DNA from: Clostridia bacterium
GTDB taxonomy: Bacteria > Bacillota > Clostridia > Oscillospirales > Acutalibacteraceae
Length of the DNA: 64,000 nt
NCBI GenBank assembly: GCA_017623575.1
Contig: JAGAOS010000005.1
Span: 14,350 to 78,349 of the forward strand
Reading direction: 5' to 3'
Shown here: piece after piece, positions 1 to 64,000 of the stretch
Layout of the letters: every line of letters starts with the position of its first letter
Position numbering within the stretch: position 1 is the first letter of the stretch
Made by a program: the position numbers and the translations under genes
Notes under the pieces: generated by a model
Told to the model about the DNA's origin: nothing
What the model saw: the letters and a program-made list of their open reading frames with translations, nothing else
Databases searched by the model: none

Positions 1-597
1 TGGAAGCAGTTTTTTAAATGCACCGAAATTGGTAAGCGACTTTGTGTTCGCCCCAGTTGGGAGGAATATGATAACAAAGATAACCGCGTTATTTTAAGTA
101 TTGACCCCGGCGCCGCCTTTGGTACAGGCACCCACGCCACAACCTCTATGTGTCTTGAGGCGCTTGAAAAGCTGGTTACCTCCGATATTACAGTGTTGGA
201 TATAGGCTCAGGTAGCGGTATACTTTCCATAGCTGCAATACTTCTTGGTGCAAAGGATGTTGTAGGTGTGGATATTGACCCCGTTGCCGTAAAGGTAGCA
301 AAGGAAAATGCCGCACTTAACGGAGTTGAAGAAAAGGCTAAATACATTTTAGGAAATCTTGATGAAGAGATAACCGACACCTATGACATTGTTGTTGCAA
401 ACATTGTTGCCGATGCCATTATAGCCCTTTCAGACTCTGCCAAAAAGCGAATGAAAAAGAATGGCTACTTTCTTTGCTCAGGTATAATTGATATAAGAGC
501 TGATGAGGTTGAAGCCGCCCTTAAACAACGCGGCTACAAAATTGTAGAAAAAATGGTTACCAATAACTGGGTTGCACTTTTAGCAAAGGCTGAATAA
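1..597 (+). CDS. prmA: Ribosomal protein L11 methyltransferase PrmA, C-terminal part (5' end lies outside the window)
   Basis: Frame 1 is open from nt 1. The translation ...GTGTHATTSMCLEALE...VLDIGSGSGILSIAA...IVVANI shows the PrmA SAM-binding GxGxG core and the family C-terminus. Confidence 0.85.
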   Translation, partial: WKQFFKCTEIGKRLCVRPSWEEYDNKDNRVILSIDPGAAFGTGTHATTSMCLEALEKLVTSDITVLDIGSGSGILSIAAILLGAKDVVGVDIDPVAVKVAKENAALNGVEEKAKYILGNLDEEITDTYDIVVANIVADAIIALSDSAKKRMKKNGYFLCSGIIDIRADEVEAALKQRGYKIVEKMVTNNWVALLAKAE

Positions 598-613
598 TTT
601 TATAGGAGTAAAT

Positions 614-1729
614 ATGATAGAATTTGATGAATTAAGATTAAAGCTTGAGGGCTTTCGCGATGAAGTAAAGGCTTTAGAGGATGCTTTAGGTCTTGAACAG
701 CTTGCAAGGGAAATTGAGGAGCTTGAAAATCAGACAACTGCACCCGGATTTTGGGATGACCAGAGCCGCTCAGGTGATATTTTAAAGCAAATAAGCACAA
801 AAAAAGGCAAGGTTCAAATGGCAGAGGATATCCGCAATCAATTTGAGGATATGCTTACCCTTATTGAAATGGCAAATGAGGAAGAAGATCTTTCCCTTTT
901 GGATGAAATAAACGAAGGTGTAAGCGAATTTGAAACCAAGCTTTCGGCCGGTACCCTTTCCACCCTGCTCACAGGCGAGTATGACAGCAAAAATGCTCTG
1001 CTCACCTTCCACGCAGGTGCGGGCGGCACAGAGGCTCAGGACTGGAACGAAATGCTTGTAAGAATGTACACCCGTTGGGGTGAGGCTCACGGCTTTAAGG
1101 TTAAAATGCTGGACTTTTTAGATGGTGAAGAGGCAGGTCTTAAAAGCGCCGTTTTACAGGTAGAGGGTCAAAACGCCTACGGTTATTTAAAGGGTGAAAC
1201 GGGCGTTCACAGACTTGTTCGAATCTCCCCCTTTGATTCATCAGGTCGCCGCCATACATCCTTTGCATCCTTAGAGGTTATGCCCGAAATTGATGACGAT
1301 GCAGATATTGACATCCGTCCCGAGGATTTAAAGGTAGACACCTACCGTTCAGGCGGCGCAGGCGGTCAGCATGTTAATAAAACCGAATCGGCAGTGCGTA
1401 TAACCCATATTCCCACAGGAATTATTGTTGCCTGCCAGAATGAGCGAAGTCAGCACCAAAATCGCGAGGTTGCTTTAAAAATGCTTAAATCCAAGCTTAT
1501 TGAGATTAAAGAGCGTGAGCATCTTGATAAAATTGAAGATATTAAGGGTGTTCAAAAGGAAATTGCCTGGGGTTCGCAAATTCGCTCATATGTATTTATG
1601 CCCTACACCCTTGCCAAGGACCACCGTACCAATTTTGAAAACGGCAATATAAGCGCCGTTATGGATGGCGACCTTGACGGATTTATAAACGCGTATCTCA
1701 AGGCATTATCCTTGGGAGAAATTAAATAA
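614..1729 (+). CDS. prfB: Peptide chain release factor 2
   Basis: AGGAG RBS upstream of the ATG. Contains SPFDSSGRRHTSF (the SPF tripeptide region), the GGQ motif (RSGGAGGQHVNKTESAVRITHIPTG) and GWGSQIRSYV. The ORF is continuous and needs no frameshift. Confidence 0.95.
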   Translation: MIEFDELRLKLEGFRDEVKALEDALGLEQLAREIEELENQTTAPGFWDDQSRSGDILKQISTKKGKVQMAEDIRNQFEDMLTLIEMANEEEDLSLLDEINEGVSEFETKLSAGTLSTLLTGEYDSKNALLTFHAGAGGTEAQDWNEMLVRMYTRWGEAHGFKVKMLDFLDGEEAGLKSAVLQVEGQNAYGYLKGETGVHRLVRISPFDSSGRRHTSFASLEVMPEIDDDADIDIRPEDLKVDTYRSGGAGGQHVNKTESAVRITHIPTGIIVACQNERSQHQNREVALKMLKSKLIEIKEREHLDKIEDIKGVQKEIAWGSQIRSYVFMPYTLAKDHRTNFENGNISAVMDGDLDGFINAYLKALSLGEIK

Positions 1730-1746
1730 TAAGGCGGTGCAGATAT

Positions 1747-2538
1747 TTGAAAAATCTTAAAGTTTTTATATTTTCAGCCTTTGCCCTTGTTTCAGCGGTA
1801 GCATTGCGTACAATTCAGCTTTTGTTTTTTACCGATTCCAAAACAGGCTTTTACAAAGAGGGCTTAGAGGTGGTTGGCACCACCCTTATGGTGATTTTGG
1901 TTGCCGTAATTGCCATTGCTTCACTGCTTATTTTTCTTTTTGAAAAGAAAAAGGTTAATCCCGCGCCATCATCCTCTGCCCTGCTTGGATGTGCCGCGCT
2001 TTTTGCGGGAATTGCCAATTTTGCCGAACCGTTTTTGGGTGAAGTTTCACTATCTTCAGTACCACCCACCCTGTTGGGTCTAAGAATGGTTTTGATATTT
2101 GCATCGGGCGCGGTGCTTTGCTGGTTTGGTATTGCAATATTGTTTGATGCCAGGCTTCATCCCGCACTTAGCATAGTTCTTATTGTTACCTGGGTTGTAA
2201 GGCTTATGTCATCCTTTATATGCTTTACCAGAATGTCTAATATATCTGAAAATCTTTATGATGTATTAATGCTTATTTCAACCCTTGTTTTTATGCTTAT
2301 ATTCGGCAAGGCAATTTGCGGATTTTCTACTTCCGAAACCAACCGAAAGCTGATTGCGTCGGGCATTGCGGCAGTGCTTTTTACTGCGGCATCCTCTATT
2401 CCCTGCATAATTGCTTATTTAACAAGCGACTTTGCCTTTATTCATATTCCCGTTGACAGTCCGATTACAGGCTTGTTTACCGCATTTTTCATTGCCGTTT
2501 ACCTTATTGATATTTGTAAAAATAAAGCAGAAGAATAA
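1747..2538 (+). CDS. Hypothetical polytopic membrane protein
   Basis: 263-aa ORF with a TTG start and multiple hydrophobic segments. I recognise no family, and the start codon is uncertain. Confidence 0.55.
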   Translation: MKNLKVFIFSAFALVSAVALRTIQLLFFTDSKTGFYKEGLEVVGTTLMVILVAVIAIASLLIFLFEKKKVNPAPSSSALLGCAALFAGIANFAEPFLGEVSLSSVPPTLLGLRMVLIFASGAVLCWFGIAILFDARLHPALSIVLIVTWVVRLMSSFICFTRMSNISENLYDVLMLISTLVFMLIFGKAICGFSTSETNRKLIASGIAAVLFTAASSIPCIIAYLTSDFAFIHIPVDSPITGLFTAFFIAVYLIDICKNKAEE

Positions 2539-2547
2539 ATAACAAAC

Positions 2548-2590
2548 AAAAAGGCGGTAGCTGCAATTTTGCAGCTACCGCCTTTTTTTA
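2548..2590. terminator. Bidirectional intrinsic terminator between convergent genes
   Basis: Perfect 12-bp GC-rich stem ggcggtagctgc / gcagctaccgcc with loop aatttt. An A-run lies on one side and a T-run (ttttttt) on the other. Confidence 0.8.
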
Positions 2591-2594
2591 TGCC

Positions 2595-4094
2595 TTATTC
2601 AGGTTTTTCTGTTGTATAAACAACCATTGTATTAGATTTTACCATATCGGTAAGAAGGGTATCTACATTCTCCACACTTCCGCTACAGCCTATTAAATCT
2701 GCGCCGGGTGTAACCGTAACAGTTTCCGGGTCATACACATATTTATAAAAGGTTTTGCCGCCAAGACCCTTTGCAAAATCAATTTTTACGGTTTGGTCAT
2801 CCTTATTATAGCTTGTAACCACAACGGTATATTCGCCGTCGGTTCGTTTAATGGCAGAAAGATAAACCGAATCCCCTACCTTACACTCATAAACCTCACC
2901 TGCGCCTACATAGCGGGAGATAAGTGCTGCCGAATACCAAGATGGGGTGGGCTGCATTTTTTCTAACAGGTTATGATAGTATCCACATACAAGCACGCCC
3001 TTATCAAAACCACCATCATTATTGTGGTCGGGCCATTGCTGGTCAAAAAGGGTCCATAGCATCAGGTTAGATGTGTAACCCATATTCATTATGGAATTTA
3101 CCATTGCACCCAAAGCAATACCCTTATATGGATCCAGATTGGTTTCACGCTTTTGGCTGGAAAGGTACTGATTATGCATTGCTACATTATATTCATCCAC
3201 CCAAAAATCCTTATGGATAGCCTTTGCCCTTTGAAGAGGGTCTGAAAGCTTTGTGGGAGGAAGGGCATAATAATCGTCATCTCTATAATTCCAGTTGCGG
3301 TCATAACCGTTGTGGGAGCCTATAATATCTACCTTATCGGCAAGATGCTCACAACAGTATTTTACTAAAATTGAGTACGGCTCACTACCGTCATCGGCGC
3401 GCCAGTTATCGCAAGGGGCAACAATTTTATAATCCTCTCGTTTGCCTGCCGCTTTAAGACCGTTATCCACCGCCTCAATAAATCTTCTGAAAATTGGTAC
3501 AAGCTTTAAATAATCTCTTTTAAGCAAACTTGAAAGACCAAGCTGCTTTCCAAGCTCCTTATTTGCGCCATTAAAGGTGTTGTTGCACTCGGTAAAGCAG
3601 TAAAAATATTTTATGTTGTGGATTCCGTGAGCCTCAAACGCCTTTACCGAAAGCTCTATAAACTTTTCAAAATTCTTTGCTGTGGCTTCAATATCATTTT
3701 CCACTGTATCATAAAATCTGCCGATATTAATGGTGTTGGGAGCTTCCCCCTCTATTGGAGGTACTAAAAATCCTTTGAACTGCCACTGGGGAGTAATACC
3801 TATTTCAATACCCATTTCTTGAAATTCCAAACAGCTTTTATAAAAGGCTTGCATATGGGGAGATTCAAAATCGTATTCCTTTTTTACATTGTCCCAGCAA
3901 AGAGATGAACCGTAAAAGCTGCGTATATTTTTAACACGCATTTTTTTAAAGATTTCATACTCCAGCTCAATCATTTCGGGGGTGAGTTCTCTGCCTAGAT
4001 TATCGGGCATATATTCATACATCTGATGAACAAAGTTAAAGCCTTTAAAATTTTCAGTTACAACATTATAGTTGTTTACATACAGTTTTTGCAT
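2595..4094 (-). CDS. Glycoside-hydrolase-like TIM-barrel protein, paralog A (family not recognised, cytoplasmic)
   Basis: 499 aa with no signal peptide. Shares the blocks FTECNN, CDNWRADDGSEP, DIIGSHNGYDR, WVDEYN and GAMVNSIMNMG with 6352..7848 and 8152..9918. Candidate catalytic Glu residues sit in ECNN and DEYN (inference). Confidence 0.6.
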   Translation of the reverse strand: MQKLYVNNYNVVTENFKGFNFVHQMYEYMPDNLGRELTPEMIELEYEIFKKMRVKNIRSFYGSSLCWDNVKKEYDFESPHMQAFYKSCLEFQEMGIEIGITPQWQFKGFLVPPIEGEAPNTINIGRFYDTVENDIEATAKNFEKFIELSVKAFEAHGIHNIKYFYCFTECNNTFNGANKELGKQLGLSSLLKRDYLKLVPIFRRFIEAVDNGLKAAGKREDYKIVAPCDNWRADDGSEPYSILVKYCCEHLADKVDIIGSHNGYDRNWNYRDDDYYALPPTKLSDPLQRAKAIHKDFWVDEYNVAMHNQYLSSQKRETNLDPYKGIALGAMVNSIMNMGYTSNLMLWTLFDQQWPDHNNDGGFDKGVLVCGYYHNLLEKMQPTPSWYSAALISRYVGAGEVYECKVGDSVYLSAIKRTDGEYTVVVTSYNKDDQTVKIDFAKGLGGKTFYKYVYDPETVTVTPGADLIGCSGSVENVDTLLTDMVKSNTMVVYTTEKPE

Positions 4095-4110
4095 AATTAT
4101 TACCTCTTTT

Positions 4111-4160
4111 TATTTAAGCACACCGTAACACCAGTGCATTTTTTTGCCGCTGAGGGCTCT
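4111..4160. repeat. 50-bp direct repeat copy A: an orphan copy of the 3' end of gene 5192..6343
   Basis: tatttAagcacaccgtaacaccagtgcatttttttgccgctgagggctct matches 5193..5242 with one mismatch. On the minus strand it encodes ...RALSGKKMHWCYGVLK-stop and runs directly into the RBS of 2595..4094. Confidence 0.9.
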
Positions 4161-4209
4161 CTTTAGCATATTTTACGGGAATATTTTTCAATAACTTAAT
4201 GTTTTAACA

Positions 4210-4473
4210 TTATTTATCATGCTCTGCTTTGATTCTTTCGTTAGTTCGTGCATCCATTTGCGGTATAATAATCATATCACTTTCATGAACACTTAAAGTG
4301 GCAATATCAGGCTTTGCTCCATATTGAGGCAAATTAACGAGCCAGTATCCATTAACACAGTCATCAAGGCAGATCCATCCCTGCATTCCTTTGTAAACGC
4401 CTCGACTCATATAGCGTTCTTTGTCTACAATAATTTCAACTATATCCATTTCTTTCATATTAATCATCCGCAT
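4210..4473 (-). CDS. Small putative immunity/antitoxin protein (DUF4926-like, recalled from memory)
   Basis: 87-aa ORF that overlaps the end of the upstream toxin-like ORF by 14 nt, which suggests translational coupling. Small acidic protein in the position expected for an immunity gene. Confidence 0.45.
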   Translation of the reverse strand: MRMINMKEMDIVEIIVDKERYMSRGVYKGMQGWICLDDCVNGYWLVNLPQYGAKPDIATLSVHESDMIIIPQMDARTNERIKAEHDK

Positions 4474-5017
4474 ACGGTGTTATAAGTTGAATTTTACCAT
4501 TTGGATAAACCATCCATCCGGTGGTAAATGTAGCTTCACCGCTTTTATCCCTTCTTGGTATTTTTATAATAATATTGATTCTTTGACCGTTGTAATCCAA
4601 CCAATTCAGCTTATACTGCCCTGCAACATATTTTTCTAATCCTTGCCGTTCGATTTCAGTTTTTAGCCATTGTGAATCCTCTATTGTATATCCCCATAAA
4701 TTAAATAATTTATCTTTTCCGTGTTTGTATTCATTTTTTGGATCGAAAAGGTAAGGATTATACTTGCTATATGTACTGTTCGCAGTTGCTTGTTTTTGTA
4801 TAGTTAGGAACGACTTTGGTAATGTTGTACAATGGCAGTATTTGTGTTGAGGAAGTGCGGGCATATCCGACTTACTAAACCAACATTTATCTAGTCTAAG
4901 ACATGTAGGACAATGTGTTTTTCCCATAGTGATATGCTTCCATTCCACCCAAGGCTGAATAGCATCAGAAGACATTTTCCTAAATTTATTACTATAATTA
5001 TAATCATTTATTGACAT
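4460..5017 (-). CDS. Putative toxin: MuF C-terminal-like Cys/His motif fused to a DUF6883-like domain
   Basis: HCPTCLRLDKCWF...LPQHKYCHCTTLP resembles the CxxC...PxHxxCxC end of phage Mu F / SPP1 gp7 proteins. The C-terminal half (YKHGKDKLFNLWGY...TTGWMVYPNGKIQLITPY) resembles DUF6883-type toxin domains. Both assignments are from memory. Confidence 0.5.
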   Translation of the reverse strand: MSINDYNYSNKFRKMSSDAIQPWVEWKHITMGKTHCPTCLRLDKCWFSKSDMPALPQHKYCHCTTLPKSFLTIQKQATANSTYSKYNPYLFDPKNEYKHGKDKLFNLWGYTIEDSQWLKTEIERQGLEKYVAGQYKLNWLDYNGQRINIIIKIPRRDKSGEATFTTGWMVYPNGKIQLITPYADD

Positions 5018-5064
5018 TTATCAATAAATACCCTCCTTTTTCTTTTAAACGTACGTTTGTTTGA

Positions 5065-5093
5065 ATTATACTATATATAAGCATTTTTGTCCC
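5065..5093 (-). promoter_or_regulatory. Candidate sigma-A promoter of the toxin/immunity cassette
   Basis: On the minus strand the sequence reads GGGACA, a 17-nt spacer, then TATAAT, about 50 nt upstream of the 4460..5017 start. Confidence 0.45.
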
Positions 5094-5191
5094 CCCACTA
5101 ATTAAGAGTTGGACACATTTCAATAAAAACGAACATTTAAAAATTTAAGGAAGTTTTAGTGTTATTAAATATTGTTCTATAATTTATCTAT

Positions 5192-6343
5192 TTATTTCAG
5201 CACACCGTAACACCAGTGCATTTTTTTGCCGCTGAGGGCTCTTTCCAGCACCTTTTTTTGAAAATCATTTTCGGGGCGAAGCTCGGTTAAGGGTTTGAAG
5301 GCAGTTTTAAAAATATGCTCAAAAATCGGACCGTTATAGCTGTCGTTGACAGTAACCTTATCAAAAAGGTCGGCAAATTTTTCCATATTACCACCCTTTT
5401 TAATAATGCCATCATCCACCAAAACGGGGTCAATAAACCATGTGTGACAAACAAAGGCCTTGCAGTATGGAAAGTGCCTGCCAAAAACATTTCTTGCATA
5501 TGCAAGAGATTCGGCAACCGCCCCTTCATCCAATCTGCCGCCCTCGGGGATGTGAATACTTATAACAAAATCCTCTTTGGATAAAAACAGCTTGAATTTT
5601 GTTAAATCTATATTAGTTACCTCTTTTTCAAGGCGACCGTAAGACCCAAATTTCTGCGCCTTTAAAATATTTCCCGATTTTTCATAAATGGCGGGACTGC
5701 CTTCCTTAAAGTCTGAATCGCCATCGGCATTAAAAAGACCCTCGGCGCTTGCTACAAAAATACGGTTTCCGTTATCATCTGCGTAACATTCCACCTGTTT
5801 TTCAAACCTTGCAACCTCAAAAGCAAGTCTGCCAAGGCGCAGGAAAAATGGTTTTGAATATCCGTATAAATAGCCGTTTAGTCGCTGCATACCCAAAACG
5901 CCGGGATTACCGCCGTTAAGCTCTAAAAAATAGCGATAGCGGGTATAGTAGCCCTCTATAATATCCTCACCAAGGCCCTTTTCCTTAACCCATTTTTTAA
6001 GATTTTCTACTGCTAAAAGATAAACCGCCGCCCCAATTCCACCGGGGAATTTTTCCTCAGCAGCTTGGGGTTTATGCCATCTATCAATACTGTAATAATC
6101 AAAGATTATATCTTCATCGCTTTCAAACTGAACATAATATAAAAGCCATATAAAATGCAACAGTTCTTCATCGGCATAATCTAAAAATCGGGACAGATAT
6201 TCAAAATTCCGAGCAGGAACGGCGGCCTCATTTGCAAGCCTTAAAATGTTTTCTTTACTTACAAAGGCTTTTGGGAATGAGTTCCTTGCCGCCTGCTCAT
6301 ACTTTTCAAAAAGTTTATTTTCAATATTATAATGCTTCAGCAT
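5192..6343 (-). CDS. Conserved hypothetical protein, possibly acyltransferase-like (NAT_N/GNAT_C-type, low certainty)
   Basis: 383-aa ORF that starts 8 nt after the upstream GH-like gene. The motif SIHIPEGGRLDEGAVAESLAYARNVF...FVCHTWF recalls the GNAT-like C-terminal domain family (from memory). Confidence 0.45.
   Translation of the reverse strand: MLKHYNIENKLFEKYEQAARNSFPKAFVSKENILRLANEAAVPARNFEYLSRFLDYADEELLHFIWLLYYVQFESDEDIIFDYYSIDRWHKPQAAEEKFPGGIGAAVYLLAVENLKKWVKEKGLGEDIIEGYYTRYRYFLELNGGNPGVLGMQRLNGYLYGYSKPFFLRLGRLAFEVARFEKQVECYADDNGNRIFVASAEGLFNADGDSDFKEGSPAIYEKSGNILKAQKFGSYGRLEKEVTNIDLTKFKLFLSKEDFVISIHIPEGGRLDEGAVAESLAYARNVFGRHFPYCKAFVCHTWFIDPVLVDDGIIKKGGNMEKFADLFDKVTVNDSYNGPIFEHIFKTAFKPLTELRPENDFQKKVLERALSGKKMHWCYGVLK
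5193..5242. repeat. 50-bp direct repeat copy B: the functional 3' end of gene 5192..6343
   Basis: Matches 4111..4160 at 49 of 50 positions. Confidence 0.9.
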
Positions 6344-6351
6344 AATTAACC

Positions 6352-7848
6352 TTATTCCGGCTTTTCGGTGGTGTAAATTACCATTGCATAGCCGGGAAGT
6401 TTGTCGGTGATTTTTGTTTCAATATCCCCTACCGCACCGCTGCAGCCAATCATTTCATTACCCGGCTTGGGCTCTACGGTTTTGGGGTCATAGATATATT
6501 TATAGAAGGTCTTGCCTCCAAAGGACTCCTCAAAATCAATCTCAATATCGGTTGGCTCATCAATATAGTTAGTAATAACCAAAGTGGTTTCACCATCGGT
6601 GCGCTTTAATGCAGAAATGTAGGTGCCCTTTGTAACCTGACTTTCATAAACCTCACCGTCCTGCAGATAGCGGGTAATAAGAGAAAGGGAATACCACGAT
6701 GCATAAGGAGTGGTAGAACGCATAAGGCAGGGAATGTAGCCTACCATCTGAACACCGTCATCAAACTCGCCTGCATTTGTGTGGTCGGGCCACTGCTGGT
6801 CATAAAGACCCCATAAAAATACATTATCTGCACCCATATTCATAATGGAGTTTACCATTGCGCCAAGGGCAACGCCCTTCATTGGGTCAGGGTTAACAAC
6901 CTTGTACTTATCGGCGGTATAGCAACCGTGAATCATAACATTGTATTCATCAATCCAAAGACCTTTTTGAACCTTCTGAGCACGACCAAGAGGCTCGGGC
7001 ATACGGATAAAGGGAATATCATAATAGGTATCATCAGTAAAGGCAAAAGAACGGTCATAGCCGTTGTGGGAGCCTATAATATCTACCTTATCGGCAAGGT
7101 TATCACAACAATATTTGGTAAGAATGGAAAATGGCTCACTACCGTCATCGGCACGCCAGTTGTCACAAGGAGCAACAATTTTGTATTTGTCACGCTTGCC
7201 TGCCGCAACCAAGCCGTTATGAACGGCGGTAATAAAGCGGTCAAAAATGGGAAGCAGTCTTGTATAATCCCTTCTTACAACCGAAAGATATTTCTTTTCT
7301 GCCTTAAGCTCTTTATCGCGGCCGTTAAATGAATTATTGCACTCGGTAAATGCAAAAAGGTACTTTATGTTATCTAATCCCTGCTTTTCAAATTCCTTTA
7401 CAGAAAGCTCTATGAATTTTTCAAAATTCTTTGCTGTAGCTTCAACATCATCTGCTACACTGTCACCAAAGCGAACAATATTAACAGAATTATTAATATG
7501 ACCTTCAATTGGCGGGTCTAAAAGACCTCTCATACTCCATTGGGGAGTAATACCAACCTCAACACCTATCTCCTTAAAGCGTTTACAAGCCTTAATAAAG
7601 CCCTGCATATGGGGGGTATTAAAATTGTACTCCTTTTTCTCATTATCCCAAGCAAGGGATGCGCCATAGAAGGAGCGAATCATTTTAACACGCATTTTTT
7701 TAATGGTGTCAAACTCTAAATCCAGCTGTTCGGCATTATAAATACGGTCAAATTTATCGGGCATATATTCATACATCTGATGAATCATATTAATGCCCTT
7801 GAAGTTAGGATTGATTACATTTTTGTTGTTTACATAAAGCTTTTGCAT
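6352..7848 (-). CDS. Glycoside-hydrolase-like TIM-barrel protein, paralog B (cytoplasmic)
   Basis: I take the start as the ATG at 7848 (MQKLYVNN, as in paralog A), preceded by AAGGAG. The longer 556-aa ORF in the track runs through a repeat element. It has the same conserved blocks as paralog A. Confidence 0.6.
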   Translation of the reverse strand: MQKLYVNNKNVINPNFKGINMIHQMYEYMPDKFDRIYNAEQLDLEFDTIKKMRVKMIRSFYGASLAWDNEKKEYNFNTPHMQGFIKACKRFKEIGVEVGITPQWSMRGLLDPPIEGHINNSVNIVRFGDSVADDVEATAKNFEKFIELSVKEFEKQGLDNIKYLFAFTECNNSFNGRDKELKAEKKYLSVVRRDYTRLLPIFDRFITAVHNGLVAAGKRDKYKIVAPCDNWRADDGSEPFSILTKYCCDNLADKVDIIGSHNGYDRSFAFTDDTYYDIPFIRMPEPLGRAQKVQKGLWIDEYNVMIHGCYTADKYKVVNPDPMKGVALGAMVNSIMNMGADNVFLWGLYDQQWPDHTNAGEFDDGVQMVGYIPCLMRSTTPYASWYSLSLITRYLQDGEVYESQVTKGTYISALKRTDGETTLVITNYIDEPTDIEIDFEESFGGKTFYKYIYDPKTVEPKPGNEMIGCSGAVGDIETKITDKLPGYAMVIYTTEKPE

Positions 7849-7887
7849 AGTTATTGCTCCTTTTGGGATTTGTTTTATCATATCACA

Positions 7888-8028
7888 GATAAATTGGCAA
7901 TTTACACCGTAGGGAATGACCTGCGTGTCATTCCGTAAAAAATATAAATTGCGGTATTTATACGGAACAACACATAGGTTGTTCCCTACGGTTTGAAATG
8001 CCGACGGCATTTCAAACCACAATTTATC
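7888..8028. repeat. Composite GATAAATT-bounded hairpin element (copy D)
   Basis: Bounded by gataaattg ... caatttatc. Internal hairpins are ggaatgac/gtcattcc, ggaacaac/gttgttcc and ggtttgaaatgcc/ggcatttcaaacc. Read in reverse, its right end gataaattgtggtttgaa equals the left end of copy E at 15180. Confidence 0.7.
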
Positions 8029-8030
8029 GG

Positions 8031-8077
8031 TCTAGGCATCTAGTATCCAGTATCTAGTATCCAGCATCTAGCATCTT
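8031..8077. repeat. Three tandem 14-bp repeats of approximate unit catctagtatccag
   Basis: Reads tctagg catctagtatccag tatctagtatccag catctagcatctt, in the intergenic region between GH-like paralogs C and B. Confidence 0.7.
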
Positions 8078-8151
8078 AAAAAGGCGTCACCAAACAAAAG
8101 CATATAGCTTTGCTTGGCAACACCTCTTTTCAAATGAACATTACTTAATTT

Positions 8152-9918
8152 TTATTTAACAAAGTCAGGCTTTTCGGTGGTATAAACAGTTACCGAGCCT
8201 GCAGGTAACTGGTCATAGAAGCCGGTGGTTACATTTTTAGCAACAGCATCGGCGGCTATCATTTCATAGCTGGGAGCGGGTTCAATTTTTGAACTATCGT
8301 ATACATAACGGTAGAAGGTTTTGCCACCTAAGGATTTTTCAAAATTGATTTTAACATCCATTTCCATTAAATCGTGGTTAGTGGCAACAACAGTAATTTC
8401 ACCGTCATCACGCTCAATAGCCGAAATGTAATAGGCATATCCGGGACCTTCACACTCATAAACATGACCCGTGCCAATGTATTTGGTAAGTAAGGATACC
8501 GAATACCATGAGGGGTGAGGTGTATGGGTTTCAAACAAACAGCTCATATAGCCGTTAATCTGAATACCATTATCAAACTCGCCTGCCATATCGTTATTGG
8601 TGTTATCAGGCCATTGCTCATCCCAAAGGGTCCAAAGGAAGAGATTAGAAATACCGCCCATATTCATAATGGAGTTCATCATTGCGCCTACGGCAACACC
8701 CTTCCAGGGGTTTTTCATTTCCACACGCTTATTTTCATAACCGTAGGTAGTAGTAGCAACATTGTACTCGTCTACCCAGTATTCCTTACCAACCTTCTTA
8801 GCCTGCTCCATAGGATAGGTAAGCTTTTGGGGAGGAATTTCATAGTACATATCATCAACATACTCTTTTGCACGGTCATAACCGTTATGGGAGCCAATGA
8901 TATCTACCTTATCGGCAAGATTTTCAACGGTATACTTAACTAATAATGATATAGGCTCACTGCCGTCATCTGCGCGCCAGTTATCACAAGGGCCTACAAT
9001 TTTGTACTGGTTGCGAAGACCTGCATCCTTAAGGCCACCGTCAAGAGCGGTAATAAGGTCGCTATAAAGGGGATAAATTCTTTCATACTCACGGTTAGCA
9101 AGAGAGGTTTCTGCCTTTTCGCCGTTAATATCAAGTCCGTCACCGGTAAAGGAATTATTACACTCGGTATAGGCAAAGAAGTATTTAAGATTATTTACGC
9201 CGTTTGCTTTAAGTGAAAGTACGGTATTTTTCATAAAATCGCGGTAGTTTTTAAGGGTGGCATCCCAATCGTCCTTAACAACAATACCGGGGCAACCAAG
9301 CTGGAAATTATCAGTATTGGTATCGGGATTATTTTTAACAAGGGTCTGCATAGACCAAATTGCAGTAACACCAACCTCAGCACCAATTGAATCCATAGCC
9401 TTACAAGCAGTGAAGAAATCCTGCATTCTTTCGCTGTTATAATCCTGCTCACCCGTTTCGCCATTATAGGTGTATGACGAGCCATAGAAGGCGCGAATCA
9501 TCTTGACTTCCATTTCCTTCATAAGACCCAGCTCATATTCGCGCTGCTCATCTGTATAAAGGCGACCGAAGGAATCCTTTTGATAGCTTGCCAACTGATG
9601 GATGTAGCTTATACCACGAAATGGGGATGAGGATTTTTTGGTGTTGTTTACATAAAGATTCTCATAGTAAATCTCCTCTTCCTCCTCAGTAGGAAGCTCT
9701 TCTATCCATTCATCATTGGGCTCCTCTGTAGGCTCCTCTTCAGAAGATGGGTTTTCCACAACCTCGTCAGTAGGCTCAGAAGAAACATTTTCATCGGATG
9801 AAGCAGGCTGAGATGAAGATACAATGTCATCGCCGCTACCTTTACAAGCCGCAAATGCAGAAACTGCCATTGCAAGCGCTAAAATAAGACAAACAATTTT
9901 AAAAACAGTATTTTTCAT
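8152..9918 (-). CDS. Glycoside-hydrolase-like TIM-barrel protein, paralog C (secreted lipoprotein form)
   Basis: Signal peptide with a lipobox-like AFAAC, then an acidic S/E/P-rich linker, then the same conserved blocks (YTECNN, CDNWRADDGSEP, DIIGSHNGYDR, WVDEYN). The start codon overlaps the stop of the upstream gene (TAATG). Confidence 0.6.
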   Translation of the reverse strand: MKNTVFKIVCLILALAMAVSAFAACKGSGDDIVSSSQPASSDENVSSEPTDEVVENPSSEEEPTEEPNDEWIEELPTEEEEEIYYENLYVNNTKKSSSPFRGISYIHQLASYQKDSFGRLYTDEQREYELGLMKEMEVKMIRAFYGSSYTYNGETGEQDYNSERMQDFFTACKAMDSIGAEVGVTAIWSMQTLVKNNPDTNTDNFQLGCPGIVVKDDWDATLKNYRDFMKNTVLSLKANGVNNLKYFFAYTECNNSFTGDGLDINGEKAETSLANREYERIYPLYSDLITALDGGLKDAGLRNQYKIVGPCDNWRADDGSEPISLLVKYTVENLADKVDIIGSHNGYDRAKEYVDDMYYEIPPQKLTYPMEQAKKVGKEYWVDEYNVATTTYGYENKRVEMKNPWKGVAVGAMMNSIMNMGGISNLFLWTLWDEQWPDNTNNDMAGEFDNGIQINGYMSCLFETHTPHPSWYSVSLLTKYIGTGHVYECEGPGYAYYISAIERDDGEITVVATNHDLMEMDVKINFEKSLGGKTFYRYVYDSSKIEPAPSYEMIAADAVAKNVTTGFYDQLPAGSVTVYTTEKPDFVK

Positions 9919-12900
9919 TATGCCTGCTCACCTCCTTTTTTAAATTTAACAAGTGTAACACAAGCAATAAGTAATGTAAATGCAAGAAGAATTACGGGCA
10001 ATATGCTTTCGCTACCTGTTACAGGGTTGCCATTATCACCTATAAGCTCCTGCTCGGCTTTACTGCCGAATACCACAAGGTTTACAAGCTCACCATTGTC
10101 GGTGTTTACAGAAAGGGCATCTGCATTAGGCTTTAATTCATAACCCATAGGCAGATTTGTTGAAAGCGAATTGGTGGTAAAGAGATAAGGCTCGCTAAGC
10201 TTTAATGCCCCATCATCATTTTCAATTACAAGATAGATAAATTCATCTGCACCGCTGATAAAGTCAATACCTATTCTTCCGCTTGTTCCGTCAGAGGAGA
10301 TAATTGCCGAAGGTGCGCCTACATCCGAAGCGGCCATAGGATTAATTCCGTCCAAGGAGAGGAATACTCTGGAATTGGACTTTTTAAGGCTTTCTACAGT
10401 AAGACCAAAGGTGTACTGATATTGCTTCATAACGGGAATCTTAATAACGGTGGTCTTGCCCTTTTCTACCTGAGCAGTAAGACCTTCAGCATCAAACACA
10501 TTGTAATAATGCTCACTGTAGCTTGCATTGTTGGAATAGTTAAGGGTACCGGGCTTTAACTCCTTAAGAAGGATGTCATCCAGATAGATATCGGGGATAG
10601 TTTTACCGCCGTTGAAGGTAAATGAAAGCTGTGTCTGACCGGGTTTAGTGGTAAAGCGAATGCTCTTTTTAACCCACTCATCACGCTCGGGCATACCGCT
10701 GGCACGAAGTACCCAGGTGTTAGCCCAGTCATAATAAAGTGCAAAGTAGCCTAATGTACCGGTATCCTTAGGTACATAAATGTAATAGCTGAATTCGTAA
10801 AGGGTGTTTTCCTTACAGGGAACGGTAAATACGGGGTCGCGGTACTGAGTAACTGCCGAATAGTTAGCAACTGCGTTATAGGTATAGCTACCGCCCTTTA
10901 AGTAGGTAGCCTTGGTGATTTTGCCGTCACGCTCGGGACCGTCTACAACTGAGGCGCAAGCAATATCATAGCTAACATAGAAATCGTCAAAGTTAATGAG
11001 AATTTCATCTCTGGGCTCGGTTCCCCAGCCTAAGAAGGGCTCATAATCGGTTTCGATAAGGGTGATGTCATCAATCCACATATCGGGGGTGTACTCACCT
11101 GCGTTTACATAGAAGGAAAGCAGATTCTGCTCGGTAGTGGTTGTTATGGTGTATTCGTAATAGATCCATTCATCACGCTTTGCAGTATGCTGATAGGAAG
11201 AAACCATATTTGCTTTGCCAAAGCAGGCGTAAATGCCTATCCACTCACCCTTTGTTGCATTCTCGGGAAGAGTTTGAGAATTGGTTTTAACACGGAATGA
11301 AAGCTTATAAACCGTTTTGGGCTTAACGCCTACTGTGAATACATCATCAGTATCGGTTGAAAATGTAGAATTGTAATTAAGGGTTGTTGCACTACCATAT
11401 GCGCCCTTAATGAAATGAAGCATTTTTGAAGGCTTGCCGTCATATGCCTCAGCCTCTACAATTTCAATGCGGTCTTTGGGAGAAACGGTTGCATTGCCGC
11501 CGTAGTTATCAAAATCAATAACTATCTTATCCTTAGGCTCCTTGCCGGGAACAACAGGAACTGCATCGGGGTCTTCATCGGTTTCGACTACGGTGAAATC
11601 ATCCACATAAAGCACGAAGCCTGCACCGAAGGTTAAGCACATACCAAAGTAAAGGTCGGTAGTGGTTGCGCGGAAAAGCATTGAGTATTCGTGCCACTGA
11701 CCTGCCTCACCTGCGAAAATTGCACCCTTTTTAAGATACTCTGCAGGAGAGTTGCTGTTCATAGCAGTGCCGCCCTTTACAATACCTACCTGATTAACCC
11801 AAGCCTTGGAGGATGAGCCAACTGTGGAGGTTGTGGGGGCAAAATATTTAAAGCTTACTTTATATGCCTTATCTTTAACCAGATCATTCAGCTTAACTGC
11901 GGTGTACTGAATGTTACCGTTTATTTTAATGGAGTTTGCGCCGCCGTTATAGGTATAGGTTTTATCGGTGTTGTTGGTGTTCTTTATCCAACCGTTTTCG
12001 GTAGGACCGTTGCCATTAACTACGGGAGCATAATTTGCGTGGTAAAGCTTCCAGCTTGCGGCATCATCATAATTAGAGGGGCCTGAAGGCTCGGGATCTT
12101 CACCTTCACCGGGTCCGGGCTCTTCGCCTTCACCGGGTCCGGGACCGGGATCGGGTGTAGTCCAGCCCTCGGTTACTGCAAATTCATCAAGATAAATTGT
12201 AAATCCACCTGCAAAGGTAGCATACAAAGTAAAGAATAAATCTGTAGTAGCATCAGTAGTGAACTCTAAATTATAGGTATTCCAACTGCCATCGGCAGGA
12301 CTTGCGGGGGTGGTTGCCTTACTGCCTGCTGCTAAATACTCGGCAGGAACTGCGCCGTTCATAGCAGTACCCTTTTTAACAACGCCGGGTGTGAACCAGG
12401 CTTTAGAGGAGCTACCCCATGTAGCGCCCTGCGCAATCATATACTTAAAGGAAATGGTATATTTTGTATTTGCCTTTAAGACAGGCATTTTAACTGCATT
12501 CAAAACGGTGTTGCCATAAAGCTTAACCGATTCACCGCTACCGGTAGAAGTAAATGCAGTATTTTTATTGATGGTAGCGCTTGCCCAGTCACGCTTTGCA
12601 GGAGCTGTACCGTCAATAGTCGCATAGCCTGCATAATCGCCCTTGGCAGTGGGATGATAAAGACCCCAGTTTGCGATATCCTCAAATGGATCGGGCTCAA
12701 CTTCCTTCTTAGTGAGGGTAAACTCATCAAGATAAATTGTAAATCCACCTGCAAAGGTAGCATACAAAGTAAAGAATAAATCTGTGGTATCGTCGGTAGA
12801 AAATTCTAAAGTATAGGTGTTCCAGCTGCCGTCGGCAGGACTTGCGGGAGTGGTTGCCTTACTGCCTGCTGCCAAATACTCAGCAGGAACCGCACCATTC

Positions 12901-14951
12901 ATAGCAGTACCTTTTTTAACAATACCGGGTGTGAACCAAGCTTTAGAGGAGCTACCCCATGTAGCATCCTTAGCAACTAAATATTTAAAGGAAAGTGTAT
13001 AGTCGGTATTTGCTTCAACGCCTGTAAGCTTAAAAGCATTTGTAACAGTATTACCATATAATTTAACCGATTTGCCGCTACCTGTAGAGGTAAAGGCTGT
13101 GTTGGTATTGATGGTAGCACTTGCCCAATCGCGCTTTGCAGGGGCTGTACCGTCAATAGTTGCATAACCTGCATAATCGCCCTTGGCAGTGGGATGATAA
13201 AGACCCCAGTTTGCAATATCCTCAAATGGATCTGACTCGGGAACGGTTTCATCAGGAATTCCTACATCGGGAACGGTTGCGGTAAGGGCAGAAACTGTAA
13301 CATAATCAATATATGCCTTACCTGCGCCGCCAATAAACATAGTTGGATAATTACAGCTACCATCCGCCGCATCGGCTTTAAGGGTAAAGTCATAAGAAAA
13401 TTCCTGCCATTCATCACCTGCAGAAAGGGTGGTGGCTTTATAATTTATGGGATTTGTGGCTGCGTGGGTCCAAGCACTTAAGCCATCGGTAACACCGTGC
13501 ATATAGAACTTAACCTCGCCGCTGAGCAACTTATACTTAAAGGTAACCTTGAATTTATCGCCCTTATTTACAAACTCGGTTAAAACAGGAAGGTCAGAGC
13601 TTGCAGGGTTAAGGATAACACGGTTGCTACCCTCTGTGATAACTGCGCCATCAGCAGTGCCATCATACTGCAATGCCTTGGTGCCCGAAACAGAGGTGCC
13701 TGTAGGTGTAACTATGCTTAAAGCACCAACGAATTCACTTTTGGTTTTAGTATAATCCTCAAAATCCTGAATAAAATAGGTTGCCTTTTCTTTTTCGGTA
13801 AGGGTGATTGCATCAATAAAGCATTCATAACCTGCCGCAAAGGCAAAGCGGAATTCAAGCATATAATCGGTAGTAGTATCGGTTGTAAAATCTACCGAAA
13901 GCTCCTTCCAATCGGAAGTTTCGGTACCCTTACCAAGGTCTGCAACAAACTCGGCAGGGCCTGATTTACCCGAATTAAAGGCGGTACCCTTTTTAATAAT
14001 ATGTGAAGTAAAGTAAGCACCGTTAGAGGCTATTGCGGAAGTAGCACCCGGCTTATACTTAAAGCTTAAGGTGTACTTGGTGTTTGCTTTAAGAACAGGA
14101 AGATTTGCGGCAATGTTAACGGTATTACCATTGATTCTTACAGATTTGCCTGTAGAATCGGCATCCTGAGCAGTGTTGTTTGTAATGCTCATCCAACCAT
14201 TCTTGGTCTGATGGCTTTCACCATCATAATTAGTTACAACGGTGTAGTTTGCGTCAGAAGAAGATGCGGCATAGATACCCCAGTTAGAAAGGGATTCATA
14301 ATCGAATACCTCATTCAGACTGAAATCATCTACATAGAAGGTATCTGTACCTGCCTGTACCAAAAGCTTAAGGGTGGTGTTATCACCACTGTTGAACTTT
14401 ATGGTAACCTGATTCCAAGCACCCTCTGCAAGCCAATCGGTAGTACGATTAGCTATACTTGTACGGTTGGCAAAAACACCGTTAGGTGCGGTATAGGCGG
14501 CATTTGTTGCCATATAAACAACATATCCGTCCTCACCCCATGTAAGAGAACCGTCAGGAACAACTATACCTGTTCTTACAAGGTAGGTATCAAAACCGTT
14601 AGAAGCGTATTTTGCACCACTAGTAAGAAAACGGTAGGATAAGGTGTAATCCTTATTTTTTTCTACTTCAAATTCAACTGTTGACATTTGAAGCTTTGCC
14701 GAAATTTTAACGGATGAGGTATCACCGCCATAGGTATAGGCGGTATTGGTGTTTGAGGTTACAGAACCCCAAGTTACAGCAGTACCGTCATCGGCATTAA
14801 TGTATTTGGTGTTAAAGGCATATCTTTCCCAGTTAGCAGGATTTTCAAAAACATTCTCTGCTCCGGATGCCGAAACACCGCCAATAAGTGCAGTAGTAAT
14901 ACCCGATACAAGGATGCAAAGGGTAAGTACCACGGCTAAAAGCTTTTTCAT
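9918..14951 (-). CDS. Giant secreted multi-CBM-like surface protein with a C-terminal sorting-signal-like tail
   Basis: I take the start as the ATG at 14951 (MKKLLAVVLTL, a signal peptide) with an AAAGGAGGG RBS. There are at least 8 repeated beta-sandwich-like modules ending in Y(V/I/L)DD(F/I)(S/T)L-type strands (YVDDFSL, IYLDEFTL, LYVDDFTV, MWIDDITL, IYLDDILL). The C-terminus reads NPVTG, then a TM segment, then KFKKGGEQA. Confidence 0.7.
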   Translation of the reverse strand: MKKLLAVVLTLCILVSGITTALIGGVSASGAENVFENPANWERYAFNTKYINADDGTAVTWGSVTSNTNTAYTYGGDTSSVKISAKLQMSTVEFEVEKNKDYTLSYRFLTSGAKYASNGFDTYLVRTGIVVPDGSLTWGEDGYVVYMATNAAYTAPNGVFANRTSIANRTTDWLAEGAWNQVTIKFNSGDNTTLKLLVQAGTDTFYVDDFSLNEVFDYESLSNWGIYAASSSDANYTVVTNYDGESHQTKNGWMSITNNTAQDADSTGKSVRINGNTVNIAANLPVLKANTKYTLSFKYKPGATSAIASNGAYFTSHIIKKGTAFNSGKSGPAEFVADLGKGTETSDWKELSVDFTTDTTTDYMLEFRFAFAAGYECFIDAITLTEKEKATYFIQDFEDYTKTKSEFVGALSIVTPTGTSVSGTKALQYDGTADGAVITEGSNRVILNPASSDLPVLTEFVNKGDKFKVTFKYKLLSGEVKFYMHGVTDGLSAWTHAATNPINYKATTLSAGDEWQEFSYDFTLKADAADGSCNYPTMFIGGAGKAYIDYVTVSALTATVPDVGIPDETVPESDPFEDIANWGLYHPTAKGDYAGYATIDGTAPAKRDWASATINTNTAFTSTGSGKSVKLYGNTVTNAFKLTGVEANTDYTLSFKYLVAKDATWGSSSKAWFTPGIVKKGTAMNGAVPAEYLAAGSKATTPASPADGSWNTYTLEFSTDDTTDLFFTLYATFAGGFTIYLDEFTLTKKEVEPDPFEDIANWGLYHPTAKGDYAGYATIDGTAPAKRDWASATINKNTAFTSTGSGESVKLYGNTVLNAVKMPVLKANTKYTISFKYMIAQGATWGSSSKAWFTPGVVKKGTAMNGAVPAEYLAAGSKATTPASPADGSWNTYNLEFTTDATTDLFFTLYATFAGGFTIYLDEFAVTEGWTTPDPGPGPGEGEEPGPGEGEDPEPSGPSNYDDAASWKLYHANYAPVVNGNGPTENGWIKNTNNTDKTYTYNGGANSIKINGNIQYTAVKLNDLVKDKAYKVSFKYFAPTTSTVGSSSKAWVNQVGIVKGGTAMNSNSPAEYLKKGAIFAGEAGQWHEYSMLFRATTTDLYFGMCLTFGAGFVLYVDDFTVVETDEDPDAVPVVPGKEPKDKIVIDFDNYGGNATVSPKDRIEIVEAEAYDGKPSKMLHFIKGAYGSATTLNYNSTFSTDTDDVFTVGVKPKTVYKLSFRVKTNSQTLPENATKGEWIGIYACFGKANMVSSYQHTAKRDEWIYYEYTITTTTEQNLLSFYVNAGEYTPDMWIDDITLIETDYEPFLGWGTEPRDEILINFDDFYVSYDIACASVVDGPERDGKITKATYLKGGSYTYNAVANYSAVTQYRDPVFTVPCKENTLYEFSYYIYVPKDTGTLGYFALYYDWANTWVLRASGMPERDEWVKKSIRFTTKPGQTQLSFTFNGGKTIPDIYLDDILLKELKPGTLNYSNNASYSEHYYNVFDAEGLTAQVEKGKTTVIKIPVMKQYQYTFGLTVESLKKSNSRVFLSLDGINPMAASDVGAPSAIISSDGTSGRIGIDFISGADEFIYLVIENDDGALKLSEPYLFTTNSLSTNLPMGYELKPNADALSVNTDNGELVNLVVFGSKAEQELIGDNGNPVTGSESILPVILLAFTLLIACVTLVKFKKGGEQA
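12178..13240. repeat. Near-identical tandem duplication (period about 540 bp) inside the giant CBM-protein gene
   Basis: aa(a/c)tcatcaagataaattgtaaatccacctgcaaaggtagcatacaaagtaaagaataaatctgt occurs at about 12181 and about 12721. The two protein modules both begin DPFEDIANWGLYHPTAKGDYAGYATIDGTAPAKRDWASATIN. Confidence 0.85.
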
Positions 14952-14991
14952 AATATAAAGCCCTCCTTTAAAAAAGTTTACCTCTGTTAAC

Positions 14992-15122
14992 ATTGTACCA
15001 TATTTTTAAGGGTTTGAAAAGACAAAAATCGTGTGCAAATTATAACAGGTTTTTTGCACTTTTTTGTGAAATGACAAAAATCGGTGTTTAATTTTGTTTA
15101 AAATGCACAACACTTTTTGTGG
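14992..15122 (-). promoter_or_regulatory. Candidate promoter region of the giant CBM-protein gene: extended -10 plus two 52-bp-spaced direct repeats
   Basis: The minus strand has TGgTACAAT at 14992..15000 with a weak -35. Upstream, the plus strand carries tgaaaagacaaaaatcgtgtg (about 15015) and tgaaatgacaaaaatcggtg (about 15067), each followed by gcac...ctttttgtg. Confidence 0.35.
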
Positions 15123-15179
15123 TAAAAATAGGAATAATTTTGTTTTTATAAAATAGGGGCTGTAAAAAAACAGCCGTGC

Positions 15180-15249
15180 GATAAATTGTGGTTTGAACGC
15201 CTTCCCCTTGACGGGGAAGGCTCTTTTGTTCGTTAAACATTAATTTATC
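15180..15249. repeat. GATAAATT-bounded hairpin element (copy E, 70 bp)
   Basis: gataaattgtggtttgaac-gccttcccc ttga cggggaaggc-...cgttaaacattaatttatc. It is close to the reverse complement of copy F2 at 18480..18550. Confidence 0.8.
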
Positions 15250-15271
15250 TGTCTAATATATTTATAAACAT

Positions 15272-15319
15272 AAAAATCTGCAACGAAAGGGCTTTTCTAT
15301 CCTTTTATTGCAGATTTTT
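15272..15319 (-). terminator. Intrinsic terminator downstream of lacZ (hairpin is bidirectional in form)
   Basis: Stem aaaaatctgcaa ... ttgcagattttt with an inner aaagg/ccttt helix and T-runs on both strands. Confidence 0.65.
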
Positions 15320-15392
15320 CATTTTATTTTATTTATATTTTAAGGTTTTAATAAACTTTGTTTTTTTACAGCCCCTATATAACCAAGATTAA

Positions 15393-18248
15393 TTAACAAG
15401 GCATAACAGCAAATTTAAAATCAATTTGCTTTTCGTTAAGCTGATATTTGGGGTTAAGGGGATGTCCGCAAGAGCCGGAGCCTATGCCCGAAACCTTATA
15501 ATCAACCCTTAAATGAACAAGTCCGTCAGACTGAAGCTCATCAATATGATTTGCCTTGGAAAGCGCAATAGAGGTATAATTTGAAACATTAATTTCCATA
15601 CCCTTTTCGCTGTTGCAAATGAATTTCATATTGCCGATTTTCAGTTCCTTAACCGTAGTATGATTACCGTGCTCCTGAGGAACAATATAGTTTACATATT
15701 CATCATCTGTATTACTTTTAAAGCTGCCTACGAAACCCCAATGACCCATATCACGATAGCTTTCATAAGGTCCGTTACCATAATAGCTAAACTCCTTGTT
15801 TTGGGATGGCAGAGTAAATTCAAAGCCAAAACGAGGTAACCACCAAGCGTTCTCGCGGATATCAGCCTTTAAGGTAACATCTACCCTACCGTTTTTATCT
15901 ACCTTGTAGGTTACGATGTGGTTAGAAAAAGGAAAATGAGATACGCCTGCCAAAGAACCCTCAACAGTAATTACACCATCATTATAAGTTACTCTGTAAA
16001 CCTTATTAAAGGCTCTATCTAAATTCTCACCCTGCCATATGTTATAAAAGCCCCAATAAAGCTTAACACCTCTGTCATTATCGGTGGGTGCGCGCCATGC
16101 CGAAAGAAATGGCTTTGCGGCAAGCTGTTCTTCACCGTTTATAACCATACTTGTAAACACGCCGAAGCGCTTGGAGAATTTGTACGAAAAATTTTCGCCA
16201 ACAAAGCAGAAGTTCTTTTCATCCTCACTAAAGGATGCCATGGTAGCTTCTGCGACTTCTTCAACAATATCGGAAGGTAAAGCGTGATAAGTGTGGGCTA
16301 CATCCTCGCCATTTTTAACAAGGCGGCAGATAATATATGCGCCTAGTCTGCACTCGGCTTTTTTATAATCAACATCAAGGCTTATTTCTGTATGAGGCTG
16401 AGCGGTTAAAACAGTTTTTTCACTTTTAACGATGACACCGTCTACCTGAATTTCATACTCAAATTCACATTCGTTAAGATTGGTAAAATCGTAGCGGTTA
16501 TAAACAAAAAGCTTGCCGTTTTCATAACGGGTGCGGATTGGCTGATATGCCGCCTTAACCTCTAAGCTTCCCGCTTTAAGGGTACGGTCATAAAATACCA
16601 TACCGTCACAGCAGAAGTTACCGTCGTGGGTCAACTCACCCTCAAAATCTCCGCCGTATTTGGGTACTCCGTCCACAACTACAGTGTGGTCTGCCCACTC
16701 CCAAACACAACCGCCTATAACATTTTTATACCTATCAAAAATCTCGTTATATTCATAAACATCACCGGGTCCGTTACCCATTGCGTGGGCGTATTCGCAA
16801 AGGAAAATAGGCATATTTATTTCAGGCTTTTGAGCAAGCTCCTCCAAAAGCTCAAAGGAAGGATACATTTTTGAATAAACATCGGTGTTCTCTAAATAAA
16901 CATATTTTTCTTCCACTTCACATCGGCGGCAGGCATCCTCACAGTGAACAAGACGGTCATCCTCGCGGCTTCTGAGCCACTCAACCATTGCGGCGTGATT
17001 TATATCGTGACCGCTTTCATTACCGGTTGACCACATAATAATTGAGGGTTGATTTTCATCCCTGAAAACGGCTCTTTGCATTCGTTCAATATGCTCATTT
17101 TTCCACTCGGGCTTTGAGCAGGGCCAATCACCGCTTTCAACATCATAACCGTACTTGGCATTGGGGTAGCGGCGGACAAAGCCGTGAGTTTCAATATCGG
17201 TTTCAAGCACAACATAAATTCCAAATTCATTACACATTTCAAGGAATTTTGGTGGTGGCGGATAGTGAGAGGTTCTAACACAATTTATGTTAAGGCTTTT
17301 CATAACCTCTATGTCGTGCCTTAACTCATCATCGGTCTGATACCAGCCGTTTGTTGGGTGAGTATCGTGATGATTTACACCGTGAAGCTTAACCGACTGA
17401 CCATTTATTAAAAGCTCATAATCGCTATTAATCTCAATGGTGCGAAGTCCCACCTTTTGCTCGATTTCCTCGCCATTGCAACTGATTTTAAGGGTATACA
17501 GATAGGGTTTTTCTGCATTCCACAAAATGGGATTTTCTATTTTAAGCTCCCACTCGGTTTGCGAAATTTTTTCGCCCAAAAGCTTGCCCTCTGCATCATA
17601 AAGAGCAAAGTCTGATGGGGTATCTGCTTTTACGGTAACGGTATTAAGATTTGTTTTTACAGCAAAACTATTAAGGTGATTTTCAGGGCGCTTTAATATA
17701 TAGCAATCGCGGAAAATTCCGTTAAAGCGGAAAAAATCCTGATCCTCCAAATAGCTGCCGACGCACCACTTTAAAACCTTAACGCGCAGGGTATTTTTAC
17801 CCGATACCACAAAATCGGTAATATCAAACTCGGCTTGAAGGTGGCTACCCTGAGTAAATCCTACATATTTACCGTTTACCCAAACTATTCCGCAGGAGGA
17901 AACACCCTCTAAAACAAAATAGGTTTTGCCAATAATTTCACCCAAATCAAACTCCCTTTCATAAATGCCGCAGGGATTTTCATCGGGAACATAAGGCATA
18001 TCTACGGGGTAGGGATAGTTAATATTTGTATAATTTGGGTTTTCATACCCAAGTGCCTGCCAACAGGAAGGAACGGGGATTTCATCCCATTTATCAATGC
18101 TTTCCGGAACCTCAGCTTCATCGCTGAAATAAGCAAATCGCCACTTGCCGTTAAGCAATATATACTCTGCCTTACCGCGGGGAATATAATATGCCCTTTG
18201 GGGCAGACGGTTTTCACTTGTTTTTAAAATATTTTCGTAAAACCTCAT
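15393..18248 (-). CDS. lacZ: Beta-galactosidase, glycoside hydrolase family 2 (LacZ type)
   Basis: 951 aa. Contains WSTGNESGHD (acid/base region) and IFLCEYAHAMGNGPG (nucleophile region, near-identical to E. coli LacZ ILCEYAHAMGN), plus a C-terminal small-chain-like domain. Confidence 0.92.
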   Translation of the reverse strand: MRFYENILKTSENRLPQRAYYIPRGKAEYILLNGKWRFAYFSDEAEVPESIDKWDEIPVPSCWQALGYENPNYTNINYPYPVDMPYVPDENPCGIYEREFDLGEIIGKTYFVLEGVSSCGIVWVNGKYVGFTQGSHLQAEFDITDFVVSGKNTLRVKVLKWCVGSYLEDQDFFRFNGIFRDCYILKRPENHLNSFAVKTNLNTVTVKADTPSDFALYDAEGKLLGEKISQTEWELKIENPILWNAEKPYLYTLKISCNGEEIEQKVGLRTIEINSDYELLINGQSVKLHGVNHHDTHPTNGWYQTDDELRHDIEVMKSLNINCVRTSHYPPPPKFLEMCNEFGIYVVLETDIETHGFVRRYPNAKYGYDVESGDWPCSKPEWKNEHIERMQRAVFRDENQPSIIMWSTGNESGHDINHAAMVEWLRSREDDRLVHCEDACRRCEVEEKYVYLENTDVYSKMYPSFELLEELAQKPEINMPIFLCEYAHAMGNGPGDVYEYNEIFDRYKNVIGGCVWEWADHTVVVDGVPKYGGDFEGELTHDGNFCCDGMVFYDRTLKAGSLEVKAAYQPIRTRYENGKLFVYNRYDFTNLNECEFEYEIQVDGVIVKSEKTVLTAQPHTEISLDVDYKKAECRLGAYIICRLVKNGEDVAHTYHALPSDIVEEVAEATMASFSEDEKNFCFVGENFSYKFSKRFGVFTSMVINGEEQLAAKPFLSAWRAPTDNDRGVKLYWGFYNIWQGENLDRAFNKVYRVTYNDGVITVEGSLAGVSHFPFSNHIVTYKVDKNGRVDVTLKADIRENAWWLPRFGFEFTLPSQNKEFSYYGNGPYESYRDMGHWGFVGSFKSNTDDEYVNYIVPQEHGNHTTVKELKIGNMKFICNSEKGMEINVSNYTSIALSKANHIDELQSDGLVHLRVDYKVSGIGSGSCGHPLNPKYQLNEKQIDFKFAVMPC

Positions 18249-18388
18249 AAAATCAATCCCTTTTTCAGAATCTTGCTTGTTTTATTATAACCTACACTAA
18301 TATTCCAGTCAATACAAATTTTAAGCTAAAAAAGCACATAAAATTTTAGCCAAAAATATAAAATTGAGATTGAAAAAAACTATACTGC

Positions 18389-18550
18389 GATAAATTATAG
18401 TTTGAACGCTAAGCGTTCCCTTTTTGCGGGATGGTTTTAATCTTTAGGCTGAGCCTCGTTCCGCGCCCGGAGGGTTACTGATAAATTAATGTTCGAACCT
18501 ACAAAAGAGCCTTCCCCGTCAAGGGGAAGGCTTACAACCCACAATTTATC
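18389..18550. repeat. Two adjacent GATAAATT-type hairpin elements (copies F1 and F2)
   Basis: F1 starts gataaattatagtttgaacgctaagcgttc and carries several short hairpins. F2 (18480..18550) reads gataaattaatgttcgaacc...gccttccccgtcaaggggaaggc...ccacaatttatc. Confidence 0.75.
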
Positions 18551-18567
18551 ATAAATCAACACTCTTA

Positions 18568-18614
18568 AACACAAGAATCGACTACCTGAAAGATAGTCGA
18601 TTCTTGTGTTTTGG
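18568..18614 (-). terminator. Hairpin terminator downstream of the 1339-aa gene
   Basis: 17-bp stem aacacaagaatcgacta / tagtcgattcttgtgtt. The T-run on the minus strand is modest. Confidence 0.55.
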
Positions 18615-18640
18615 GGAGAAAATACAAATGAAAATTAATC

Positions 18641-21600
18641 TTATAATCCATATTTTGTAGTAAATAAGTCACCAATTGACTTTTTGTTAGCTTCGCACCA
18701 GTTTTTATACTCAGGTGCGTTTGCTTCATTTATAAAGGTGTAAAATGCGTTTACATCCTCTTCGGATGATTCGCTGCCATCGGCGGTATTTCCGTTATCC
18801 ACAGCATTAGCAACATCAAACAGACTAACAGCGACTACCTCACCGTAATAAACTGTACCGTCGGCGGCTAAAGCATAGCTACGGATTAAAATGTCATCAT
18901 CATAGCGGTCGACAGGAATGTTGGTAAGGTAGGATGTAAATACAACACTGCCATCCTTAACCTCCCAAGCTATATATTTTTCAGCCGAGAAGGTACCATC
19001 ACTAAAGGCAATACCCTTTCTTCCGTTTTCAAGAGTAATTTCGCCATTAATATCTGAGGCGAATACGGCTACAGAGCCATATTCAACAATATCGGCGGCG
19101 GTTATCCACTCATTTTTAATTTCATTGTATATTCTAAGACCGTTTTTGCCTGTTGTGCTTGCCTCGCCCGAACGGAGAGCCGCAGCATCATTATATGCTG
19201 TTTTAACTGCGCTGACATCATCCTTTTTCTCGGCGGCGGCAACAATTATACTTGCGGTGGTCTTGGCCCAGAAATCGTTTGCGTGGTTAATGTTGTTAGA
19301 GAGATAATCCTCATAATCCTTAGATTCTACTATCTCTGCCCAGACAGATGTGGTTTTTGCAATAATACAGTTAGGTGTTGAATCTGCAAGCTCCGAAAGC
19401 ACCTGTTCTAAATCCATCATATTATTGCGGTAATTACCGTAGATATAGGTTTTTTCATTGTTGATTTTGCCCGAAACAAGAACAATAGTGGCGTTGGGAT
19501 AAAGTTCTTTAAAATCGTTAATCATACTTGTGAATGATACTTTGTAGCTTTCGGGAGTGGTTCTTACATCATTACCTGCAAACTTAATATAAATAATATC
19601 GGGAACGATAGTTTTACCGTAATACTCGTTCATTCCCTGAATGCGGTCTTTGAGGTTTTCTGCGCCCCATTTTGCGCCCGTGCCACCGCAGGATATATTA
19701 TAATAATTAATATTATTACCATTTCCATATCGCTTAACAAGTTCAGTCATTGCCTGTTCAAAGAAGGTGGGCGCCGAAATTCCCGAGCCTGCCGCTTTGC
19801 GTTCTGTAACGGTAAATACACCGTTTTCAGCCCTTGATTTTGAGAAAAGTTCGTAGTTCACATTAGCACCTGTAGAAGAACAGCCTGTTGCGGTAGATGC
19901 ACCATAAACAAGCACATTAACCTCCTCATTGGTTGCAAGCTTATTATAAAAATTCTTCATATCATAAGACTGGTTTTCGGGTGCTTTTGGCGTATAGCCC
20001 GTTTCGCCAATCTCATCCCAAGTGGTTGAATGCTTATATGTTACATAAACGGTATATTTTTCGTGATTGCCATCGCTCATAAGAGCTAAGCCTTTGGTGG
20101 GGTCATTAATCAAGGTGTAATAAGCAGATGCCGAGTTATAACCACCGTAATTGAGTGCGCTGTCATAAAACTCATCATTTTCATCTGCAGGAACGGCTAA
20201 AGGTCCTGTATAAATGGGGCATTTGCCACCATCAATCCATACAAGTTTGCCGTTTTCAACCTTAAAATCAACACCCTTAACATACCATTTGTTAAGATTT
20301 TGGTTACGGATAGAAATAACATCATCAATAGGATAAAGAAGTTGTTTTGTAGTCTGAACGGTGCCGTCTACAGAATTAACGAACATTACTGCCTCGTGAT
20401 AAACGGTGTCACTCTCCCAAATTTTATTCATAAATATATCTGCATCATATTTGGTAAGATTTTCACCGCCCAGACCCACACCGGGAGCGTGATTTTGAGC
20501 GGCGGTTACACCTTCGGTAGTAACGGTAAGCTCATCATCAGCAGTAACGGTTATGGAATATACACCGTCCACAGAGTCAAGCACAGTTTCGCCGTACTTA
20601 ACGGTGGGTGTAACAGAAGCATCACAAAGGGCTTTAAATTCAACTGTATCACCCTGAATAGCGGCAGTTAAAGGCTTAGCCGCATTAACGGGTTCTAAGC
20701 GAACAGCTTCGTTAGAATAATTAACTGGAATATCTATTGTTTTATAAATCATAACATTATCCACATAAATTTTGGTGTTATCACTTTTAGCGGTAAAGAA
20801 AAGCAGCGTGTAACCTAATGCTTTTTCAGCCTCAATACCAAGATTGTCATAATATGACTGACTGTTTAAAGTATAAGTATGAGTAAATGTTTTCCATTCA
20901 TCAGAGGTTTCGGTAAAGCTTGTTCCGTAATAAACAAATCCGTTAGCATAACCGGTGCCACCTGAGGCAGTGGTATAGCTTGCCAAAGCGCTGGCATTGT
21001 GTGTAACTGTTGCGGTATGGGGGTAGAAGTCAACCCTGCCTGATACCAGTTTATATTTAAAGCTTATTGTTATATTATCGCCCGGATTTGCAAAGGAGGA
21101 AAGCTTTTCACTTGCCTTTTGCGCTACGATAACGCGGTGTTGAACATTATTATTAACGGCGGCTTTAAAGGTATGTGTTCCGTCATAGGAATTGTTAATA
21201 TCGTCAAGGATTTCACCATTTGAGGGGTTTGATGTACTGACTGTGAAGCTTTCAAAATCCTGATAAATACCGTTTATCCATTTAGCATAAAGGGTTGCAT
21301 CCTCCTCGGGTGCAATTTTCTCTAAGAACTTGCTTGTGAGGGCGGAATCGGTGTACCAGCCCGCAAATGTGAAGCCATCCCTAGTGGGTTCCTCGGGCAT
21401 TATGGTGATTGCCTTACCTGAATCAGCCATCATTGGCTCTACTGCGCTACCGCCGTTAGAATCAAAGGATAAAGTAATGGGGTTTTCATAAAGAGAGCCC
21501 TTACTTGTAAGCTTCATCTCATCAATGTAGATGGAATAAGGATTACCACCCAGGGTTGAATAAATAACAAATAAATAGTCGGTGGTGTTATCGGTAGTGA

Positions 21601-22660
21601 AGGTGAAGGTGTAGTCATACCAACCGCCGTCTGAAGGGCTTTGACACTCGGTTGCCTTACTACCCTGCTTATAATAAGTTGTAGGAATATTAGCATCAAT
21701 AGCGGCACCCTTTTTATAAAGGTATGATGTAAACCATGCCTTAGTGCTGCTACCCCATGCAGCATCAGCGGGGATATGATACTTAAAGCTGATTTCATAC
21801 TCGGTATACTTTTCAAGAGCGGGAAGGGTTAAAGCATTGATAGTGGTATTACCGTAAAGCTTTATGGATTTTCCTGTATTGTTATAGCAATAAGTGGTAT
21901 TGGTATTAAGAGAAATGCTGGGCCAACCGCTGTTAGGTCCTGAAACGGTTCCGTCAAAGGTTGCATTGGTGCCATTGACATAGCGTCCCCATTTAGTAGC
22001 ATCTTCAAAATTCACTTCAAGATTAAAATCATCTAAGTAGAAGTTATTATCATTAGCGGCTGTAACGCGAACTACAAGCATCATAGTGATGTTATCGCCA
22101 CTGTTAAAGCTATGGTTAACCTGATGCCATTCGTTACCCGTTTTCCACTGGGTAACGTTACCGCGTACGGAGGTTGTGGAGCTTGCGCCACCACTTGTTT
22201 CCCAAAGACCGCCGTCGCAGCGGGCAGAACCTGCAGCAGTGTAAATATCATAGCAACCGTCCTTGCCCCATTCGGCAGCACCGCCTACAGAAACTATTGC
22301 AGAGGTTGAAATGAGCTTGGCGGTATCGGTTGGAGTACCATCATAATACATACGGTAGCTGAGGTTATATTCGGTGTTGGGTGTAACCTCAAACTGAACG
22401 GTGGAGCACTGAGCGTAAGCCTGAAGCCTTAAAGAACTTGCGTCACCGCCATAGGTTTTGGTGGTGTCGGTATTTAAGGCAACAGAACCCCAACTGGATA
22501 ATGTTGCGGTAGTGCCCAGTCCACTGGTGCTACTGTAACGCACCCAGTTGTCGGGATTGTCAAAAACCGAGGCATAGCCGTCAGCACTGGCAGTAAGCAC
22601 TGCGCCAAAGCTTGAAATAATCAAGCAAATGCAAAGAATAAATGCTAAAACTTTTTTCAC
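18641..22660 (-). CDS. Secreted multidomain protein: CBM-like modules, a Listeria/Bacteroides-type repeat and an SGNH/GDSL-like hydrolase region
   Basis: 1339 aa with a signal peptide (MKKVLAFILCICLIISSFGAVLTASA). CBM-like modules end in YLDDFNL, IYIDEMKL and IYVDNVMI. SFDSNGGSAVEPM...DGFTFAGWYTD is a Flg_new-type repeat. VLVYGASTATG ... IKFAGNDV resemble SGNH blocks I and III (inference). Confidence 0.6.
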   Translation of the reverse strand: MKKVLAFILCICLIISSFGAVLTASADGYASVFDNPDNWVRYSSTSGLGTTATLSSWGSVALNTDTTKTYGGDASSLRLQAYAQCSTVQFEVTPNTEYNLSYRMYYDGTPTDTAKLISTSAIVSVGGAAEWGKDGCYDIYTAAGSARCDGGLWETSGGASSTTSVRGNVTQWKTGNEWHQVNHSFNSGDNITMMLVVRVTAANDNNFYLDDFNLEVNFEDATKWGRYVNGTNATFDGTVSGPNSGWPSISLNTNTTYCYNNTGKSIKLYGNTTINALTLPALEKYTEYEISFKYHIPADAAWGSSTKAWFTSYLYKKGAAIDANIPTTYYKQGSKATECQSPSDGGWYDYTFTFTTDNTTDYLFVIYSTLGGNPYSIYIDEMKLTSKGSLYENPITLSFDSNGGSAVEPMMADSGKAITIMPEEPTRDGFTFAGWYTDSALTSKFLEKIAPEEDATLYAKWINGIYQDFESFTVSTSNPSNGEILDDINNSYDGTHTFKAAVNNNVQHRVIVAQKASEKLSSFANPGDNITISFKYKLVSGRVDFYPHTATVTHNASALASYTTASGGTGYANGFVYYGTSFTETSDEWKTFTHTYTLNSQSYYDNLGIEAEKALGYTLLFFTAKSDNTKIYVDNVMIYKTIDIPVNYSNEAVRLEPVNAAKPLTAAIQGDTVEFKALCDASVTPTVKYGETVLDSVDGVYSITVTADDELTVTTEGVTAAQNHAPGVGLGGENLTKYDADIFMNKIWESDTVYHEAVMFVNSVDGTVQTTKQLLYPIDDVISIRNQNLNKWYVKGVDFKVENGKLVWIDGGKCPIYTGPLAVPADENDEFYDSALNYGGYNSASAYYTLINDPTKGLALMSDGNHEKYTVYVTYKHSTTWDEIGETGYTPKAPENQSYDMKNFYNKLATNEEVNVLVYGASTATGCSSTGANVNYELFSKSRAENGVFTVTERKAAGSGISAPTFFEQAMTELVKRYGNGNNINYYNISCGGTGAKWGAENLKDRIQGMNEYYGKTIVPDIIYIKFAGNDVRTTPESYKVSFTSMINDFKELYPNATIVLVSGKINNEKTYIYGNYRNNMMDLEQVLSELADSTPNCIIAKTTSVWAEIVESKDYEDYLSNNINHANDFWAKTTASIIVAAAEKKDDVSAVKTAYNDAAALRSGEASTTGKNGLRIYNEIKNEWITAADIVEYGSVAVFASDINGEITLENGRKGIAFSDGTFSAEKYIAWEVKDGSVVFTSYLTNIPVDRYDDDILIRSYALAADGTVYYGEVVAVSLFDVANAVDNGNTADGSESSEEDVNAFYTFINEANAPEYKNWCEANKKSIGDLFTTKYGL

Positions 22661-22730
22661 AAAAACATCTCCTTATAAATTTTCTATTTTAATTATAACA
22701 CATTTCAAGACGAAAAAAGCCAAATAAATT

Positions 22731-23996
22731 TCATTTTCTGCCCTTTAGAATTTTATTAATATTTTCAAATTGTTGTTCACTTGGTTTATAATCGGGATGA
22801 GAACCGCAAGGAATATTCGGTTCCCTGCCATCGGAATAATAAAAGGGGGTTGCATTATCAAATCTATACTTATCCCTATCTTCCTTTCTTCTGAAATCAG
22901 GAATATCATAGGGCATACCGTAACCCATAAGACTACGGTGTCCCAAAATTGCAACCGATGCCATACGGGTTGCAAAATAAACATCAAAGGTTGGTTTTTT
23001 ATCCTCGCGAATGCAGCTTAAAAACTCCCTTATAATACAGAAATCACCGCCGCCGTGACCTGCCGCCTTAATCAGTTCTTCGTCTTTATCGTTCCACTCG
23101 GGATTATAATAATTTATTTCTTCCCTACCTTCAGGAATTTCCCACTTATTATAGCGAAGCATAATCTTACCACCCGTTCCGCGAACATTTTCAATCATAC
23201 CTTTTTCGCCGCATAGACGATATGAATTTTCACTTCCGCCAAAGCCTGAGCAACCCGTAAACTTAAATACCGAATTATCATCATTAAGGGTGGTTATAAT
23301 TGCGGCTTTTTCACCTGTGCGCTTTACTCGGTCGCACTCGCGCGGTTGAGGATAAAATACCGGCATAGCCGTTACCCTTACAGGCGATGCGCCTGTTGCA
23401 TACATAATTGGCGCCAAGGAATGTGTAACATAATAGGTTGAAGGTAAAAACCAACGCCAATGCTTATCGCTATCATAAAGATTGCAAATATCCTCCCAGG
23501 TATCCTTTTCTCCGTTGCCGTAAGCTTTAACCGAATGATTGTACTCACCCTCGGCATATAAAATCTTGCCTAAGGTTTTACCGTCGGCAACCCTTTTCAT
23601 CTCCTGATTAAAAAGCATAAAGGGATAATTTTCCAAAAGCATATATTTGGCTTTGCTCTTTTCTGCCGCTTCAACCAGCTTTACTCCCTCAGCCATTGTG
23701 GAATTAGAAAGACATTCAGATAAAACATGAATACCCTTTTCAAGACACCTTATTGCATATTCACTGTGCTCATGAAAATAATTAGCAAGTAATACCGCCT
23801 CTATTCCCTCGTGCTCAATGAACTCATCAAATTCCTTATAAAGAGCGGTGGTGTTCCCCAATTTTTGTTTTGCCTGATTAAGGCGCTTTTCGCTTTTATC
23901 GCACACGGCTACTATCTCTCCGTTAAGCGCTAAAATATCGTCTACAAGACTTTGACCACGCCAAAATCCAAAAATACCAAGTTTAACAGTTTTCAT
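22731..23996 (-). CDS. Gfo/Idh/MocA family oxidoreductase
   Basis: N-terminal Rossmann pattern MKTVKLGIFGFWRGQS...AVCD, and EGIEAVLLANYFHEH typical of the family. GGAGGTG RBS. Confidence 0.8.
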   Translation of the reverse strand: MKTVKLGIFGFWRGQSLVDDILALNGEIVAVCDKSEKRLNQAKQKLGNTTALYKEFDEFIEHEGIEAVLLANYFHEHSEYAIRCLEKGIHVLSECLSNSTMAEGVKLVEAAEKSKAKYMLLENYPFMLFNQEMKRVADGKTLGKILYAEGEYNHSVKAYGNGEKDTWEDICNLYDSDKHWRWFLPSTYYVTHSLAPIMYATGASPVRVTAMPVFYPQPRECDRVKRTGEKAAIITTLNDDNSVFKFTGCSGFGGSENSYRLCGEKGMIENVRGTGGKIMLRYNKWEIPEGREEINYYNPEWNDKDEELIKAAGHGGGDFCIIREFLSCIREDKKPTFDVYFATRMASVAILGHRSLMGYGMPYDIPDFRRKEDRDKYRFDNATPFYYSDGREPNIPCGSHPDYKPSEQQFENINKILKGRK

Positions 23997-24002
23997 TTTA
24001 AT

Positions 24003-24905
24003 TCACCTCCATGTAATTTTAAATATTTCCTCTGACGGTAACAGTACAAGCGTTAAAACGCCTATAAAAGCAAGTATAACGGCTATTAGCTCCTTTTTAG
24101 TAGGCTTATTTTTTCCAAAAAAGCTAATTATGGTTGAAACTATTATTGTACCACCCGTAACAAAGGGATACTGTGCCGATGCAGGCAGTTCGGCAAGTGC
24201 CACCAGCAAAAGCCAATTTCCAACCCTGCTCAATGAACCTGAACCCGCCATTGCAAACACAGTAGCAGCATTTATTTTCTTTTTTTCGCCTTTTATAATA
24301 AGCACAAACAATAGGGAAACAGTTATTGTAACCAAAGAGGTGAGCATTGAATAACCCGCAGCAGATATTCTTTCAAAAGGTAAGGCGTAATAGATTTTGG
24401 AAATTACACCCGACATACCATTGAAAACAAAAACGCCTGCGTAATAAAACGCTCCACCCGAGCTACCGTCTTTTTTTACTGTAAGGCAAAGGGCAAGGGT
24501 TATTATAACAAAGCAGGCGCATTTGCTGATTGTAACACTTTCTTCGTGAAAAAGTATTCCCGATAAAAACGGTAATGCCATACCGCCAAGCATGGAAAAC
24601 AAGGAATAAAGAGAAAGATTTATTTTTGAAAGCGCCTTTAAACTGCAAAATGTAAAAAGAAGTCCGTTAATTGTAGAAATAATAGCCATTATAAAGGCAA
24701 AAAGAGAAAATTCAAAACTAAGTCCGTTTATTAAGGCTAACACAATAAATCCGAATATGCCGCCTCCAAGGCTTGCCACAAAGCTATCACGAAATCCGCT
24801 TCCGTAATTCTTTCTGAAAATATCTTTAAAGAAAAACATAAATCCAAACATTACGGTAGAGGTTGTGAGCAGGCCGTAACTTATAAGCTCATTCATATAA
24901 TTCAC
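24003..24905 (-). CDS. DMT/EamA-like polytopic membrane transporter
   Basis: 300 aa with about 10 predicted TM segments and a two-halves architecture. The start (GTG at 24905 or ATG at 24896) is uncertain. Confidence 0.55.
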   Translation of the reverse strand: MNYMNELISYGLLTTSTVMFGFMFFFKDIFRKNYGSGFRDSFVASLGGGIFGFIVLALINGLSFEFSLFAFIMAIISTINGLLFTFCSLKALSKINLSLYSLFSMLGGMALPFLSGILFHEESVTISKCACFVIITLALCLTVKKDGSSGGAFYYAGVFVFNGMSGVISKIYYALPFERISAAGYSMLTSLVTITVSLLFVLIIKGEKKKINAATVFAMAGSGSLSRVGNWLLLVALAELPASAQYPFVTGGTIIVSTIISFFGKNKPTKKELIAVILAFIGVLTLVLLPSEEIFKITWR

Positions 24906-24993
24906 ATATAACTAAATCCTCTCGAAAAGGACGGTTTAATTATATCTCCTTTCTTATAGGATGAATACATGGAAATATCCATTGTCTTTCTCC

Positions 24994-26550
24994 TCAACCT
25001 TCAACTTCTTTTGAGATTTTAGCCAGTTCAAACAAGGAGTTAGCTGAAAAAATATGGCAGTTAATCCAGAAGTTTTCTAATTCTTCGATATTCTTTTTAG
25101 AAGTCCAAAAAGTAGGAATAACACCGCTTTTGGGATCTTGCATTCGGGTGAGCATATCACCGAGGGCTGCAGCCTTTTCATAATACAACCGATTTTTAGT
25201 TAATGAATACATTTTTAAAAATGCTGTCATTATGTTAGATGTACTAGCGTCGATAGGCCAATAACAGAAGTATTGCTCTAAGCCTGCCGGAGAACACACC
25301 TCAGGATTGGCTTTTTTAATCCAAGGAGCAAATTCACCCCATACCACAAATTGGTCTTCAATAAATCTCATAAGTTCTGTTGCGGCATCTATCAACTGGG
25401 CATCATCCGACTTATTATCAACTATATATTTAACCATGTTACTTGCTGATATATTAGTTAAATTATAATAGTTTTCTGTAACGGGACTGTCCTCAAACTG
25501 ACCTTCAAAGTTATATTTATCAAGGCAGGTTTTCTTTAAATATTGAAAATAGTTTTCAACTAAGTTTTTCCATATAGTTTCATTAGTTGTTTTACTGAAT
25601 GCATTTAAAAAACTTAAAATACCAAAATGGGCGCAATAATTAAACTTAACAGGCAAACCGCTTGTTTTAGAAATTTGCAAATACCAACTTCCGTTAGGCA
25701 AAACAGTATCTTTATAATAATTTGCGATAGTCTTTGCGGCATCAAAATACTTTTTGTCGCTTGTTGCTTCAAAAAGTTCTAAATATGCAAGACCTGCACT
25801 TGCAGGATATATGGTCATAATGGTGTCCTTGTAGCCTTCTGCGGCAGGAGCTATTTGGTTTACCTTTTCTGTATTCAAATTATCAAAACAGTACGTTGGA
25901 GGCAGACCACAAAGAGTCGATGGCTCTTTGTATGTAATAGAAAGCATATAATCTGCAACAATTTTAGCAATATCCAATGCCTGTTTAGCGTTTTCAGAAG
26001 ATAATTTAGAATAGGTAATCATTGCGCAAATAATGCTACTAAAGGTTTTAGAAGGATAAACATTATGCGGGAATTCGGGGTCGGGTTTACCATGTTCCAA
26101 CCAATGCTGAATCATAGGTTGTTCAAAAACATATTTAAATGCTAACTCTGCAGCTTCTTTGTAAGAACGAGCTTTCCCGGGCAAATTCTCTCTACCGGGA
26201 AAATAATCGCATTTAAAAAAGGTTCTTGCACCAAGAAGATATGTAGGTTCTCCCTCGCTGTTTAATGCTTCAACTTTAAGGTTAACAAGTCCGGTTGGAA
26301 TTTCAGCCCAAATTGGAGTTAACGGGGCAGATGTCTTTTTGGCTTTAAAGGTATGTATGACGCCGTTTTCATCGGTTGCAGTAAACAAAAATTCAGGTGC
26401 CAGCTCGTTAGGAAGTGAAGGGAAAGAAAAGGCGGGAACAAATGTGAACTGTGATGAATTTACATTCCAAAATGGATTCCCGTTAACTCCACCCGGATGA
26501 ACCGATAGGGTATTATACTCTTGCAAAGCAATTTCTGCATAAGATTTCAT
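24994..26550 (-). CDS. Hypothetical cytoplasmic protein, possibly an (alpha/alpha)6-barrel glycoside hydrolase/lyase-like enzyme
   Basis: 518-aa ORF within the glycan island, with no signal peptide. The helical-repeat character is only my impression and I recognise no family motif. Confidence 0.35.
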   Translation of the reverse strand: MKSYAEIALQEYNTLSVHPGGVNGNPFWNVNSSQFTFVPAFSFPSLPNELAPEFLFTATDENGVIHTFKAKKTSAPLTPIWAEIPTGLVNLKVEALNSEGEPTYLLGARTFFKCDYFPGRENLPGKARSYKEAAELAFKYVFEQPMIQHWLEHGKPDPEFPHNVYPSKTFSSIICAMITYSKLSSENAKQALDIAKIVADYMLSITYKEPSTLCGLPPTYCFDNLNTEKVNQIAPAAEGYKDTIMTIYPASAGLAYLELFEATSDKKYFDAAKTIANYYKDTVLPNGSWYLQISKTSGLPVKFNYCAHFGILSFLNAFSKTTNETIWKNLVENYFQYLKKTCLDKYNFEGQFEDSPVTENYYNLTNISASNMVKYIVDNKSDDAQLIDAATELMRFIEDQFVVWGEFAPWIKKANPEVCSPAGLEQYFCYWPIDASTSNIMTAFLKMYSLTKNRLYYEKAAALGDMLTRMQDPKSGVIPTFWTSKKNIEELENFWINCHIFSANSLFELAKISKEVEG

Positions 26551-26700
26551 AAATACACTTCTTTCTAATGCTTTTTCTAAAGTGATTATAATCCCTAGTT
26601 GTAGGAAATAAAATAGATTTTTTCCATATAAATATATAATTTTTCTACTTTAGTATTGAAAACATAGAGAATTTCTCCTATAATACTTTAGGTGATAAAT

Positions 26701-27510
26701 ATGAAATCCAATAATAATATTTGTAAATTTATAAACTTTGAAAGACAGTATGGAATAAACACCTACAATTTTGTGTATGAACAGATAGCTGCAAACTCCA
26801 CTGATTTTAAAACATCAGACTATTACATCATTTATTTTGTGATAGACGGCGAGGGTGAGCTTATAACCAAAACACAAAAATTCAGTCTTGTTAAGGGTGA
26901 TGTTTTTTTCTCCTTTAAACAAATTCCTTTTAAAATAAATAACACCAAAGCAATTAAATATATGTATATCTCTTTTGACGGATATAGGGTTGATGAACTG
27001 TTTTCGCGATTTTCAATCTCCCCCATTAACTGCGTATATGAAGGCTACAGTAAGCTTGCCGCATTTTGGGAAAACTCTATAGTAAAGGCAAACAAGAAAA
27101 ATCTTGACCTTATAAGTGAAAGTGTTTTGCTTTATACATTAAGCGAAATATCCCCTAAAGAATTAGGCGCAAAACAACACGCAATAAATGAGATAATACT
27201 ATTCATTGAAGAAAATTTTAAGGACAATACCCTTAATTTAGATACCGTAGCCAAGCATTTTGGGTATAACAGTAAATATATATCACGCATTTTTAAGGAA
27301 AATATGGGTACAACATTTTCCTCCTATCTTACTAACATACGATTAAATCACGCTGTTTTTCTAATAGAACAACAGGTAACATTAATAAAAAACATAGCCT
27401 TTCTTTGTGGGTTTAGCGATCCTCTTTATTTTTCAAGCGTTTTTAAATCCAGACTTGGAGTTTCACCAAAGCAATACATTGCCCAAATAGAAAAAGAAAC
27501 TGAAAATTAA
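26701..27510 (+). CDS. AraC family transcriptional regulator
   Basis: C-terminal double HTH (FGYNSKYISRIFKENMGTTFSSYLTNIRLNHA...GFSDPLYFSSVFKSRLGVSPKQY) and an N-terminal cupin-like sensor. ATG at 26701 with an AGGTG RBS. Divergent from the 518-aa gene. Confidence 0.85.
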   Translation: MKSNNNICKFINFERQYGINTYNFVYEQIAANSTDFKTSDYYIIYFVIDGEGELITKTQKFSLVKGDVFFSFKQIPFKINNTKAIKYMYISFDGYRVDELFSRFSISPINCVYEGYSKLAAFWENSIVKANKKNLDLISESVLLYTLSEISPKELGAKQHAINEIILFIEENFKDNTLNLDTVAKHFGYNSKYISRIFKENMGTTFSSYLTNIRLNHAVFLIEQQVTLIKNIAFLCGFSDPLYFSSVFKSRLGVSPKQYIAQIEKETEN

Positions 27511-27525
27511 ATGTTTTTATAAAAA

Positions 27526-27580
27526 CGACATGCGCCTTCAAAAGCTTTTTTACTTTTGAAGGCGCATATCGTTTTAAAAT
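27526..27580. terminator. Bidirectional intrinsic terminator between convergent genes
   Basis: Perfect 15-bp stem atgcgccttcaaaag / cttttgaaggcgcat flanked by A- and T-rich runs. Confidence 0.8.
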
Positions 27581-27597
27581 TATAAATTACTTATTTG

Positions 27598-28299
27598 TCA
27601 AGCTTTTTGTATTTTAATTTTCAATACTTCAGGGGGATTGTTTATTTTAGGAACGGGGTAAACATTGCCTATTCCCCTTGAAACAATAAGTCTGCCGTCA
27701 TAAATTCCACTTGTATATTTTGGCAAAATCCCTTGACCCGGGGCATATGCTCCCCTACCGAAAAGTCTCCACTGACCTCCGTGGGCGTGCCCTGACAGAA
27801 TTAAATCTATTGGTAAATCTTTAATATATTTTGGATAGTATTCGGGATGGTGGCAAAGCAACAGCTTATAGCCATCAAGCTGACTGAAGCTTGTTAAAAA
27901 ATCGGTATCGGGTACCATACCCTCTGCCATACGAAAATAGGCTGAGGTAAGTCCACCTATATTTATACCCTTAAAGCTCACAAATTCGTTATCCAAAAGG
28001 GTTACGCCCGTTTTAATAATATCACCTCTAAGACCCCCCAGATACCCCCACTCGTGATTACCAAGGGAACAAAAAGTAGGCAAAAGCTTAGCCGACTCAC
28101 TTAAAAATTCAAAGCCGTTTTTATACATAAGGTGATTATGAATAATATCTCCACCGCACAAAACAGCATCTGCATTTTCCTGACTTAAAAATTTTAAAAG
28201 AGACTCATTCCGGCAGTTATGCGTATCTGAAAAAAACAAAAGGGTTAAATCCTCTTTAACATCTGCCAACACCCTATATTCGGTTATTTTTAAACTCAT
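27598..28299 (-). CDS. Metallophosphoesterase (calcineurin-like)
   Basis: Signature blocks FSDTHN, GGDIIHN, GNHE, CHHPE and GHAHGGQ. Confidence 0.85.
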   Translation of the reverse strand: MSLKITEYRVLADVKEDLTLLFFSDTHNCRNESLLKFLSQENADAVLCGGDIIHNHLMYKNGFEFLSESAKLLPTFCSLGNHEWGYLGGLRGDIIKTGVTLLDNEFVSFKGINIGGLTSAYFRMAEGMVPDTDFLTSFSQLDGYKLLLCHHPEYYPKYIKDLPIDLILSGHAHGGQWRLFGRGAYAPGQGILPKYTSGIYDGRLIVSRGIGNVYPVPKINNPPEVLKIKIQKA

Positions 28300-28310
28300 A
28301 GCACTTCCTC

Positions 28311-31310
28311 TTAAATTGCATATTTTTCATTAAATGCACGGAAAATCTCCTCAAAAACAGGTTTTATTTCCTCCGGCTCCAGCTTTTGCACCCTGCGGTC
28401 ATAGGTTAAAAGTCCGTTGGTTTCGTCCTCAACATCGCTGACCTGCGTAAGGGCAGTAGCACAAAGTCCCTGATCCACTGCAGGCAAAATTTCATTTTTA
28501 TAAAGAGCCTGCAGGGCGGCAACAAAATCGGCTTTGTTTTCATATTTGCGATAACCGTAGGTATTAACGGGGTTAAAGCTATGTCCGTTGATTTTATATG
28601 AATAACCGCCGAACTCCGACAAAAACAGCGGTTTATCAGCATCGCCCTTAAGCTTTACAGGCTTAAAATAAATATGCTCACTTTTAAAATCGCTCTGCTT
28701 TGGTCTGAACCAGCCTGATGCAGTATCATAAAGACGGGTACTGTCAAGCGACTTAAGGGTTTTATAAATTCGCTCATCATCATACTGACCCCAACCCTCA
28801 TTAAATATGGTGTACTGCACCACCGATGGGTGATTATAAAGATGCTTTATGGTGCCTTCTGCGCCCGCTTCAAAATGGTATTTTCTGAATTTGCTTGCCT
28901 TATGGCGGATTCCCCTTTTTAAACCTATGGTGGGCAGAGCGGTATCAATAATAAAGCTGTATTTTCCTGTGTTTACCATATCCTGAAATACTGCCATACC
29001 ATAATAATCACAATAATAATAGAAAATATCCGGCTCAATTTTAATGTGCTTGCGAAGCATATTAAAGCCTAAGCTTTTCATTCTTAATATATCATTTTCA
29101 AAGCCTTTTTCGGTGGCAGGGGTATAAATACCGTCACTAAAATAGCCTTGATCTAAAAGTCCGTTCCAGAAATAGGGCTTACCGTTAAGGGTCATAAGGG
29201 TTGTATCACCTATTTTTTTACTCTCCACAGTACGCAAAGCAAAATAAGAGCTTATTTTATCCTCACCCGATGTTAGCGTGAAGTAATAAAGATAGGGATT
29301 TTCGGGAGTCCAATTAATTGGATTTTCAATTTTTAAGGTAAACGCTTTACCCTCAAACTCGCAATTGATTTTTCCGTCAGGCGAGGTGATTTCAAGATTT
29401 TTTTTAGCCTCACCGCCCTCTATTTCAAAGGTAATTTCATCAAGCGAAGGGGTCATTTTTAAGGCTTCTATATAATTTTCGGGTCTTGCCTCCAGCCACA
29501 CCGACTGCCATATACCCGTAACGGGTGTATACCACATACCGCCCCGTTTTTTGCGCTGCTTACCATAAGGCAAATCGGGATTAAGATTATCCGTAACTAC
29601 AACCTTTATAACATTTTCGCCCTCAGCCACAAGGTCGGTTACCTCATATTGCGCGGGCAAATATCCATTGGCATTTTTACCAAGAACCTTATCATTAAAA
29701 AATACAACAGAGGTTTGATCCACAGCATCCAAAGTTAAAAAAATTCTTTTACCCACAAAGCTTTGGGGCAGCGTAAAAGCTTTTTTATAAACCAAAACAT
29801 CATTTTTGCCAAAACTTAAATCCTTGCCGCCAAGCCTTGATTCGGGAAGATAAGGCACCGTAATCTCGCCTAAATCTGTGGTCTGTTTTTTGGATGTAAG
29901 ACTAAGCCTCCAATTACCGTTAAGGCATAGAAAATCATCCCTTTTCATCTGTGGACGGGGATGCTCTGCAAAGGGAATTTCGGGGGCATCCTCCTCAAAG
30001 GGGGTGGAAAGGCTTGCCATTTTAATTTTAATTTTATTTTTTTTGCTGAAAATAAGCACCATAACAAGCACTGCCAATGCGGCGATAAGTGCGGCAAAAA
30101 ATATATTCTGATTAGGCACAAAGGAAAATGTGCCATCATTATTCTGTACCGTTTTTGCATTTTGAAGCACCGTTTTACCTATAAAAGGTCCCACTACTCC
30201 GGGAATTAAAACCTGAGCAAAAATTCTTACTCCCTGCAGACTACCCGCCTTGCCTGACGGAGTATTATCCCTTATAACTGCGCCGAAAACAGCCATACCC
30301 GAAAGGTAGCCGCACATCATTAAAAGTGAGCCTACAAATACAGGCAAGGTAGAGGTGAATAATCCTAAAATTATGTAGCCCGCCACAAGCCACAAAAGAG
30401 CAATGATAACAGATGCCTTAAAGCCTTTTTTATCATAAACTCTGCCCCAAAATGCCGTTACCACCGACGCTATGATTATTGCAGGCGCCATAATAAGCAC
30501 ATAATCGTTCATCCCCAAAGATACCTCATAATAAAGTATAAGGTATGGCATAAAAATTTGAATTGAAATATTAAAAATTACAAACAATGCCAAGGGGAAA
30601 TAAAGCGAGCCGTTAGACTTTATGGTCGAGGGCTTAAAGCCATAAAAAATTGATGAAAAGTAACCCTTGTTTGAAGGTGTGATTACAGGCTCTTTGATTA
30701 TAAAAAATCCCAAAATTCCAACAAAAAGCGTAGCGGCACCGATTATGCTGAAAATAAGACTCCAGCTTTGGGATTTATTAAGGTCAAACGCCATAAATCC
30801 ACCAAATACAGCAAGAATTGCCACCAAGGGCATCATTGCATTTATACCCTCAGCCGCTCCGCGATTGGTATTATCGGTGCTATCTGTAAGCCAGGCGTTA
30901 AAGGCGGCATCGTTGGCAGTAGAGCCAAAAAAGGTCATAACGCAATCCAGAATCACCGTAAGGCTTATTCCCACGCTTGCCGCTTGGATTGTGGCAGGAA
31001 TCATTTTGCCTATAATATCGCTTCTAAGCAGTACAAAGCTGAAAATTGAGATTCCCCACAAAATATATCCGCCGCAGATAAAAAGCTTTCGTTTGCCGAT
31101 TTTATCTGACAATGCTCCCATAAAAACGGTGGTGAGTGTTGCTGCCACCGCACTCGCCCCAACCATAAGAGAAATATCCCCTGCCGAGGCGCCAAACATT
31201 TTATAAATAAAAACATTAAAATACATATTTTCAACCACCCAGGCTATTTGACCCATAAGGCTGAAAATCGTAAGCGCCGCTAAAAAGCGACCCGATAATT
31301 TTGTTTTCAT
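28311..31310 (-). CDS. Fusion protein: N-terminal MFS-type transporter and C-terminal GH2 glycosidase
   Basis: A single 999-aa ORF. Residues about 1-430 are polytopic (about 12 TM) and end in the basic linker KKNKIKIK. This is followed by HPRPQMKRDDFLCLNGNWRL (GH2 N-terminal sugar-binding start), TIFNEGWGQYD (acid/base-like) and LFLSEFGGYSY (nucleophile-like). Confidence 0.75.
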   Translation of the reverse strand: MKTKLSGRFLAALTIFSLMGQIAWVVENMYFNVFIYKMFGASAGDISLMVGASAVAATLTTVFMGALSDKIGKRKLFICGGYILWGISIFSFVLLRSDIIGKMIPATIQAASVGISLTVILDCVMTFFGSTANDAAFNAWLTDSTDNTNRGAAEGINAMMPLVAILAVFGGFMAFDLNKSQSWSLIFSIIGAATLFVGILGFFIIKEPVITPSNKGYFSSIFYGFKPSTIKSNGSLYFPLALFVIFNISIQIFMPYLILYYEVSLGMNDYVLIMAPAIIIASVVTAFWGRVYDKKGFKASVIIALLWLVAGYIILGLFTSTLPVFVGSLLMMCGYLSGMAVFGAVIRDNTPSGKAGSLQGVRIFAQVLIPGVVGPFIGKTVLQNAKTVQNNDGTFSFVPNQNIFFAALIAALAVLVMVLIFSKKNKIKIKMASLSTPFEEDAPEIPFAEHPRPQMKRDDFLCLNGNWRLSLTSKKQTTDLGEITVPYLPESRLGGKDLSFGKNDVLVYKKAFTLPQSFVGKRIFLTLDAVDQTSVVFFNDKVLGKNANGYLPAQYEVTDLVAEGENVIKVVVTDNLNPDLPYGKQRKKRGGMWYTPVTGIWQSVWLEARPENYIEALKMTPSLDEITFEIEGGEAKKNLEITSPDGKINCEFEGKAFTLKIENPINWTPENPYLYYFTLTSGEDKISSYFALRTVESKKIGDTTLMTLNGKPYFWNGLLDQGYFSDGIYTPATEKGFENDILRMKSLGFNMLRKHIKIEPDIFYYYCDYYGMAVFQDMVNTGKYSFIIDTALPTIGLKRGIRHKASKFRKYHFEAGAEGTIKHLYNHPSVVQYTIFNEGWGQYDDERIYKTLKSLDSTRLYDTASGWFRPKQSDFKSEHIYFKPVKLKGDADKPLFLSEFGGYSYKINGHSFNPVNTYGYRKYENKADFVAALQALYKNEILPAVDQGLCATALTQVSDVEDETNGLLTYDRRVQKLEPEEIKPVFEEIFRAFNEKYAI

Positions 31311-31423
31311 AATATCAATCCTTTGAAGTTGTTGAGTTAATTATAACAGTTTTTTATCTTTATGTCAAAAACAAAAACAACCGCAATTTAATAAAAAGCG
31401 ATTGTTTTAAGCTAAACATATTT

Positions 31424-31651
31424 TTACCTTTCAGGATAATCATATCCCTTTTTAATTCCAATTAAATAATCAGCAGAAATCTTAAAGAAATTGCATATTG
31501 CCGCAATATCCTCTATAGAGGGCTCGTATTTTCCGCACTCAATATATGAAATTTTACGCTGTGTCATTTTAAGTGCTTTACCAAGCTCGGTTTGGTTTAA
31601 ATCTGCATCTTCTCGCAAATTGCGAATTTTCTCGCCAAAAGAAAGTTTCAT
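31424..31651 (-). CDS. XRE family helix-turn-helix transcriptional regulator
   Basis: 75 aa. LREDADLNQTELGKALKMTQRKISYIECGKYEPS is a classic Cro/C1-type HTH. Confidence 0.85.
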   Translation of the reverse strand: MKLSFGEKIRNLREDADLNQTELGKALKMTQRKISYIECGKYEPSIEDIAAICNFFKISADYLIGIKKGYDYPER

Positions 31652-31679
31652 AATCTCACCCTAAAATATTATATGTTAG

Positions 31680-31722
31680 ATAGAAACTTTCTATTGACAT
31701 TTAGACAGAAAGCGTCTATAAT
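31680..31722 (+). promoter_or_regulatory. Consensus sigma-A promoter with an adjacent palindromic operator candidate
   Basis: TTGACA (31694..31699), a 17-nt spacer, then TATAAT (31717..31722). The palindrome atagaaaCtttctat (31680..31694) abuts the -35. Divergent from the XRE gene. Confidence 0.65.
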
Positions 31723-31752
31723 ATAAGTAAATCTTTTTAGGAGGACTAAAAA

Positions 31753-32166
31753 ATGAAGGAATTTATATTAAAAAACAAAAAAATATCTTGTATTGTTCTA
31801 ATAGCTTTGGCAATTTTATTTGTAGTATTGGCTATTTTGAATTTAACAGGAACCAAACGAGAGGCTTATCAGTCAATGTATGATGCTAATAAAACAATGT
31901 ACGATTCATATATTGATGTAGCAGATAAATATAGTGAATATGGCTATTCAGCAAAAGCCCAAAATTATTATTATAAAGCACAATCCAAAAAAGATGATAT
32001 GGACAAATACCAAGATGAGTTGTCTTCTTTAAATATTGAATTACTCGCCTATGGCATATTAACAGTAGCATCAATCGTAGTTCTTGTTTTAGTATTAAAA
32101 ACCGGCAAAACTAACACTACAGAACAAATGGCGGAAAATACAACACTTTCCACCGAAGAGGTATAG
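31753..32166 (+). CDS. Hypothetical membrane-anchored protein
   Basis: 137 aa with N- and C-terminal TM segments and an AGGAGG RBS. Confidence 0.55.
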   Translation: MKEFILKNKKISCIVLIALAILFVVLAILNLTGTKREAYQSMYDANKTMYDSYIDVADKYSEYGYSAKAQNYYYKAQSKKDDMDKYQDELSSLNIELLAYGILTVASIVVLVLVLKTGKTNTTEQMAENTTLSTEEV

Positions 32167-32168
32167 TA

Positions 32169-32549
32169 ATGAAAAAAATATTATGTATACTTTTAATAGC
32201 TATATGTTTTCTTGGTTTGTGTAGTTGCAGTGCAAATTCATCGAAAGCATCAGATGATGACTATAATAAAACTTATGAAACCGACACAAGCGCAATAACC
32301 AAAAGCGAAGCCGAAGGTCTTGCAACTACAGCTTTATACAGGCAGCTAAAAGCAACTTATCTGTATGTTGACGATTATGATATCTCACAAACAAAATATT
32401 CTATTGCATCAATCACCGGTTCTTCAAAAAGCGGATATGAAGTAAGCGGAACCTATTCATTGTATGATAAATATGGAAATTTTCAAAAACGCAAAAATTT
32501 CTCAGTAAATGTTTCTAGCGACGGAATTGCACGGGTGACCGAACATTAA
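32169..32549 (+). CDS. Hypothetical lipoprotein
   Basis: 126 aa. Signal peptide with lipobox FLGLCSC. Starts 2 nt after the upstream stop. Confidence 0.55.
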   Translation: MKKILCILLIAICFLGLCSCSANSSKASDDDYNKTYETDTSAITKSEAEGLATTALYRQLKATYLYVDDYDISQTKYSIASITGSSKSGYEVSGTYSLYDKYGNFQKRKNFSVNVSSDGIARVTEH

Positions 32550-32553
32550 TAAA

Positions 32554-32610
32554 CCCCATCCTTTGATCGTTTTATTTAAAGAAAGCATCAAAGGATGGGG
32601 ATGTTTTTTA
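32554..32610 (+). terminator. Intrinsic terminator
   Basis: 14-bp stem ccccatcctttgat / atcaaaggatgggg followed by atgtttttt. Confidence 0.8.
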
Positions 32611-32697
32611 TATTTCGTAAATTCTACAACAAAAATTACTTGGATAATGACTATTTGTTAAATACAATAAACACTTAAAAATATCATCCTCAAAATC

Positions 32698-32726
32698 TTG
32701 CCAAATAATTAAATTTATGTTATAAT
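32698..32726 (+). promoter_or_regulatory. Candidate sigma-A promoter of lepA
   Basis: TTGCCA, a 17-nt spacer, then TATAAT. Confidence 0.55.
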
Positions 32727-32759
32727 TAATCAATATATTTAAAATAGGAGAAATGCATT

Positions 32760-34565
32760 TTGGCTATTCCACAGGACCATATTAGAAATTTTTGCATTAT
32801 TGCCCATATTGACCACGGCAAATCCACCCTTGCCGACCGCCTTTTAGAGCTTACAGAATCGGTTGAGCAGAGGGATATGGAGGATCAGCTTTTAGACAGT
32901 ATGGATTTAGAAAGGGAGCGCGGCATTACCATAAAGGCGCACGCAGTTACCCTTTATTACAAGGCTAAAAACGGTGAGGAATACGAATTCAACCTTATTG
33001 ACACCCCCGGTCATGTTGACTTTAACTATGAGGTTTCCCGTTCTCTTGCCGCCTGCGAGGGCGCAGTTTTGGTTGTAGATGCATCCCAAGGTATTGAGGC
33101 TCAGACCCTTGCCAACACCTACCTTGCAGTTGACCACAATCTGGAGCTTTTGCCCGTTATAAACAAAATAGACCTGCCCAGTGCCGACCCCGAGCGAGTA
33201 AAGGCAGAAATCGAGGATATTATAGGCATCCCCGCCGACGAGGCACCGTTGGTTTCAGCCAAAACGGGGCTTAATGTTGAGGAGATTTTAGAAAAGCTTA
33301 TTACCGAAATTCCCGCTCCCGTTGGGGATTCCACCGAACCGCTGAAGGCACTTATTTTTGACTCATACTACGACCCATACAAGGGAGTTATTGTTTACTT
33401 CCGCGTGGTTTCGGGCGAAATAAAGACGGGTCAGACCATTAAAATGATGGCTACCGGCGCAGAATTTTTAACCGTTGAGGTGGGCAGAAAAATGGCAACC
33501 TCTATGGTACCCTGTGATGTTTTAAAGGCAGGTGAGGTTGGATATTTAGCCGCATCTATTAAAACAGTTGGCGATGCCAGAGTTGGTGATACCATAACAC
33601 TTAGCGAAAATCCTGCCGCCGAGCCTCTTGAGGGTTACCGAAAGGTTAATCCGGTTGTTTTCTGCGGTATCTACCCCGCTGACGGTGCGCACTACACCGA
33701 CCTCAGAGAGGCACTGGAAAAGCTTCAGCTTAACGATGCATCCCTGCTTTTTGAGGCTGAAACCTCTCAGGCCTTGGGCTTTGGCTTCCGTTGCGGATTT
33801 TTGGGACTTCTTCATATGGAAATTATTCAGGAACGCTTGGAGCGCGAATATAATCTTGACCTTGTTACCACCGCCCCCAGCGTTGTTTATAAGTTTGAGC
33901 TTACAAACGGCGAGGTTGTTGATGTAGATAACCCCACAAACTACCCCGACCCCGCAACCATTGCCAGCGCCATGGAGCCTGTTGCCGATGTTCACATCTT
34001 CTCCCCCCGCGAATACATTGGTGACATTATGGGTCTTTGTCAGGAAAGAAGAGGCGAATATAAGGACACCCAGTATATGGGCGACCGCGTGGATATTCAC
34101 TATGTTATGCCCATTGGTGAAATTGTTTACGACTTTTTTGATGCGCTTAAATCCCGCACCCGCGGTTACGCAAGCTACGATTATGAGATGAAAGGCTACC
34201 AGACCTCTAAGCTGGTTAAGCTAGATGTTATGCTTGCAGGTGATGTAGTAGATGCACTTTCTTTTATAGTTCACTCTGACAATGCATATGCAAGGGCAAG
34301 ACGAATTGCCGAAAAGCTTAAAGAATTTATTCCCCGTCAGCTTTTTGAAGTACCTGTTCAGGTGGCTGTAGGTGGTAAAATTATTGCCCGAGAAACCGTT
34401 AAGGCAATGCGTAAGGATGTTCTTGCCAAGTGCTACGGCGGTGACATCACAAGAAAGAAAAAGCTTCTTGAAAAACAAAAGGAAGGCAAAAAGCGTATGC
34501 GCCAGTTAGGTTCAGTAGAAGTACCGCAAGAGGCGTTTATGGCTGTTCTTAAGCTCGATGAATAG
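32760..34565 (+). CDS. lepA: Translation elongation factor 4 (LepA)
   Basis: TTG start with an AGGAGA RBS. Contains [36 protein letters not shown] and the LepA-specific C-terminus. Confidence 0.95.
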
Positions 34566-35559
34566 AAGAAAATCTATAATATATACATCTATTTTCGTTT
34601 TAATTATAGCAGTATTAGCAGGGTCTACGCTTTCTCTTAGATCCTGCTTTTCCACTACCATATCCCGAACCTTTTTTGCGGCAGACACCGTTTGCACCAT
34701 AACCGTTTATGACGGCGAGGAGTCTGCGCTGGATGGGGCGGTTGACCTTTGCAACGAGCTTGCAAGCAAATTCACCTGCAAGGATGAAGGCTCCGAGCTG
34801 AGCCAACTTAACAAAAACGGCAAAACCGATAAACCTTCGGATGATTTACTTGATATACTTAATAAAGGGCTTTATTACTCTAATCTTAAAGACGGCATTT
34901 TTGACATAACCGTAAAACCCATAAGTGACCTTTGGGATTTTAAAAACGGTGCTATGCCTGATTCAAAAAGCATTGCCGCCGCACTGCCAAAGGTAGGCTA
35001 TAAAAATATATCCATAAGGAATAATGAAATAATCCTTAAAAATGGCGCCGAGATTGATTTAGGAGCTATTGCAAAAGGGTATATAGCTGACAAAATTAGC
35101 GATTTTCTAATAAAAAATGGCGTGAAATCAGCAATTGTAAACCTTGGCGGAAATGTTACCACAATAGGCAAAAAGGGTAATGAGGAATTTACCGTAGGTA
35201 TTCAGACCCCCTTTGAGGATGGAATTGCGGCAACGGTAAAATGCACCGATATGTCGGTTGTTACAAGCGGAATTTATCAGCGATATTTTAAAAATGGCAA
35301 TGAAATTTATCATCACCTTTTAAACACCAAAACAGGGTATCCCGAACAAAATGAGCTTAATTCGGTTACAATTATCTCCCCCTCTGCTACCAATGCCGAT
35401 GCCCTTTCTACCCTTTGCTTTTTGTTAGGGGCAGAAAAAGGAATGGAACTTATTGAACAAAAAGAAAACACAGAAGCTGTTTTTATTGATAAAAATAATA
35501 AGCTCATACTTTCATCAGGGCTTAAGCAAAATGGTTCTTTAATAGAAATGAATAAATAA
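34558..35559 (+). CDS. apbE: FAD:protein FMN transferase (ApbE family)
   Basis: 333 aa with an N-terminal anchor, [14 protein letters not shown], the [13 protein letters not shown] motif and NADALSTL. Overlaps the end of lepA by 8 nt. Confidence 0.8.
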
Positions 35560-35641
35560 ACATAATAGGGGATGTTTTTTATGCCAAAGCTTTTTGGAAA
35601 AGAGCTTGCAAAAGCCTAATTATTAAAAGGAGAAGCAAAAT

Positions 35642-36208
35642 ATGTCAAAAGAAATCCGTAAGGTAAAAATCGGGATGGACGGTATAAAAAAGGATATAGC
35701 AAATGATAGCAACCTTTACGCATTTGTTATTTTAACAATATTCCTACCATTATTAATTATTGCCATAGTTAGTATTATTCAGTTGGAGTCGATTGGTTTT
35801 ACTTTGTATTTCGTGTGGGCTGAAATAATTATAATTGCATTGTATATTGTTTTATATTTTTCTATCATACATACTAGAATATATAGTTTTATTGCTCTTA
35901 AAAAAGGTAATATAACTATAAAAAAGGATAAAATTGTCGATATTAAAGAAACACCCCGCAGACATGGTGTTGTTTTTTATGATTTAATATTTGCACAGCG
36001 TATACCTACAGGTAAAACAACAAAACCTATTATTTTTTCAACAAGTAATCGAGTGAAATTGTATGAATGGTCGGTAAATGAAATGGATGGTAACTGGATA
36101 GGTAAAATAGACGACGAATATTATCTTATATTTTTAGGCAAAAGAAAAAAACCATTTATGGTTTACAACACAAGATATTTTTATATTGAGGGTGACGAAA
36201 ATGAATAA
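35642..36208 (+). CDS. Hypothetical membrane protein
   Basis: 188 aa with two TM segments and an AAGGAGAAG RBS. Confidence 0.5.
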   Translation: MSKEIRKVKIGMDGIKKDIANDSNLYAFVILTIFLPLLIIAIVSIIQLESIGFTLYFVWAEIIIIALYIVLYFSIIHTRIYSFIALKKGNITIKKDKIVDIKETPRRHGVVFYDLIFAQRIPTGKTTKPIIFSTSNRVKLYEWSVNEMDGNWIGKIDDEYYLIFLGKRKKPFMVYNTRYFYIEGDENE

Positions 36209-36851
36209 TTTAATTAACAAGGTGGCAGAAAATTTAACTAAAAATAATATGGAAGCCTTTGTGGTGGATAAAAAGGATGAAATAATCCCACTTTTAAAAT
36301 CACTTATGCCAAAGGGCGCATCGGTAGGTGTGGGTGGCTCGGCAACTCTGGATGAGCTGGGGGTTATCCCCTTTCTCCGCGAGGGTGATTACAGCTTCTT
36401 TGACCGCTATGCCGAGGGACTTTCCCGCCCCGAAGCGGTGGAAATTATGAGGCAGGCACTTTTATCTGATGTGTTTATAACCTCCTCCAACGCCGTAACC
36501 GAAAAGGGTGAGCTTTACAATGTGGATGGCAACGGTAACCGTGTTGCCGCCCTCTGCTTTGGACCCAAAACCGTAATTGTTATTGTAGGCGCAAACAAAA
36601 TTGTTAAGGATTTAAAGGCGGCTGAGGAAAGGGTTAAAACCATAGCCGCCCCAAAAAACTGTAGGCGATTGGAAATTGAATCCCCCTGCTATAAGCTGGG
36701 CGAATGTGCATCTATGGGCTTTAAAGACCGTGAGATGTGTGACGGATGCCGCACCGACGAAAGAATCTGCAGCACCTATGTATTAAGCGGATATCAACGA
36801 GTTAGGGACAGAATTAAGGTTATTATCTGCAAGGAAAATTTAGGTTATTAA
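36201..36851 (+). CDS. LUD-domain (lactate utilisation protein C-like, DUF162) protein
   Basis: The ATG at 36201 overlaps the upstream stop. GASVGVGGSATLDELGVIPFLREGDYSFFDRY and the C-terminal Cys cluster CxxxxxC...CDGC are typical of the family. Confidence 0.7.
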   Translation: MNNLINKVAENLTKNNMEAFVVDKKDEIIPLLKSLMPKGASVGVGGSATLDELGVIPFLREGDYSFFDRYAEGLSRPEAVEIMRQALLSDVFITSSNAVTEKGELYNVDGNGNRVAALCFGPKTVIVIVGANKIVKDLKAAEERVKTIAAPKNCRRLEIESPCYKLGECASMGFKDREMCDGCRTDERICSTYVLSGYQRVRDRIKVIICKENLGY

Positions 36852-36898
36852 AGCCAAAAACACCTCATATATTTTAGTAATATACGGAGGTGTGTATA

Positions 36899-38131
36899 AT
36901 GAAAAAGCATATTAATTTTTTAGCGGTATTTATGGCAATTATTTTTTCCATAATGCCGCTTTTTTCTGTCCATTTTATGGCTGTGGCAGAGGTTGCCACC
37001 GAATATTTAAGTGATGACCTTTTAACCGAAATTCCAATTATCCCTGCCGCCGCTACGGTGGATACCGCCCTTAGCATTAAGGCAAAAAGCACCGTTTTAA
37101 TGGAACCCTACACAGGCAAGGTGCTTTATGAAAGCAATGCCGATGAAAAACTTGCCCCGGCATCAATTACAAAGATAATGTCACTGCTTTTGGTTATGGA
37201 GGCCATTGAAAACGAAAAGCTTACCCTTGATACAAAGGTATCTGCAAGTGAGCACGCGGCATCTATGGGTGGCTCACAGATATGGCTGGAGGTTGGCGAG
37301 CAAATGACGGTGGATGAGCTACTTCGGGCATCGGTAATAGCAAGCGCAAACGATGCAACGGTGGCTCTTGCCGAGGCCGTTTCGGGTAGTGAGGAAACCT
37401 TTGTTGAGCTTATGAACAAGCGGGCAAAGGAGCTTGGAATGAAAAACACAACCTTTAAAAATGCCTGCGGCTTGGATGCAGACGGGCATCTTACCACAGG
37501 CAGGGATGTTGCTATAATGGCATCGGCTTTAATTAAACACGCTTTAATTAAAAAGTATTCCACGGTATGGATGGATGCTCTTCGCGGGGGAAAAAGCGAG
37601 CTTACCAACACCAACAAATTAGTGCGATATTATAACGGTGCAACAGGGCTTAAAACAGGCACAACTTCCAAGGCGGGGTGCTGTGTTGCCGCTACCGCCC
37701 AGCGCGAGGGTATGGAGCTTGTAGCCGTTGTAATGGGCGGTGAAAACAGTAACGAGCGTTTTACAGGTGCCAAAAAGCTGCTTGATTACGGCTTTGCAAA
37801 CTGGTCCTTTGTCAGTCTTACCCCCGACCTTAACAATGTGGGTAAAATTCCAATTTCAAAGGGTATGGAAGGTTTTATTACTACCGATTCGGGCGGCGGC
37901 GCAATAGATTTACTTTTGCCAAAGGGCAAGCAGGATGAAATCACACAAACGGTTGAAATAAAAGAAAACATTGAGGCGCCTGTTACGGCGGGTGATGTAA
38001 TTGGTAGCGTTAAATTTACATCAGACGGTAAGCTGTTGGGTGAGCTTCCCATATATTCGGCAAACAGTGTAGCAAAGGTAACCTTTTTTAATGCGTTGGG
38101 ACTTATATTATCGTCTGCTATTATTCCCTGA
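36899..38131 (+). CDS. D-alanyl-D-alanine carboxypeptidase (S11, PBP5 type)
   Basis: Signal/anchor sequence, SITKIM (SxxK), ASANDA (SxN), LKTGTT (KTG) and a C-terminal beta domain. Confidence 0.9.
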   Translation: MKKHINFLAVFMAIIFSIMPLFSVHFMAVAEVATEYLSDDLLTEIPIIPAAATVDTALSIKAKSTVLMEPYTGKVLYESNADEKLAPASITKIMSLLLVMEAIENEKLTLDTKVSASEHAASMGGSQIWLEVGEQMTVDELLRASVIASANDATVALAEAVSGSEETFVELMNKRAKELGMKNTTFKNACGLDADGHLTTGRDVAIMASALIKHALIKKYSTVWMDALRGGKSELTNTNKLVRYYNGATGLKTGTTSKAGCCVAATAQREGMELVAVVMGGENSNERFTGAKKLLDYGFANWSFVSLTPDLNNVGKIPISKGMEGFITTDSGGGAIDLLLPKGKQDEITQTVEIKENIEAPVTAGDVIGSVKFTSDGKLLGELPIYSANSVAKVTFFNALGLILSSAIIP

Positions 38132-38232
38132 CTGTAAGTAAAAAAGCATCGATTTTTTTGCAAAACTACTATATAGAAGATACTTAAATATTAATTATAT
38201 GTAAAAAAATAATAAAAATAACAAAAATTCTA

Positions 38233-38261
38233 TTGCAAAATGGGAAAATATATAGTACAAT
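38233..38261 (+). promoter_or_regulatory. Candidate sigma-A promoter of pgi
   Basis: TTGCAA, a 17-nt spacer, then TACAAT. Confidence 0.5.
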
Positions 38262-38296
38262 ATACTAAACCCTAGCAATATAAAAGGAGCAAATCA

Positions 38297-39637
38297 ATGG
38301 CAATTTTATTTAACGAAAAATATGCAAAGGATTTTATTTCTGCAAATGACCTTAAAGGTCTGGAGCCTTACATTAGTATGGCACATAATCAGCTTGTTAA
38401 TAAAACAGGTTTGGGTAATGACTTTTTAGGTTGGGTAAATCTTCCGTTTGATTATGACAAAGAAGAATTTGCCCGCATTAAAAAAGCGGCAGAAAAAATC
38501 AGAAATGATAGTGATGTTTTAATAGTAATAGGCATTGGCGGTTCCTATTTAGGCGCCCGCGCCGCTATTGAATTTTTAAAATCGCCCTACTACAACTCCC
38601 TTAGAGGCGATTCCCCCGAAATTTACTTCGCCGGCAACAGCATAAGTGGCTCAGCCCTTAATGATGTGCTTAAAATGTGCGAGGGCAAGCGTGTTTCAGT
38701 AAACATTATCTCTAAATCAGGAACCACAACCGAACCTGCAATTGCTTTTAGAGTTTTCCGCAACTATCTTGAGCAGCAATACGGTGAGGAAGAGGCGGCA
38801 AAACGCATTTACTGCACCACCGATAAGGCCCGCGGTACACTTAAAGCTCTTGCCGATGAAAAAGGCTATGAATGCTTTGTTATTCCTGATGATGTAGGCG
38901 GTCGTTTCTCGGTACTAACAGCAGTTGGACTTCTTCCAATAGCCGTTTCGGGCGCTGATATTGATGCTATTATGGCAGGTGCAGCCGCCGCGGCAGAGGA
39001 ATACAGTGTTTGTGATATTGAAAAAAATGATTGTTACCGTTATGCCGCGCTTCGCAATGCTCTTTACCGCAAGGGTAAGGAAATTGAGCTTGTTGTTTCT
39101 TACGAACCCCGCTTTGCAATGTTTGCTGAGTGGTTCAAGCAGCTTTTCGGTGAGAGCGAGGGTAAGGATAATAAGGGTATTTTCCCCGCATCTGTAATCT
39201 TCTCAACCGACCTGCACTCAATGGGTCAGTATATTCAAGACGGCAAACGAATTCTTTTTGAAACGGTTGTAAACATTGCCGACTGCGGCAGTGATACCGT
39301 TATTAAAGAAGAGGCTGACGACGGTGACGGACTCAACTTCTTAGCCGGCAAAAACCTTTCATTTGTTAATCAAAAAGCTTTTGAGGGCACAGTTCTGGCA
39401 CATACCGACGGTGGTGTTCCCTGCTTTGTTATTGATGTTGAAAAGGCCGACGAGGAAAATCTGGGCAAGCTTATTTATTTCTTTGAAAAGTCTTGTGCAA
39501 TATCGGGATATCTTTTGGGTGTTAATCCCTTTGACCAGCCCGGTGTAGAAAGCTACAAAAAGAATATGTTTGCTTTACTGGGTAAGCCCGGCAATGAAGA
39601 TGAAAAAGCAATACTTGAAGCAAGACTTAACAAATAA
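38297..39637 (+). CDS. pgi: Glucose-6-phosphate isomerase
   Basis: 446 aa. Contains [35 protein letters not shown] and GESEGK. Confidence 0.95.
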
Positions 39638-39688
39638 TTAAGGCAATTACCGTTTTTAACGGTTAAAAATATAAAGGAGTGAATTGCA

Positions 39689-40105
39689 ATGATTCAACTT
39701 ATCATTGGAAAAAAAGGTTCAGGTAAAACAAAAAAATTAATTGACTTAGTAAACGCCGCAACAGAGGCCAGTAAGGGCAATGTTGTTTGTGTTGAAAAAG
39801 GCGATACTTTGACTTTTAATATTACACATAGAGCACGCTTGATTGATGCTGAAAGCTATGGCATTAGCGGTTACGGTGAGCTTTATGCTCTGCTTTGCGG
39901 AATTCAGTCTGCAAACCATGATGTTACCGATATTTTTGTAGATGCTACCCTTCGCCTTGGCAGCAGAAATTATGATGAGCTTGCCGCCTTCCTCGACAGA
40001 CTTTCTGCAGTTGCTGAGGAATGCAACACCAAGTTCACCTTCACTGTTTCCTGTGACGAAGCAGAGCTTCCCGCAAAAATCTTTGAGGTTGCAACAAAGC
40101 TTTAA
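39689..40105 (+). CDS. Small hypothetical P-loop protein
   Basis: 138 aa with Walker A GKKGSGKTK near the N-terminus. Confidence 0.5.
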   Translation: MIQLIIGKKGSGKTKKLIDLVNAATEASKGNVVCVEKGDTLTFNITHRARLIDAESYGISGYGELYALLCGIQSANHDVTDIFVDATLRLGSRNYDELAAFLDRLSAVAEECNTKFTFTVSCDEAELPAKIFEVATKL

Positions 40106-40124
40106 TTTTACATTATGAACTTTT

Positions 40125-40168
40125 TAAGAAGTCTGATGGAGCTTTTGCTCTGTCAGGCTTCTTTTTTG
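40125..40168 (+). terminator. Intrinsic terminator
   Basis: Stem aagaagtctga / tcaggcttctt followed by a ttttttgg run. Confidence 0.7.
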
Positions 40169-40225
40169 GTTTCTTTTAAAATCTACAAAATACGCCTTAA
40201 AATCAGTATTTTTTTAATAAATTTA

Positions 40226-40254
40226 TTGACATATTGTTTATAATATGTTAATAT
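40226..40254 (+). promoter_or_regulatory. Candidate sigma-A promoter driving the lysine riboswitch leader
   Basis: TTGACA, a 17-nt spacer, then TAATAT. Confidence 0.6.
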
Positions 40255-40268
40255 TTCTTTGTAATGTT

Positions 40269-40428
40269 GATAGAGGTTGCGGTGTTTATCAGTAATCCTT
40301 TTAAAAGTGGGGTAACACTATGGGACGAAAGGAAACATCGCCGAAGCAGATTTGATTTTACCATTCGGTCATTTTTGCTGGTTTATTGCAAAATATGTAA
40401 TAAACTGTCACTTATGTGGAGCGCTATC
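40269..40428 (+). promoter_or_regulatory. Lysine riboswitch (L box) aptamer
   Basis: Ordered conserved L-box elements are present: GATAGAGGTTGCG, CAGTAA, GTGGGG, GAAAGG, CGCCGAAGCA, TTGCTGG, AACTGTCA and a closing GGAGCGCTATC. It aligns by eye to the B. subtilis lysC leader. Confidence 0.85.
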
Positions 40429-40450
40429 TTATGACAAATCCCCGCACTTT

Positions 40451-40485
40451 GTCACGGTAGCCATACCGTGGCTTATTTTATTTTT
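40451..40485 (+). terminator. Riboswitch expression-platform terminator
   Basis: Stem gtcacggta / taccgtggc followed by ttattttattttt, immediately before the GGAGG RBS of the transporter gene. Confidence 0.7.
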
Positions 40486-40497
40486 GGAGGTAAAAAA

Positions 40498-42135
40498 ATG
40501 ACAGCAAAAAAAATCATCCCTAAAGTGCTGATTGTTGCCTTTGTTGTTGGCTTTGGTGTTCTCTGCGCCTGTACAGGCAGTATCACAAGCCCCGTTGGCA
40601 CACTCTGGTCACTTTTTCCACCCGTAGTTGCAATTGGACTTGCGCTACTCACCAAAGAGGTTTACTCCTCACTTTTTGTAGGTATTGTTGTTGGCGGCTT
40701 GCTTGCAACAGGCTTTAACCCCTTAAAAACAATTGACGAGGTAACCACCACCGGCTTTATTGGTGCTGTTTCGGGTACCGCTGGTATTTTTGTTTTCCTT
40801 GTAATTCTGGGTATTATCGTTGCTTTACTTAATAAGGCAGGCGGCTCCAGAGCCTTTGGAGAATGGGCATCCAAGCACATAAAATCAAAAATCGGCGCTT
40901 CTATTGCAACCTTCTTCTTCGGTATACTTATTTTTATTGACGACTATTTTAACTGCCTTACAGTTGGTGCAGTTATGCGTCCCGTTACCGATAAAACCAA
41001 AATTTCCCGCGCTAAGCTGGCATACTTAATTGATGCTACCGCCGCCCCTGTATGTATGATAGCACCTATCTCATCCTGGGCAGCCGCAGTTGCTACCTAT
41101 ATTGATGTTCCCGAAGGAATGAGCGAAATTGGCATTTTCTGTCAGGCAATTCCTTACAACTTCTATTCGCTTTTAACCTTTGTTTTCGTAATAACACTCA
41201 CCCTTATGAAATTTGATTACGGCCCAATGAAATTGCACGAAATGAATGCTATGAAGGGTGACCTTTTTACAAGCGGTGAAAAGGTTGAAGCAAGAAGCGA
41301 AGAAGAACCCTCAACAGGCAAGGCTAAGGTTATTGACCTTATTGTTCCTATTGTAGTTCTTATTGTTATCTGCGTTATCGCACTTCCCTTTGTTGGCGCT
41401 AGCTTCGGCGGCGAGGATGGTGCTTTCGGTGCAGAGTATTATGATAGCTCTATAGGCTTTATTGAAGCTTTCTCAGCAACCGATGCAACCATTGCGCTCC
41501 CCTTAGGCGGAATTATTGCTTTAATTGCAGTTATTATTTACTTTATTGCAAGAAGACTTGTTTCCTTTAAAGAGGCTATGGATTGCATTCCCAAGGGCTT
41601 TATTGCTATGGTTCCCGCAATTTTAATTCTTACAATGGCTACCTCTCTTAAAAATATGACCGGTCTTTTAGATTCCGATACATTTGTTCAAGGCGCTCTT
41701 GCCTCGGCAGGTTCTTTACATAATTTCTTGCCCGCAATTATATTCCTTGTTGCTTGCGGAATTTCCTTTGCAACCGGTACATCTTGGGGTACATTCGGTA
41801 TTTTGTTACCAATAGTAATAGGCATATTCCCAATTGGCACCGCTGTAAGCTACATAGGTATGTCTGCTTGCCTTGCAGGTGCTGTTTGCGGTGACCATTG
41901 CTCACCTATTTCCGATACCACCATTATGTCCTCTGCGGGCGCTCAGTGCGACCACTTAAATCATGTGTCCACCCAGCTGCCCTACGCAATCACCGTTGCG
42001 GCAATATCATTTGTAAACTTCCTTATTGCTCCCTTTATTCAGAGCGCTTGGATTTGCCTGCCCATTGGTATTGTAATGACAGTTGCAGTTCTCTTTGTAA
42101 TTAAATTTGCAACAAAAAACAAAACCGTAGCTTAG
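40498..42135 (+). CDS. NhaC-family Na+/H+ antiporter-type transporter, probably a lysine transporter (LysW-like)
   Basis: ATG at 40498 with a GGAGG RBS. 545 aa, polytopic. Lysine riboswitches upstream of NhaC-type transporters are a known arrangement in Firmicutes. Confidence 0.8.
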   Translation: MTAKKIIPKVLIVAFVVGFGVLCACTGSITSPVGTLWSLFPPVVAIGLALLTKEVYSSLFVGIVVGGLLATGFNPLKTIDEVTTTGFIGAVSGTAGIFVFLVILGIIVALLNKAGGSRAFGEWASKHIKSKIGASIATFFFGILIFIDDYFNCLTVGAVMRPVTDKTKISRAKLAYLIDATAAPVCMIAPISSWAAAVATYIDVPEGMSEIGIFCQAIPYNFYSLLTFVFVITLTLMKFDYGPMKLHEMNAMKGDLFTSGEKVEARSEEEPSTGKAKVIDLIVPIVVLIVICVIALPFVGASFGGEDGAFGAEYYDSSIGFIEAFSATDATIALPLGGIIALIAVIIYFIARRLVSFKEAMDCIPKGFIAMVPAILILTMATSLKNMTGLLDSDTFVQGALASAGSLHNFLPAIIFLVACGISFATGTSWGTFGILLPIVIGIFPIGTAVSYIGMSACLAGAVCGDHCSPISDTTIMSSAGAQCDHLNHVSTQLPYAITVAAISFVNFLIAPFIQSAWICLPIGIVMTVAVLFVIKFATKNKTVA

Positions 42136-42170
42136 TAATTTGCAACTAATTTAATATCTGTTTAAAATTT

Positions 42171-42203
42171 AAAGACCTTGCCATTAGACAAGGTCTTTTT
42201 TTA
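42171..42203. terminator. Intrinsic terminator between convergent genes
   Basis: Stem aaagaccttg / caaggtcttt followed by a tttt run. Confidence 0.75.
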
Positions 42204-42273
42204 GTGCAAAATTTAATTTTATTAAGATGATATTTTGTGATTATATGTAATATTTGTATTCCATCAAGGCGTA

Positions 42274-42600
42274 TTATTTATTATCTAGTTGTTCCTTAGT
42301 TTCTTTTCTGCTTTGTTCTACAACCTGCAGTATTTGCACTGTGCTTAGCGTATTTTCATGCTCGATTGTTTTGCTTTGCTGTTTTACACATTCAGCGCAG
42401 ATTTGGCCAAGCCCAATCTCATAATTATCCCGCAAATCTACCGGCATAGAAATTGGCACATCAGTCAATGCGCCACATATTACACAACGCTCAAATTCTT
42501 TGCTTTTAGCAGATTTCTTCACCCGTTCAGACTTATTTTTGCGTGACGAACGAGTACCCCCAAAAAATTGGGAGATTTTGAGAAATATCTTTAACCTCAT
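42274..42600 (-). CDS. Small Cys4 zinc-ribbon-like protein, last gene of the fibre operon
   Basis: 108 aa with CVICG...CAEC. The ATG directly follows the upstream TAA, with a GAGGTGA RBS inside the upstream gene. Confidence 0.55.
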   Translation of the reverse strand: MRLKIFLKISQFFGGTRSSRKNKSERVKKSAKSKEFERCVICGALTDVPISMPVDLRDNYEIGLGQICAECVKQQSKTIEHENTLSTVQILQVVEQSRKETKEQLDNK

Positions 42601-43440
42601 TTATTCGTTCACCTCGGTGGTGGTAGTAGGTTCGTCTGTAGTTTCCGAATTTTCGATTACAGACTGGGTTTCTGTGTTTTCCTGGGTGGTTGACGGATTT
42701 GCTGACACAGAATCAGTATCTTCTACATCCAGCTTAGTACCGCCTTGATTATCATCGGGTGCACTGGATTCATTGGAATCAGGCAAGTCTGACTGTGACT
42801 GCAAAACAGCATCGCAATCGGCTTCGGAAATGCCGTTAATAATCATAACTACCTTGTTTTTTCCAACATCCTCATTAGTAATATACAATCTATCATTTTC
42901 GCCGTTTTGTGCATAATCGGCGTAATATGAAGATGTTCCCCAATGAGAAGTAAAGGTAACAGTGGTGTCAGCAGTAGGCTTAAGCTGGAAGATTACCTTA
43001 TCGGTAAATCTACCTGAAACCGTTTCATCAGCGCCAATTTGCTGAGTATGGAAGGTATCTGCACAACCGAGGGCGGTAACTATACAAAAACCTGTTTTTG
43101 CCGTACTATCAACACTTTCGTTCAAAGTAACAGTATAAATTTTGCCTGCCATTAATTTTGCAGTGTATGAGGCATTGGGCAGTTTTTCAACTTCAATCGG
43201 GGTGGTGCTTCCATTTTCGGTTATGCTGATTACAGCATCTGCCTCAAAATTCGCCGCTTTAATAGTATTGAAGCCGGAGGTGATATCGTGAGAAAAATAG
43301 GCATATGCAGTAAAGCTCATACCAATCAAGCACAAAACAACAGTAACTACAGTTGCCACAACTCGCATAAGCATTGTTTTTTCACTGATTTTTTCATCCT
43401 TGGGTATGTAAAAATTCTCTTTATAAAAGCTTCTCACCAA
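42601..43440 (-). CDS. Secreted protein with a SipW-type signal peptide and an acidic S/T-rich tail
   Basis: 279 aa. After the TM segment comes SFTAYAYFSHDITS. The C-terminal 80 aa are rich in D, E, S and T. Confidence 0.55.
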   Translation of the reverse strand: MVRSFYKENFYIPKDEKISEKTMLMRVVATVVTVVLCLIGMSFTAYAYFSHDITSGFNTIKAANFEADAVISITENGSTTPIEVEKLPNASYTAKLMAGKIYTVTLNESVDSTAKTGFCIVTALGCADTFHTQQIGADETVSGRFTDKVIFQLKPTADTTVTFTSHWGTSSYYADYAQNGENDRLYITNEDVGKNKVVMIINGISEADCDAVLQSQSDLPDSNESSAPDDNQGGTKLDVEDTDSVSANPSTTQENTETQSVIENSETTDEPTTTTEVNE

Positions 43441-43471
43441 ATCAACCTCCTTTCTTAATTTTTACTGATAA

Positions 43472-44125
43472 TTAGGGCTTTTTTATTTGATCTGCCTTGA
43501 CGGTAATGCCAAGATCCACCTCAGGAATAGTATCCCCACGGTAGTTGGCAACATTATCAACCTCTTTAGGCATACGGACAATGAGTGCAATGTATTTTGT
43601 TTCACCGGGATTTAATACCGCAGTTTCGGTATCATAGTTATGTAAAGGCATATCTGCAAGCTTCACAGCTGCATTTCGGTCAATAACACTATTCTTCATT
43701 TCGTTTTCGCTATTGGCGGTTGTAATGCCGAATTTTAAATAATCCTGCAGCATAAAGCGCTGACCGAATACATTAGTTGCCTGAATGCAACCGTTCACAT
43801 TAACTGCTGTATAAAATTCAAAAGGCAGGGTGCCTTTGTTTTCTACTTTTAAATACACAACCTGCACATAGCCGGGTTCATATAACGCTTCTTCATCAAA
43901 AATCTTGGTCTGACTGTCAACCTCTTCCCATTTTCCATCAGTAAGACGGTGAGATACCACCAAATCAAACTCAGCAAAATGAAAAATATTATTAATTTCG
44001 GGCGAGGTATCGGTAAACCAGGCAAGAGAGGTGCCTGTACCAAAAATTCCCCAGATAATAAGTGCGCACAAAGTAAGGACTAAAGCGATTCTTTTATAGG
44101 GTTTTTTCTTTGCGATTTTTTTCAA
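43472..44125 (-). CDS. TasA/camelysin-like fibre subunit with a SipW-type signal peptide
   Basis: 217 aa, TTG start with an AGGAGG RBS. Contains GTSLAWFTDTSPE and later YEPGYVQVVYLKVENKGTLPFEFY, the TasA-like WEPG...V.N.G.L block. Confidence 0.7.
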   Translation of the reverse strand: MKKIAKKKPYKRIALVLTLCALIIWGIFGTGTSLAWFTDTSPEINNIFHFAEFDLVVSHRLTDGKWEEVDSQTKIFDEEALYEPGYVQVVYLKVENKGTLPFEFYTAVNVNGCIQATNVFGQRFMLQDYLKFGITTANSENEMKNSVIDRNAAVKLADMPLHNYDTETAVLNPGETKYIALIVRMPKEVDNVANYRGDTIPEVDLGITVKADQIKKP

Positions 44126-44138
44126 GCTTTATTCCTCC

Positions 44139-44822
44139 TTATTTGTTTTTTGGGATTTTTTCTACATTCTCCTTATTCTTTTTTCGCCATACCAAAAGAA
44201 TAATAATCGTTGCAAGTGAAATTACCATAACAGCAATCCAAAGACCAATATTACTGTTATCACCCGTTGCGGGAGGCTTGGGATCGCCTTCTTCAACAGG
44301 AAATTCTTCAATCATAAATTGCCAATCAAGATAACCGATTTCACTTTGAAATTCATTATCCATCTCAACGGGAACATTTAATGTTACATCCAGATTGACC
44401 TCACCGCCCGAATAAAGGGTGCCAAGGCATACCCAATTGGTGAGCCCTGCTGTTTCATTCGCTGCGGCATCGAACATATATGCCATTTTATTATCACTGC
44501 TCTTTTCAACCTTCAAACCGAGCTGTGAAAGAAACTCCACAGAATTCTCGTGAGCGCCGAGAGAGCGCATATAGATTTTTACCTTTACCTTATTATCCGC
44601 ATTGTTTTTTACAGTGATTTTTTGTGTTAAGGTATCACCGGGCATAACGCCCTTGAAATTTGGGAAAAGGTCGGTCAAAGAATACTCGCTTCCGGGCTCA
44701 AATACAAACTCACCTGCGTTGCCGCTATAGGTTACTCTGCCATCTGCCGCATATGCAGAAAACGCAAAAAGAAAGGTAATAATAAAAGTGACAAAAACTA
44801 TAACAAAATTTTTTCTTAGCAC
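44139..44822 (-). CDS. TasA-like-domain surface protein with a classical signal peptide and a sortase (S/P)PxTG sorting signal
   Basis: 227 aa with an SAYA-ADG cleavage-like site. NFKGVMPGDTLTQKITVKNN is a TasA-like block. The C-terminus reads PPATGD, then a TM segment (IGLWIAVMVISLATIIILLVW), then RKKNK. Confidence 0.65.
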   Translation of the reverse strand: MLRKNFVIVFVTFIITFLFAFSAYAADGRVTYSGNAGEFVFEPGSEYSLTDLFPNFKGVMPGDTLTQKITVKNNADNKVKVKIYMRSLGAHENSVEFLSQLGLKVEKSSDNKMAYMFDAAANETAGLTNWVCLGTLYSGGEVNLDVTLNVPVEMDNEFQSEIGYLDWQFMIEEFPVEEGDPKPPATGDNSNIGLWIAVMVISLATIIILLVWRKKNKENVEKIPKNK

Positions 44823-44834
44823 CTGAAATCACCT

Positions 44835-45407
44835 CTATGCTTCTTCAGCGGGCCAACCGGATGCGGTATAGGTATTACCATCGCTGATGGGGTTGTTTTC
44901 ACTTTGTACCGCCTGAGCCTTAACGGTAAGATTAAGGGTTTTACCAAGATAACTGTTATCCACCTTGGAGCCGACGATTTCCACATGGGAGAACACCGCA
45001 GGAGTGGTTTCACCTGGATTTACAATGCCTGTATAGTAAAACCATCCGTCGGTATGAAGCACCCAATGTCGCTCATCAATATTAAGCTTGAAGCAATCCT
45101 CAGAGGAAAGCTCCTTTGAGTCGATACCGTAAACCATCTTAACACGGAGATAGAAAGGATGCTCACAATCACTTTCGATACTGACCTTCTTGGAAACAAT
45201 ATCTCCGGGAACGATATACACGCCCTCCCTTGGAAACTCGGTTCCCTGATCGGTCATTTCGTGAATTATAAAACGAATATTTCCGGTGGTAACAACATTT
45301 GTGGCTGTTCCAATAGTGGAATAATATGCAAGTGTGGACTGACTCATAAAGGTAACAAGAGCAGCAATAATAGCAACGATTAATATTTTAAATTTTGTCT
45401 TGCCCAA
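44835..45407 (-). CDS. BsaA/TasA-family SipW-dependent matrix protein
   Basis: I take the start as the TTG at 45407 behind an AAGGAGG RBS; the track ORF starts at 45446. Contains QSTLAYYSTIG, PGDIVSKKVSIES and the C-terminal TVKAQAVQSENN typical of BsaA-type proteins. Confidence 0.65.
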   Translation of the reverse strand: MGKTKFKILIVAIIAALVTFMSQSTLAYYSTIGTATNVVTTGNIRFIIHEMTDQGTEFPREGVYIVPGDIVSKKVSIESDCEHPFYLRVKMVYGIDSKELSSEDCFKLNIDERHWVLHTDGWFYYTGIVNPGETTPAVFSHVEIVGSKVDNSYLGKTLNLTVKAQAVQSENNPISDGNTYTASGWPAEEA

Positions 45408-45442
45408 TATAATGTCCTCCTTTTGCAAGATTTTGCCTATCA

Positions 45443-45633
45443 GCAATCAAAAGACAAAAACTACTGCGTAGTTTTGAAGTAATAAGTAATAGTGAATAGG
45501 TAATAAGTTCGGTGTGCCTTCGGCACGAATTTATTTTGTCGGCTCTGCCGACGCCTTACTTCTTACCTCTTACCTTAAAATGCAAAGCATTTTTGCCCTT
45601 TGATTGCCGCCTATCCCCCTTACGAGGGATAGG
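45443..45633 (-). repeat. Hairpin-rich composite intergenic repeat, copy A (full length)
   Basis: The outer arms gcaatcaaaagacaaaaa / tttttgccctttgattgc enclose the hairpins ctac-tgc-gtag, gtgcc-ttc-ggcac, gtcgg-ctctg-ccgac and aaaatgc-aaa-gcatttt, plus a purine-rich arm facing a pyrimidine-rich arm. A trailing hairpin cctatccc...gggatagg follows. Confidence 0.8.
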
Positions 45634-45668
45634 AAGGGCTTTATGTGAATAAAACTATATTTCGTTAA

Positions 45669-47780
45669 TTAAAGTGTAGCAAGATATGCATTCCACTCTG
45701 CTACAGTATAGTTGGTACCATTGTAAACAATTGCGCCAACTGTTGCGCCATCTTCGATAACGAGCTTTTGAAGATTTGCTTTTGTGGCATACGCTGAGGA
45801 AGTACCGTAATCGACAACAAGCTTATCGATTGCAGTGCCTGCTTTGATAGTCACTTTGCCCCTGATGGGAGCAGCATAGATCGTATCAATTTCTGCGCCG
45901 TCGATAGTAACATTGGCATGACTCCAGCAGTAGATAGTGCCGTATTCACCGCCGTTAACGGTGGTAGTGGTGCCATTAGAAAAACCTGCATCCACTGGCA
46001 TAGCACCGTCGATCATAGCGGTAGTGCCTGTCATAACACAATTATTCAAGATTGCGTTGCCGTAATGTGAAAAACCGCAAGCAAGAGTAAAGCCCTTGTC
46101 TCCGTTTGCGAGAGTCGAAACAAGATCCTTTACAACGAGGTTATTGGCAACATAGTCGCCGCCGCCCAAACCGTAATGACCAAGCTCAACGAAACCGGCA
46201 CCTGTAACGGTCAAATCACTTACAGTTACGTCCTCGCCTGCTGAAGGAACAAATGCAACATAACCGTGATTACCAACGGAGGGATCTGCACCCTCGGTAG
46301 TAATGGTATTACCCATGCCGTTAAAATTGATCGCATCGGTCGTCTCTATAATCAATTGATTGTCCGGATCGGTGTTAACATATTCAATATCGGTAGCCAT
46401 GAATACATCTTTGCCGCTGGTAGCAGTGTTAAGAGCTTCTGCAGTAGCAACCACCTGTCCGCCTGCAACAACTTTATTATTGTTCAAAGTGGGAACATAG
46501 TTATCGGTTTCGTAGATATAATTACCCTGATCGCCTGCCTGGCAGTCGATGAAGTGACTGTTCTTGATTACAATGTTAAAGCTGCTTTCTTCTCTATCGT
46601 CGATAGCAATACCTGGTTTCTCAGAAAGAGGTCCGAATACACAATCGTCTACCACAACATTTGAAACCTCGCCTGCATACTGGTCACAAACCTTCAAGCC
46701 GCGAGTACCGCTGAAGTAGCAACCGGTAAAGGTAGCCTTGCCGTTATAAACCCATGCGCCATACATCGTGGTATTGCCATAAGTAGAAGAATCGTTATTG
46801 TGGCCGGAGAAGGTACAGTCTACAAAGGTAGACAGAGGACCGTCGGTCATAATACCGTCGTCAAATGCAACATTAACAAAGGTGTTATTGCCACCAAGTT
46901 CAAGATAGGTGAACTCCCAAGCATTCTCACCGTCTTCATAGGTGTAGAAAGTAGAGTCTACAACCTTCATGTTCTTCAGGTTGATGTTATCAAGACCGCC
47001 GCCGTGACCGGTAACGGTGATGGTAGCATCATCGGACGCACCAACCAGAGTGACACCGTTCATGTCTCTGTTTTTGCCTGCACGTTCTGCAGCCAATTCA
47101 ATGGCAGTGCCTTTGATGCCAATGATCTTTGCACCGCTTGCAAGAGCATCTTCTAACTCTTTGGTTGTGGTAGCAAGAACATCATAATATGTGGCATCCT
47201 TATCATACTGGTTGTTAAAGCTATCATTTTCGTGTGTTAGCTGAGTAGCATAAACAGCAACTGAAATGCCCTCAACCTTGAGATTCTGATATTCATTACC
47301 GGCATTTTCCTTCATATGACCGGTAAGAATAATTTCGCCAGATTTTTCATTAGGAAGCAATTTACCTTCGTAGGTGTACATATCAGTCTCAACACCATCC
47401 ACGGTAATAGTCCAATCAATTGCTTCGAGAAGTTTTGCATCACCAATAATGCCATTGATAACAAAGTTGTATTTCAAAGCTAATGTGCCTTTATTTACAA
47501 CATAGATAGGCTCCATTTTATAAGTGCATCCGGGTTCCCAAAGAATCTGATCTTGAGCACGATTATCAGCAGTAACGAACTCAATAACCTCACCCTCTAA
47601 TGAGTTACCGTCAGCATCAACCAAATCAACCCTTAAAGTACCGGACTTAATAATGTTACCCGAAGAGGTAACGGAGTCTGTGAACCAAGCAAAGGTGCTT
47701 CCAACGAGCATAGAAACACATACAATTAGTGACAAAGCACTCATAAGGAGAGCACGCTTGGTGGTTTTAGCTTTAGTCAT
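45669..47780 (-). CDS. Large fibre/adhesin protein: SipW-type signal, TasA-like N-domain and right-handed beta-helix passenger
   Basis: 703 aa. Contains GSTFAWFTDSVTS, ILWEPGCTYKMEPIYVVNKGTLALKYNF, then repeated beta-helix-like turns (VDCTFSG, FTGCYFSG, VDDCVFG, IKNSHFIDC). Confidence 0.7.
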   Translation of the reverse strand: MTKAKTTKRALLMSALSLIVCVSMLVGSTFAWFTDSVTSSGNIIKSGTLRVDLVDADGNSLEGEVIEFVTADNRAQDQILWEPGCTYKMEPIYVVNKGTLALKYNFVINGIIGDAKLLEAIDWTITVDGVETDMYTYEGKLLPNEKSGEIILTGHMKENAGNEYQNLKVEGISVAVYATQLTHENDSFNNQYDKDATYYDVLATTTKELEDALASGAKIIGIKGTAIELAAERAGKNRDMNGVTLVGASDDATITVTGHGGGLDNINLKNMKVVDSTFYTYEDGENAWEFTYLELGGNNTFVNVAFDDGIMTDGPLSTFVDCTFSGHNNDSSTYGNTTMYGAWVYNGKATFTGCYFSGTRGLKVCDQYAGEVSNVVVDDCVFGPLSEKPGIAIDDREESSFNIVIKNSHFIDCQAGDQGNYIYETDNYVPTLNNNKVVAGGQVVATAEALNTATSGKDVFMATDIEYVNTDPDNQLIIETTDAINFNGMGNTITTEGADPSVGNHGYVAFVPSAGEDVTVSDLTVTGAGFVELGHYGLGGGDYVANNLVVKDLVSTLANGDKGFTLACGFSHYGNAILNNCVMTGTTAMIDGAMPVDAGFSNGTTTTVNGGEYGTIYCWSHANVTIDGAEIDTIYAAPIRGKVTIKAGTAIDKLVVDYGTSSAYATKANLQKLVIEDGATVGAIVYNGTNYTVAEWNAYLATL

Positions 47781-47936
47781 TTTATTTTCTCCTTTTTATG
47801 CTGTCGGTGTAGATTTAAAGTTTTTTACCCACACACCGACATATGGGAATAACTATGCTTTTAACTTGTGTAAGGGAGCTTTTATAAAGCAATTAAACTA
47901 AAGTTCCTTTTTTGATGCTAGGCATCATTTGGGGGA

Positions 47937-48620
47937 TTATTTGCCCCAATAGTTAGTGAATGCGGCGCGTGCCTCTGTGCCGGTGTTATCAGCCTGAAGA
48001 GCCTCTGCCTTAACCTTAATGCTAAAGTCGCCACTAACATACTTCATATCTTCCTGCTCAAACTCACCGGGGATGGTTACATTGTTAAAAAGAACAGCTG
48101 TCTGATCCTCAACAAGTTTGGTGCGGAGATAGTACACATAGGTTACCTTGTTGTCAACATAGGTGGTAGCTGCATCATCAGCATACCAAGCATTAGCATC
48201 AACATCTAACCAAGTGCGAAGGTCGCTGGTGATACCCTGTGCGTCACAAGCAGCCTTAATGGTTGACCACTCATCAAAGGAAACATATACACGGATCCAC
48301 TGATCATAATCACCTGTATTCTCAACTGTAGGATTCTTGGGAAGCTTATCGCCGGGGGCGATTTCGGGATATGTATTACCGGCATGAGTAATTTCGGTAT
48401 CACCGTCATTATCAGCATCGGCATTGTTATCACCGTCATTCTCATTTTCCCATACCTCAACGCTGAAGTCGGGAGTACCGTCTCCGTCGCTATCGGCAAT
48501 TAAGAATTTATTGGTAATTTCATCAGCAGCATTGAACCATGCCAAAGTACCCATAGAAAGAATAGCAATAAGGCAAACTGCAAGAGCTGCAACAAACACC
48601 TTTTTCTTAGTTAATCTCAT
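47937..48620 (-). CDS. BsaA/TasA-family SipW-dependent matrix protein with an Asp-rich Ca-binding-like insert
   Basis: 227 aa. Contains MGTLAWFNAADEI, DSDGDGTPD...NDGDNNADADNDGDTE, PGDKLPKNPTVENTG and the C-terminal KVKAEALQADN. Confidence 0.65.
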   Translation of the reverse strand: MRLTKKKVFVAALAVCLIAILSMGTLAWFNAADEITNKFLIADSDGDGTPDFSVEVWENENDGDNNADADNDGDTEITHAGNTYPEIAPGDKLPKNPTVENTGDYDQWIRVYVSFDEWSTIKAACDAQGITSDLRTWLDVDANAWYADDAATTYVDNKVTYVYYLRTKLVEDQTAVLFNNVTIPGEFEQEDMKYVSGDFSIKVKAEALQADNTGTEARAAFTNYWGK

Positions 48621-48701
48621 TGTATTTTTCCTCCTTTCTTAAAGATTTTATTTCAAACTCGTGCCTGTCGGAATTCCTTTACAGGCGCGAATCGGAAACC
48701 G

Positions 48702-49325
48702 TTAGTTTTCGCTCTTTTTGCTTTCCATTTCGGCACGGAGCTGAGCAAGCTCGGCCTTCAGTTTTTCGTTTTCCTCCGCAGCAGTGTCAATTTCGGTCTG
48801 CACGGCGGAAGCTTCTTCGCCTTCATCATCTTTTTTCTTCTTACCAATCATATCGGGCAGAAAAACGGCGATGATCAAAATAACACCTATAGCAATGGTT
48901 ATGTACATACCGGGGGGATGCTGCACAAAGTCTGAAACATAGCCAAGCTTTGGAATAGAAAACTTAGGCACACCTATTACATTGTTATAATGAACGGGGG
49001 CTTGATCCTCCACCTGATTGGCATCACCCTTGGTATAAAAACGCTGATTTTCGGCATCCACACGAACAACGCGGTGGGTACCAATAGCCAAATCCTCATT
49101 AATAATAAAGGTTATTACATCCCCCGCCTTAATGGTGGCAGGGTCAACCTGTTTTACATAAATAAGATCCCCTACACTGTAATTAGGCTCCATACTGGGG
49201 GAAATAACGGTATAGCACTGATAGCCTATAAGCCGTGAGCCCATTAAAAATACGGCGCAAAAAACAATTACAATAACTAGTATGGTAGATACAATGTTCC
49301 ATACTTTTTTAAGGGTGTTATTCAT
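48702..49325 (-). CDS. sipW: Signal peptidase I, SipW (archaeal/ER) type, with a C-terminal TM segment and charged coiled-coil-like tail
   Basis: 207 aa. Contains ISPSMEP (catalytic Ser), GDLIYVK, THRVV (His) and TKGDANQVED, then a TM segment and the tail KKKKDDEGEE...NEKLKAELAQLRAEMESKK. Confidence 0.85.
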   Translation of the reverse strand: MNNTLKKVWNIVSTILVIVIVFCAVFLMGSRLIGYQCYTVISPSMEPNYSVGDLIYVKQVDPATIKAGDVITFIINEDLAIGTHRVVRVDAENQRFYTKGDANQVEDQAPVHYNNVIGVPKFSIPKLGYVSDFVQHPPGMYITIAIGVILIIAVFLPDMIGKKKKDDEGEEASAVQTEIDTAAEENEKLKAELAQLRAEMESKKSEN

Positions 49326-49340
49326 AAATGCATCTCCTTG

Positions 49341-49508
49341 TTACCTTCGGTAATAAGAACCTGACCTGTTACCGCAATCACAGATTGCGAACAGGTGCCC
49401 AGAACCTTGTTGCCTTTCGGCAATCAAAAGACAAAAATTACCTCTTACCTTAAAATGCAAAGCATTTTTGCCCTTTGATTGCCGCCTATCCCCCTTGCGA
49501 GGGATAGG
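49341..49508 (-). repeat. Hairpin-rich composite intergenic repeat, copy B (central part deleted, extra 5' module)
   Basis: Shares ttgcctttcggcaatcaaaagacaaaaa ... ttacctcttaccttaaaatgcaaagcatttttgccctttgattgccgcctatccccc with copy A. It also shares the module taataagaacctgacctgttaccgcaatcacagattgcgaacaggtgcccagaaccttgttgcc with copy C. Confidence 0.8.
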
Positions 49509-49554
49509 ACGGACTTTATTATCCGTTCATGCGGATAGTATTTATATTTTAAAA

Positions 49555-51570
49555 TTAGTAAACATCCACACCGTCAATAACAATGTTCAGATACTCTTTA
49601 GTCATAGAATTCTTGTTACCAACGATATTCTTGTAACCAACACACTTATCATTCTCAGCAAAGCCGTTAACGGTAGTATCGTTGATATAGATGTTGTACT
49701 TAGCACCAACACCGTCTACACCGGTTTCGAAAGCAGACTTAGTAAAGCCGGTGCCATTGGTGCGATCATTAAAGGTACAACCATCTACATAAACATCACA
49801 GGTCTGATTGTAAACAAGAATGGACTTACCATCGGTGTTAAAGGTGCAATTGTTGAACTTAACGTTTTTGCCACCCCAAGTCCAAATGTTGTAATAATCA
49901 CCTGTAACATTGAATGTACAGTTGTTGAACACACTTTCGCCATAGAGAGTGTATGAACCATTGAATGTACAGTTGTTATAAGTGGCTCTGCAACGCGCAT
50001 ATCCCGCATAAGTATGACCATCGGTGTTGATAGTAACACCCTCAAAGGTTACGGTTGAGCCATCAAGGCTATAGTCGCAACCCTCATAGGAGCCGTCGTT
50101 TTGGTTAGCTACAACAGTATTGCCGTTACCAACGATGGTAAGAGTCTTACCCTGAGCAGAATCAGGAATGATGTAGTTACCGGAGCCCAAAACCACAGTA
50201 GATGCACCATTAGCAATAGCAGTATCAAACTGAGTATTGTTCTTTACCTGAACAGCCTCGGTTGCATCGCTGCCATCGGCTGCATCACCAAGGATTTTAA
50301 CTTGATAGTCCTGAGCAGAAGACTGTGCAGCATAAACTCTTGCAGCTACGGTAGCGTTTTTAACATAAATAACCAAAGGATTGGAATATCCTGTATCCTG
50401 ATGAGTTGCAAACTGACCGCCGCCTTCAAACTTAACATCATCACCCAAAAGATAGATGCTGGTGAGGTTCGGGCAAGAACGGAATACATAGTTAGCAAGT
50501 GTAGGATTGCCTTTGATGGTAACGGTGGTCAGGTTTGCCATATCTCTGAACGCACCCTCATCAATCATCTTAACGCTTGCAGGAATGGTAAGTTTAGACA
50601 TACCTGTTAGTCTAAAGGCCTGCTCACCAATGTATTCAAGAGTTGACGGGAAATTGATCGATTTAAGAGTTGACATATTGATTGCTCTTGCATTGATTTC
50701 CTTAACACCCTCAGGAAGAGTGATACTCTCAACAGAAGAATACTTGCTGAATACCGGTCCGTTGGTATCATTCTTATCTTTAGCAATACCAATCATAGTT
50801 ACATCGTCCGGCACGGTAAAGGTTGTGCCTACATTTCCATAAGGAACACTTCTGAGCACTACATTACCATCGTTAAGGTAGTAATAGGTGTTGCCGTCGA
50901 TAACCTTGATGTGCTTATCAGGAACATCGATATCATCGTAGTTCTCGTCAAAGCTGTCTTTCTCAACATTGTCCTGAGTAGCCATCAAAACAACCTTGAA
51001 ATCAGAACCGATAGAAAGTCCCTGATACTCGTTGCCGGCAGTTTCCTGCATTTTAAGGGCAATGGTTACGGTGTCAGCGGTATTTGCTTTAAGGTCGCCG
51101 GCCATATTAGCAGGCATACCGTCCAAAATATCGCTTAAAGTACCAACTTTGGTGAGTTCAGTCATTTCTCTGCTTGCCAAAGTATATTCACCCTCAGCGA
51201 AATACACGTCGATAACATCAGCGAGTTCACTAACTTCGCCATTCGCTGCAATGTTAAGGTTGTATTTGAGAGCCAAAGTGCCGACATTGCTGATTTTAAT
51301 GTTCTTTGCCTCAACATAGCCGGGCTCCCAAAGATCGTAATTAAAGATTGCACCGGCAGAAGCATCTTTGTAAACCTGCTGTGCACCGGTTGGGGTTGCA
51401 TCCTTCCACTCCATTGTTACGTCAAGAGTACCGGACTTAATAATGTTACCTGCGGAAGTAACGCTGTCTGTGAACCAAGCGAATGTGCTACCAACCAACA
51501 TAGATATGCACACAAGCAAGGACAAGGCGCTGAACAGCAAAGCGCGCTTGGTTGATTTTTGCTTTGTCAT
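49555..51570 (-). CDS. Large fibre/adhesin protein: SipW-type signal, TasA-like N-domain, BspA-type LRR and beta-helix passenger
   Basis: 671 aa. The N-terminal 45 aa are nearly identical to the 703-aa protein. The LRR-like region reads ITLPEGVKEINARAI...INFPSTLEYIGEQAF...LTIPASVKMIDEGAF. NCTFN repeats occur near the C-terminus. Confidence 0.7.
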   Translation of the reverse strand: MTKQKSTKRALLFSALSLLVCISMLVGSTFAWFTDSVTSAGNIIKSGTLDVTMEWKDATPTGAQQVYKDASAGAIFNYDLWEPGYVEAKNIKISNVGTLALKYNLNIAANGEVSELADVIDVYFAEGEYTLASREMTELTKVGTLSDILDGMPANMAGDLKANTADTVTIALKMQETAGNEYQGLSIGSDFKVVLMATQDNVEKDSFDENYDDIDVPDKHIKVIDGNTYYYLNDGNVVLRSVPYGNVGTTFTVPDDVTMIGIAKDKNDTNGPVFSKYSSVESITLPEGVKEINARAINMSTLKSINFPSTLEYIGEQAFRLTGMSKLTIPASVKMIDEGAFRDMANLTTVTIKGNPTLANYVFRSCPNLTSIYLLGDDVKFEGGGQFATHQDTGYSNPLVIYVKNATVAARVYAAQSSAQDYQVKILGDAADGSDATEAVQVKNNTQFDTAIANGASTVVLGSGNYIIPDSAQGKTLTIVGNGNTVVANQNDGSYEGCDYSLDGSTVTFEGVTINTDGHTYAGYARCRATYNNCTFNGSYTLYGESVFNNCTFNVTGDYYNIWTWGGKNVKFNNCTFNTDGKSILVYNQTCDVYVDGCTFNDRTNGTGFTKSAFETGVDGVGAKYNIYINDTTVNGFAENDKCVGYKNIVGNKNSMTKEYLNIVIDGVDVY

Positions 51571-51672
51571 ATAAATGACCTCCTTATTTTATTTTGCCAA
51601 CGCTCAAAAGTGGATAACCGCACCGCGCTGACCGTTGACTTAACGCACGGAACGATTGGTAGATTTTTAATA

Positions 51673-51954
51673 TTGCCTTTCGGTAATAAGAACCTGACCT
51701 GTTACCGCAATCACAGATTGCGAACAGGTGCCCAGAACCTTGTTGCCTTCGGCAATCAAAAGACAAAAAACTACTGCGTAGTTTTGAAGTAATATGTAAT
51801 AGTGAATAGGTAATAAGTTCGGTGTGCATTAGGCACGAATTTATTTTGTCGGCTCTGCCGACACCTTACTTTTTCACTATTACCTCTTACTTATTACCTC
51901 AAAACCGCAACGCGGTTTTTGCCCTTTGATTGCCGCCCATCTGAAAGGGATGGG
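51673..51954 (-). repeat. Hairpin-rich composite intergenic repeat, copy C (full length plus 5' module), within the 5' leader of the 671-aa gene
   Basis: Same architecture as copies A and B, but two hairpins have different sequences that still pair: aaaaccgc-aa-gcggtttt replaces aaaatgc-aaa-gcatttt, and cccatc-tgaaag-gatggg replaces cctatccc...gggatagg. Confidence 0.8.
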
Positions 51955-52036
51955 ACGGCGTGAGGTGAAAATGTTCGAAGCCGTGATATATTTTATTACC
52001 ACGCTCAACATAGGGATAAGCTATATAGTAATAGAA

Positions 52037-52267
52037 TTAATACTTTACAAATGGGATTAGTGATAACCACAATCTCCTTCTTTTATGTATCCAGTACCGC
52101 CGTTCCGAACCATCGGTGCGCTCGATTTCCATATTGATATATTCCAGTTCCTGTAAAAATTCTTTAATGAACAAGCATAAACCAACAAGCAATCCAATAA
52201 AAATCGGAACAGCAATAATTCCTATAAGTATCCAAAATGTGGTATCCAAATTATTTGCTTCGGGCAT
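52037..52267 (-). CDS. Small single-TM membrane protein
   Basis: I take the start as the ATG at 52267 (MPEANNLDTTFWILIGIIAVPIFIGLLVGL...) behind an AGGAGA RBS; the track ORF extends further upstream. Confidence 0.45.
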   Translation of the reverse strand: MPEANNLDTTFWILIGIIAVPIFIGLLVGLCLFIKEFLQELEYINMEIERTDGSERRYWIHKRRRLWLSLIPFVKY

Positions 52268-52400
52268 CGCTATCTCCTGTTTCTTCGCTGGCGGGGGTGG
52301 GGGTAGTGCGGTTTTGTTTGGAATTGTTGATACTAAAAACGGCACAAATCATAAAACCGATAATACCGCCCACAACAAATCCAATAAAAAAATTCAACAT
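52251..52400 (-). CDS. Possible 49-aa hydrophobic peptide (DUF3789-like, recalled from memory)
   Basis: MLNFFIGFVVGGIIGFMICAVFSINNSKQNRTTPTPASEETGDSDARSK. It falls below the ORF-track size cut-off and overlaps the next start by about 17 nt. The RBS is weak. Confidence 0.3.
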   Translation of the reverse strand: MLNFFIGFVVGGIIGFMICAVFSINNSKQNRTTPTPASEETGDSDARSK

Positions 52401-52438
52401 TGGGTTTCAACTACTTTCTATAAGTAAGGGGACTATAA

Positions 52439-53188
52439 TTACTCTGTTTCTGCACCCGTAGTAGTATCGGATACAGTATCATCAGATGCAATGGTGGCAG
52501 TTTCTGCAACTGCTTCATCAGGCTGTTTGCCCTCCAACTGAGCTTTAAGTGCTTTAAGCTCCTCAAGCATCTTGGCGTTTTCTGCCTTTTCTGCTTCAAT
52601 TTTATCCTTTTCAGCCTGCATTTCTTCCATCTGCTCTTTTTTATAGCGGCGGAACAGGTTGAAGAATTTAACACCTTCATACAAAATAATCAGCATAAAT
52701 GGGGTGAAAATACAAACGAAATATCCGGGGGTGGTCTTTAAAAAGTTAAAGAAGGTTCCAAGGCCGGGAATGGCGCTTGAATATTTACCCAAAACATAAG
52801 GGTAGGTTACAATGGTTTCATCATCCACACCGGTGGTGGTACCATAGGTAACAAATCCGGGATTACCCTCAGCATCGGTGGTGAGAGTGCGGATTTTATG
52901 GGTTATGGTTTCGCCGAAGCTGTTGGTATCCTGTGACATAAAGGTGATGATGTCGCCCGCTTTAAGGGTGGAGGGATCAACCTCTTTTACAAGAATCAAG
53001 GAGCCTGCATCAAAATCGGTAGCTGCCATTGAATCTGTATTTACTATGTACATCTTAATACCAAACAGATCTCTGTCATTGCGGTTAAAGGTGGTAACCG
53101 AGATAACGGTAAATATCATCATAGATACCGCAAGTAGAACAATCAGCCATATGATTGTTATTTTAATAATGTTAAATGCTTTTTTCAC
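52439..53188 (-). CDS. sipW: Second, divergent SipW-type signal peptidase I with a long coiled-coil-like tail
   Basis: 249 aa, GTG start. Contains NTDSMAA (Ser), GSLILVKEVDPSTLKAGDIITF (matches B. subtilis SipW closely) and ITHKI (His). YGTTTGVDDE replaces the KGDAN block. A TM segment follows, then KKEQMEEMQAEKDKIEAEKAENAKMLEELKALKAQLEG. Confidence 0.75.
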   Translation of the reverse strand: MKKAFNIIKITIIWLIVLLAVSMMIFTVISVTTFNRNDRDLFGIKMYIVNTDSMAATDFDAGSLILVKEVDPSTLKAGDIITFMSQDTNSFGETITHKIRTLTTDAEGNPGFVTYGTTTGVDDETIVTYPYVLGKYSSAIPGLGTFFNFLKTTPGYFVCIFTPFMLIILYEGVKFFNLFRRYKKEQMEEMQAEKDKIEAEKAENAKMLEELKALKAQLEGKQPDEAVAETATIASDDTVSDTTTGAETE

Positions 53189-53208
53189 AATATACCCTCT
53201 CTTTGCTT

Positions 53209-53823
53209 TTATTTTTCAAAAACGGTCTCCGCTGCCTCTTTATTGCTCCAGGAAAGCTGCGTACCAATTGCCGAATAAATGACCGAAAAAACCTCTTCTG
53301 CTGTTTCTTCGTCATCCGGAATTTCGGCACGCAAAATTTTAATAATGGTGGAGTAAACAATATCGAGTATGCGATTTAACACACGCCAAACATCCGTACT
53401 TTTTTTGAAAGCGGGGGTGAAACTTTCTATAACCCTGCAATACGCCCTTCTTCTGTCTATAGGAGAATAGGAATTGTAATAGTGAGAATAATAGTACTTG
53501 ATAAAGAAAGAGCATTTTTCTCTGTCGGAAACAATATTCTTCCAACAGCTTCTGAAGAATATATGACATCTTTCATCAATATCAATTCCTTTTATATTCA
53601 TAATCGGTACATACTTTAGAATACAAGCAATAAGCTCATTATCAATTTCGGTAAAGGTAGCAGCAAATAAATCATCCTTATCCTTAAATACCCTATAAAT
53701 ATATGCCTCGTTAATGCCTGAATGGGTTGCTATTGCTTTTGTGGTGGCTTTGTGAATGCCGTCGGCGGCAACTATGTGGATGGTGCTGTCAATAAATTTT
53801 TGACGCATATACGACTGTTCCAT
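53209..53823 (-). CDS. TetR/AcrR family transcriptional regulator
   Basis: I take the start as the ATG at 53823 behind a GGAGGA RBS. The N-terminal HTH reads FIDSTIHIVAADGIHKATTKAIATHSGINEAYIYRVFKDKDDLF. Confidence 0.8.
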   Translation of the reverse strand: MEQSYMRQKFIDSTIHIVAADGIHKATTKAIATHSGINEAYIYRVFKDKDDLFAATFTEIDNELIACILKYVPIMNIKGIDIDERCHIFFRSCWKNIVSDREKCSFFIKYYYSHYYNSYSPIDRRRAYCRVIESFTPAFKKSTDVWRVLNRILDIVYSTIIKILRAEIPDDEETAEEVFSVIYSAIGTQLSWSNKEAAETVFEK

Positions 53824-53873
53824 TTTCTTTCCTCCGGTTCGTAAGTGTTTACTACAAATTTTAGAAAAATAAT

Positions 53874-53892
53874 ACAAACGCTGAACGTTTGT
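53874..53892. promoter_or_regulatory. Palindromic operator candidate upstream of the TetR gene
   Basis: acaaacg-ctgaa-cgtttgt has 7-bp inverted arms and lies about 50 nt upstream of the TetR start. Confidence 0.4.
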
Positions 53893-53970
53893 GCTTTAAT
53901 TTTGCATAATCTTTGCGGAGGAGTGAGTATCTGTAAAATTCAGTTAAGAATACGGCCTGATTAGTAATTC

Positions 53971-54201
53971 TTAAGGTTTAATAATAGGTTCGACATTTAT
54001 AATGCTTTCTTTGGCACACCGCTTACATTTAATCGGTAGATTTTTAATCTCAGTGTCGGGAAGTAACCAGAGCACTGTATGCTTTCCGCATATGGGACAA
54101 AAAAATCTTCGTCGCTCTGTTTTAGTATCGTTTTCTGTTATTTTATTCTGTAATGCTTTTTCCAAATTAGGATCACCTCGGTTTTGGCTCAATTGCATCA
54201 A
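53971..54201 (-). CDS. Cysteine-rich KTR-domain-like small protein
   Basis: FFCPICGKHTVLWLLPDTEIKNLPIKCKRCAKESIINV matches the CPxCG...NFPLxCxxC pattern of KTR proteins found on Firmicutes mobile elements. The real start may be the TTG at 54165 behind GAGGTGA. Confidence 0.6.
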   Translation of the reverse strand: MMQLSQNRGDPNLEKALQNKITENDTKTERRRFFCPICGKHTVLWLLPDTEIKNLPIKCKRCAKESIINVEPIIKP

Positions 54202-54204
54202 ATA

Positions 54205-54262
54205 ACCTTAAAAAAGAAAAGCCTGTACCATAATCGTATAAAACGATTAAATGGCACAGGCT
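54205..54262 (-). terminator. Strong intrinsic terminator (minus strand) between the recombination sites and the KTR gene
   Basis: On the minus strand a long stem agcctgtgccat...atggtacaggct (one mismatch, with an inner aatcgt/acgatt helix) is followed by ttttcttttttaagg. Confidence 0.7.
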
Positions 54263-54360
54263 CTAAGGCTCAGGCACGGGATAATTTTTTATGTATTACG
54301 CGAGGTACGACTCACTCTGTTAAGATTATGTATATGTTCAATGAATAACGATAGTATTCA

Positions 54361-54382
54361 ACATAATGGGTATTATGTTGTA
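54361..54382 (+). repeat. Core-type recombination site 1 (dif-like)
   Basis: acataatgggtattatgttgta. The 7-bp inverted arms acataat/attatgt surround gggt. Same orientation as site 2. Confidence 0.65.
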
Positions 54383-54419
54383 TTTGTTTATAAAAAAACG
54401 ATGCTAATTGAACATCGGC

Positions 54420-54444
54420 ATCACATAATGGGTATTATGTTGTA
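54420..54444 (+). repeat. Core-type recombination site 2 (dif-like)
   Basis: atcacataatgggtattatgttgta is a perfect 25-bp inverted repeat of site 3. Confidence 0.7.
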
Positions 54445-54680
54445 CGAACAGCCGAAACTAGCATACTTCGTTACTTCATCAGTAGCAATGATTATAGCAT
54501 AGTTTGTTGAAAAAAGCAAGTAATTTTTAATAAAAAATAAGATTTACATAAAAACAACAGATTTTGGGCGTAGTGAAGGAGACCTTTTGTTTAATTTTTT
54601 CAAAAGGTCATCTTTGTTATACTTTATTTACATATATTAAAGCATCTAATAATGGTAAATCTCCTTTATTTATTAAGTTT

Positions 54681-54705
54681 TACAACATAATACCCATTAT
54701 GTGAT
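54681..54705 (-). repeat. Core-type recombination site 3 (dif-like), inverted relative to sites 1 and 2
   Basis: tacaacataatacccattatgtgat is the reverse complement of site 2. It lies 24 nt from the recombinase stop codon. Confidence 0.7.
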
Positions 54706-54728
54706 AACCGCTAATTTGTTAGCGGTTT

Positions 54729-55571
54729 TTATATTATCAATCGCATATTCTCCATACGGCGCTGATGCTCTGCACCGGTGGTAATTATATAAATACGAGT
54801 TGTATTTATATTGGAATGACCAAGAATATCCGCCAGCTTTGCAATATCCTTTTCAATGCCGTAAAAAGTGCGAGCAAAAAGATGTCTGAGATTGTGCGGA
54901 AAAACCTTTTGCGGCGAAACACCGGCTTCTTCACACAGTTCCTTCATTTGCCGCCATATATTACTACGGTCAAGCGGCTTTCCGTTTTTGGTTACAAACA
55001 ATATTCCGGTAGTAATACCCTGTTCTGCGGCATACCGAAGCAGCTTCTTTTTCAAAGCCTTGACAATGAATATTTTTCTTGTTTTACCCTTACAAGAAAC
55101 CTCTGCCTCCCCTCGCCTGACAGCCTCCACAGTTATATATTGCAACTCACTAACACGAATGCCTGTTCCACAGATTGTCTGTACCACAAGGGACAGCCGT
55201 TCGTTTTTCTTTTGCTCAGCCGCTCTGACAAGGGCTGTGTATTCCGCCCTGGTAAGCTCCTTTTCCTCAGAACAGTAGGCTTCGTTTTGAAGCTTGAACT
55301 GCTTTACACATAAATCATTCCAGCCGGCAAATCTAAAAAAGGCATTCAATGCCGCCAGCATTGAGTTGGTGCTTCTTATGGCGTACTTTTCGGCTAAGGC
55401 GCCCTTGTACTCCAACACCATTGCTTTATTTGGTATATTCCCATCTGCATAATCTGCAAAAAAATGAATATCTCGCATATATTTTTGAATGGTTGCTTCT
55501 GTCTTTTCATTTTCGGTAAGATATTTTTTAAAGTCATTTATAATTTTTAAGGTAATAATAGTTTTTTTCAT
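54729..55571 (-). CDS. Tyrosine site-specific recombinase (XerC/XerD-like integrase family)
   Basis: 280 aa. N-terminal SAM-like core-binding domain. Catalytic residues are R in GTGIRVSEL, HxxR in HNLRHLFARTF, and H...Y in LGHSNINTTRIY. Confidence 0.9.
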   Translation of the reverse strand: MKKTIITLKIINDFKKYLTENEKTEATIQKYMRDIHFFADYADGNIPNKAMVLEYKGALAEKYAIRSTNSMLAALNAFFRFAGWNDLCVKQFKLQNEAYCSEEKELTRAEYTALVRAAEQKKNERLSLVVQTICGTGIRVSELQYITVEAVRRGEAEVSCKGKTRKIFIVKALKKKLLRYAAEQGITTGILFVTKNGKPLDRSNIWRQMKELCEEAGVSPQKVFPHNLRHLFARTFYGIEKDIAKLADILGHSNINTTRIYIITTGAEHQRRMENMRLII

Positions 55572-55638
55572 ATTTACTCTCCTTAAATTTTAATACTATT
55601 ATTTTACACTCTATCTGCCAAAATACACAATCTTAAGA

Positions 55639-55667
55639 TTGACTTTAAATTAAAACTATGATAATAT
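55639..55667 (+). promoter_or_regulatory. Candidate sigma-A promoter of the MFS gene
   Basis: TTGACT, a 17-nt spacer, then TAATAT. Confidence 0.5.
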
Positions 55668-55736
55668 TATTGCGTAAGTGAAACCCATTACGGTTTCACC
55701 TCATCTGCCTATATTATAAATAAGAGATGATGCAAT

Positions 55737-56927
55737 ATGAAAAAAATCAGTAACGGTGCTGTAGTTTATCTTTTTGCAGTAACATATCTTGTAAGCTATG
55801 TTACGCGAATAAACTACGGTGCCGTTTTAGTTGAAATGGTAAATGCTACGGGTTTTAGCAAAACCGCGCTTTCGGTTGCTCTTACAGGCAGCTTTATAAC
55901 CTACGGAATAGGTCAAATAATAAGCGGCTTTTTTGGTGATAAGGCTCAGCCCAAGCGACTTGTTTTTTGGGGCCTTTTAACATCTGTTACCATAAATGTT
56001 TTGATTCCGTTTTGCAGTAGTCCAACCGTTATGGCAGCTTTGTGGAGCGTCAACGGTTTGGCTCAAGCCTTTATGTGGCCACCTATGGTAAGGCTTATGG
56101 TAAGCCTTTTTAATGATGATGAATACCGAAAAGCAAGTGTTAAGGTTTCCTATGGTAGCTCACTTGGTACCATTGTTGTATTTTTGTTATCTCCCCTTTT
56201 AATATCTATTTGGGGTTGGAAAAGCGTTTTCTTTGTTTCTGCCGCCTTTGGTGTTGTAATGCTTGTAATTTGGCAATTGCTTTGCCCTGAAATAAACTTT
56301 TCACCCGAAATTCCGCAAAAAAACACTTCTGCACCAATTGGCAATTTTAAAATAGATATTCTTTTTGTGCTTATAATGATTGGTATAGTTCTTCAGGGTG
56401 CCCTGCGTGACGGCGTTACCACCTGGACTCCCACCTATATTGACGATATGTTTAATTTAGGCAGTGCCTTAGCAATTCTAACCAGCGTTGTACTGCCAAT
56501 TTTCAGTATGTTCTGCCACGGTATGGGCGGTTGGCTTTATTATAAGGTTTTTAAAAGCCCTGTGCTTTCTGCAGGTGTAATTTTTGGTGCAGGCACCCTT
56601 GCCGCTACGGCTTTATACCTTATTGGTGCAAAAAGCGCGGTTATTTCAATAATTTGTCTTGCTCTGCTTGTGGGAGCAATGCACGGCGTAAACCTTATGC
56701 TTATTTGTATGGTTCCCGCCTTTTATAAAAACACAGGCAAAATCTCTTTAGTTTCAGGACTTCTTAACGCCTGTACATATGTAGGTAGTGCTATTTCCAC
56801 CTATGGAATCGCACTTCTTACCGATAATGCAGGCTGGTCGGTAACGGTAGGTGTCTGGGCGATTATTGCCCTTGTTGGCACCGCTGTATGCCTTGTTGCC
56901 ATACCATTATGGAATAAAAAATTCTAA
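55737..56927 (+). CDS. MFS transporter
   Basis: 396 aa with about 12 TM segments, and GDKAQPKR between TM2 and TM3 (MFS motif A-like). Confidence 0.8.
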   Translation: MKKISNGAVVYLFAVTYLVSYVTRINYGAVLVEMVNATGFSKTALSVALTGSFITYGIGQIISGFFGDKAQPKRLVFWGLLTSVTINVLIPFCSSPTVMAALWSVNGLAQAFMWPPMVRLMVSLFNDDEYRKASVKVSYGSSLGTIVVFLLSPLLISIWGWKSVFFVSAAFGVVMLVIWQLLCPEINFSPEIPQKNTSAPIGNFKIDILFVLIMIGIVLQGALRDGVTTWTPTYIDDMFNLGSALAILTSVVLPIFSMFCHGMGGWLYYKVFKSPVLSAGVIFGAGTLAATALYLIGAKSAVISIICLALLVGAMHGVNLMLICMVPAFYKNTGKISLVSGLLNACTYVGSAISTYGIALLTDNAGWSVTVGVWAIIALVGTAVCLVAIPLWNKKF

Positions 56928-56954
56928 ATGTAGTGGTGAAGCATTTTAAAAATA

Positions 56955-56983
56955 TTGATTTTCTAATTGTAGCGGTGTATAAT
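56955..56983 (+). promoter_or_regulatory. Candidate sigma-A promoter of murD
   Basis: TTGATT, a 17-nt spacer, then TATAAT. Confidence 0.55.
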
Positions 56984-57075
56984 ATATAATGTATAGTTAT
57001 GTTATATGATGGGTGGCAAAATTACATATTCTGTAATAAAACAAGGTCGCCTGTATCAGTTTTGGAGGGTCTTTT

Positions 57076-58458
57076 ATGGATTGCAAACAATTTTTCAACA
57101 GTATAACCGATAAACGAATTGCCCTTTGCGGAATCGGTGTAAGCAACACTCCCCTTATTTTAAAGTTTTTAAAAATGGGAGCCAGAGTTTTTGCCTGTGA
57201 CCGTCGCGACCGCGCGCAGGTGGGTGAGCTTGCCGACCGTCTGGAAAAGGAAGGCGCTGAGCTTCGTCTTGGTGAGGATTACCTTAAAAATCTTGAGGTT
57301 GATGTTATCTTCCGTACACCCGGTATGAATTTCAATCTTCCCGAATTGCAGGAGGCCCGTCGCAACGGAATCGCCGTCACCTCTGAAATGGAAGTATTTT
57401 TTGATCTCTGCCCCGCCACCATTTTTGCTGTTACAGGTTCAGACGGAAAAACCACTACCACCACCCTTATTGCAAAAATGTTAGAGGCTGCAGGCAAAAA
57501 GGTTCATGTTGGCGGAAATATAGGTCGTCCCCTTCTACCCGAGCTGGATGATATTTCTCCCGAGGATTTTGTAGTTGCCGAGCTTTCCTCCTTCCAGCTT
57601 ATTTCTATGCGCAAAAGCCCCGATGTTGCGGTTATTACCAACCTTGCGCCAAACCATTTGGATGTACACAAGGATATGGATGAATATATTGGCGCCAAGC
57701 AGAATATTATGCTTCATCAAAATGCATTTTCCCGCACAGTTTTAAATTTGGATGATAAAATCACCAGCGGCTTTGCCAAGGATGTAAGAGGTCAACTGCT
57801 ATATTCCAGTATGACCGAACGCATTAAAAACGGTGCCTGGATAGACTCTGACGGCAATATATTTATGAGCTATCGCGGCATTAATGCCCCCATTATGAAC
57901 AAAAAAGATATTGCCCTTATGGGTGAGCATAATGTAGCTAACTATCTTTCGGCAATATCTGCCGTATGGGGCTATGTTGGCGCCGAGGCTATACGCAAGG
58001 TTGCAAAGGAATTTATGGGCGTTGAGCATCGCATTGAATTTGTAAGAGAGCTTGACGGCGTAAAATATTACAACGACTCTATTGCATCCAGCCCAACCCG
58101 AACCATTGCGGGTCTTAAATCCTTTGATGGTAATGTAATTCTTCTTGCGGGCGGCTATGATAAACACATCCCCTTTGAGCCTATGGTACCCTATATTATT
58201 GAAAAGGTTAAGCTTTTAATTTTAACAGGTCCCACCGCAGATAAAATTGAGGCTGCCATTAAAAAGAATACCAAATATATGGGCTATAACCCCGATATTA
58301 TAAGAGCCAATAATCTTGAAGAGGCGGTTGAGATTGCCCACAAAAACGCAGTTTCGGGAGATATTGTTACCCTCTCCCCCGCTTGCGCCAGCTTTGATGC
58401 CTTCCCCAACTTTGCGGTAAGAGGCGATAAATATAAGGAACTTGTAAATAAGCTTTAA
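57076..58458 (+). CDS. murD: UDP-N-acetylmuramoyl-L-alanine--D-glutamate ligase
   Basis: 460 aa. Contains GIGVSN, the ATP-binding loop VTGSDGKTTTT, HLDVH, EHRIEF and NDSIASSPTRT. Confidence 0.93.
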   Translation: MDCKQFFNSITDKRIALCGIGVSNTPLILKFLKMGARVFACDRRDRAQVGELADRLEKEGAELRLGEDYLKNLEVDVIFRTPGMNFNLPELQEARRNGIAVTSEMEVFFDLCPATIFAVTGSDGKTTTTTLIAKMLEAAGKKVHVGGNIGRPLLPELDDISPEDFVVAELSSFQLISMRKSPDVAVITNLAPNHLDVHKDMDEYIGAKQNIMLHQNAFSRTVLNLDDKITSGFAKDVRGQLLYSSMTERIKNGAWIDSDGNIFMSYRGINAPIMNKKDIALMGEHNVANYLSAISAVWGYVGAEAIRKVAKEFMGVEHRIEFVRELDGVKYYNDSIASSPTRTIAGLKSFDGNVILLAGGYDKHIPFEPMVPYIIEKVKLLILTGPTADKIEAAIKKNTKYMGYNPDIIRANNLEEAVEIAHKNAVSGDIVTLSPACASFDAFPNFAVRGDKYKELVNKL

Positions 58459-58470
58459 GGAATTGTTTTT

Positions 58471-59469
58471 ATGAATTTAACTGAACTTATAACCGAGCTT
58501 GCCACGGCTGATGGCATTGGTCATATAGGCACTGTGCGTGAGGTTGCTAAAAAATATCTTTCGCCCTTTGCAAAAATAACCGAAAATGAGAACTATCTTC
58601 TTGCCGAAATTGGCGAGGGTGAACCCTTGCTTATGCTTGAAGCCCATATGGACGAGGTTGGTATGATTGTTACTGAGGTTTATGATGACGGTTTTTTATC
58701 GGTCACCAATGTTGGCTCAATTGATGCCAGATTTTTGCCCTCACAAGGTGTTAAAATATACGGCAAAGAGGTTGTAAAGGGTGTATTCACAAGTGTGCCA
58801 CCTCACCTGAAAAAGGGCGACACTACCCCCGATTTTGACCTTTGTCAGATAGACACAGGTAATAAAAATATTGGCAAAATAGTATCAAAAGGTGATTTTG
58901 TTCTGTTTGATGCCAAGCCTGTTTCTCTTTTGAACAACAGAATTTCCTCAAAGGCGCTGGATAACCGTAGCGGTATGGCGGCAGTTATTAAGGCAGGCGA
59001 AAAAATTTCGCAAATGAAGCTACCCTTTAAAGTGATTCTTCTTTTCCCCACAGGGGAGGAATTAGGACTAAGGGGAGCCAGAGTCGCCGCCTACAACAGT
59101 GGTGTAAAAAAATCTATTGTTGTAGATGTTAGCTTTGGTGATTGCCCTGATGTTTCGCCCTCTAAAACGGCTAAGCTGGGTAGCGGCGCAATGATAGGTG
59201 TTTCCCCTGTTTTAAGCCGCGATATTTATAAAAAGCTTGAATCGGTTGCAAAGGAGAATAATATTCCCTACACCTTAGAGGTTATGGGCGGCACCACCTC
59301 CACCGATGCTGATGTTATCTCCCTTAATCAGTCGGGAATCCCCACAGGGCTTGTTTCCATTCCTCTTAGAAATATGCACACCCCCTGCGAGGTTCTTGAC
59401 GAAAAGGATGTTGCGGCAGTCAGCACACTTCTTGCCGCTTATGTAGAGGGGGAAATTACAAATGAATGA
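58471..59469 (+). CDS. M42 family metallopeptidase (aminopeptidase / FrvX-like)
   Basis: Contains EAHMDEVGMIVTEV, ALDNRSGMAAV and PTGEELGLRGA. Confidence 0.85.
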   Translation: MNLTELITELATADGIGHIGTVREVAKKYLSPFAKITENENYLLAEIGEGEPLLMLEAHMDEVGMIVTEVYDDGFLSVTNVGSIDARFLPSQGVKIYGKEVVKGVFTSVPPHLKKGDTTPDFDLCQIDTGNKNIGKIVSKGDFVLFDAKPVSLLNNRISSKALDNRSGMAAVIKAGEKISQMKLPFKVILLFPTGEELGLRGARVAAYNSGVKKSIVVDVSFGDCPDVSPSKTAKLGSGAMIGVSPVLSRDIYKKLESVAKENNIPYTLEVMGGTTSTDADVISLNQSGIPTGLVSIPLRNMHTPCEVLDEKDVAAVSTLLAAYVEGEITNE

Positions 59470-60493
59470 GCTTTTAAGTCTTTTTAAAACGCTTTGTGAA
59501 TTAGACGGTCCTTCAGGAAATGAGGATAAGGTAAGAGATTTTATTTTAAACGAAATCTCCCCATACTGTGATGCAAAAATTGACCCTATGGGCAATATAA
59601 TCGCCTTTAAAAAGGGTAAAAAAAATACACCCAAATACAAGGTTATGCTGGATGCCCATATGGACGAAGTAGGCATAATTATAACAGAAATTACAAGTAG
59701 CGGTATGCTTAGATTTGAAACCATTGGCGGCATTGAAACCGAGGCGCTTATGTGCAAACGGGTGCGTTTTGGAAATGTAGTTGGTGTTATCGGCGCAAAG
59801 CCTATACATCAGTCCTCTGCCGATGAACGCAAAAAGCTCCCCTCTAAGGACAGCCTTTATATTGATATTGGCGCTATGGATAATGAGGATGCTGAAAGCT
59901 ATGTTTCTATTGGAGATATAGGCACCTTTGCTACTGAGTGGGCAGACCTGCCTGACGGCAATTTTAAAGCCAAGGCAGTTGATGACAGGGTTGGCTGTGC
60001 AGTGCTTATAAACCTTTTAAAGCAAGATGCCGAGTTTGATTTTTATGCCACCTTTACGGTTGGTGAGGAAATAGGCTGCCGCGGCGCTAAAACCGCCACC
60101 TATTCTGTTGACCCCGATTTTGCTATAGCATTGGAATGTACCACCGCCGCCGACATTCACAAAAATACCGAAAATAAGGTAACTATTGTTGGTGAGGGTG
60201 TTGCCGTATCCTTTATGGACAGAGCCACCCTTTATGACCGCGCTCTTTACAATTTCACCCTTGAAACGGCAAAGAAAAACGGTATCCCCGCTCAGATTAA
60301 AACTGCTGTTTCGGGCGGTAATAATTCGGGTGCTATTCACCTTACAAGGGGCGGTGTTCGTACCGTTACACTTTCCCTGCCGGGCAGATATATTCATTCC
60401 TCTGCCACTGTGGGATGTGTGTCAGATTTAAAATCCCAAAACGACCTTGCGGCGGCGCTTTTAAACGAGCTTGCCAAAGGCAGTTTAAACTAA
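59462..60493 (+). CDS. M42 family metallopeptidase, second paralog
   Basis: Contains DAHMDEVGIIITEI, AVDDRVGCAVL and TVGEEIGCRGA. Overlaps the upstream gene by 8 nt. Confidence 0.85.
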   Translation: MNELLSLFKTLCELDGPSGNEDKVRDFILNEISPYCDAKIDPMGNIIAFKKGKKNTPKYKVMLDAHMDEVGIIITEITSSGMLRFETIGGIETEALMCKRVRFGNVVGVIGAKPIHQSSADERKKLPSKDSLYIDIGAMDNEDAESYVSIGDIGTFATEWADLPDGNFKAKAVDDRVGCAVLINLLKQDAEFDFYATFTVGEEIGCRGAKTATYSVDPDFAIALECTTAADIHKNTENKVTIVGEGVAVSFMDRATLYDRALYNFTLETAKKNGIPAQIKTAVSGGNNSGAIHLTRGGVRTVTLSLPGRYIHSSATVGCVSDLKSQNDLAAALLNELAKGSLN

Positions 60494-60495
60494 TT

Positions 60496-61227
60496 ATGAT
60501 AAAGCTAATAGAAACCAACCATCTGCCGTCCGTAAATTTTACGGATGGCTTTTCGGTGACAAAAATAAAGGCGAATTTTTTATCTTACGGATGTGGCTAT
60601 GACTTTTTAAGGGTATGGTACCAAAAAAATGAAAACGGACCAATAACCGCCCTTATAGAAAAATTTGAAAACTCCATTTTTATAGCCGCCGACCCCACGG
60701 CTGATATGAATGAAATAAAAGAATTTATATCTGTTATAGGCTACACATCTGTTCAGGCTACCCCCGATATTTTAAGTGCGCTGGGTCTTTCCTTTAAAGA
60801 ATATCAGGTGCTTGAATATAACGGAATTACCGACGGTTCACTTCCCCCCTACCCGAATATTAAAGAGGTTTATTCCCTTCTTTTTGGCGAGAAAAATGAA
60901 CATATAGCCCACACCGATTTTGAAGGCTTTTATGCTGACCTTTCACATAAAATACGCAGGGGTACCGCGGCGGCAATCATACTAGAAAACGCGGCGGTAT
61001 GCGTGGCATCACACATTACAGCCGATTCGGCGGTAATAAGCGGTGTTGCGGTAAAAAAGGCGGCGCGTAAAAACGGCTTGGGAAGCAGGGTATTAAACCA
61101 ACTAATCTCCTCTCTAAAAAGGCGAAAAATTTTCGTAGCCGCTGAGAAATCAGTAGTTCCCTTTTACATGAAAAACAAATTCAAAAAAGCGTTTAAAACA
61201 GCAATATATGAAGCAAAGGAATATTAA
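60496..61227 (+). CDS. GNAT-like acetyltransferase-domain protein
   Basis: I take the start as the ATG at 60496 (MIKLIETNH). The C-terminal VAVKKAARKNGLGSRVLNQLI resembles GNAT motif A (RxxGxG). Confidence 0.5.
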   Translation: MIKLIETNHLPSVNFTDGFSVTKIKANFLSYGCGYDFLRVWYQKNENGPITALIEKFENSIFIAADPTADMNEIKEFISVIGYTSVQATPDILSALGLSFKEYQVLEYNGITDGSLPPYPNIKEVYSLLFGEKNEHIAHTDFEGFYADLSHKIRRGTAAAIILENAAVCVASHITADSAVISGVAVKKAARKNGLGSRVLNQLISSLKRRKIFVAAEKSVVPFYMKNKFKKAFKTAIYEAKEY

Positions 61228-61229
61228 TT

Positions 61230-62495
61230 ATGTTGGATTTTTTTAACATTAGCGAAAGACTTTCTGCTTTGGATGAAAAGGCAATTTTAAAAACAAAATC
61301 AGTCTTTGAAAAAATTGAAAGTATAACCGAATATAATCAGTTAAAGGTGCTTCGCTCCTTTATAAATCACAGGGTAAGCGAAAGCAATTTTGCCCCCACA
61401 ACCGGCTACGGCTACGGTGACAAGGGTCGTGATGATTTGGATGAAATCTTAGCCGAAATTTTCGGCGCTGAGGATGCCATTATACGCCACACCTTTGCAA
61501 GCGGTACACACACCTTAACTGTTGCCCTTTTTGGCATACTTCGCCCCGGCGACAAAATGCTTTGCGTAACGGGCAGACCCTACGACACCCTTATTGGTGT
61601 ACTGGGCTGTGACGAAAAGGTAGACGGCTCTCTGGCTGATTTTGGGGTAGAATATTCAGAGGTTGCCTTAGGTGCAAACGGTATGCCCGACCTACCCGCT
61701 ATTAGCGAGGCTATAAAAAACGAAAAGCCTCAGGTGGTTTACATTCAGCGCTCACGCGGATATTCTCTGCGCCCCAGCCTTTCGATTGCCGATATTGAAA
61801 AAATCTGCAAAACGGTACGAGATGCGGGTAGCAATGCAATAATTATGGTGGACAACTGCTATGGCGAATTTGTAGAAAAACAAGAGCCTACCGAGGTTGG
61901 CGCCGATTTAATGGCAGGCTCGCTTATTAAAAATCCCGGTGGCGGAATTGCCCCCTGCGGTGGCTACATAGCAGGCAGAAAGGATTTAGTGGAAAAATGC
62001 GCATTCCGTATGACTGCGCCCGGTGTAGGTCGTGAGGTTGGCGCATCATTGGGTCACAACCGCGAGCTTTATATGGGAATTTTCAACGCCCCCCATATTA
62101 CGGGCGAGGCTCTTAAAGCAGCGGTTTACGCATCTGCACTGTTTACCGAAATGGGATTTGGTGTTACCCCCACTCCCAACCAGGCACGAGCCGATATTAT
62201 TCAGGCGATTTTATTAGAGCGAAGCGACCGACTTATAGCCTTTTGCAAGGGACTGCAAAGCGGCGCACCGGTTGATTCCCACCTGACCCCCGAGCCTTGG
62301 GATATGCCCGGCTATGATGACCAGGTAATTATGGCGGCAGGTGCATTTACCTTAGGCTCCTCAATCGAGCTTTCGGCAGACGCCCCCTTAAGAGAGCCAT
62401 TTGCCGTCTGGATGCAGGGTGGACTAAACTTCCACACCGCCCGTGCCGGTATTTTAATGGCCGCCGAACAGGTTTTAAAGTGTGATAATTTATAA
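61230..62495 (+). CDS. PLP-dependent methionine gamma-lyase-family protein (YnbB / aluminium-resistance-protein type)
   Basis: 421 aa. Contains TTGYGYGDKGRDDLDEI, SGTHTL and GSLIKNPGGGIAP, which are typical of the family. Confidence 0.75.
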   Translation: MLDFFNISERLSALDEKAILKTKSVFEKIESITEYNQLKVLRSFINHRVSESNFAPTTGYGYGDKGRDDLDEILAEIFGAEDAIIRHTFASGTHTLTVALFGILRPGDKMLCVTGRPYDTLIGVLGCDEKVDGSLADFGVEYSEVALGANGMPDLPAISEAIKNEKPQVVYIQRSRGYSLRPSLSIADIEKICKTVRDAGSNAIIMVDNCYGEFVEKQEPTEVGADLMAGSLIKNPGGGIAPCGGYIAGRKDLVEKCAFRMTAPGVGREVGASLGHNRELYMGIFNAPHITGEALKAAVYASALFTEMGFGVTPTPNQARADIIQAILLERSDRLIAFCKGLQSGAPVDSHLTPEPWDMPGYDDQVIMAAGAFTLGSSIELSADAPLREPFAVWMQGGLNFHTARAGILMAAEQVLKCDNL

Positions 62496-62504
62496 TTTTA
62501 CCCA

Positions 62505-62533
62505 TTGACATCCTTTTAAAAAAGGTATATAAT
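62505..62533 (+). promoter_or_regulatory. Consensus sigma-A promoter of ilvE
   Basis: TTGACA, a 17-nt spacer, then TATAAT. Confidence 0.65.
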
Positions 62534-62587
62534 TTTTATATTATTTTTCTCGATACTTTGCTACCGAGCAATATTGGAGTGTTTAAA

Positions 62588-63658
62588 ATGTTAGATATTA
62601 AATTTAAAAAAGCAGAAGTTTTAAAGGAAAAGCCTCAAAAGGGTCAGCCTTTGGGCTTTGGTAAAATCTTTACCGACTATATGTTTACTATGCAGTATAC
62701 CGAGGGTCAGGGCTGGCACGATCCCGTTATTGAGCCCTACCACGATTTGACCCTTTCGCCCGCCGCAATGGTTTTCCACTACGGTCAGGAGATGTTTGAG
62801 GGTCTTAAGGCTTACAAGGGCGAGGACGGCAAGGTTTATTTATTCCGCCCCGATATGAACGCAAAGCGTGCAAACCGTTCTAACGACCGTCTTTGTATTC
62901 CCAATATCCCCGAGGAGGATTTTGTTCAGGCTGTTACCGAGCTTGTAAGCGTGGAACGAGATTGGATTCCCGAAGATGAGGGTACCTCTCTTTACATTCG
63001 TCCCTTTGTTATTGCTACCGATGATTTCTTAGGCGTTGCGCCCTCTAAAACATATTTGTTTATGATTATTCTTTCACCCAGCGGTGCCTACTATGCAAGC
63101 GGTCTTGCACCTGTTGGCATTTGGATTGAGGATGAATTCGTTCGTGCCGTTAAGGGTGGTACAGGCTTTGCCAAAACAGGCGGTAACTATGCATCCAGCC
63201 TTATTGCTCAGGTTAAGGCACACGATGCAGGCTTCTCTCAGGTGCTTTGGCTTGACGGTGTTGAGCGCAAGTATATTGAAGAGGTTGGCGCAATGAACAT
63301 CTTCTTTAAAATAAACGGCAAGCTTGTTACTCCCGCCATTAACGGTAGTATTCTTCCCGGTGTTACCCGCGATTCTGTTATCAATCTTGTTAAATCCTGG
63401 GGCATTGAGGTTGAGGAACGCAAGATTTCTGTAGACGAGCTTTTAGAGGCTCAGCACTCAGGCGCACTGGAAGAGGTATTTGGTACAGGTACTGCCGCCG
63501 TTATCTCCCCTGTTGGTAAGCTTCGCTTTATGGATGAGGTTATGACCATTAAAGATGGTAACATTGGTCCCTTAAGCCAGAAAATTTATGATACCATCAC
63601 CGGCATCCAGTGGGGCAAGGTTGAGGATCCCTTTGGCTGGAGAATTGAAGTTAAATAA
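62588..63658 (+). CDS. ilvE: Branched-chain amino acid aminotransferase (class IV)
   Basis: ATG at 62588 (MLDIKFKK). Contains GQEMFEGLKAYKG, YIRPF, GGTGFAKTGGNYASS, EEVGAMNIFF and GTGTAAVISPV. Confidence 0.92.
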   Translation: MLDIKFKKAEVLKEKPQKGQPLGFGKIFTDYMFTMQYTEGQGWHDPVIEPYHDLTLSPAAMVFHYGQEMFEGLKAYKGEDGKVYLFRPDMNAKRANRSNDRLCIPNIPEEDFVQAVTELVSVERDWIPEDEGTSLYIRPFVIATDDFLGVAPSKTYLFMIILSPSGAYYASGLAPVGIWIEDEFVRAVKGGTGFAKTGGNYASSLIAQVKAHDAGFSQVLWLDGVERKYIEEVGAMNIFFKINGKLVTPAINGSILPGVTRDSVINLVKSWGIEVEERKISVDELLEAQHSGALEEVFGTGTAAVISPVGKLRFMDEVMTIKDGNIGPLSQKIYDTITGIQWGKVEDPFGWRIEVK

Positions 63659-63734
63659 AACAATAAAACAAATTTTAAAGGTATTATAAAAAACAAACGC
63701 CACCTTTAAAATTCCAAACATCTTAATAAGCATA

Positions 63735-63788
63735 AAAAATCTGCAATAAAAATGCAAAATGAGCATTTTATTGCAGATTTTTGTTTTA
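63735..63788 (+). terminator. Intrinsic terminator
   Basis: Long stem aaaaatctgcaataaaaatgc / gcattttattgcagattttt followed by a T-run. Confidence 0.8.
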
Positions 63789-63844
63789 AAACTTAAATCA
63801 GCCTATAAATATATTTAATAAATTATAGATTATGGTACAAATTC

Positions 63845-64000
63845 CTAATCCTTTTTCCGACTTAAAAGAGCAACTGTTTCAACATGCTCGGTGTGGGGAA
63901 ACATATCCACCATCTGATTATACAAATTGGGATTTATTGAATCCTTTCTTTTTAAGATATATCCATTGTACTATATCCGTATTTCAAAATCTGTTTTTGT
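63845..64000 (-). pseudogene. 3' end of a RumA/RlmD-type RNA (uracil-5)-methyltransferase gene with an in-frame TAG; possibly a pseudogene or remnant
   Basis: The minus-strand translation reads ...TKTDFEIRI-stop-YNGYILKRKDSINPNLYNQMVDMFPHTEHVETVALLSRKKD-stop. VDMFPHTEHVE is the family's C-terminal signature. The TAG lies about 43 codons before the end, and the gene runs off the window. Confidence 0.4.

Follow-up and report, generated by a model that had tools for sequence, protein, structure and literature searches.

Invertible promoters are well known, and most examples come from Bacteroides, E. coli and C. difficile. Xer-like or other tyrosine recombinases also flip promoter segments located before surface-protein genes in Mycoplasma (Xer1/vpma) and Bacteroides (Mpi/Tsr), where several sites allow combinatorial outcomes. 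In Clostridia, the cwpV switch of C. difficile includes an orientation-dependent intrinsic terminator as part of its logic (PMC2784873). Invertons of about 255 bp (hCom2 inverton group 139, invertase group 35) are described from 17 Clostridia strains, nearly always adjoined by a tyrosine-type recombinase, and the accessible text of the source reports flipping in culture, detected by read mapping, for Clostridium sp. D5 and Intestinimonas butyriciproducens (PMC11892184).

The locus analyzed here, from a gut Clostridia bacterium, is very probably an inverton, a phase-variation switch with an invertible promoter, with an adjacent Xer-like tyrosine recombinase as its most likely operator; the inverton per se is a well-known kind of switch, and its multi-site form is unusual. 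Like E. coli fimS, which is served by FimB and FimE, it has an invertible segment in the 300-bp range that carries the predicted promoter of a surface-fibre operon between short inverted repeats, and the tyrosine recombinase gene is adjacent, outside the switch. Unlike fimS, it has a single recombinase, not of the FimB/E family, and dif-like cores, and extra sites with a terminator cassette would allow more than two states. With the RecV switches of C. difficile (cwpV, flgB, cmrRST) it shares clostridial phase variation by a tyrosine recombinase on segments of 150-300 bp; however, the loci studied here have the predicted promoter within the segment and a recombinase gene next to every switch, whereas recV is distant and serves many switches. 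The Xer1/vpma and Mpi/Tsr systems shift one promoter among several coding cassettes, or rely on one master recombinase for many loci, while here non-coding terminator cassettes would be shuffled around one promoter. The closest relatives in sequence and structure are the single-recombinase Xer systems (archaeal XerA/dif, Helicobacter XerH/difH, streptococcal XerS/difSL), which likewise rely on one enzyme and near-palindromic arms with a 6-bp centre. The likeness to hCom2 group 139/35 concerns size, host class and the adjacent recombinase, and neither a multi-site nor a terminator-cassette architecture is described in the accessible text of that source (PMC11892184).

The recombinase and its candidate sites

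The window, that is, the whole 64-kb stretch of DNA analyzed, contains the following features, listed from the recombinase toward the operon; sites a, b and c are sites 3, 2 and 1 of an earlier note on this DNA.

54729..55571, minus: Xer-like tyrosine recombinase of 280 aa that presumably inverts the switch (Pfam, NCBIfam, PDB, residues)
54706..54727, plus: hairpin between recombinase stop and site a (terminator scan; U-run on plus only)
54681..54705, minus: site a, core ACATAA-TGGGTA-TTATGT with inner flank TGTA
54445..54680, no strand: segment X, invertible, 236 bp enclosed by the 25-bp repeats (seen either way round among near-identical relatives)
54581..54609, plus: conserved hairpin gaccttttg/caaaaggtc inside X (repeat search, conservation, folding)
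54491..54519, minus: predicted promoter P, extended -10 TGC-TATAAT, TGCTATAAT (sequence reading, conservation)
54420..54444, plus: site b, inverted relative to site a
54383..54419, minus: T cassette with predicted terminator T1 (terminator scan, folding)
54361..54382, plus: site c, direct copy of site b
54205..54275, minus: strong predicted terminator T2, leader of the KTR gene (folding, conservation)
53971..54201, minus: Cys-rich KTR small zinc-ribbon protein, first gene past the switch (Pfam Cys_rich_KTR, 3e-09)
53209..53877, minus: TetR-family regulator (Pfam TetR_N; synteny)
42601..53188, minus: SipW/TasA-type fibre operon (domain searches, signal peptides, synteny)

The 18-bp core ACATAATGGGTATTATGT occurs in three exact copies, starting at 54361 (+), 54423 (+) and 54685 (-), all extended by TGTA and located 3′ of the recombinase gene. 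No fourth match was found in the 64-kb window with up to three mismatches allowed, and three core matches were obtained in none of 100 dinucleotide shuffles (mean 0.15). The repeat search returned a perfect 25-nt inverted repeat, 54420-54444 and 54681-54705, with arms 236 nt apart, and a perfect 22-nt direct repeat, 54361-54382 and 54423-54444. The repeat search, the shuffles and the Pfam matches thus bear out what the earlier note had described: three core copies beside a 280-aa tyrosine recombinase, sites 2 and 3 forming a perfect 25-bp inverted repeat around 236 bp, and site 1 being a direct copy of site 2.

The same layout is found in about 170 related loci of gut and rumen Oscillospirales, where the recombinase gene is always directly 5′ of the switch, a site follows its stop codon (the homologue of site a lies 30-45 bp past it in nearly all loci) and an inverted partner is located about 260 bp away. 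Two scans of the collection yielded 164 related loci, and an inverted pair could be scored in 124 of them; the two cores of a pair are identical in 107 of the 124, and the central 6 bp takes 30 variants that are matched within each locus, on invariant arms. This covariation of conserved arms with a variable, locus-matched centre confirms the tyrosine-recombinase core anatomy read earlier from the window only. Literature searches with the repeat sequence returned chance matches only. The recombinase may work as a single-protein system on the near-palindromic arms (ACATAA / TTATGT-TGTA), the asymmetric 6-bp crossover region TGGGTA setting the polarity of each site; its strict co-occurrence with the switch makes it the most likely operator.

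The protein matches Phage_integrase (1.2e-25) and Phage_int_SAM_1 in Pfam and has the complete set of catalytic residues (R139, K163, H226, R229, H252, Y261). Its best PDB match (1e-23) is 4a8e, whose deposited title is "probable tyrosine recombinase XerC-like", and its best NCBIfam match is XerA_Arch, with 137.7 bits, under the cut-off of 220; it is also under the cut-offs of XerD (111 vs 330), XerC (110 vs 335) and XerS (51 vs 267). Membership of the XerC, XerD, XerA, XerS or XerH equivalogs was rejected on these scores, as was that of the FimB/FimE-type invertases, since the two tyrosine-type DNA invertase models, which have cut-offs of 221 and 222 bits, scored 32.5 and 29.9.

The dif-like core, with palindromic ATAA/TTAT arms around a 6-bp centre, and a recombinase that matches Xer proteins best among families and structures recall a chromosomal dif for Xer dimer resolution, or the attachment sites of IMEX or other integrative elements, an alternative raised in the earlier note. 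However, the scores are far under the XerA/C/D/S cut-offs (138 vs 220; 111 vs 330), below all equivalog cut-offs; several sites are present per locus (three here, two of them inverted), their spacer differs between loci, and two MAGs (JBGVRU, JAZSNT) carry the module on two different contigs each. Moreover, the module is always tied to variable cargo, recurring before unrelated genes, and the segment is found inverted, which points to inversion of a regulatory segment rather than to dimer resolution; the direct repeats enclose just a 40-bp terminator cassette. The GC-skew check suggested earlier for a chromosomal dif placed the locus at a local minimum of the cumulative skew, with divergent genes, and not at a terminus-type maximum. 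The dif/IMEX explanation is contradicted by the Xer scores, the recurrence before unrelated cargo and the skew, and its probability is close to nil. Two classes were also rejected: that of IMEX, as the direct repeats hold only the 40-bp terminator and the recombinase gene belongs to the module, and that of Rci-type shufflons, as the segments between sites are non-coding (promoter segment, 40-bp terminator cassettes).

Predicted promoter, hairpins and terminator cassette

The predicted promoter P consists of a -35 element TTGCTT (54514-54519), a 17-nt spacer and an extended -10 element (54491-54499); in the window it is directed at the operon, with transcription expected to start near 54484. 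The weak -35 kept a consensus promoter scan from calling this extended -10 promoter; P was recognized by reading the sequence and then confirmed by conservation. In 108 of 125 loci the motif TGnTAnA[AC]T stands at one and the same place in X, facing the cargo in 42 and the recombinase in 66, and it is among the best-conserved blocks of X. Orientation of X was scored by this promoter position; a heuristic based on the best perfect hairpin was dropped, disagreeing with the promoter motif in 34 distant loci. The promoter-like element TTTACA...AATAAT named earlier sits in a poorly conserved part of X, and the dominant P (minus strand, 54491-54499) had been overlooked.

The hairpin gaccttttg...caaaaggtc (54581-54609), also noticed earlier, is real according to repeat search and folding; in the present orientation a U-rich tail follows it on the plus strand only. 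At the same position in X, the CGAGAG clade has another stem sequence (GCCTTTCG/CGAAAGGC). Lying upstream of P, the hairpin would be a terminator only once X is flipped, when it would oppose transcripts reading through from the recombinase gene and terminate them. Since X carries both a predicted promoter and a flip-dependent terminator hairpin, it would have two outputs by orientation, either driving the KTR/TetR/SipW/TasA-like operon or facing the recombinase gene while blocking read-through. A second hairpin (54706..54727; -11 kcal/mol), which has equivalents in relatives, carries a UUUUU tail on the plus strand and none on the minus strand, and it would stop transcripts that exit the switch toward the recombinase gene.

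These hairpins also bear on the cwpV-type logic proposed in the earlier note. In its strict form, a flipping terminator would be the main device, gating transcription that starts with the recombinase gene or at some other promoter upstream, and the TGCTATAAT inside X would not be the promoter that matters. The hairpin in X is indeed conserved with a U-rich tail on one strand only, the hairpin 3′ of the recombinase gene lacks a U-run in the sense direction, so that read-through into X is plausible, and cwpV itself is a precedent in Clostridia (PMC2784873). On the other hand, the extended -10 is at a fixed position in those 108 of 125 loci, among the most conserved features of X, and the cwpV promoter lies outside its switch, with recV far away, whereas here the recombinase is adjacent. 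Gating by the terminator as the main mechanism is therefore a poor candidate, although terminator flipping and promoter inversion are not exclusive of each other. Of the orientation-dependent terminator logic, the conserved hairpin with its one-strand tail stands; the switch has its own predicted promoter inside, and therefore its logic is fimS-like rather than cwpV-like. The cwpV/RecV-type class was rejected because the predicted promoter is inside X, its logic being partly shared through the orientation-dependent hairpin.

The interval between sites b and c, for which the earlier note predicted a deletion, encodes on the minus strand a predicted terminator hairpin overlooked there, T1 (54399-54417, followed by U7 at 54392-54398; -7.7 kcal/mol, z -3.0), located in the window between P and the operon. 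The third site bounds a cassette of roughly 40 bp, and cassette plus site form a unit of 62-63 bp (62 bp in the window). Relatives contain 42 T cassettes, 24 of them distinct, all of the form GCCGrTGTT-loop-AACATCGG followed by T5-7, the stem and T-run being conserved and the loop and tail variable.

Arrangements of the probable switch in relatives

In the proposed mechanism, site c would delimit a 62-bp unit of terminator cassette plus site. Inversion between a and b would flip the promoter alone, while inversion between a and c would flip the promoter and carry the terminator over to the opposite flank of X; exchanges between direct sites would delete cassette units, or amplify them between sister chromosomes. 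Four states would result:

State 1 (the window): promoter toward the operon, terminator in between
State 2: promoter toward the recombinase, terminator on the operon side
State 3: promoter toward the recombinase, terminator in front of the promoter
State 4: promoter toward the operon, no obstruction (full ON)

The sites and their covariation were read from sequence, as were, in relatives, both orientations of X, the four arrangements and the variation in cassette copy number; we infer a catalytic role for the recombinase, promoter activity of P, terminator activity of the hairpins, and operon expression that depends on the state. The fibre operon can probably be switched on and off heritably.

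Near-identical loci differ as the mechanism predicts. Between L006 and L007, X matches at 242 of 244 positions as reverse complement only, with flanks at 862/881 and 526/529 (98-99%); between L061 and L075 it matches at 240 of 244 as reverse complement. In the pair L041 and L042 the piece between the direct sites, the T cassette, is moved and inverted (47/48 as reverse complement), and near-identical loci also vary in presence or absence of the 62-63-bp unit. The deletion foreseen between sites 1 and 2 has its counterpart in this last variation, with a size of 62 bp (start to start) and not the 59 bp first given. Contigs that share an identical recombinase, with flanks 97-99.8% identical, display all four predicted arrangements and 0-3 cassette copies: recombinase P0041 is found in different samples in state 1 (L177), state 3 (L174) and state 4 (L175/176), and P0050 (L165-L171) in states 2, 3 and 4 and in versions with four and five sites. 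State 4 was absent in the first three-site, terminator-bearing loci (about 24) and was seen only in identical-protein look-ups. The inversion switch proposed earlier, inner (2x3) or outer (1x3), agrees with these data, as X flips, the cassette relocates and all four arrangements occur in relatives.

As for the window's own lineage, in contig L182 (recombinase 96% identical, same MFS neighbour) site c is followed by the left flank in reverse complement, a junction that arises solely by a x c inversion and represents state 3. In the window's strain only state 1 was seen among the window and four listed contigs with an identical recombinase. Two of these contigs, L001 and L002, cover the switch in full, L004 breaks off within site b and L003 81 bp past the recombinase stop; each of the four agrees with the window's arrangement over its length.

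Assembly artefacts at a short inverted repeat could in principle mimic alternative arrangements: the fold-back contigs L027 and L182 reveal chimeric assembler paths here, and many contigs end in the switch (47 ends within 450 bp downstream of the recombinase stop and 8 in the next 550 bp, vs 29 within 450 bp upstream). However, the repeats of 22-25 bp are far shorter than k=141, the value given in many contig records, and real reads must therefore cross every junction; the arrangements agree within themselves and come back in independent samples and pipelines, and the fold-back junctions themselves require inverted molecules. An artefactual origin is consequently very improbable. The clustering of contig ends inside the switch, a moderate enrichment, gives weak support to inversion, which would account for the repeated assembly breaks at these loci.

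Cargo and predicted output

The KTR gene is found behind the switch in a subset of relatives; in loci that lack it, the switch is directly ahead of TetR-SipW. A palindrome, ACAAACG-N5-CGTTTGT (53874-53892), precedes the TetR gene, and the same palindrome is upstream of TetR in relatives without KTR. The fibre operon comprises genes for two signal peptidases of the SipW type and for several proteins bearing SipW-dependent signal peptides, among them camelysin-like plus LRR, BsaA-like and LPXTG proteins. The order Rec-switch-TetR-SipW-TasA-like is kept in relatives, while the genes upstream are not; a literature search found no paper tying SipW/TasA to DNA inversion.

The earlier caveat about a strong terminator (54205-54262) before the downstream genes holds: T2 folds with -32.7 kcal/mol (z -8.2), has a conserved 5′ flank (GCCTGAGCCTTAGA...) and is kept in every KTR-containing locus. 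Two predicted terminators, the weak T1 and the very strong T2, lie between P and the first gene in the window, and the effective output of the switch is uncertain here because the second one precedes the KTR gene. An Rfam scan of 52000-57500 (E<=1) returned nothing relevant, so no riboswitch is recognized in the leader, and RNAalifold on the leader from site c to KTR gave the terminator hairpin only, with no alternative antiterminator.

A rival reading for KTR-bearing loci such as the window is that the switch yields nothing but a short non-coding RNA of some 70-280 nt, terminated at T1 or T2. Separate TetR-controlled promoters would then serve the fibre operon, and the switch would be uncoupled or RNA-producing. 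The strength and conservation of T2 between switch and KTR are in keeping with such an output, as are the consensus TTGACA-17-TATAAT promoter between site c and T2 in L039, L041 and L042 and the palindrome upstream of TetR, which suggests a regulated promoter of its own. Against it, the switch directly precedes TetR-SipW where KTR is missing and the cargo ORF in distant loci, and the leader has no conserved structure besides the terminator, nor an Rfam match; a switch limited to short transcripts is rather unlikely, and control of the operon by the inverton is preferred.

In distant loci the inverton is located 20-170 bp before other typical phase-variable cargo, namely collagen/LRR and dockerin surface proteins, Type III Mod methylases and GGDEF proteins. 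The extra sites may, as a tentative proposal, be not debris but a recombinase-addressed promoter/terminator array that gives the fibre operon a multi-level, not binary, heritable setting, within a module portable before many kinds of cargo; if so, the array would be a natural counterpart of synthetic "transcriptor" logic. The module is also a source of compact natural parts for recombinase logic.

The comparison defines, at the sequence level, a widespread, self-contained recombinase and inverton cassette in poorly studied gut and rumen Oscillospirales. Its grammar consists of fixed arms, a crossover region that is free but locus-matched, and a conserved layout of insulating terminator and promoter; in one clade, extra sites would shuttle and amplify terminator cassettes. 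Phase-variable SipW/TasA-type fibres, and elsewhere surface adhesins or Type III methylases, are predicted in abundant commensals. In the cultured Monoglobus pectinilyticus the same site type is present at about 34.4-34.8 kb of NZ_OY725740.1, which makes these predictions testable.

Recombinase, sites and the invertible segment

The switch lies beside a tyrosine recombinase gene, from which its sites are named outward as a, b and c; sites a and b enclose the segment X with its predicted promoter P, and sites b and c enclose T, a putative terminator cassette of about 40 bp. The recombinase gene and all genes downstream are encoded on the minus strand. The features are:

54729..55571, minus strand: tyrosine recombinase, 280 aa, with a Phage_integrase domain (1.2e-25) and an N-terminal SAM-like domain
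54420-54444 and 54681-54705, inverted: sites b and a, a perfect 25-nt repeat around 236 bp
54361-54382 and 54423-54444, direct: sites c and b, a perfect 22-nt repeat, 62 bp start to start
54581-54609, plus strand: hairpin inside X, upstream of the promoter, -16.9 kcal/mol
54519-54491, minus strand: extended -10 promoter, TTGCTT-17 nt-TGCTATAAT
54417-54399, minus strand: stem of an intrinsic terminator in T, followed by U7 at 54398-54392; -7.7 kcal/mol, z -3.0

The catalytic set of the recombinase is complete (R139, K163, H226, R229, H252, Y261), and its best PDB match is 4a8e (1e-23), deposited as 'probable tyrosine recombinase XerC-like'. It scored 137.7 bits with XerA_Arch (cut-off 220), 111 with XerD (cut-off 330) and about 30 with the FimB/E invertase subfamilies (cut-off about 221); by these profiles the enzyme is Xer-like and falls outside every Xer equivalog and the FimB/E subfamilies.

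The earlier note had described three core copies next to the recombinase, two of them inverted around 236 bp and the third a direct copy. Exact counting bore this out: ACATAATGGGTATTATGT occurs exactly three times in the 64-kb window, at 54361 (+), 54423 (+) and 54685 (-), with no fourth match there at up to three mismatches; none of 100 dinucleotide shuffles gave three matches, and both repeats are perfect. In almost every related locus the distance from the stop codon to ACATAA-N6-TTATGT is 30-45 bp, and an inverted partner follows about 260 bp beyond. The arms and the inner flank TGTA hardly vary among 124 loci. Thirty variants of the six-base centre occur, yet within each locus the partner sites carry the same one, and partner cores are identical in 107 of the 124. 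Conserved arms around a variable but locus-matched centre are the hallmark of a crossover region used by a tyrosine recombinase: its sequence is free as long as the partners are identical, and its asymmetry sets the polarity of the site. In L166, L168 and L174 one base of the site a spacer is altered (TAGGTA, GGGGTA).

The promoter, overlooked in the earlier note as was the terminator in T, was read from the sequence, and its predicted direction in the window is through b and c to the operon. In 108 of 125 loci X has TGnTAnA[AC]T at a fixed position, directed toward the downstream genes in 42 and toward the recombinase in 66; promoter motif and hairpin are among the best conserved blocks of X. 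Folding confirmed the hairpin that had been proposed, with a U-rich tail on the plus strand only; after a flip of X it would meet read-through from the recombinase gene. Loci of the clade with CGAGAG spacers carry a stem of other sequence (GCCTTTCG/CGAAAGGC) at the same place in X. A further hairpin separates the recombinase stop codon from site a; its U-run is on the plus strand only, and it would thus halt transcription leaving X toward the recombinase gene.

Forty-two cassettes (24 distinct) from the TGGGTA and TGGTTA clades all read GCCGrTGTT-loop-AACATCGG followed by T5-7 and fold at about -9.5 to -15 kcal/mol, with stem and T-run conserved and loop and tail variable; that of the window is one G-C pair short and weaker. 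Extra sites of the CGAGAG clade have a spacing of just 31-33 bp and no terminator between them. From the inversion geometry we infer the role of T: it would always terminate transcription leaving X on its own side, so that four arrangements are expected. The promoter would point toward the operon and face T (state 1, the window), toward the recombinase with T on the opposite side (state 2), toward the recombinase and facing T (state 3), or toward the operon without obstruction (state 4).

Arrangements in related loci

Relatives of the recombinase were taken from species-representative genomes (80 loci, 66-86% identity, from MAGs of Acutalibacteraceae, Oscillospiraceae and other Clostridia of ruminant and human gut), from metagenomes (80 loci) and from exact-protein look-ups. 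Direct evidence of REARRANGEMENT comes from three pairs of loci, from the contigs of two identical-recombinase protein groups, P0041 and P0050, and from two fold-backs. L006 and L007 have flanks 98-99% identical (862/881, 526/529) and match in X at 242/244 positions as reverse complement only; L007 is without the T-plus-site unit. X is inverted between L061 and L075 (240/244). Between L041 and L042 (flanks 880/883 and 782/797) the orientation of X is unchanged, and the T cassette has changed sides, b-c in the one and a-b in the other, where it reads as reverse complement (47/48).

Within each protein group, contigs from differing samples share an identical recombinase, YpsA upstream, TetR downstream and flanks 97-99.8% identical, and the arrangements differ.

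Arrangements in the two groups, written from the recombinase outward (rc, reverse complement)
P0041, L177: a X(P->) b T c
P0041, L174: a rcT b X(<-P) c
P0041, L175 and L176: a rcT b X(P->) c
P0050, L169 and L170: a X(<-P) b T, both contigs stopping inside T, short of the third site
P0050, L168: state 3
P0050, L167 and L171: state 4, L171 ending inside X
P0050, L166: four sites, T on both sides
P0050, L165: five sites, two T copies left and one right

These contigs establish that all four arrangements predicted for three sites exist. The phase-variation reading of the earlier note is thereby supported, X and T being rearranged between near-identical relatives. The repeats, of 22-25 bp, are far below the k=141 in the k141 names of many contig records, so each junction must have been spanned by real reads; an origin of the alternative arrangements in repeat collapse was therefore rejected. 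Relatives carry 0 to 3 copies of the 62-bp unit; in strains with an identical recombinase this terminator-plus-site unit reaches three copies and lies to one side of the promoter segment or to both (L165 and L166, and also L016 and L064).

The contig L182, which belongs to the lineage of the window (recombinase 96% identical, same MFS gene upstream), has the arrangement of the window up to site c, past which it reads GATAACCGCT, the reverse complement of the ten bases beside site a; such a junction is possible only in molecules after a x c inversion. L027 shows an analogous fold-back after site b, and both, as chimeric assembly paths into the reverse complement of the recombinase 3' flank, require the two orientations in one sample. 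The window and four listed contigs with its exact recombinase have the same arrangement as far as each extends, and of the contigs so listed L001 and L002 alone extend across the entire switch.

A switch-less allele was found in L183 (Logan SRR31393037, a 1358-bp contig; recombinase 97% identical to that of the window), where the core of site a (spacer TGGGTA) is joined straight to the outer flank of site c, with about 324 bp absent that comprise X, b and T. Since a and c are inverted, this allele cannot come from normal deletion; it suggests either a rare misaligned recombination event, given the palindromic arms, or an ancestral empty site.

Two cultured relatives have comparable modules. 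In Monoglobus pectinilyticus (L184, 4311-4606) a 53%-identical recombinase is followed directly by an inverted repeat of the same site type (ACATAATTTTGATTATGTTGTA, spacer TTTTGA), its perfect 22-nt copies lying 252 nt apart. In Pusillibacter faecalis (L185, pMM59_01, 4339-4658) a 49.5%-identical recombinase precedes three copies of a different repeat, GACAAAAACAACATTT, two of them direct and the third inverted at a distance of 268 nt; a large S-layer-homology protein is encoded downstream.

Comparison with dif and known invertons

The alternative of a dif or IMEX-type arrangement, also raised in the earlier note, was rejected. A chromosomal dif is contradicted by sites that are multiple and inverted, by a spacer that differs between loci, and by two MAGs that each carry the module on two different contigs; moreover, the check for a terminus at the switch returned a local minimum of cumulative GC skew at divergent genes, not a terminus-type maximum. 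This minimum lies at about 54000-58000, where the minus-strand genes of the fibre operon and the recombinase give way to plus-strand ones (MFS, murD, peptidases), a pattern that is origin-like or simply follows gene strand.

The closest functional analogue is fimS, with which the switch shares a promoter inside the invertible segment, a recombinase gene next to it and a fibre operon as its cargo; its orientation-dependent hairpin recalls cwpV (PMC2784873). A survey of a defined gut community describes 'inverton group 139' in 17 Clostridia strains, about 255 bp long, beside a tyrosine recombinase and flipping in culture (PMC11892184); by size, host class and neighbouring recombinase it may belong to the same family. 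The repeat sequence had no match in the literature searched. Systems of this kind are already known. What appears undescribed is this particular family with its site grammar, and above all the multi-site layout with movable, copy-number-variable terminator cassettes.

Downstream genes and operon leader

In this clade the module is followed by co-directional (KTR)-TetR-SipW-small membrane protein-TasA/camelysin-like genes, where KTR is a Cys-rich KTR gene; upstream genes are not conserved among relatives. In the window these are:

54201 to about 42601, minus strand: gene cluster, beginning with the Cys-rich KTR and TetR regulator genes, the first past the switch
42601-53188, minus strand: two SipW-type signal peptidases (family match)
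42601-53188, minus strand: four or more proteins that carry SipW-dependent signal peptides, among them two BsaA-like matrix proteins and two large camelysin-like ones
42601-53188, minus strand: one of these proteins, 671 aa long, is camelysin-like and also has BspA LRRs
42601-53188, minus strand: an LPXTG protein and several proteins without family match
54262-54205, minus strand: very strong terminator hairpin between c and KTR (54205-54275 with conserved flank), -32.7 kcal/mol, z -8.2
53874-53892, minus strand: palindrome ACAAACG-N5-CGTTTGT just upstream of the TetR gene

Its family matches mark the 10-kb cluster at 42601-53188 as a TasA/BsaA-type fibre locus, and the genome that carries it is Acutalibacteraceae-like. 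The caveat of the earlier note stands, that a terminator intervenes; in KTR-bearing loci this hairpin may limit how much switch transcription reaches the operon. Its 5' flank, GCCTGAGCCTwAGAGCCTGTGCC, is almost invariant, and the terminator is kept in all KTR-bearing loci, even those in which the rest of the leader has diverged (window, L012, L016, L018, L019, L024-L026, L028, L030-L033, L036, L040-L042, L087, L089). The hairpin may act as a conditional attenuator, or KTR and terminator may have been inserted together as one unit; the region gave no alternative structure and no Rfam family. A consensus promoter lies between site c and this terminator in L039, L041 and L042, and in KTR-less loci the switch directly precedes TetR-SipW.

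The palindrome, as (A/G)CAAACG-N5-CGTTTG(T/C) with a second similar half-site, precedes TetR in the window and in L005-L009, L166-L168 and L174-L177, and also scores as a weak terminator. It is probably a TetR operator, a candidate for autoregulation, which, if true, adds a second regulatory layer.

In distant loci the inverton lies 20-170 bp before quite different cargo: collagen-repeat/LRR, DUF6273/dockerin and camelysin-like/beta-helix proteins, Type III Mod methylases, a GGDEF protein and zinc-ribbon/SPFH proteins. This variety points to recombinase plus inverton as a portable cassette placed before typical phase-variable genes. In the human gut metagenome contigs L094, L103 and L143 the cassette is right before Type III R-M Mod or MmeI-like methyltransferase genes, and such loci are candidate inversion-controlled phasevarions in gut Clostridia; among loci of this type the promoter is forward in L094 and L120 and reverse in L103, L104, L106 and others.
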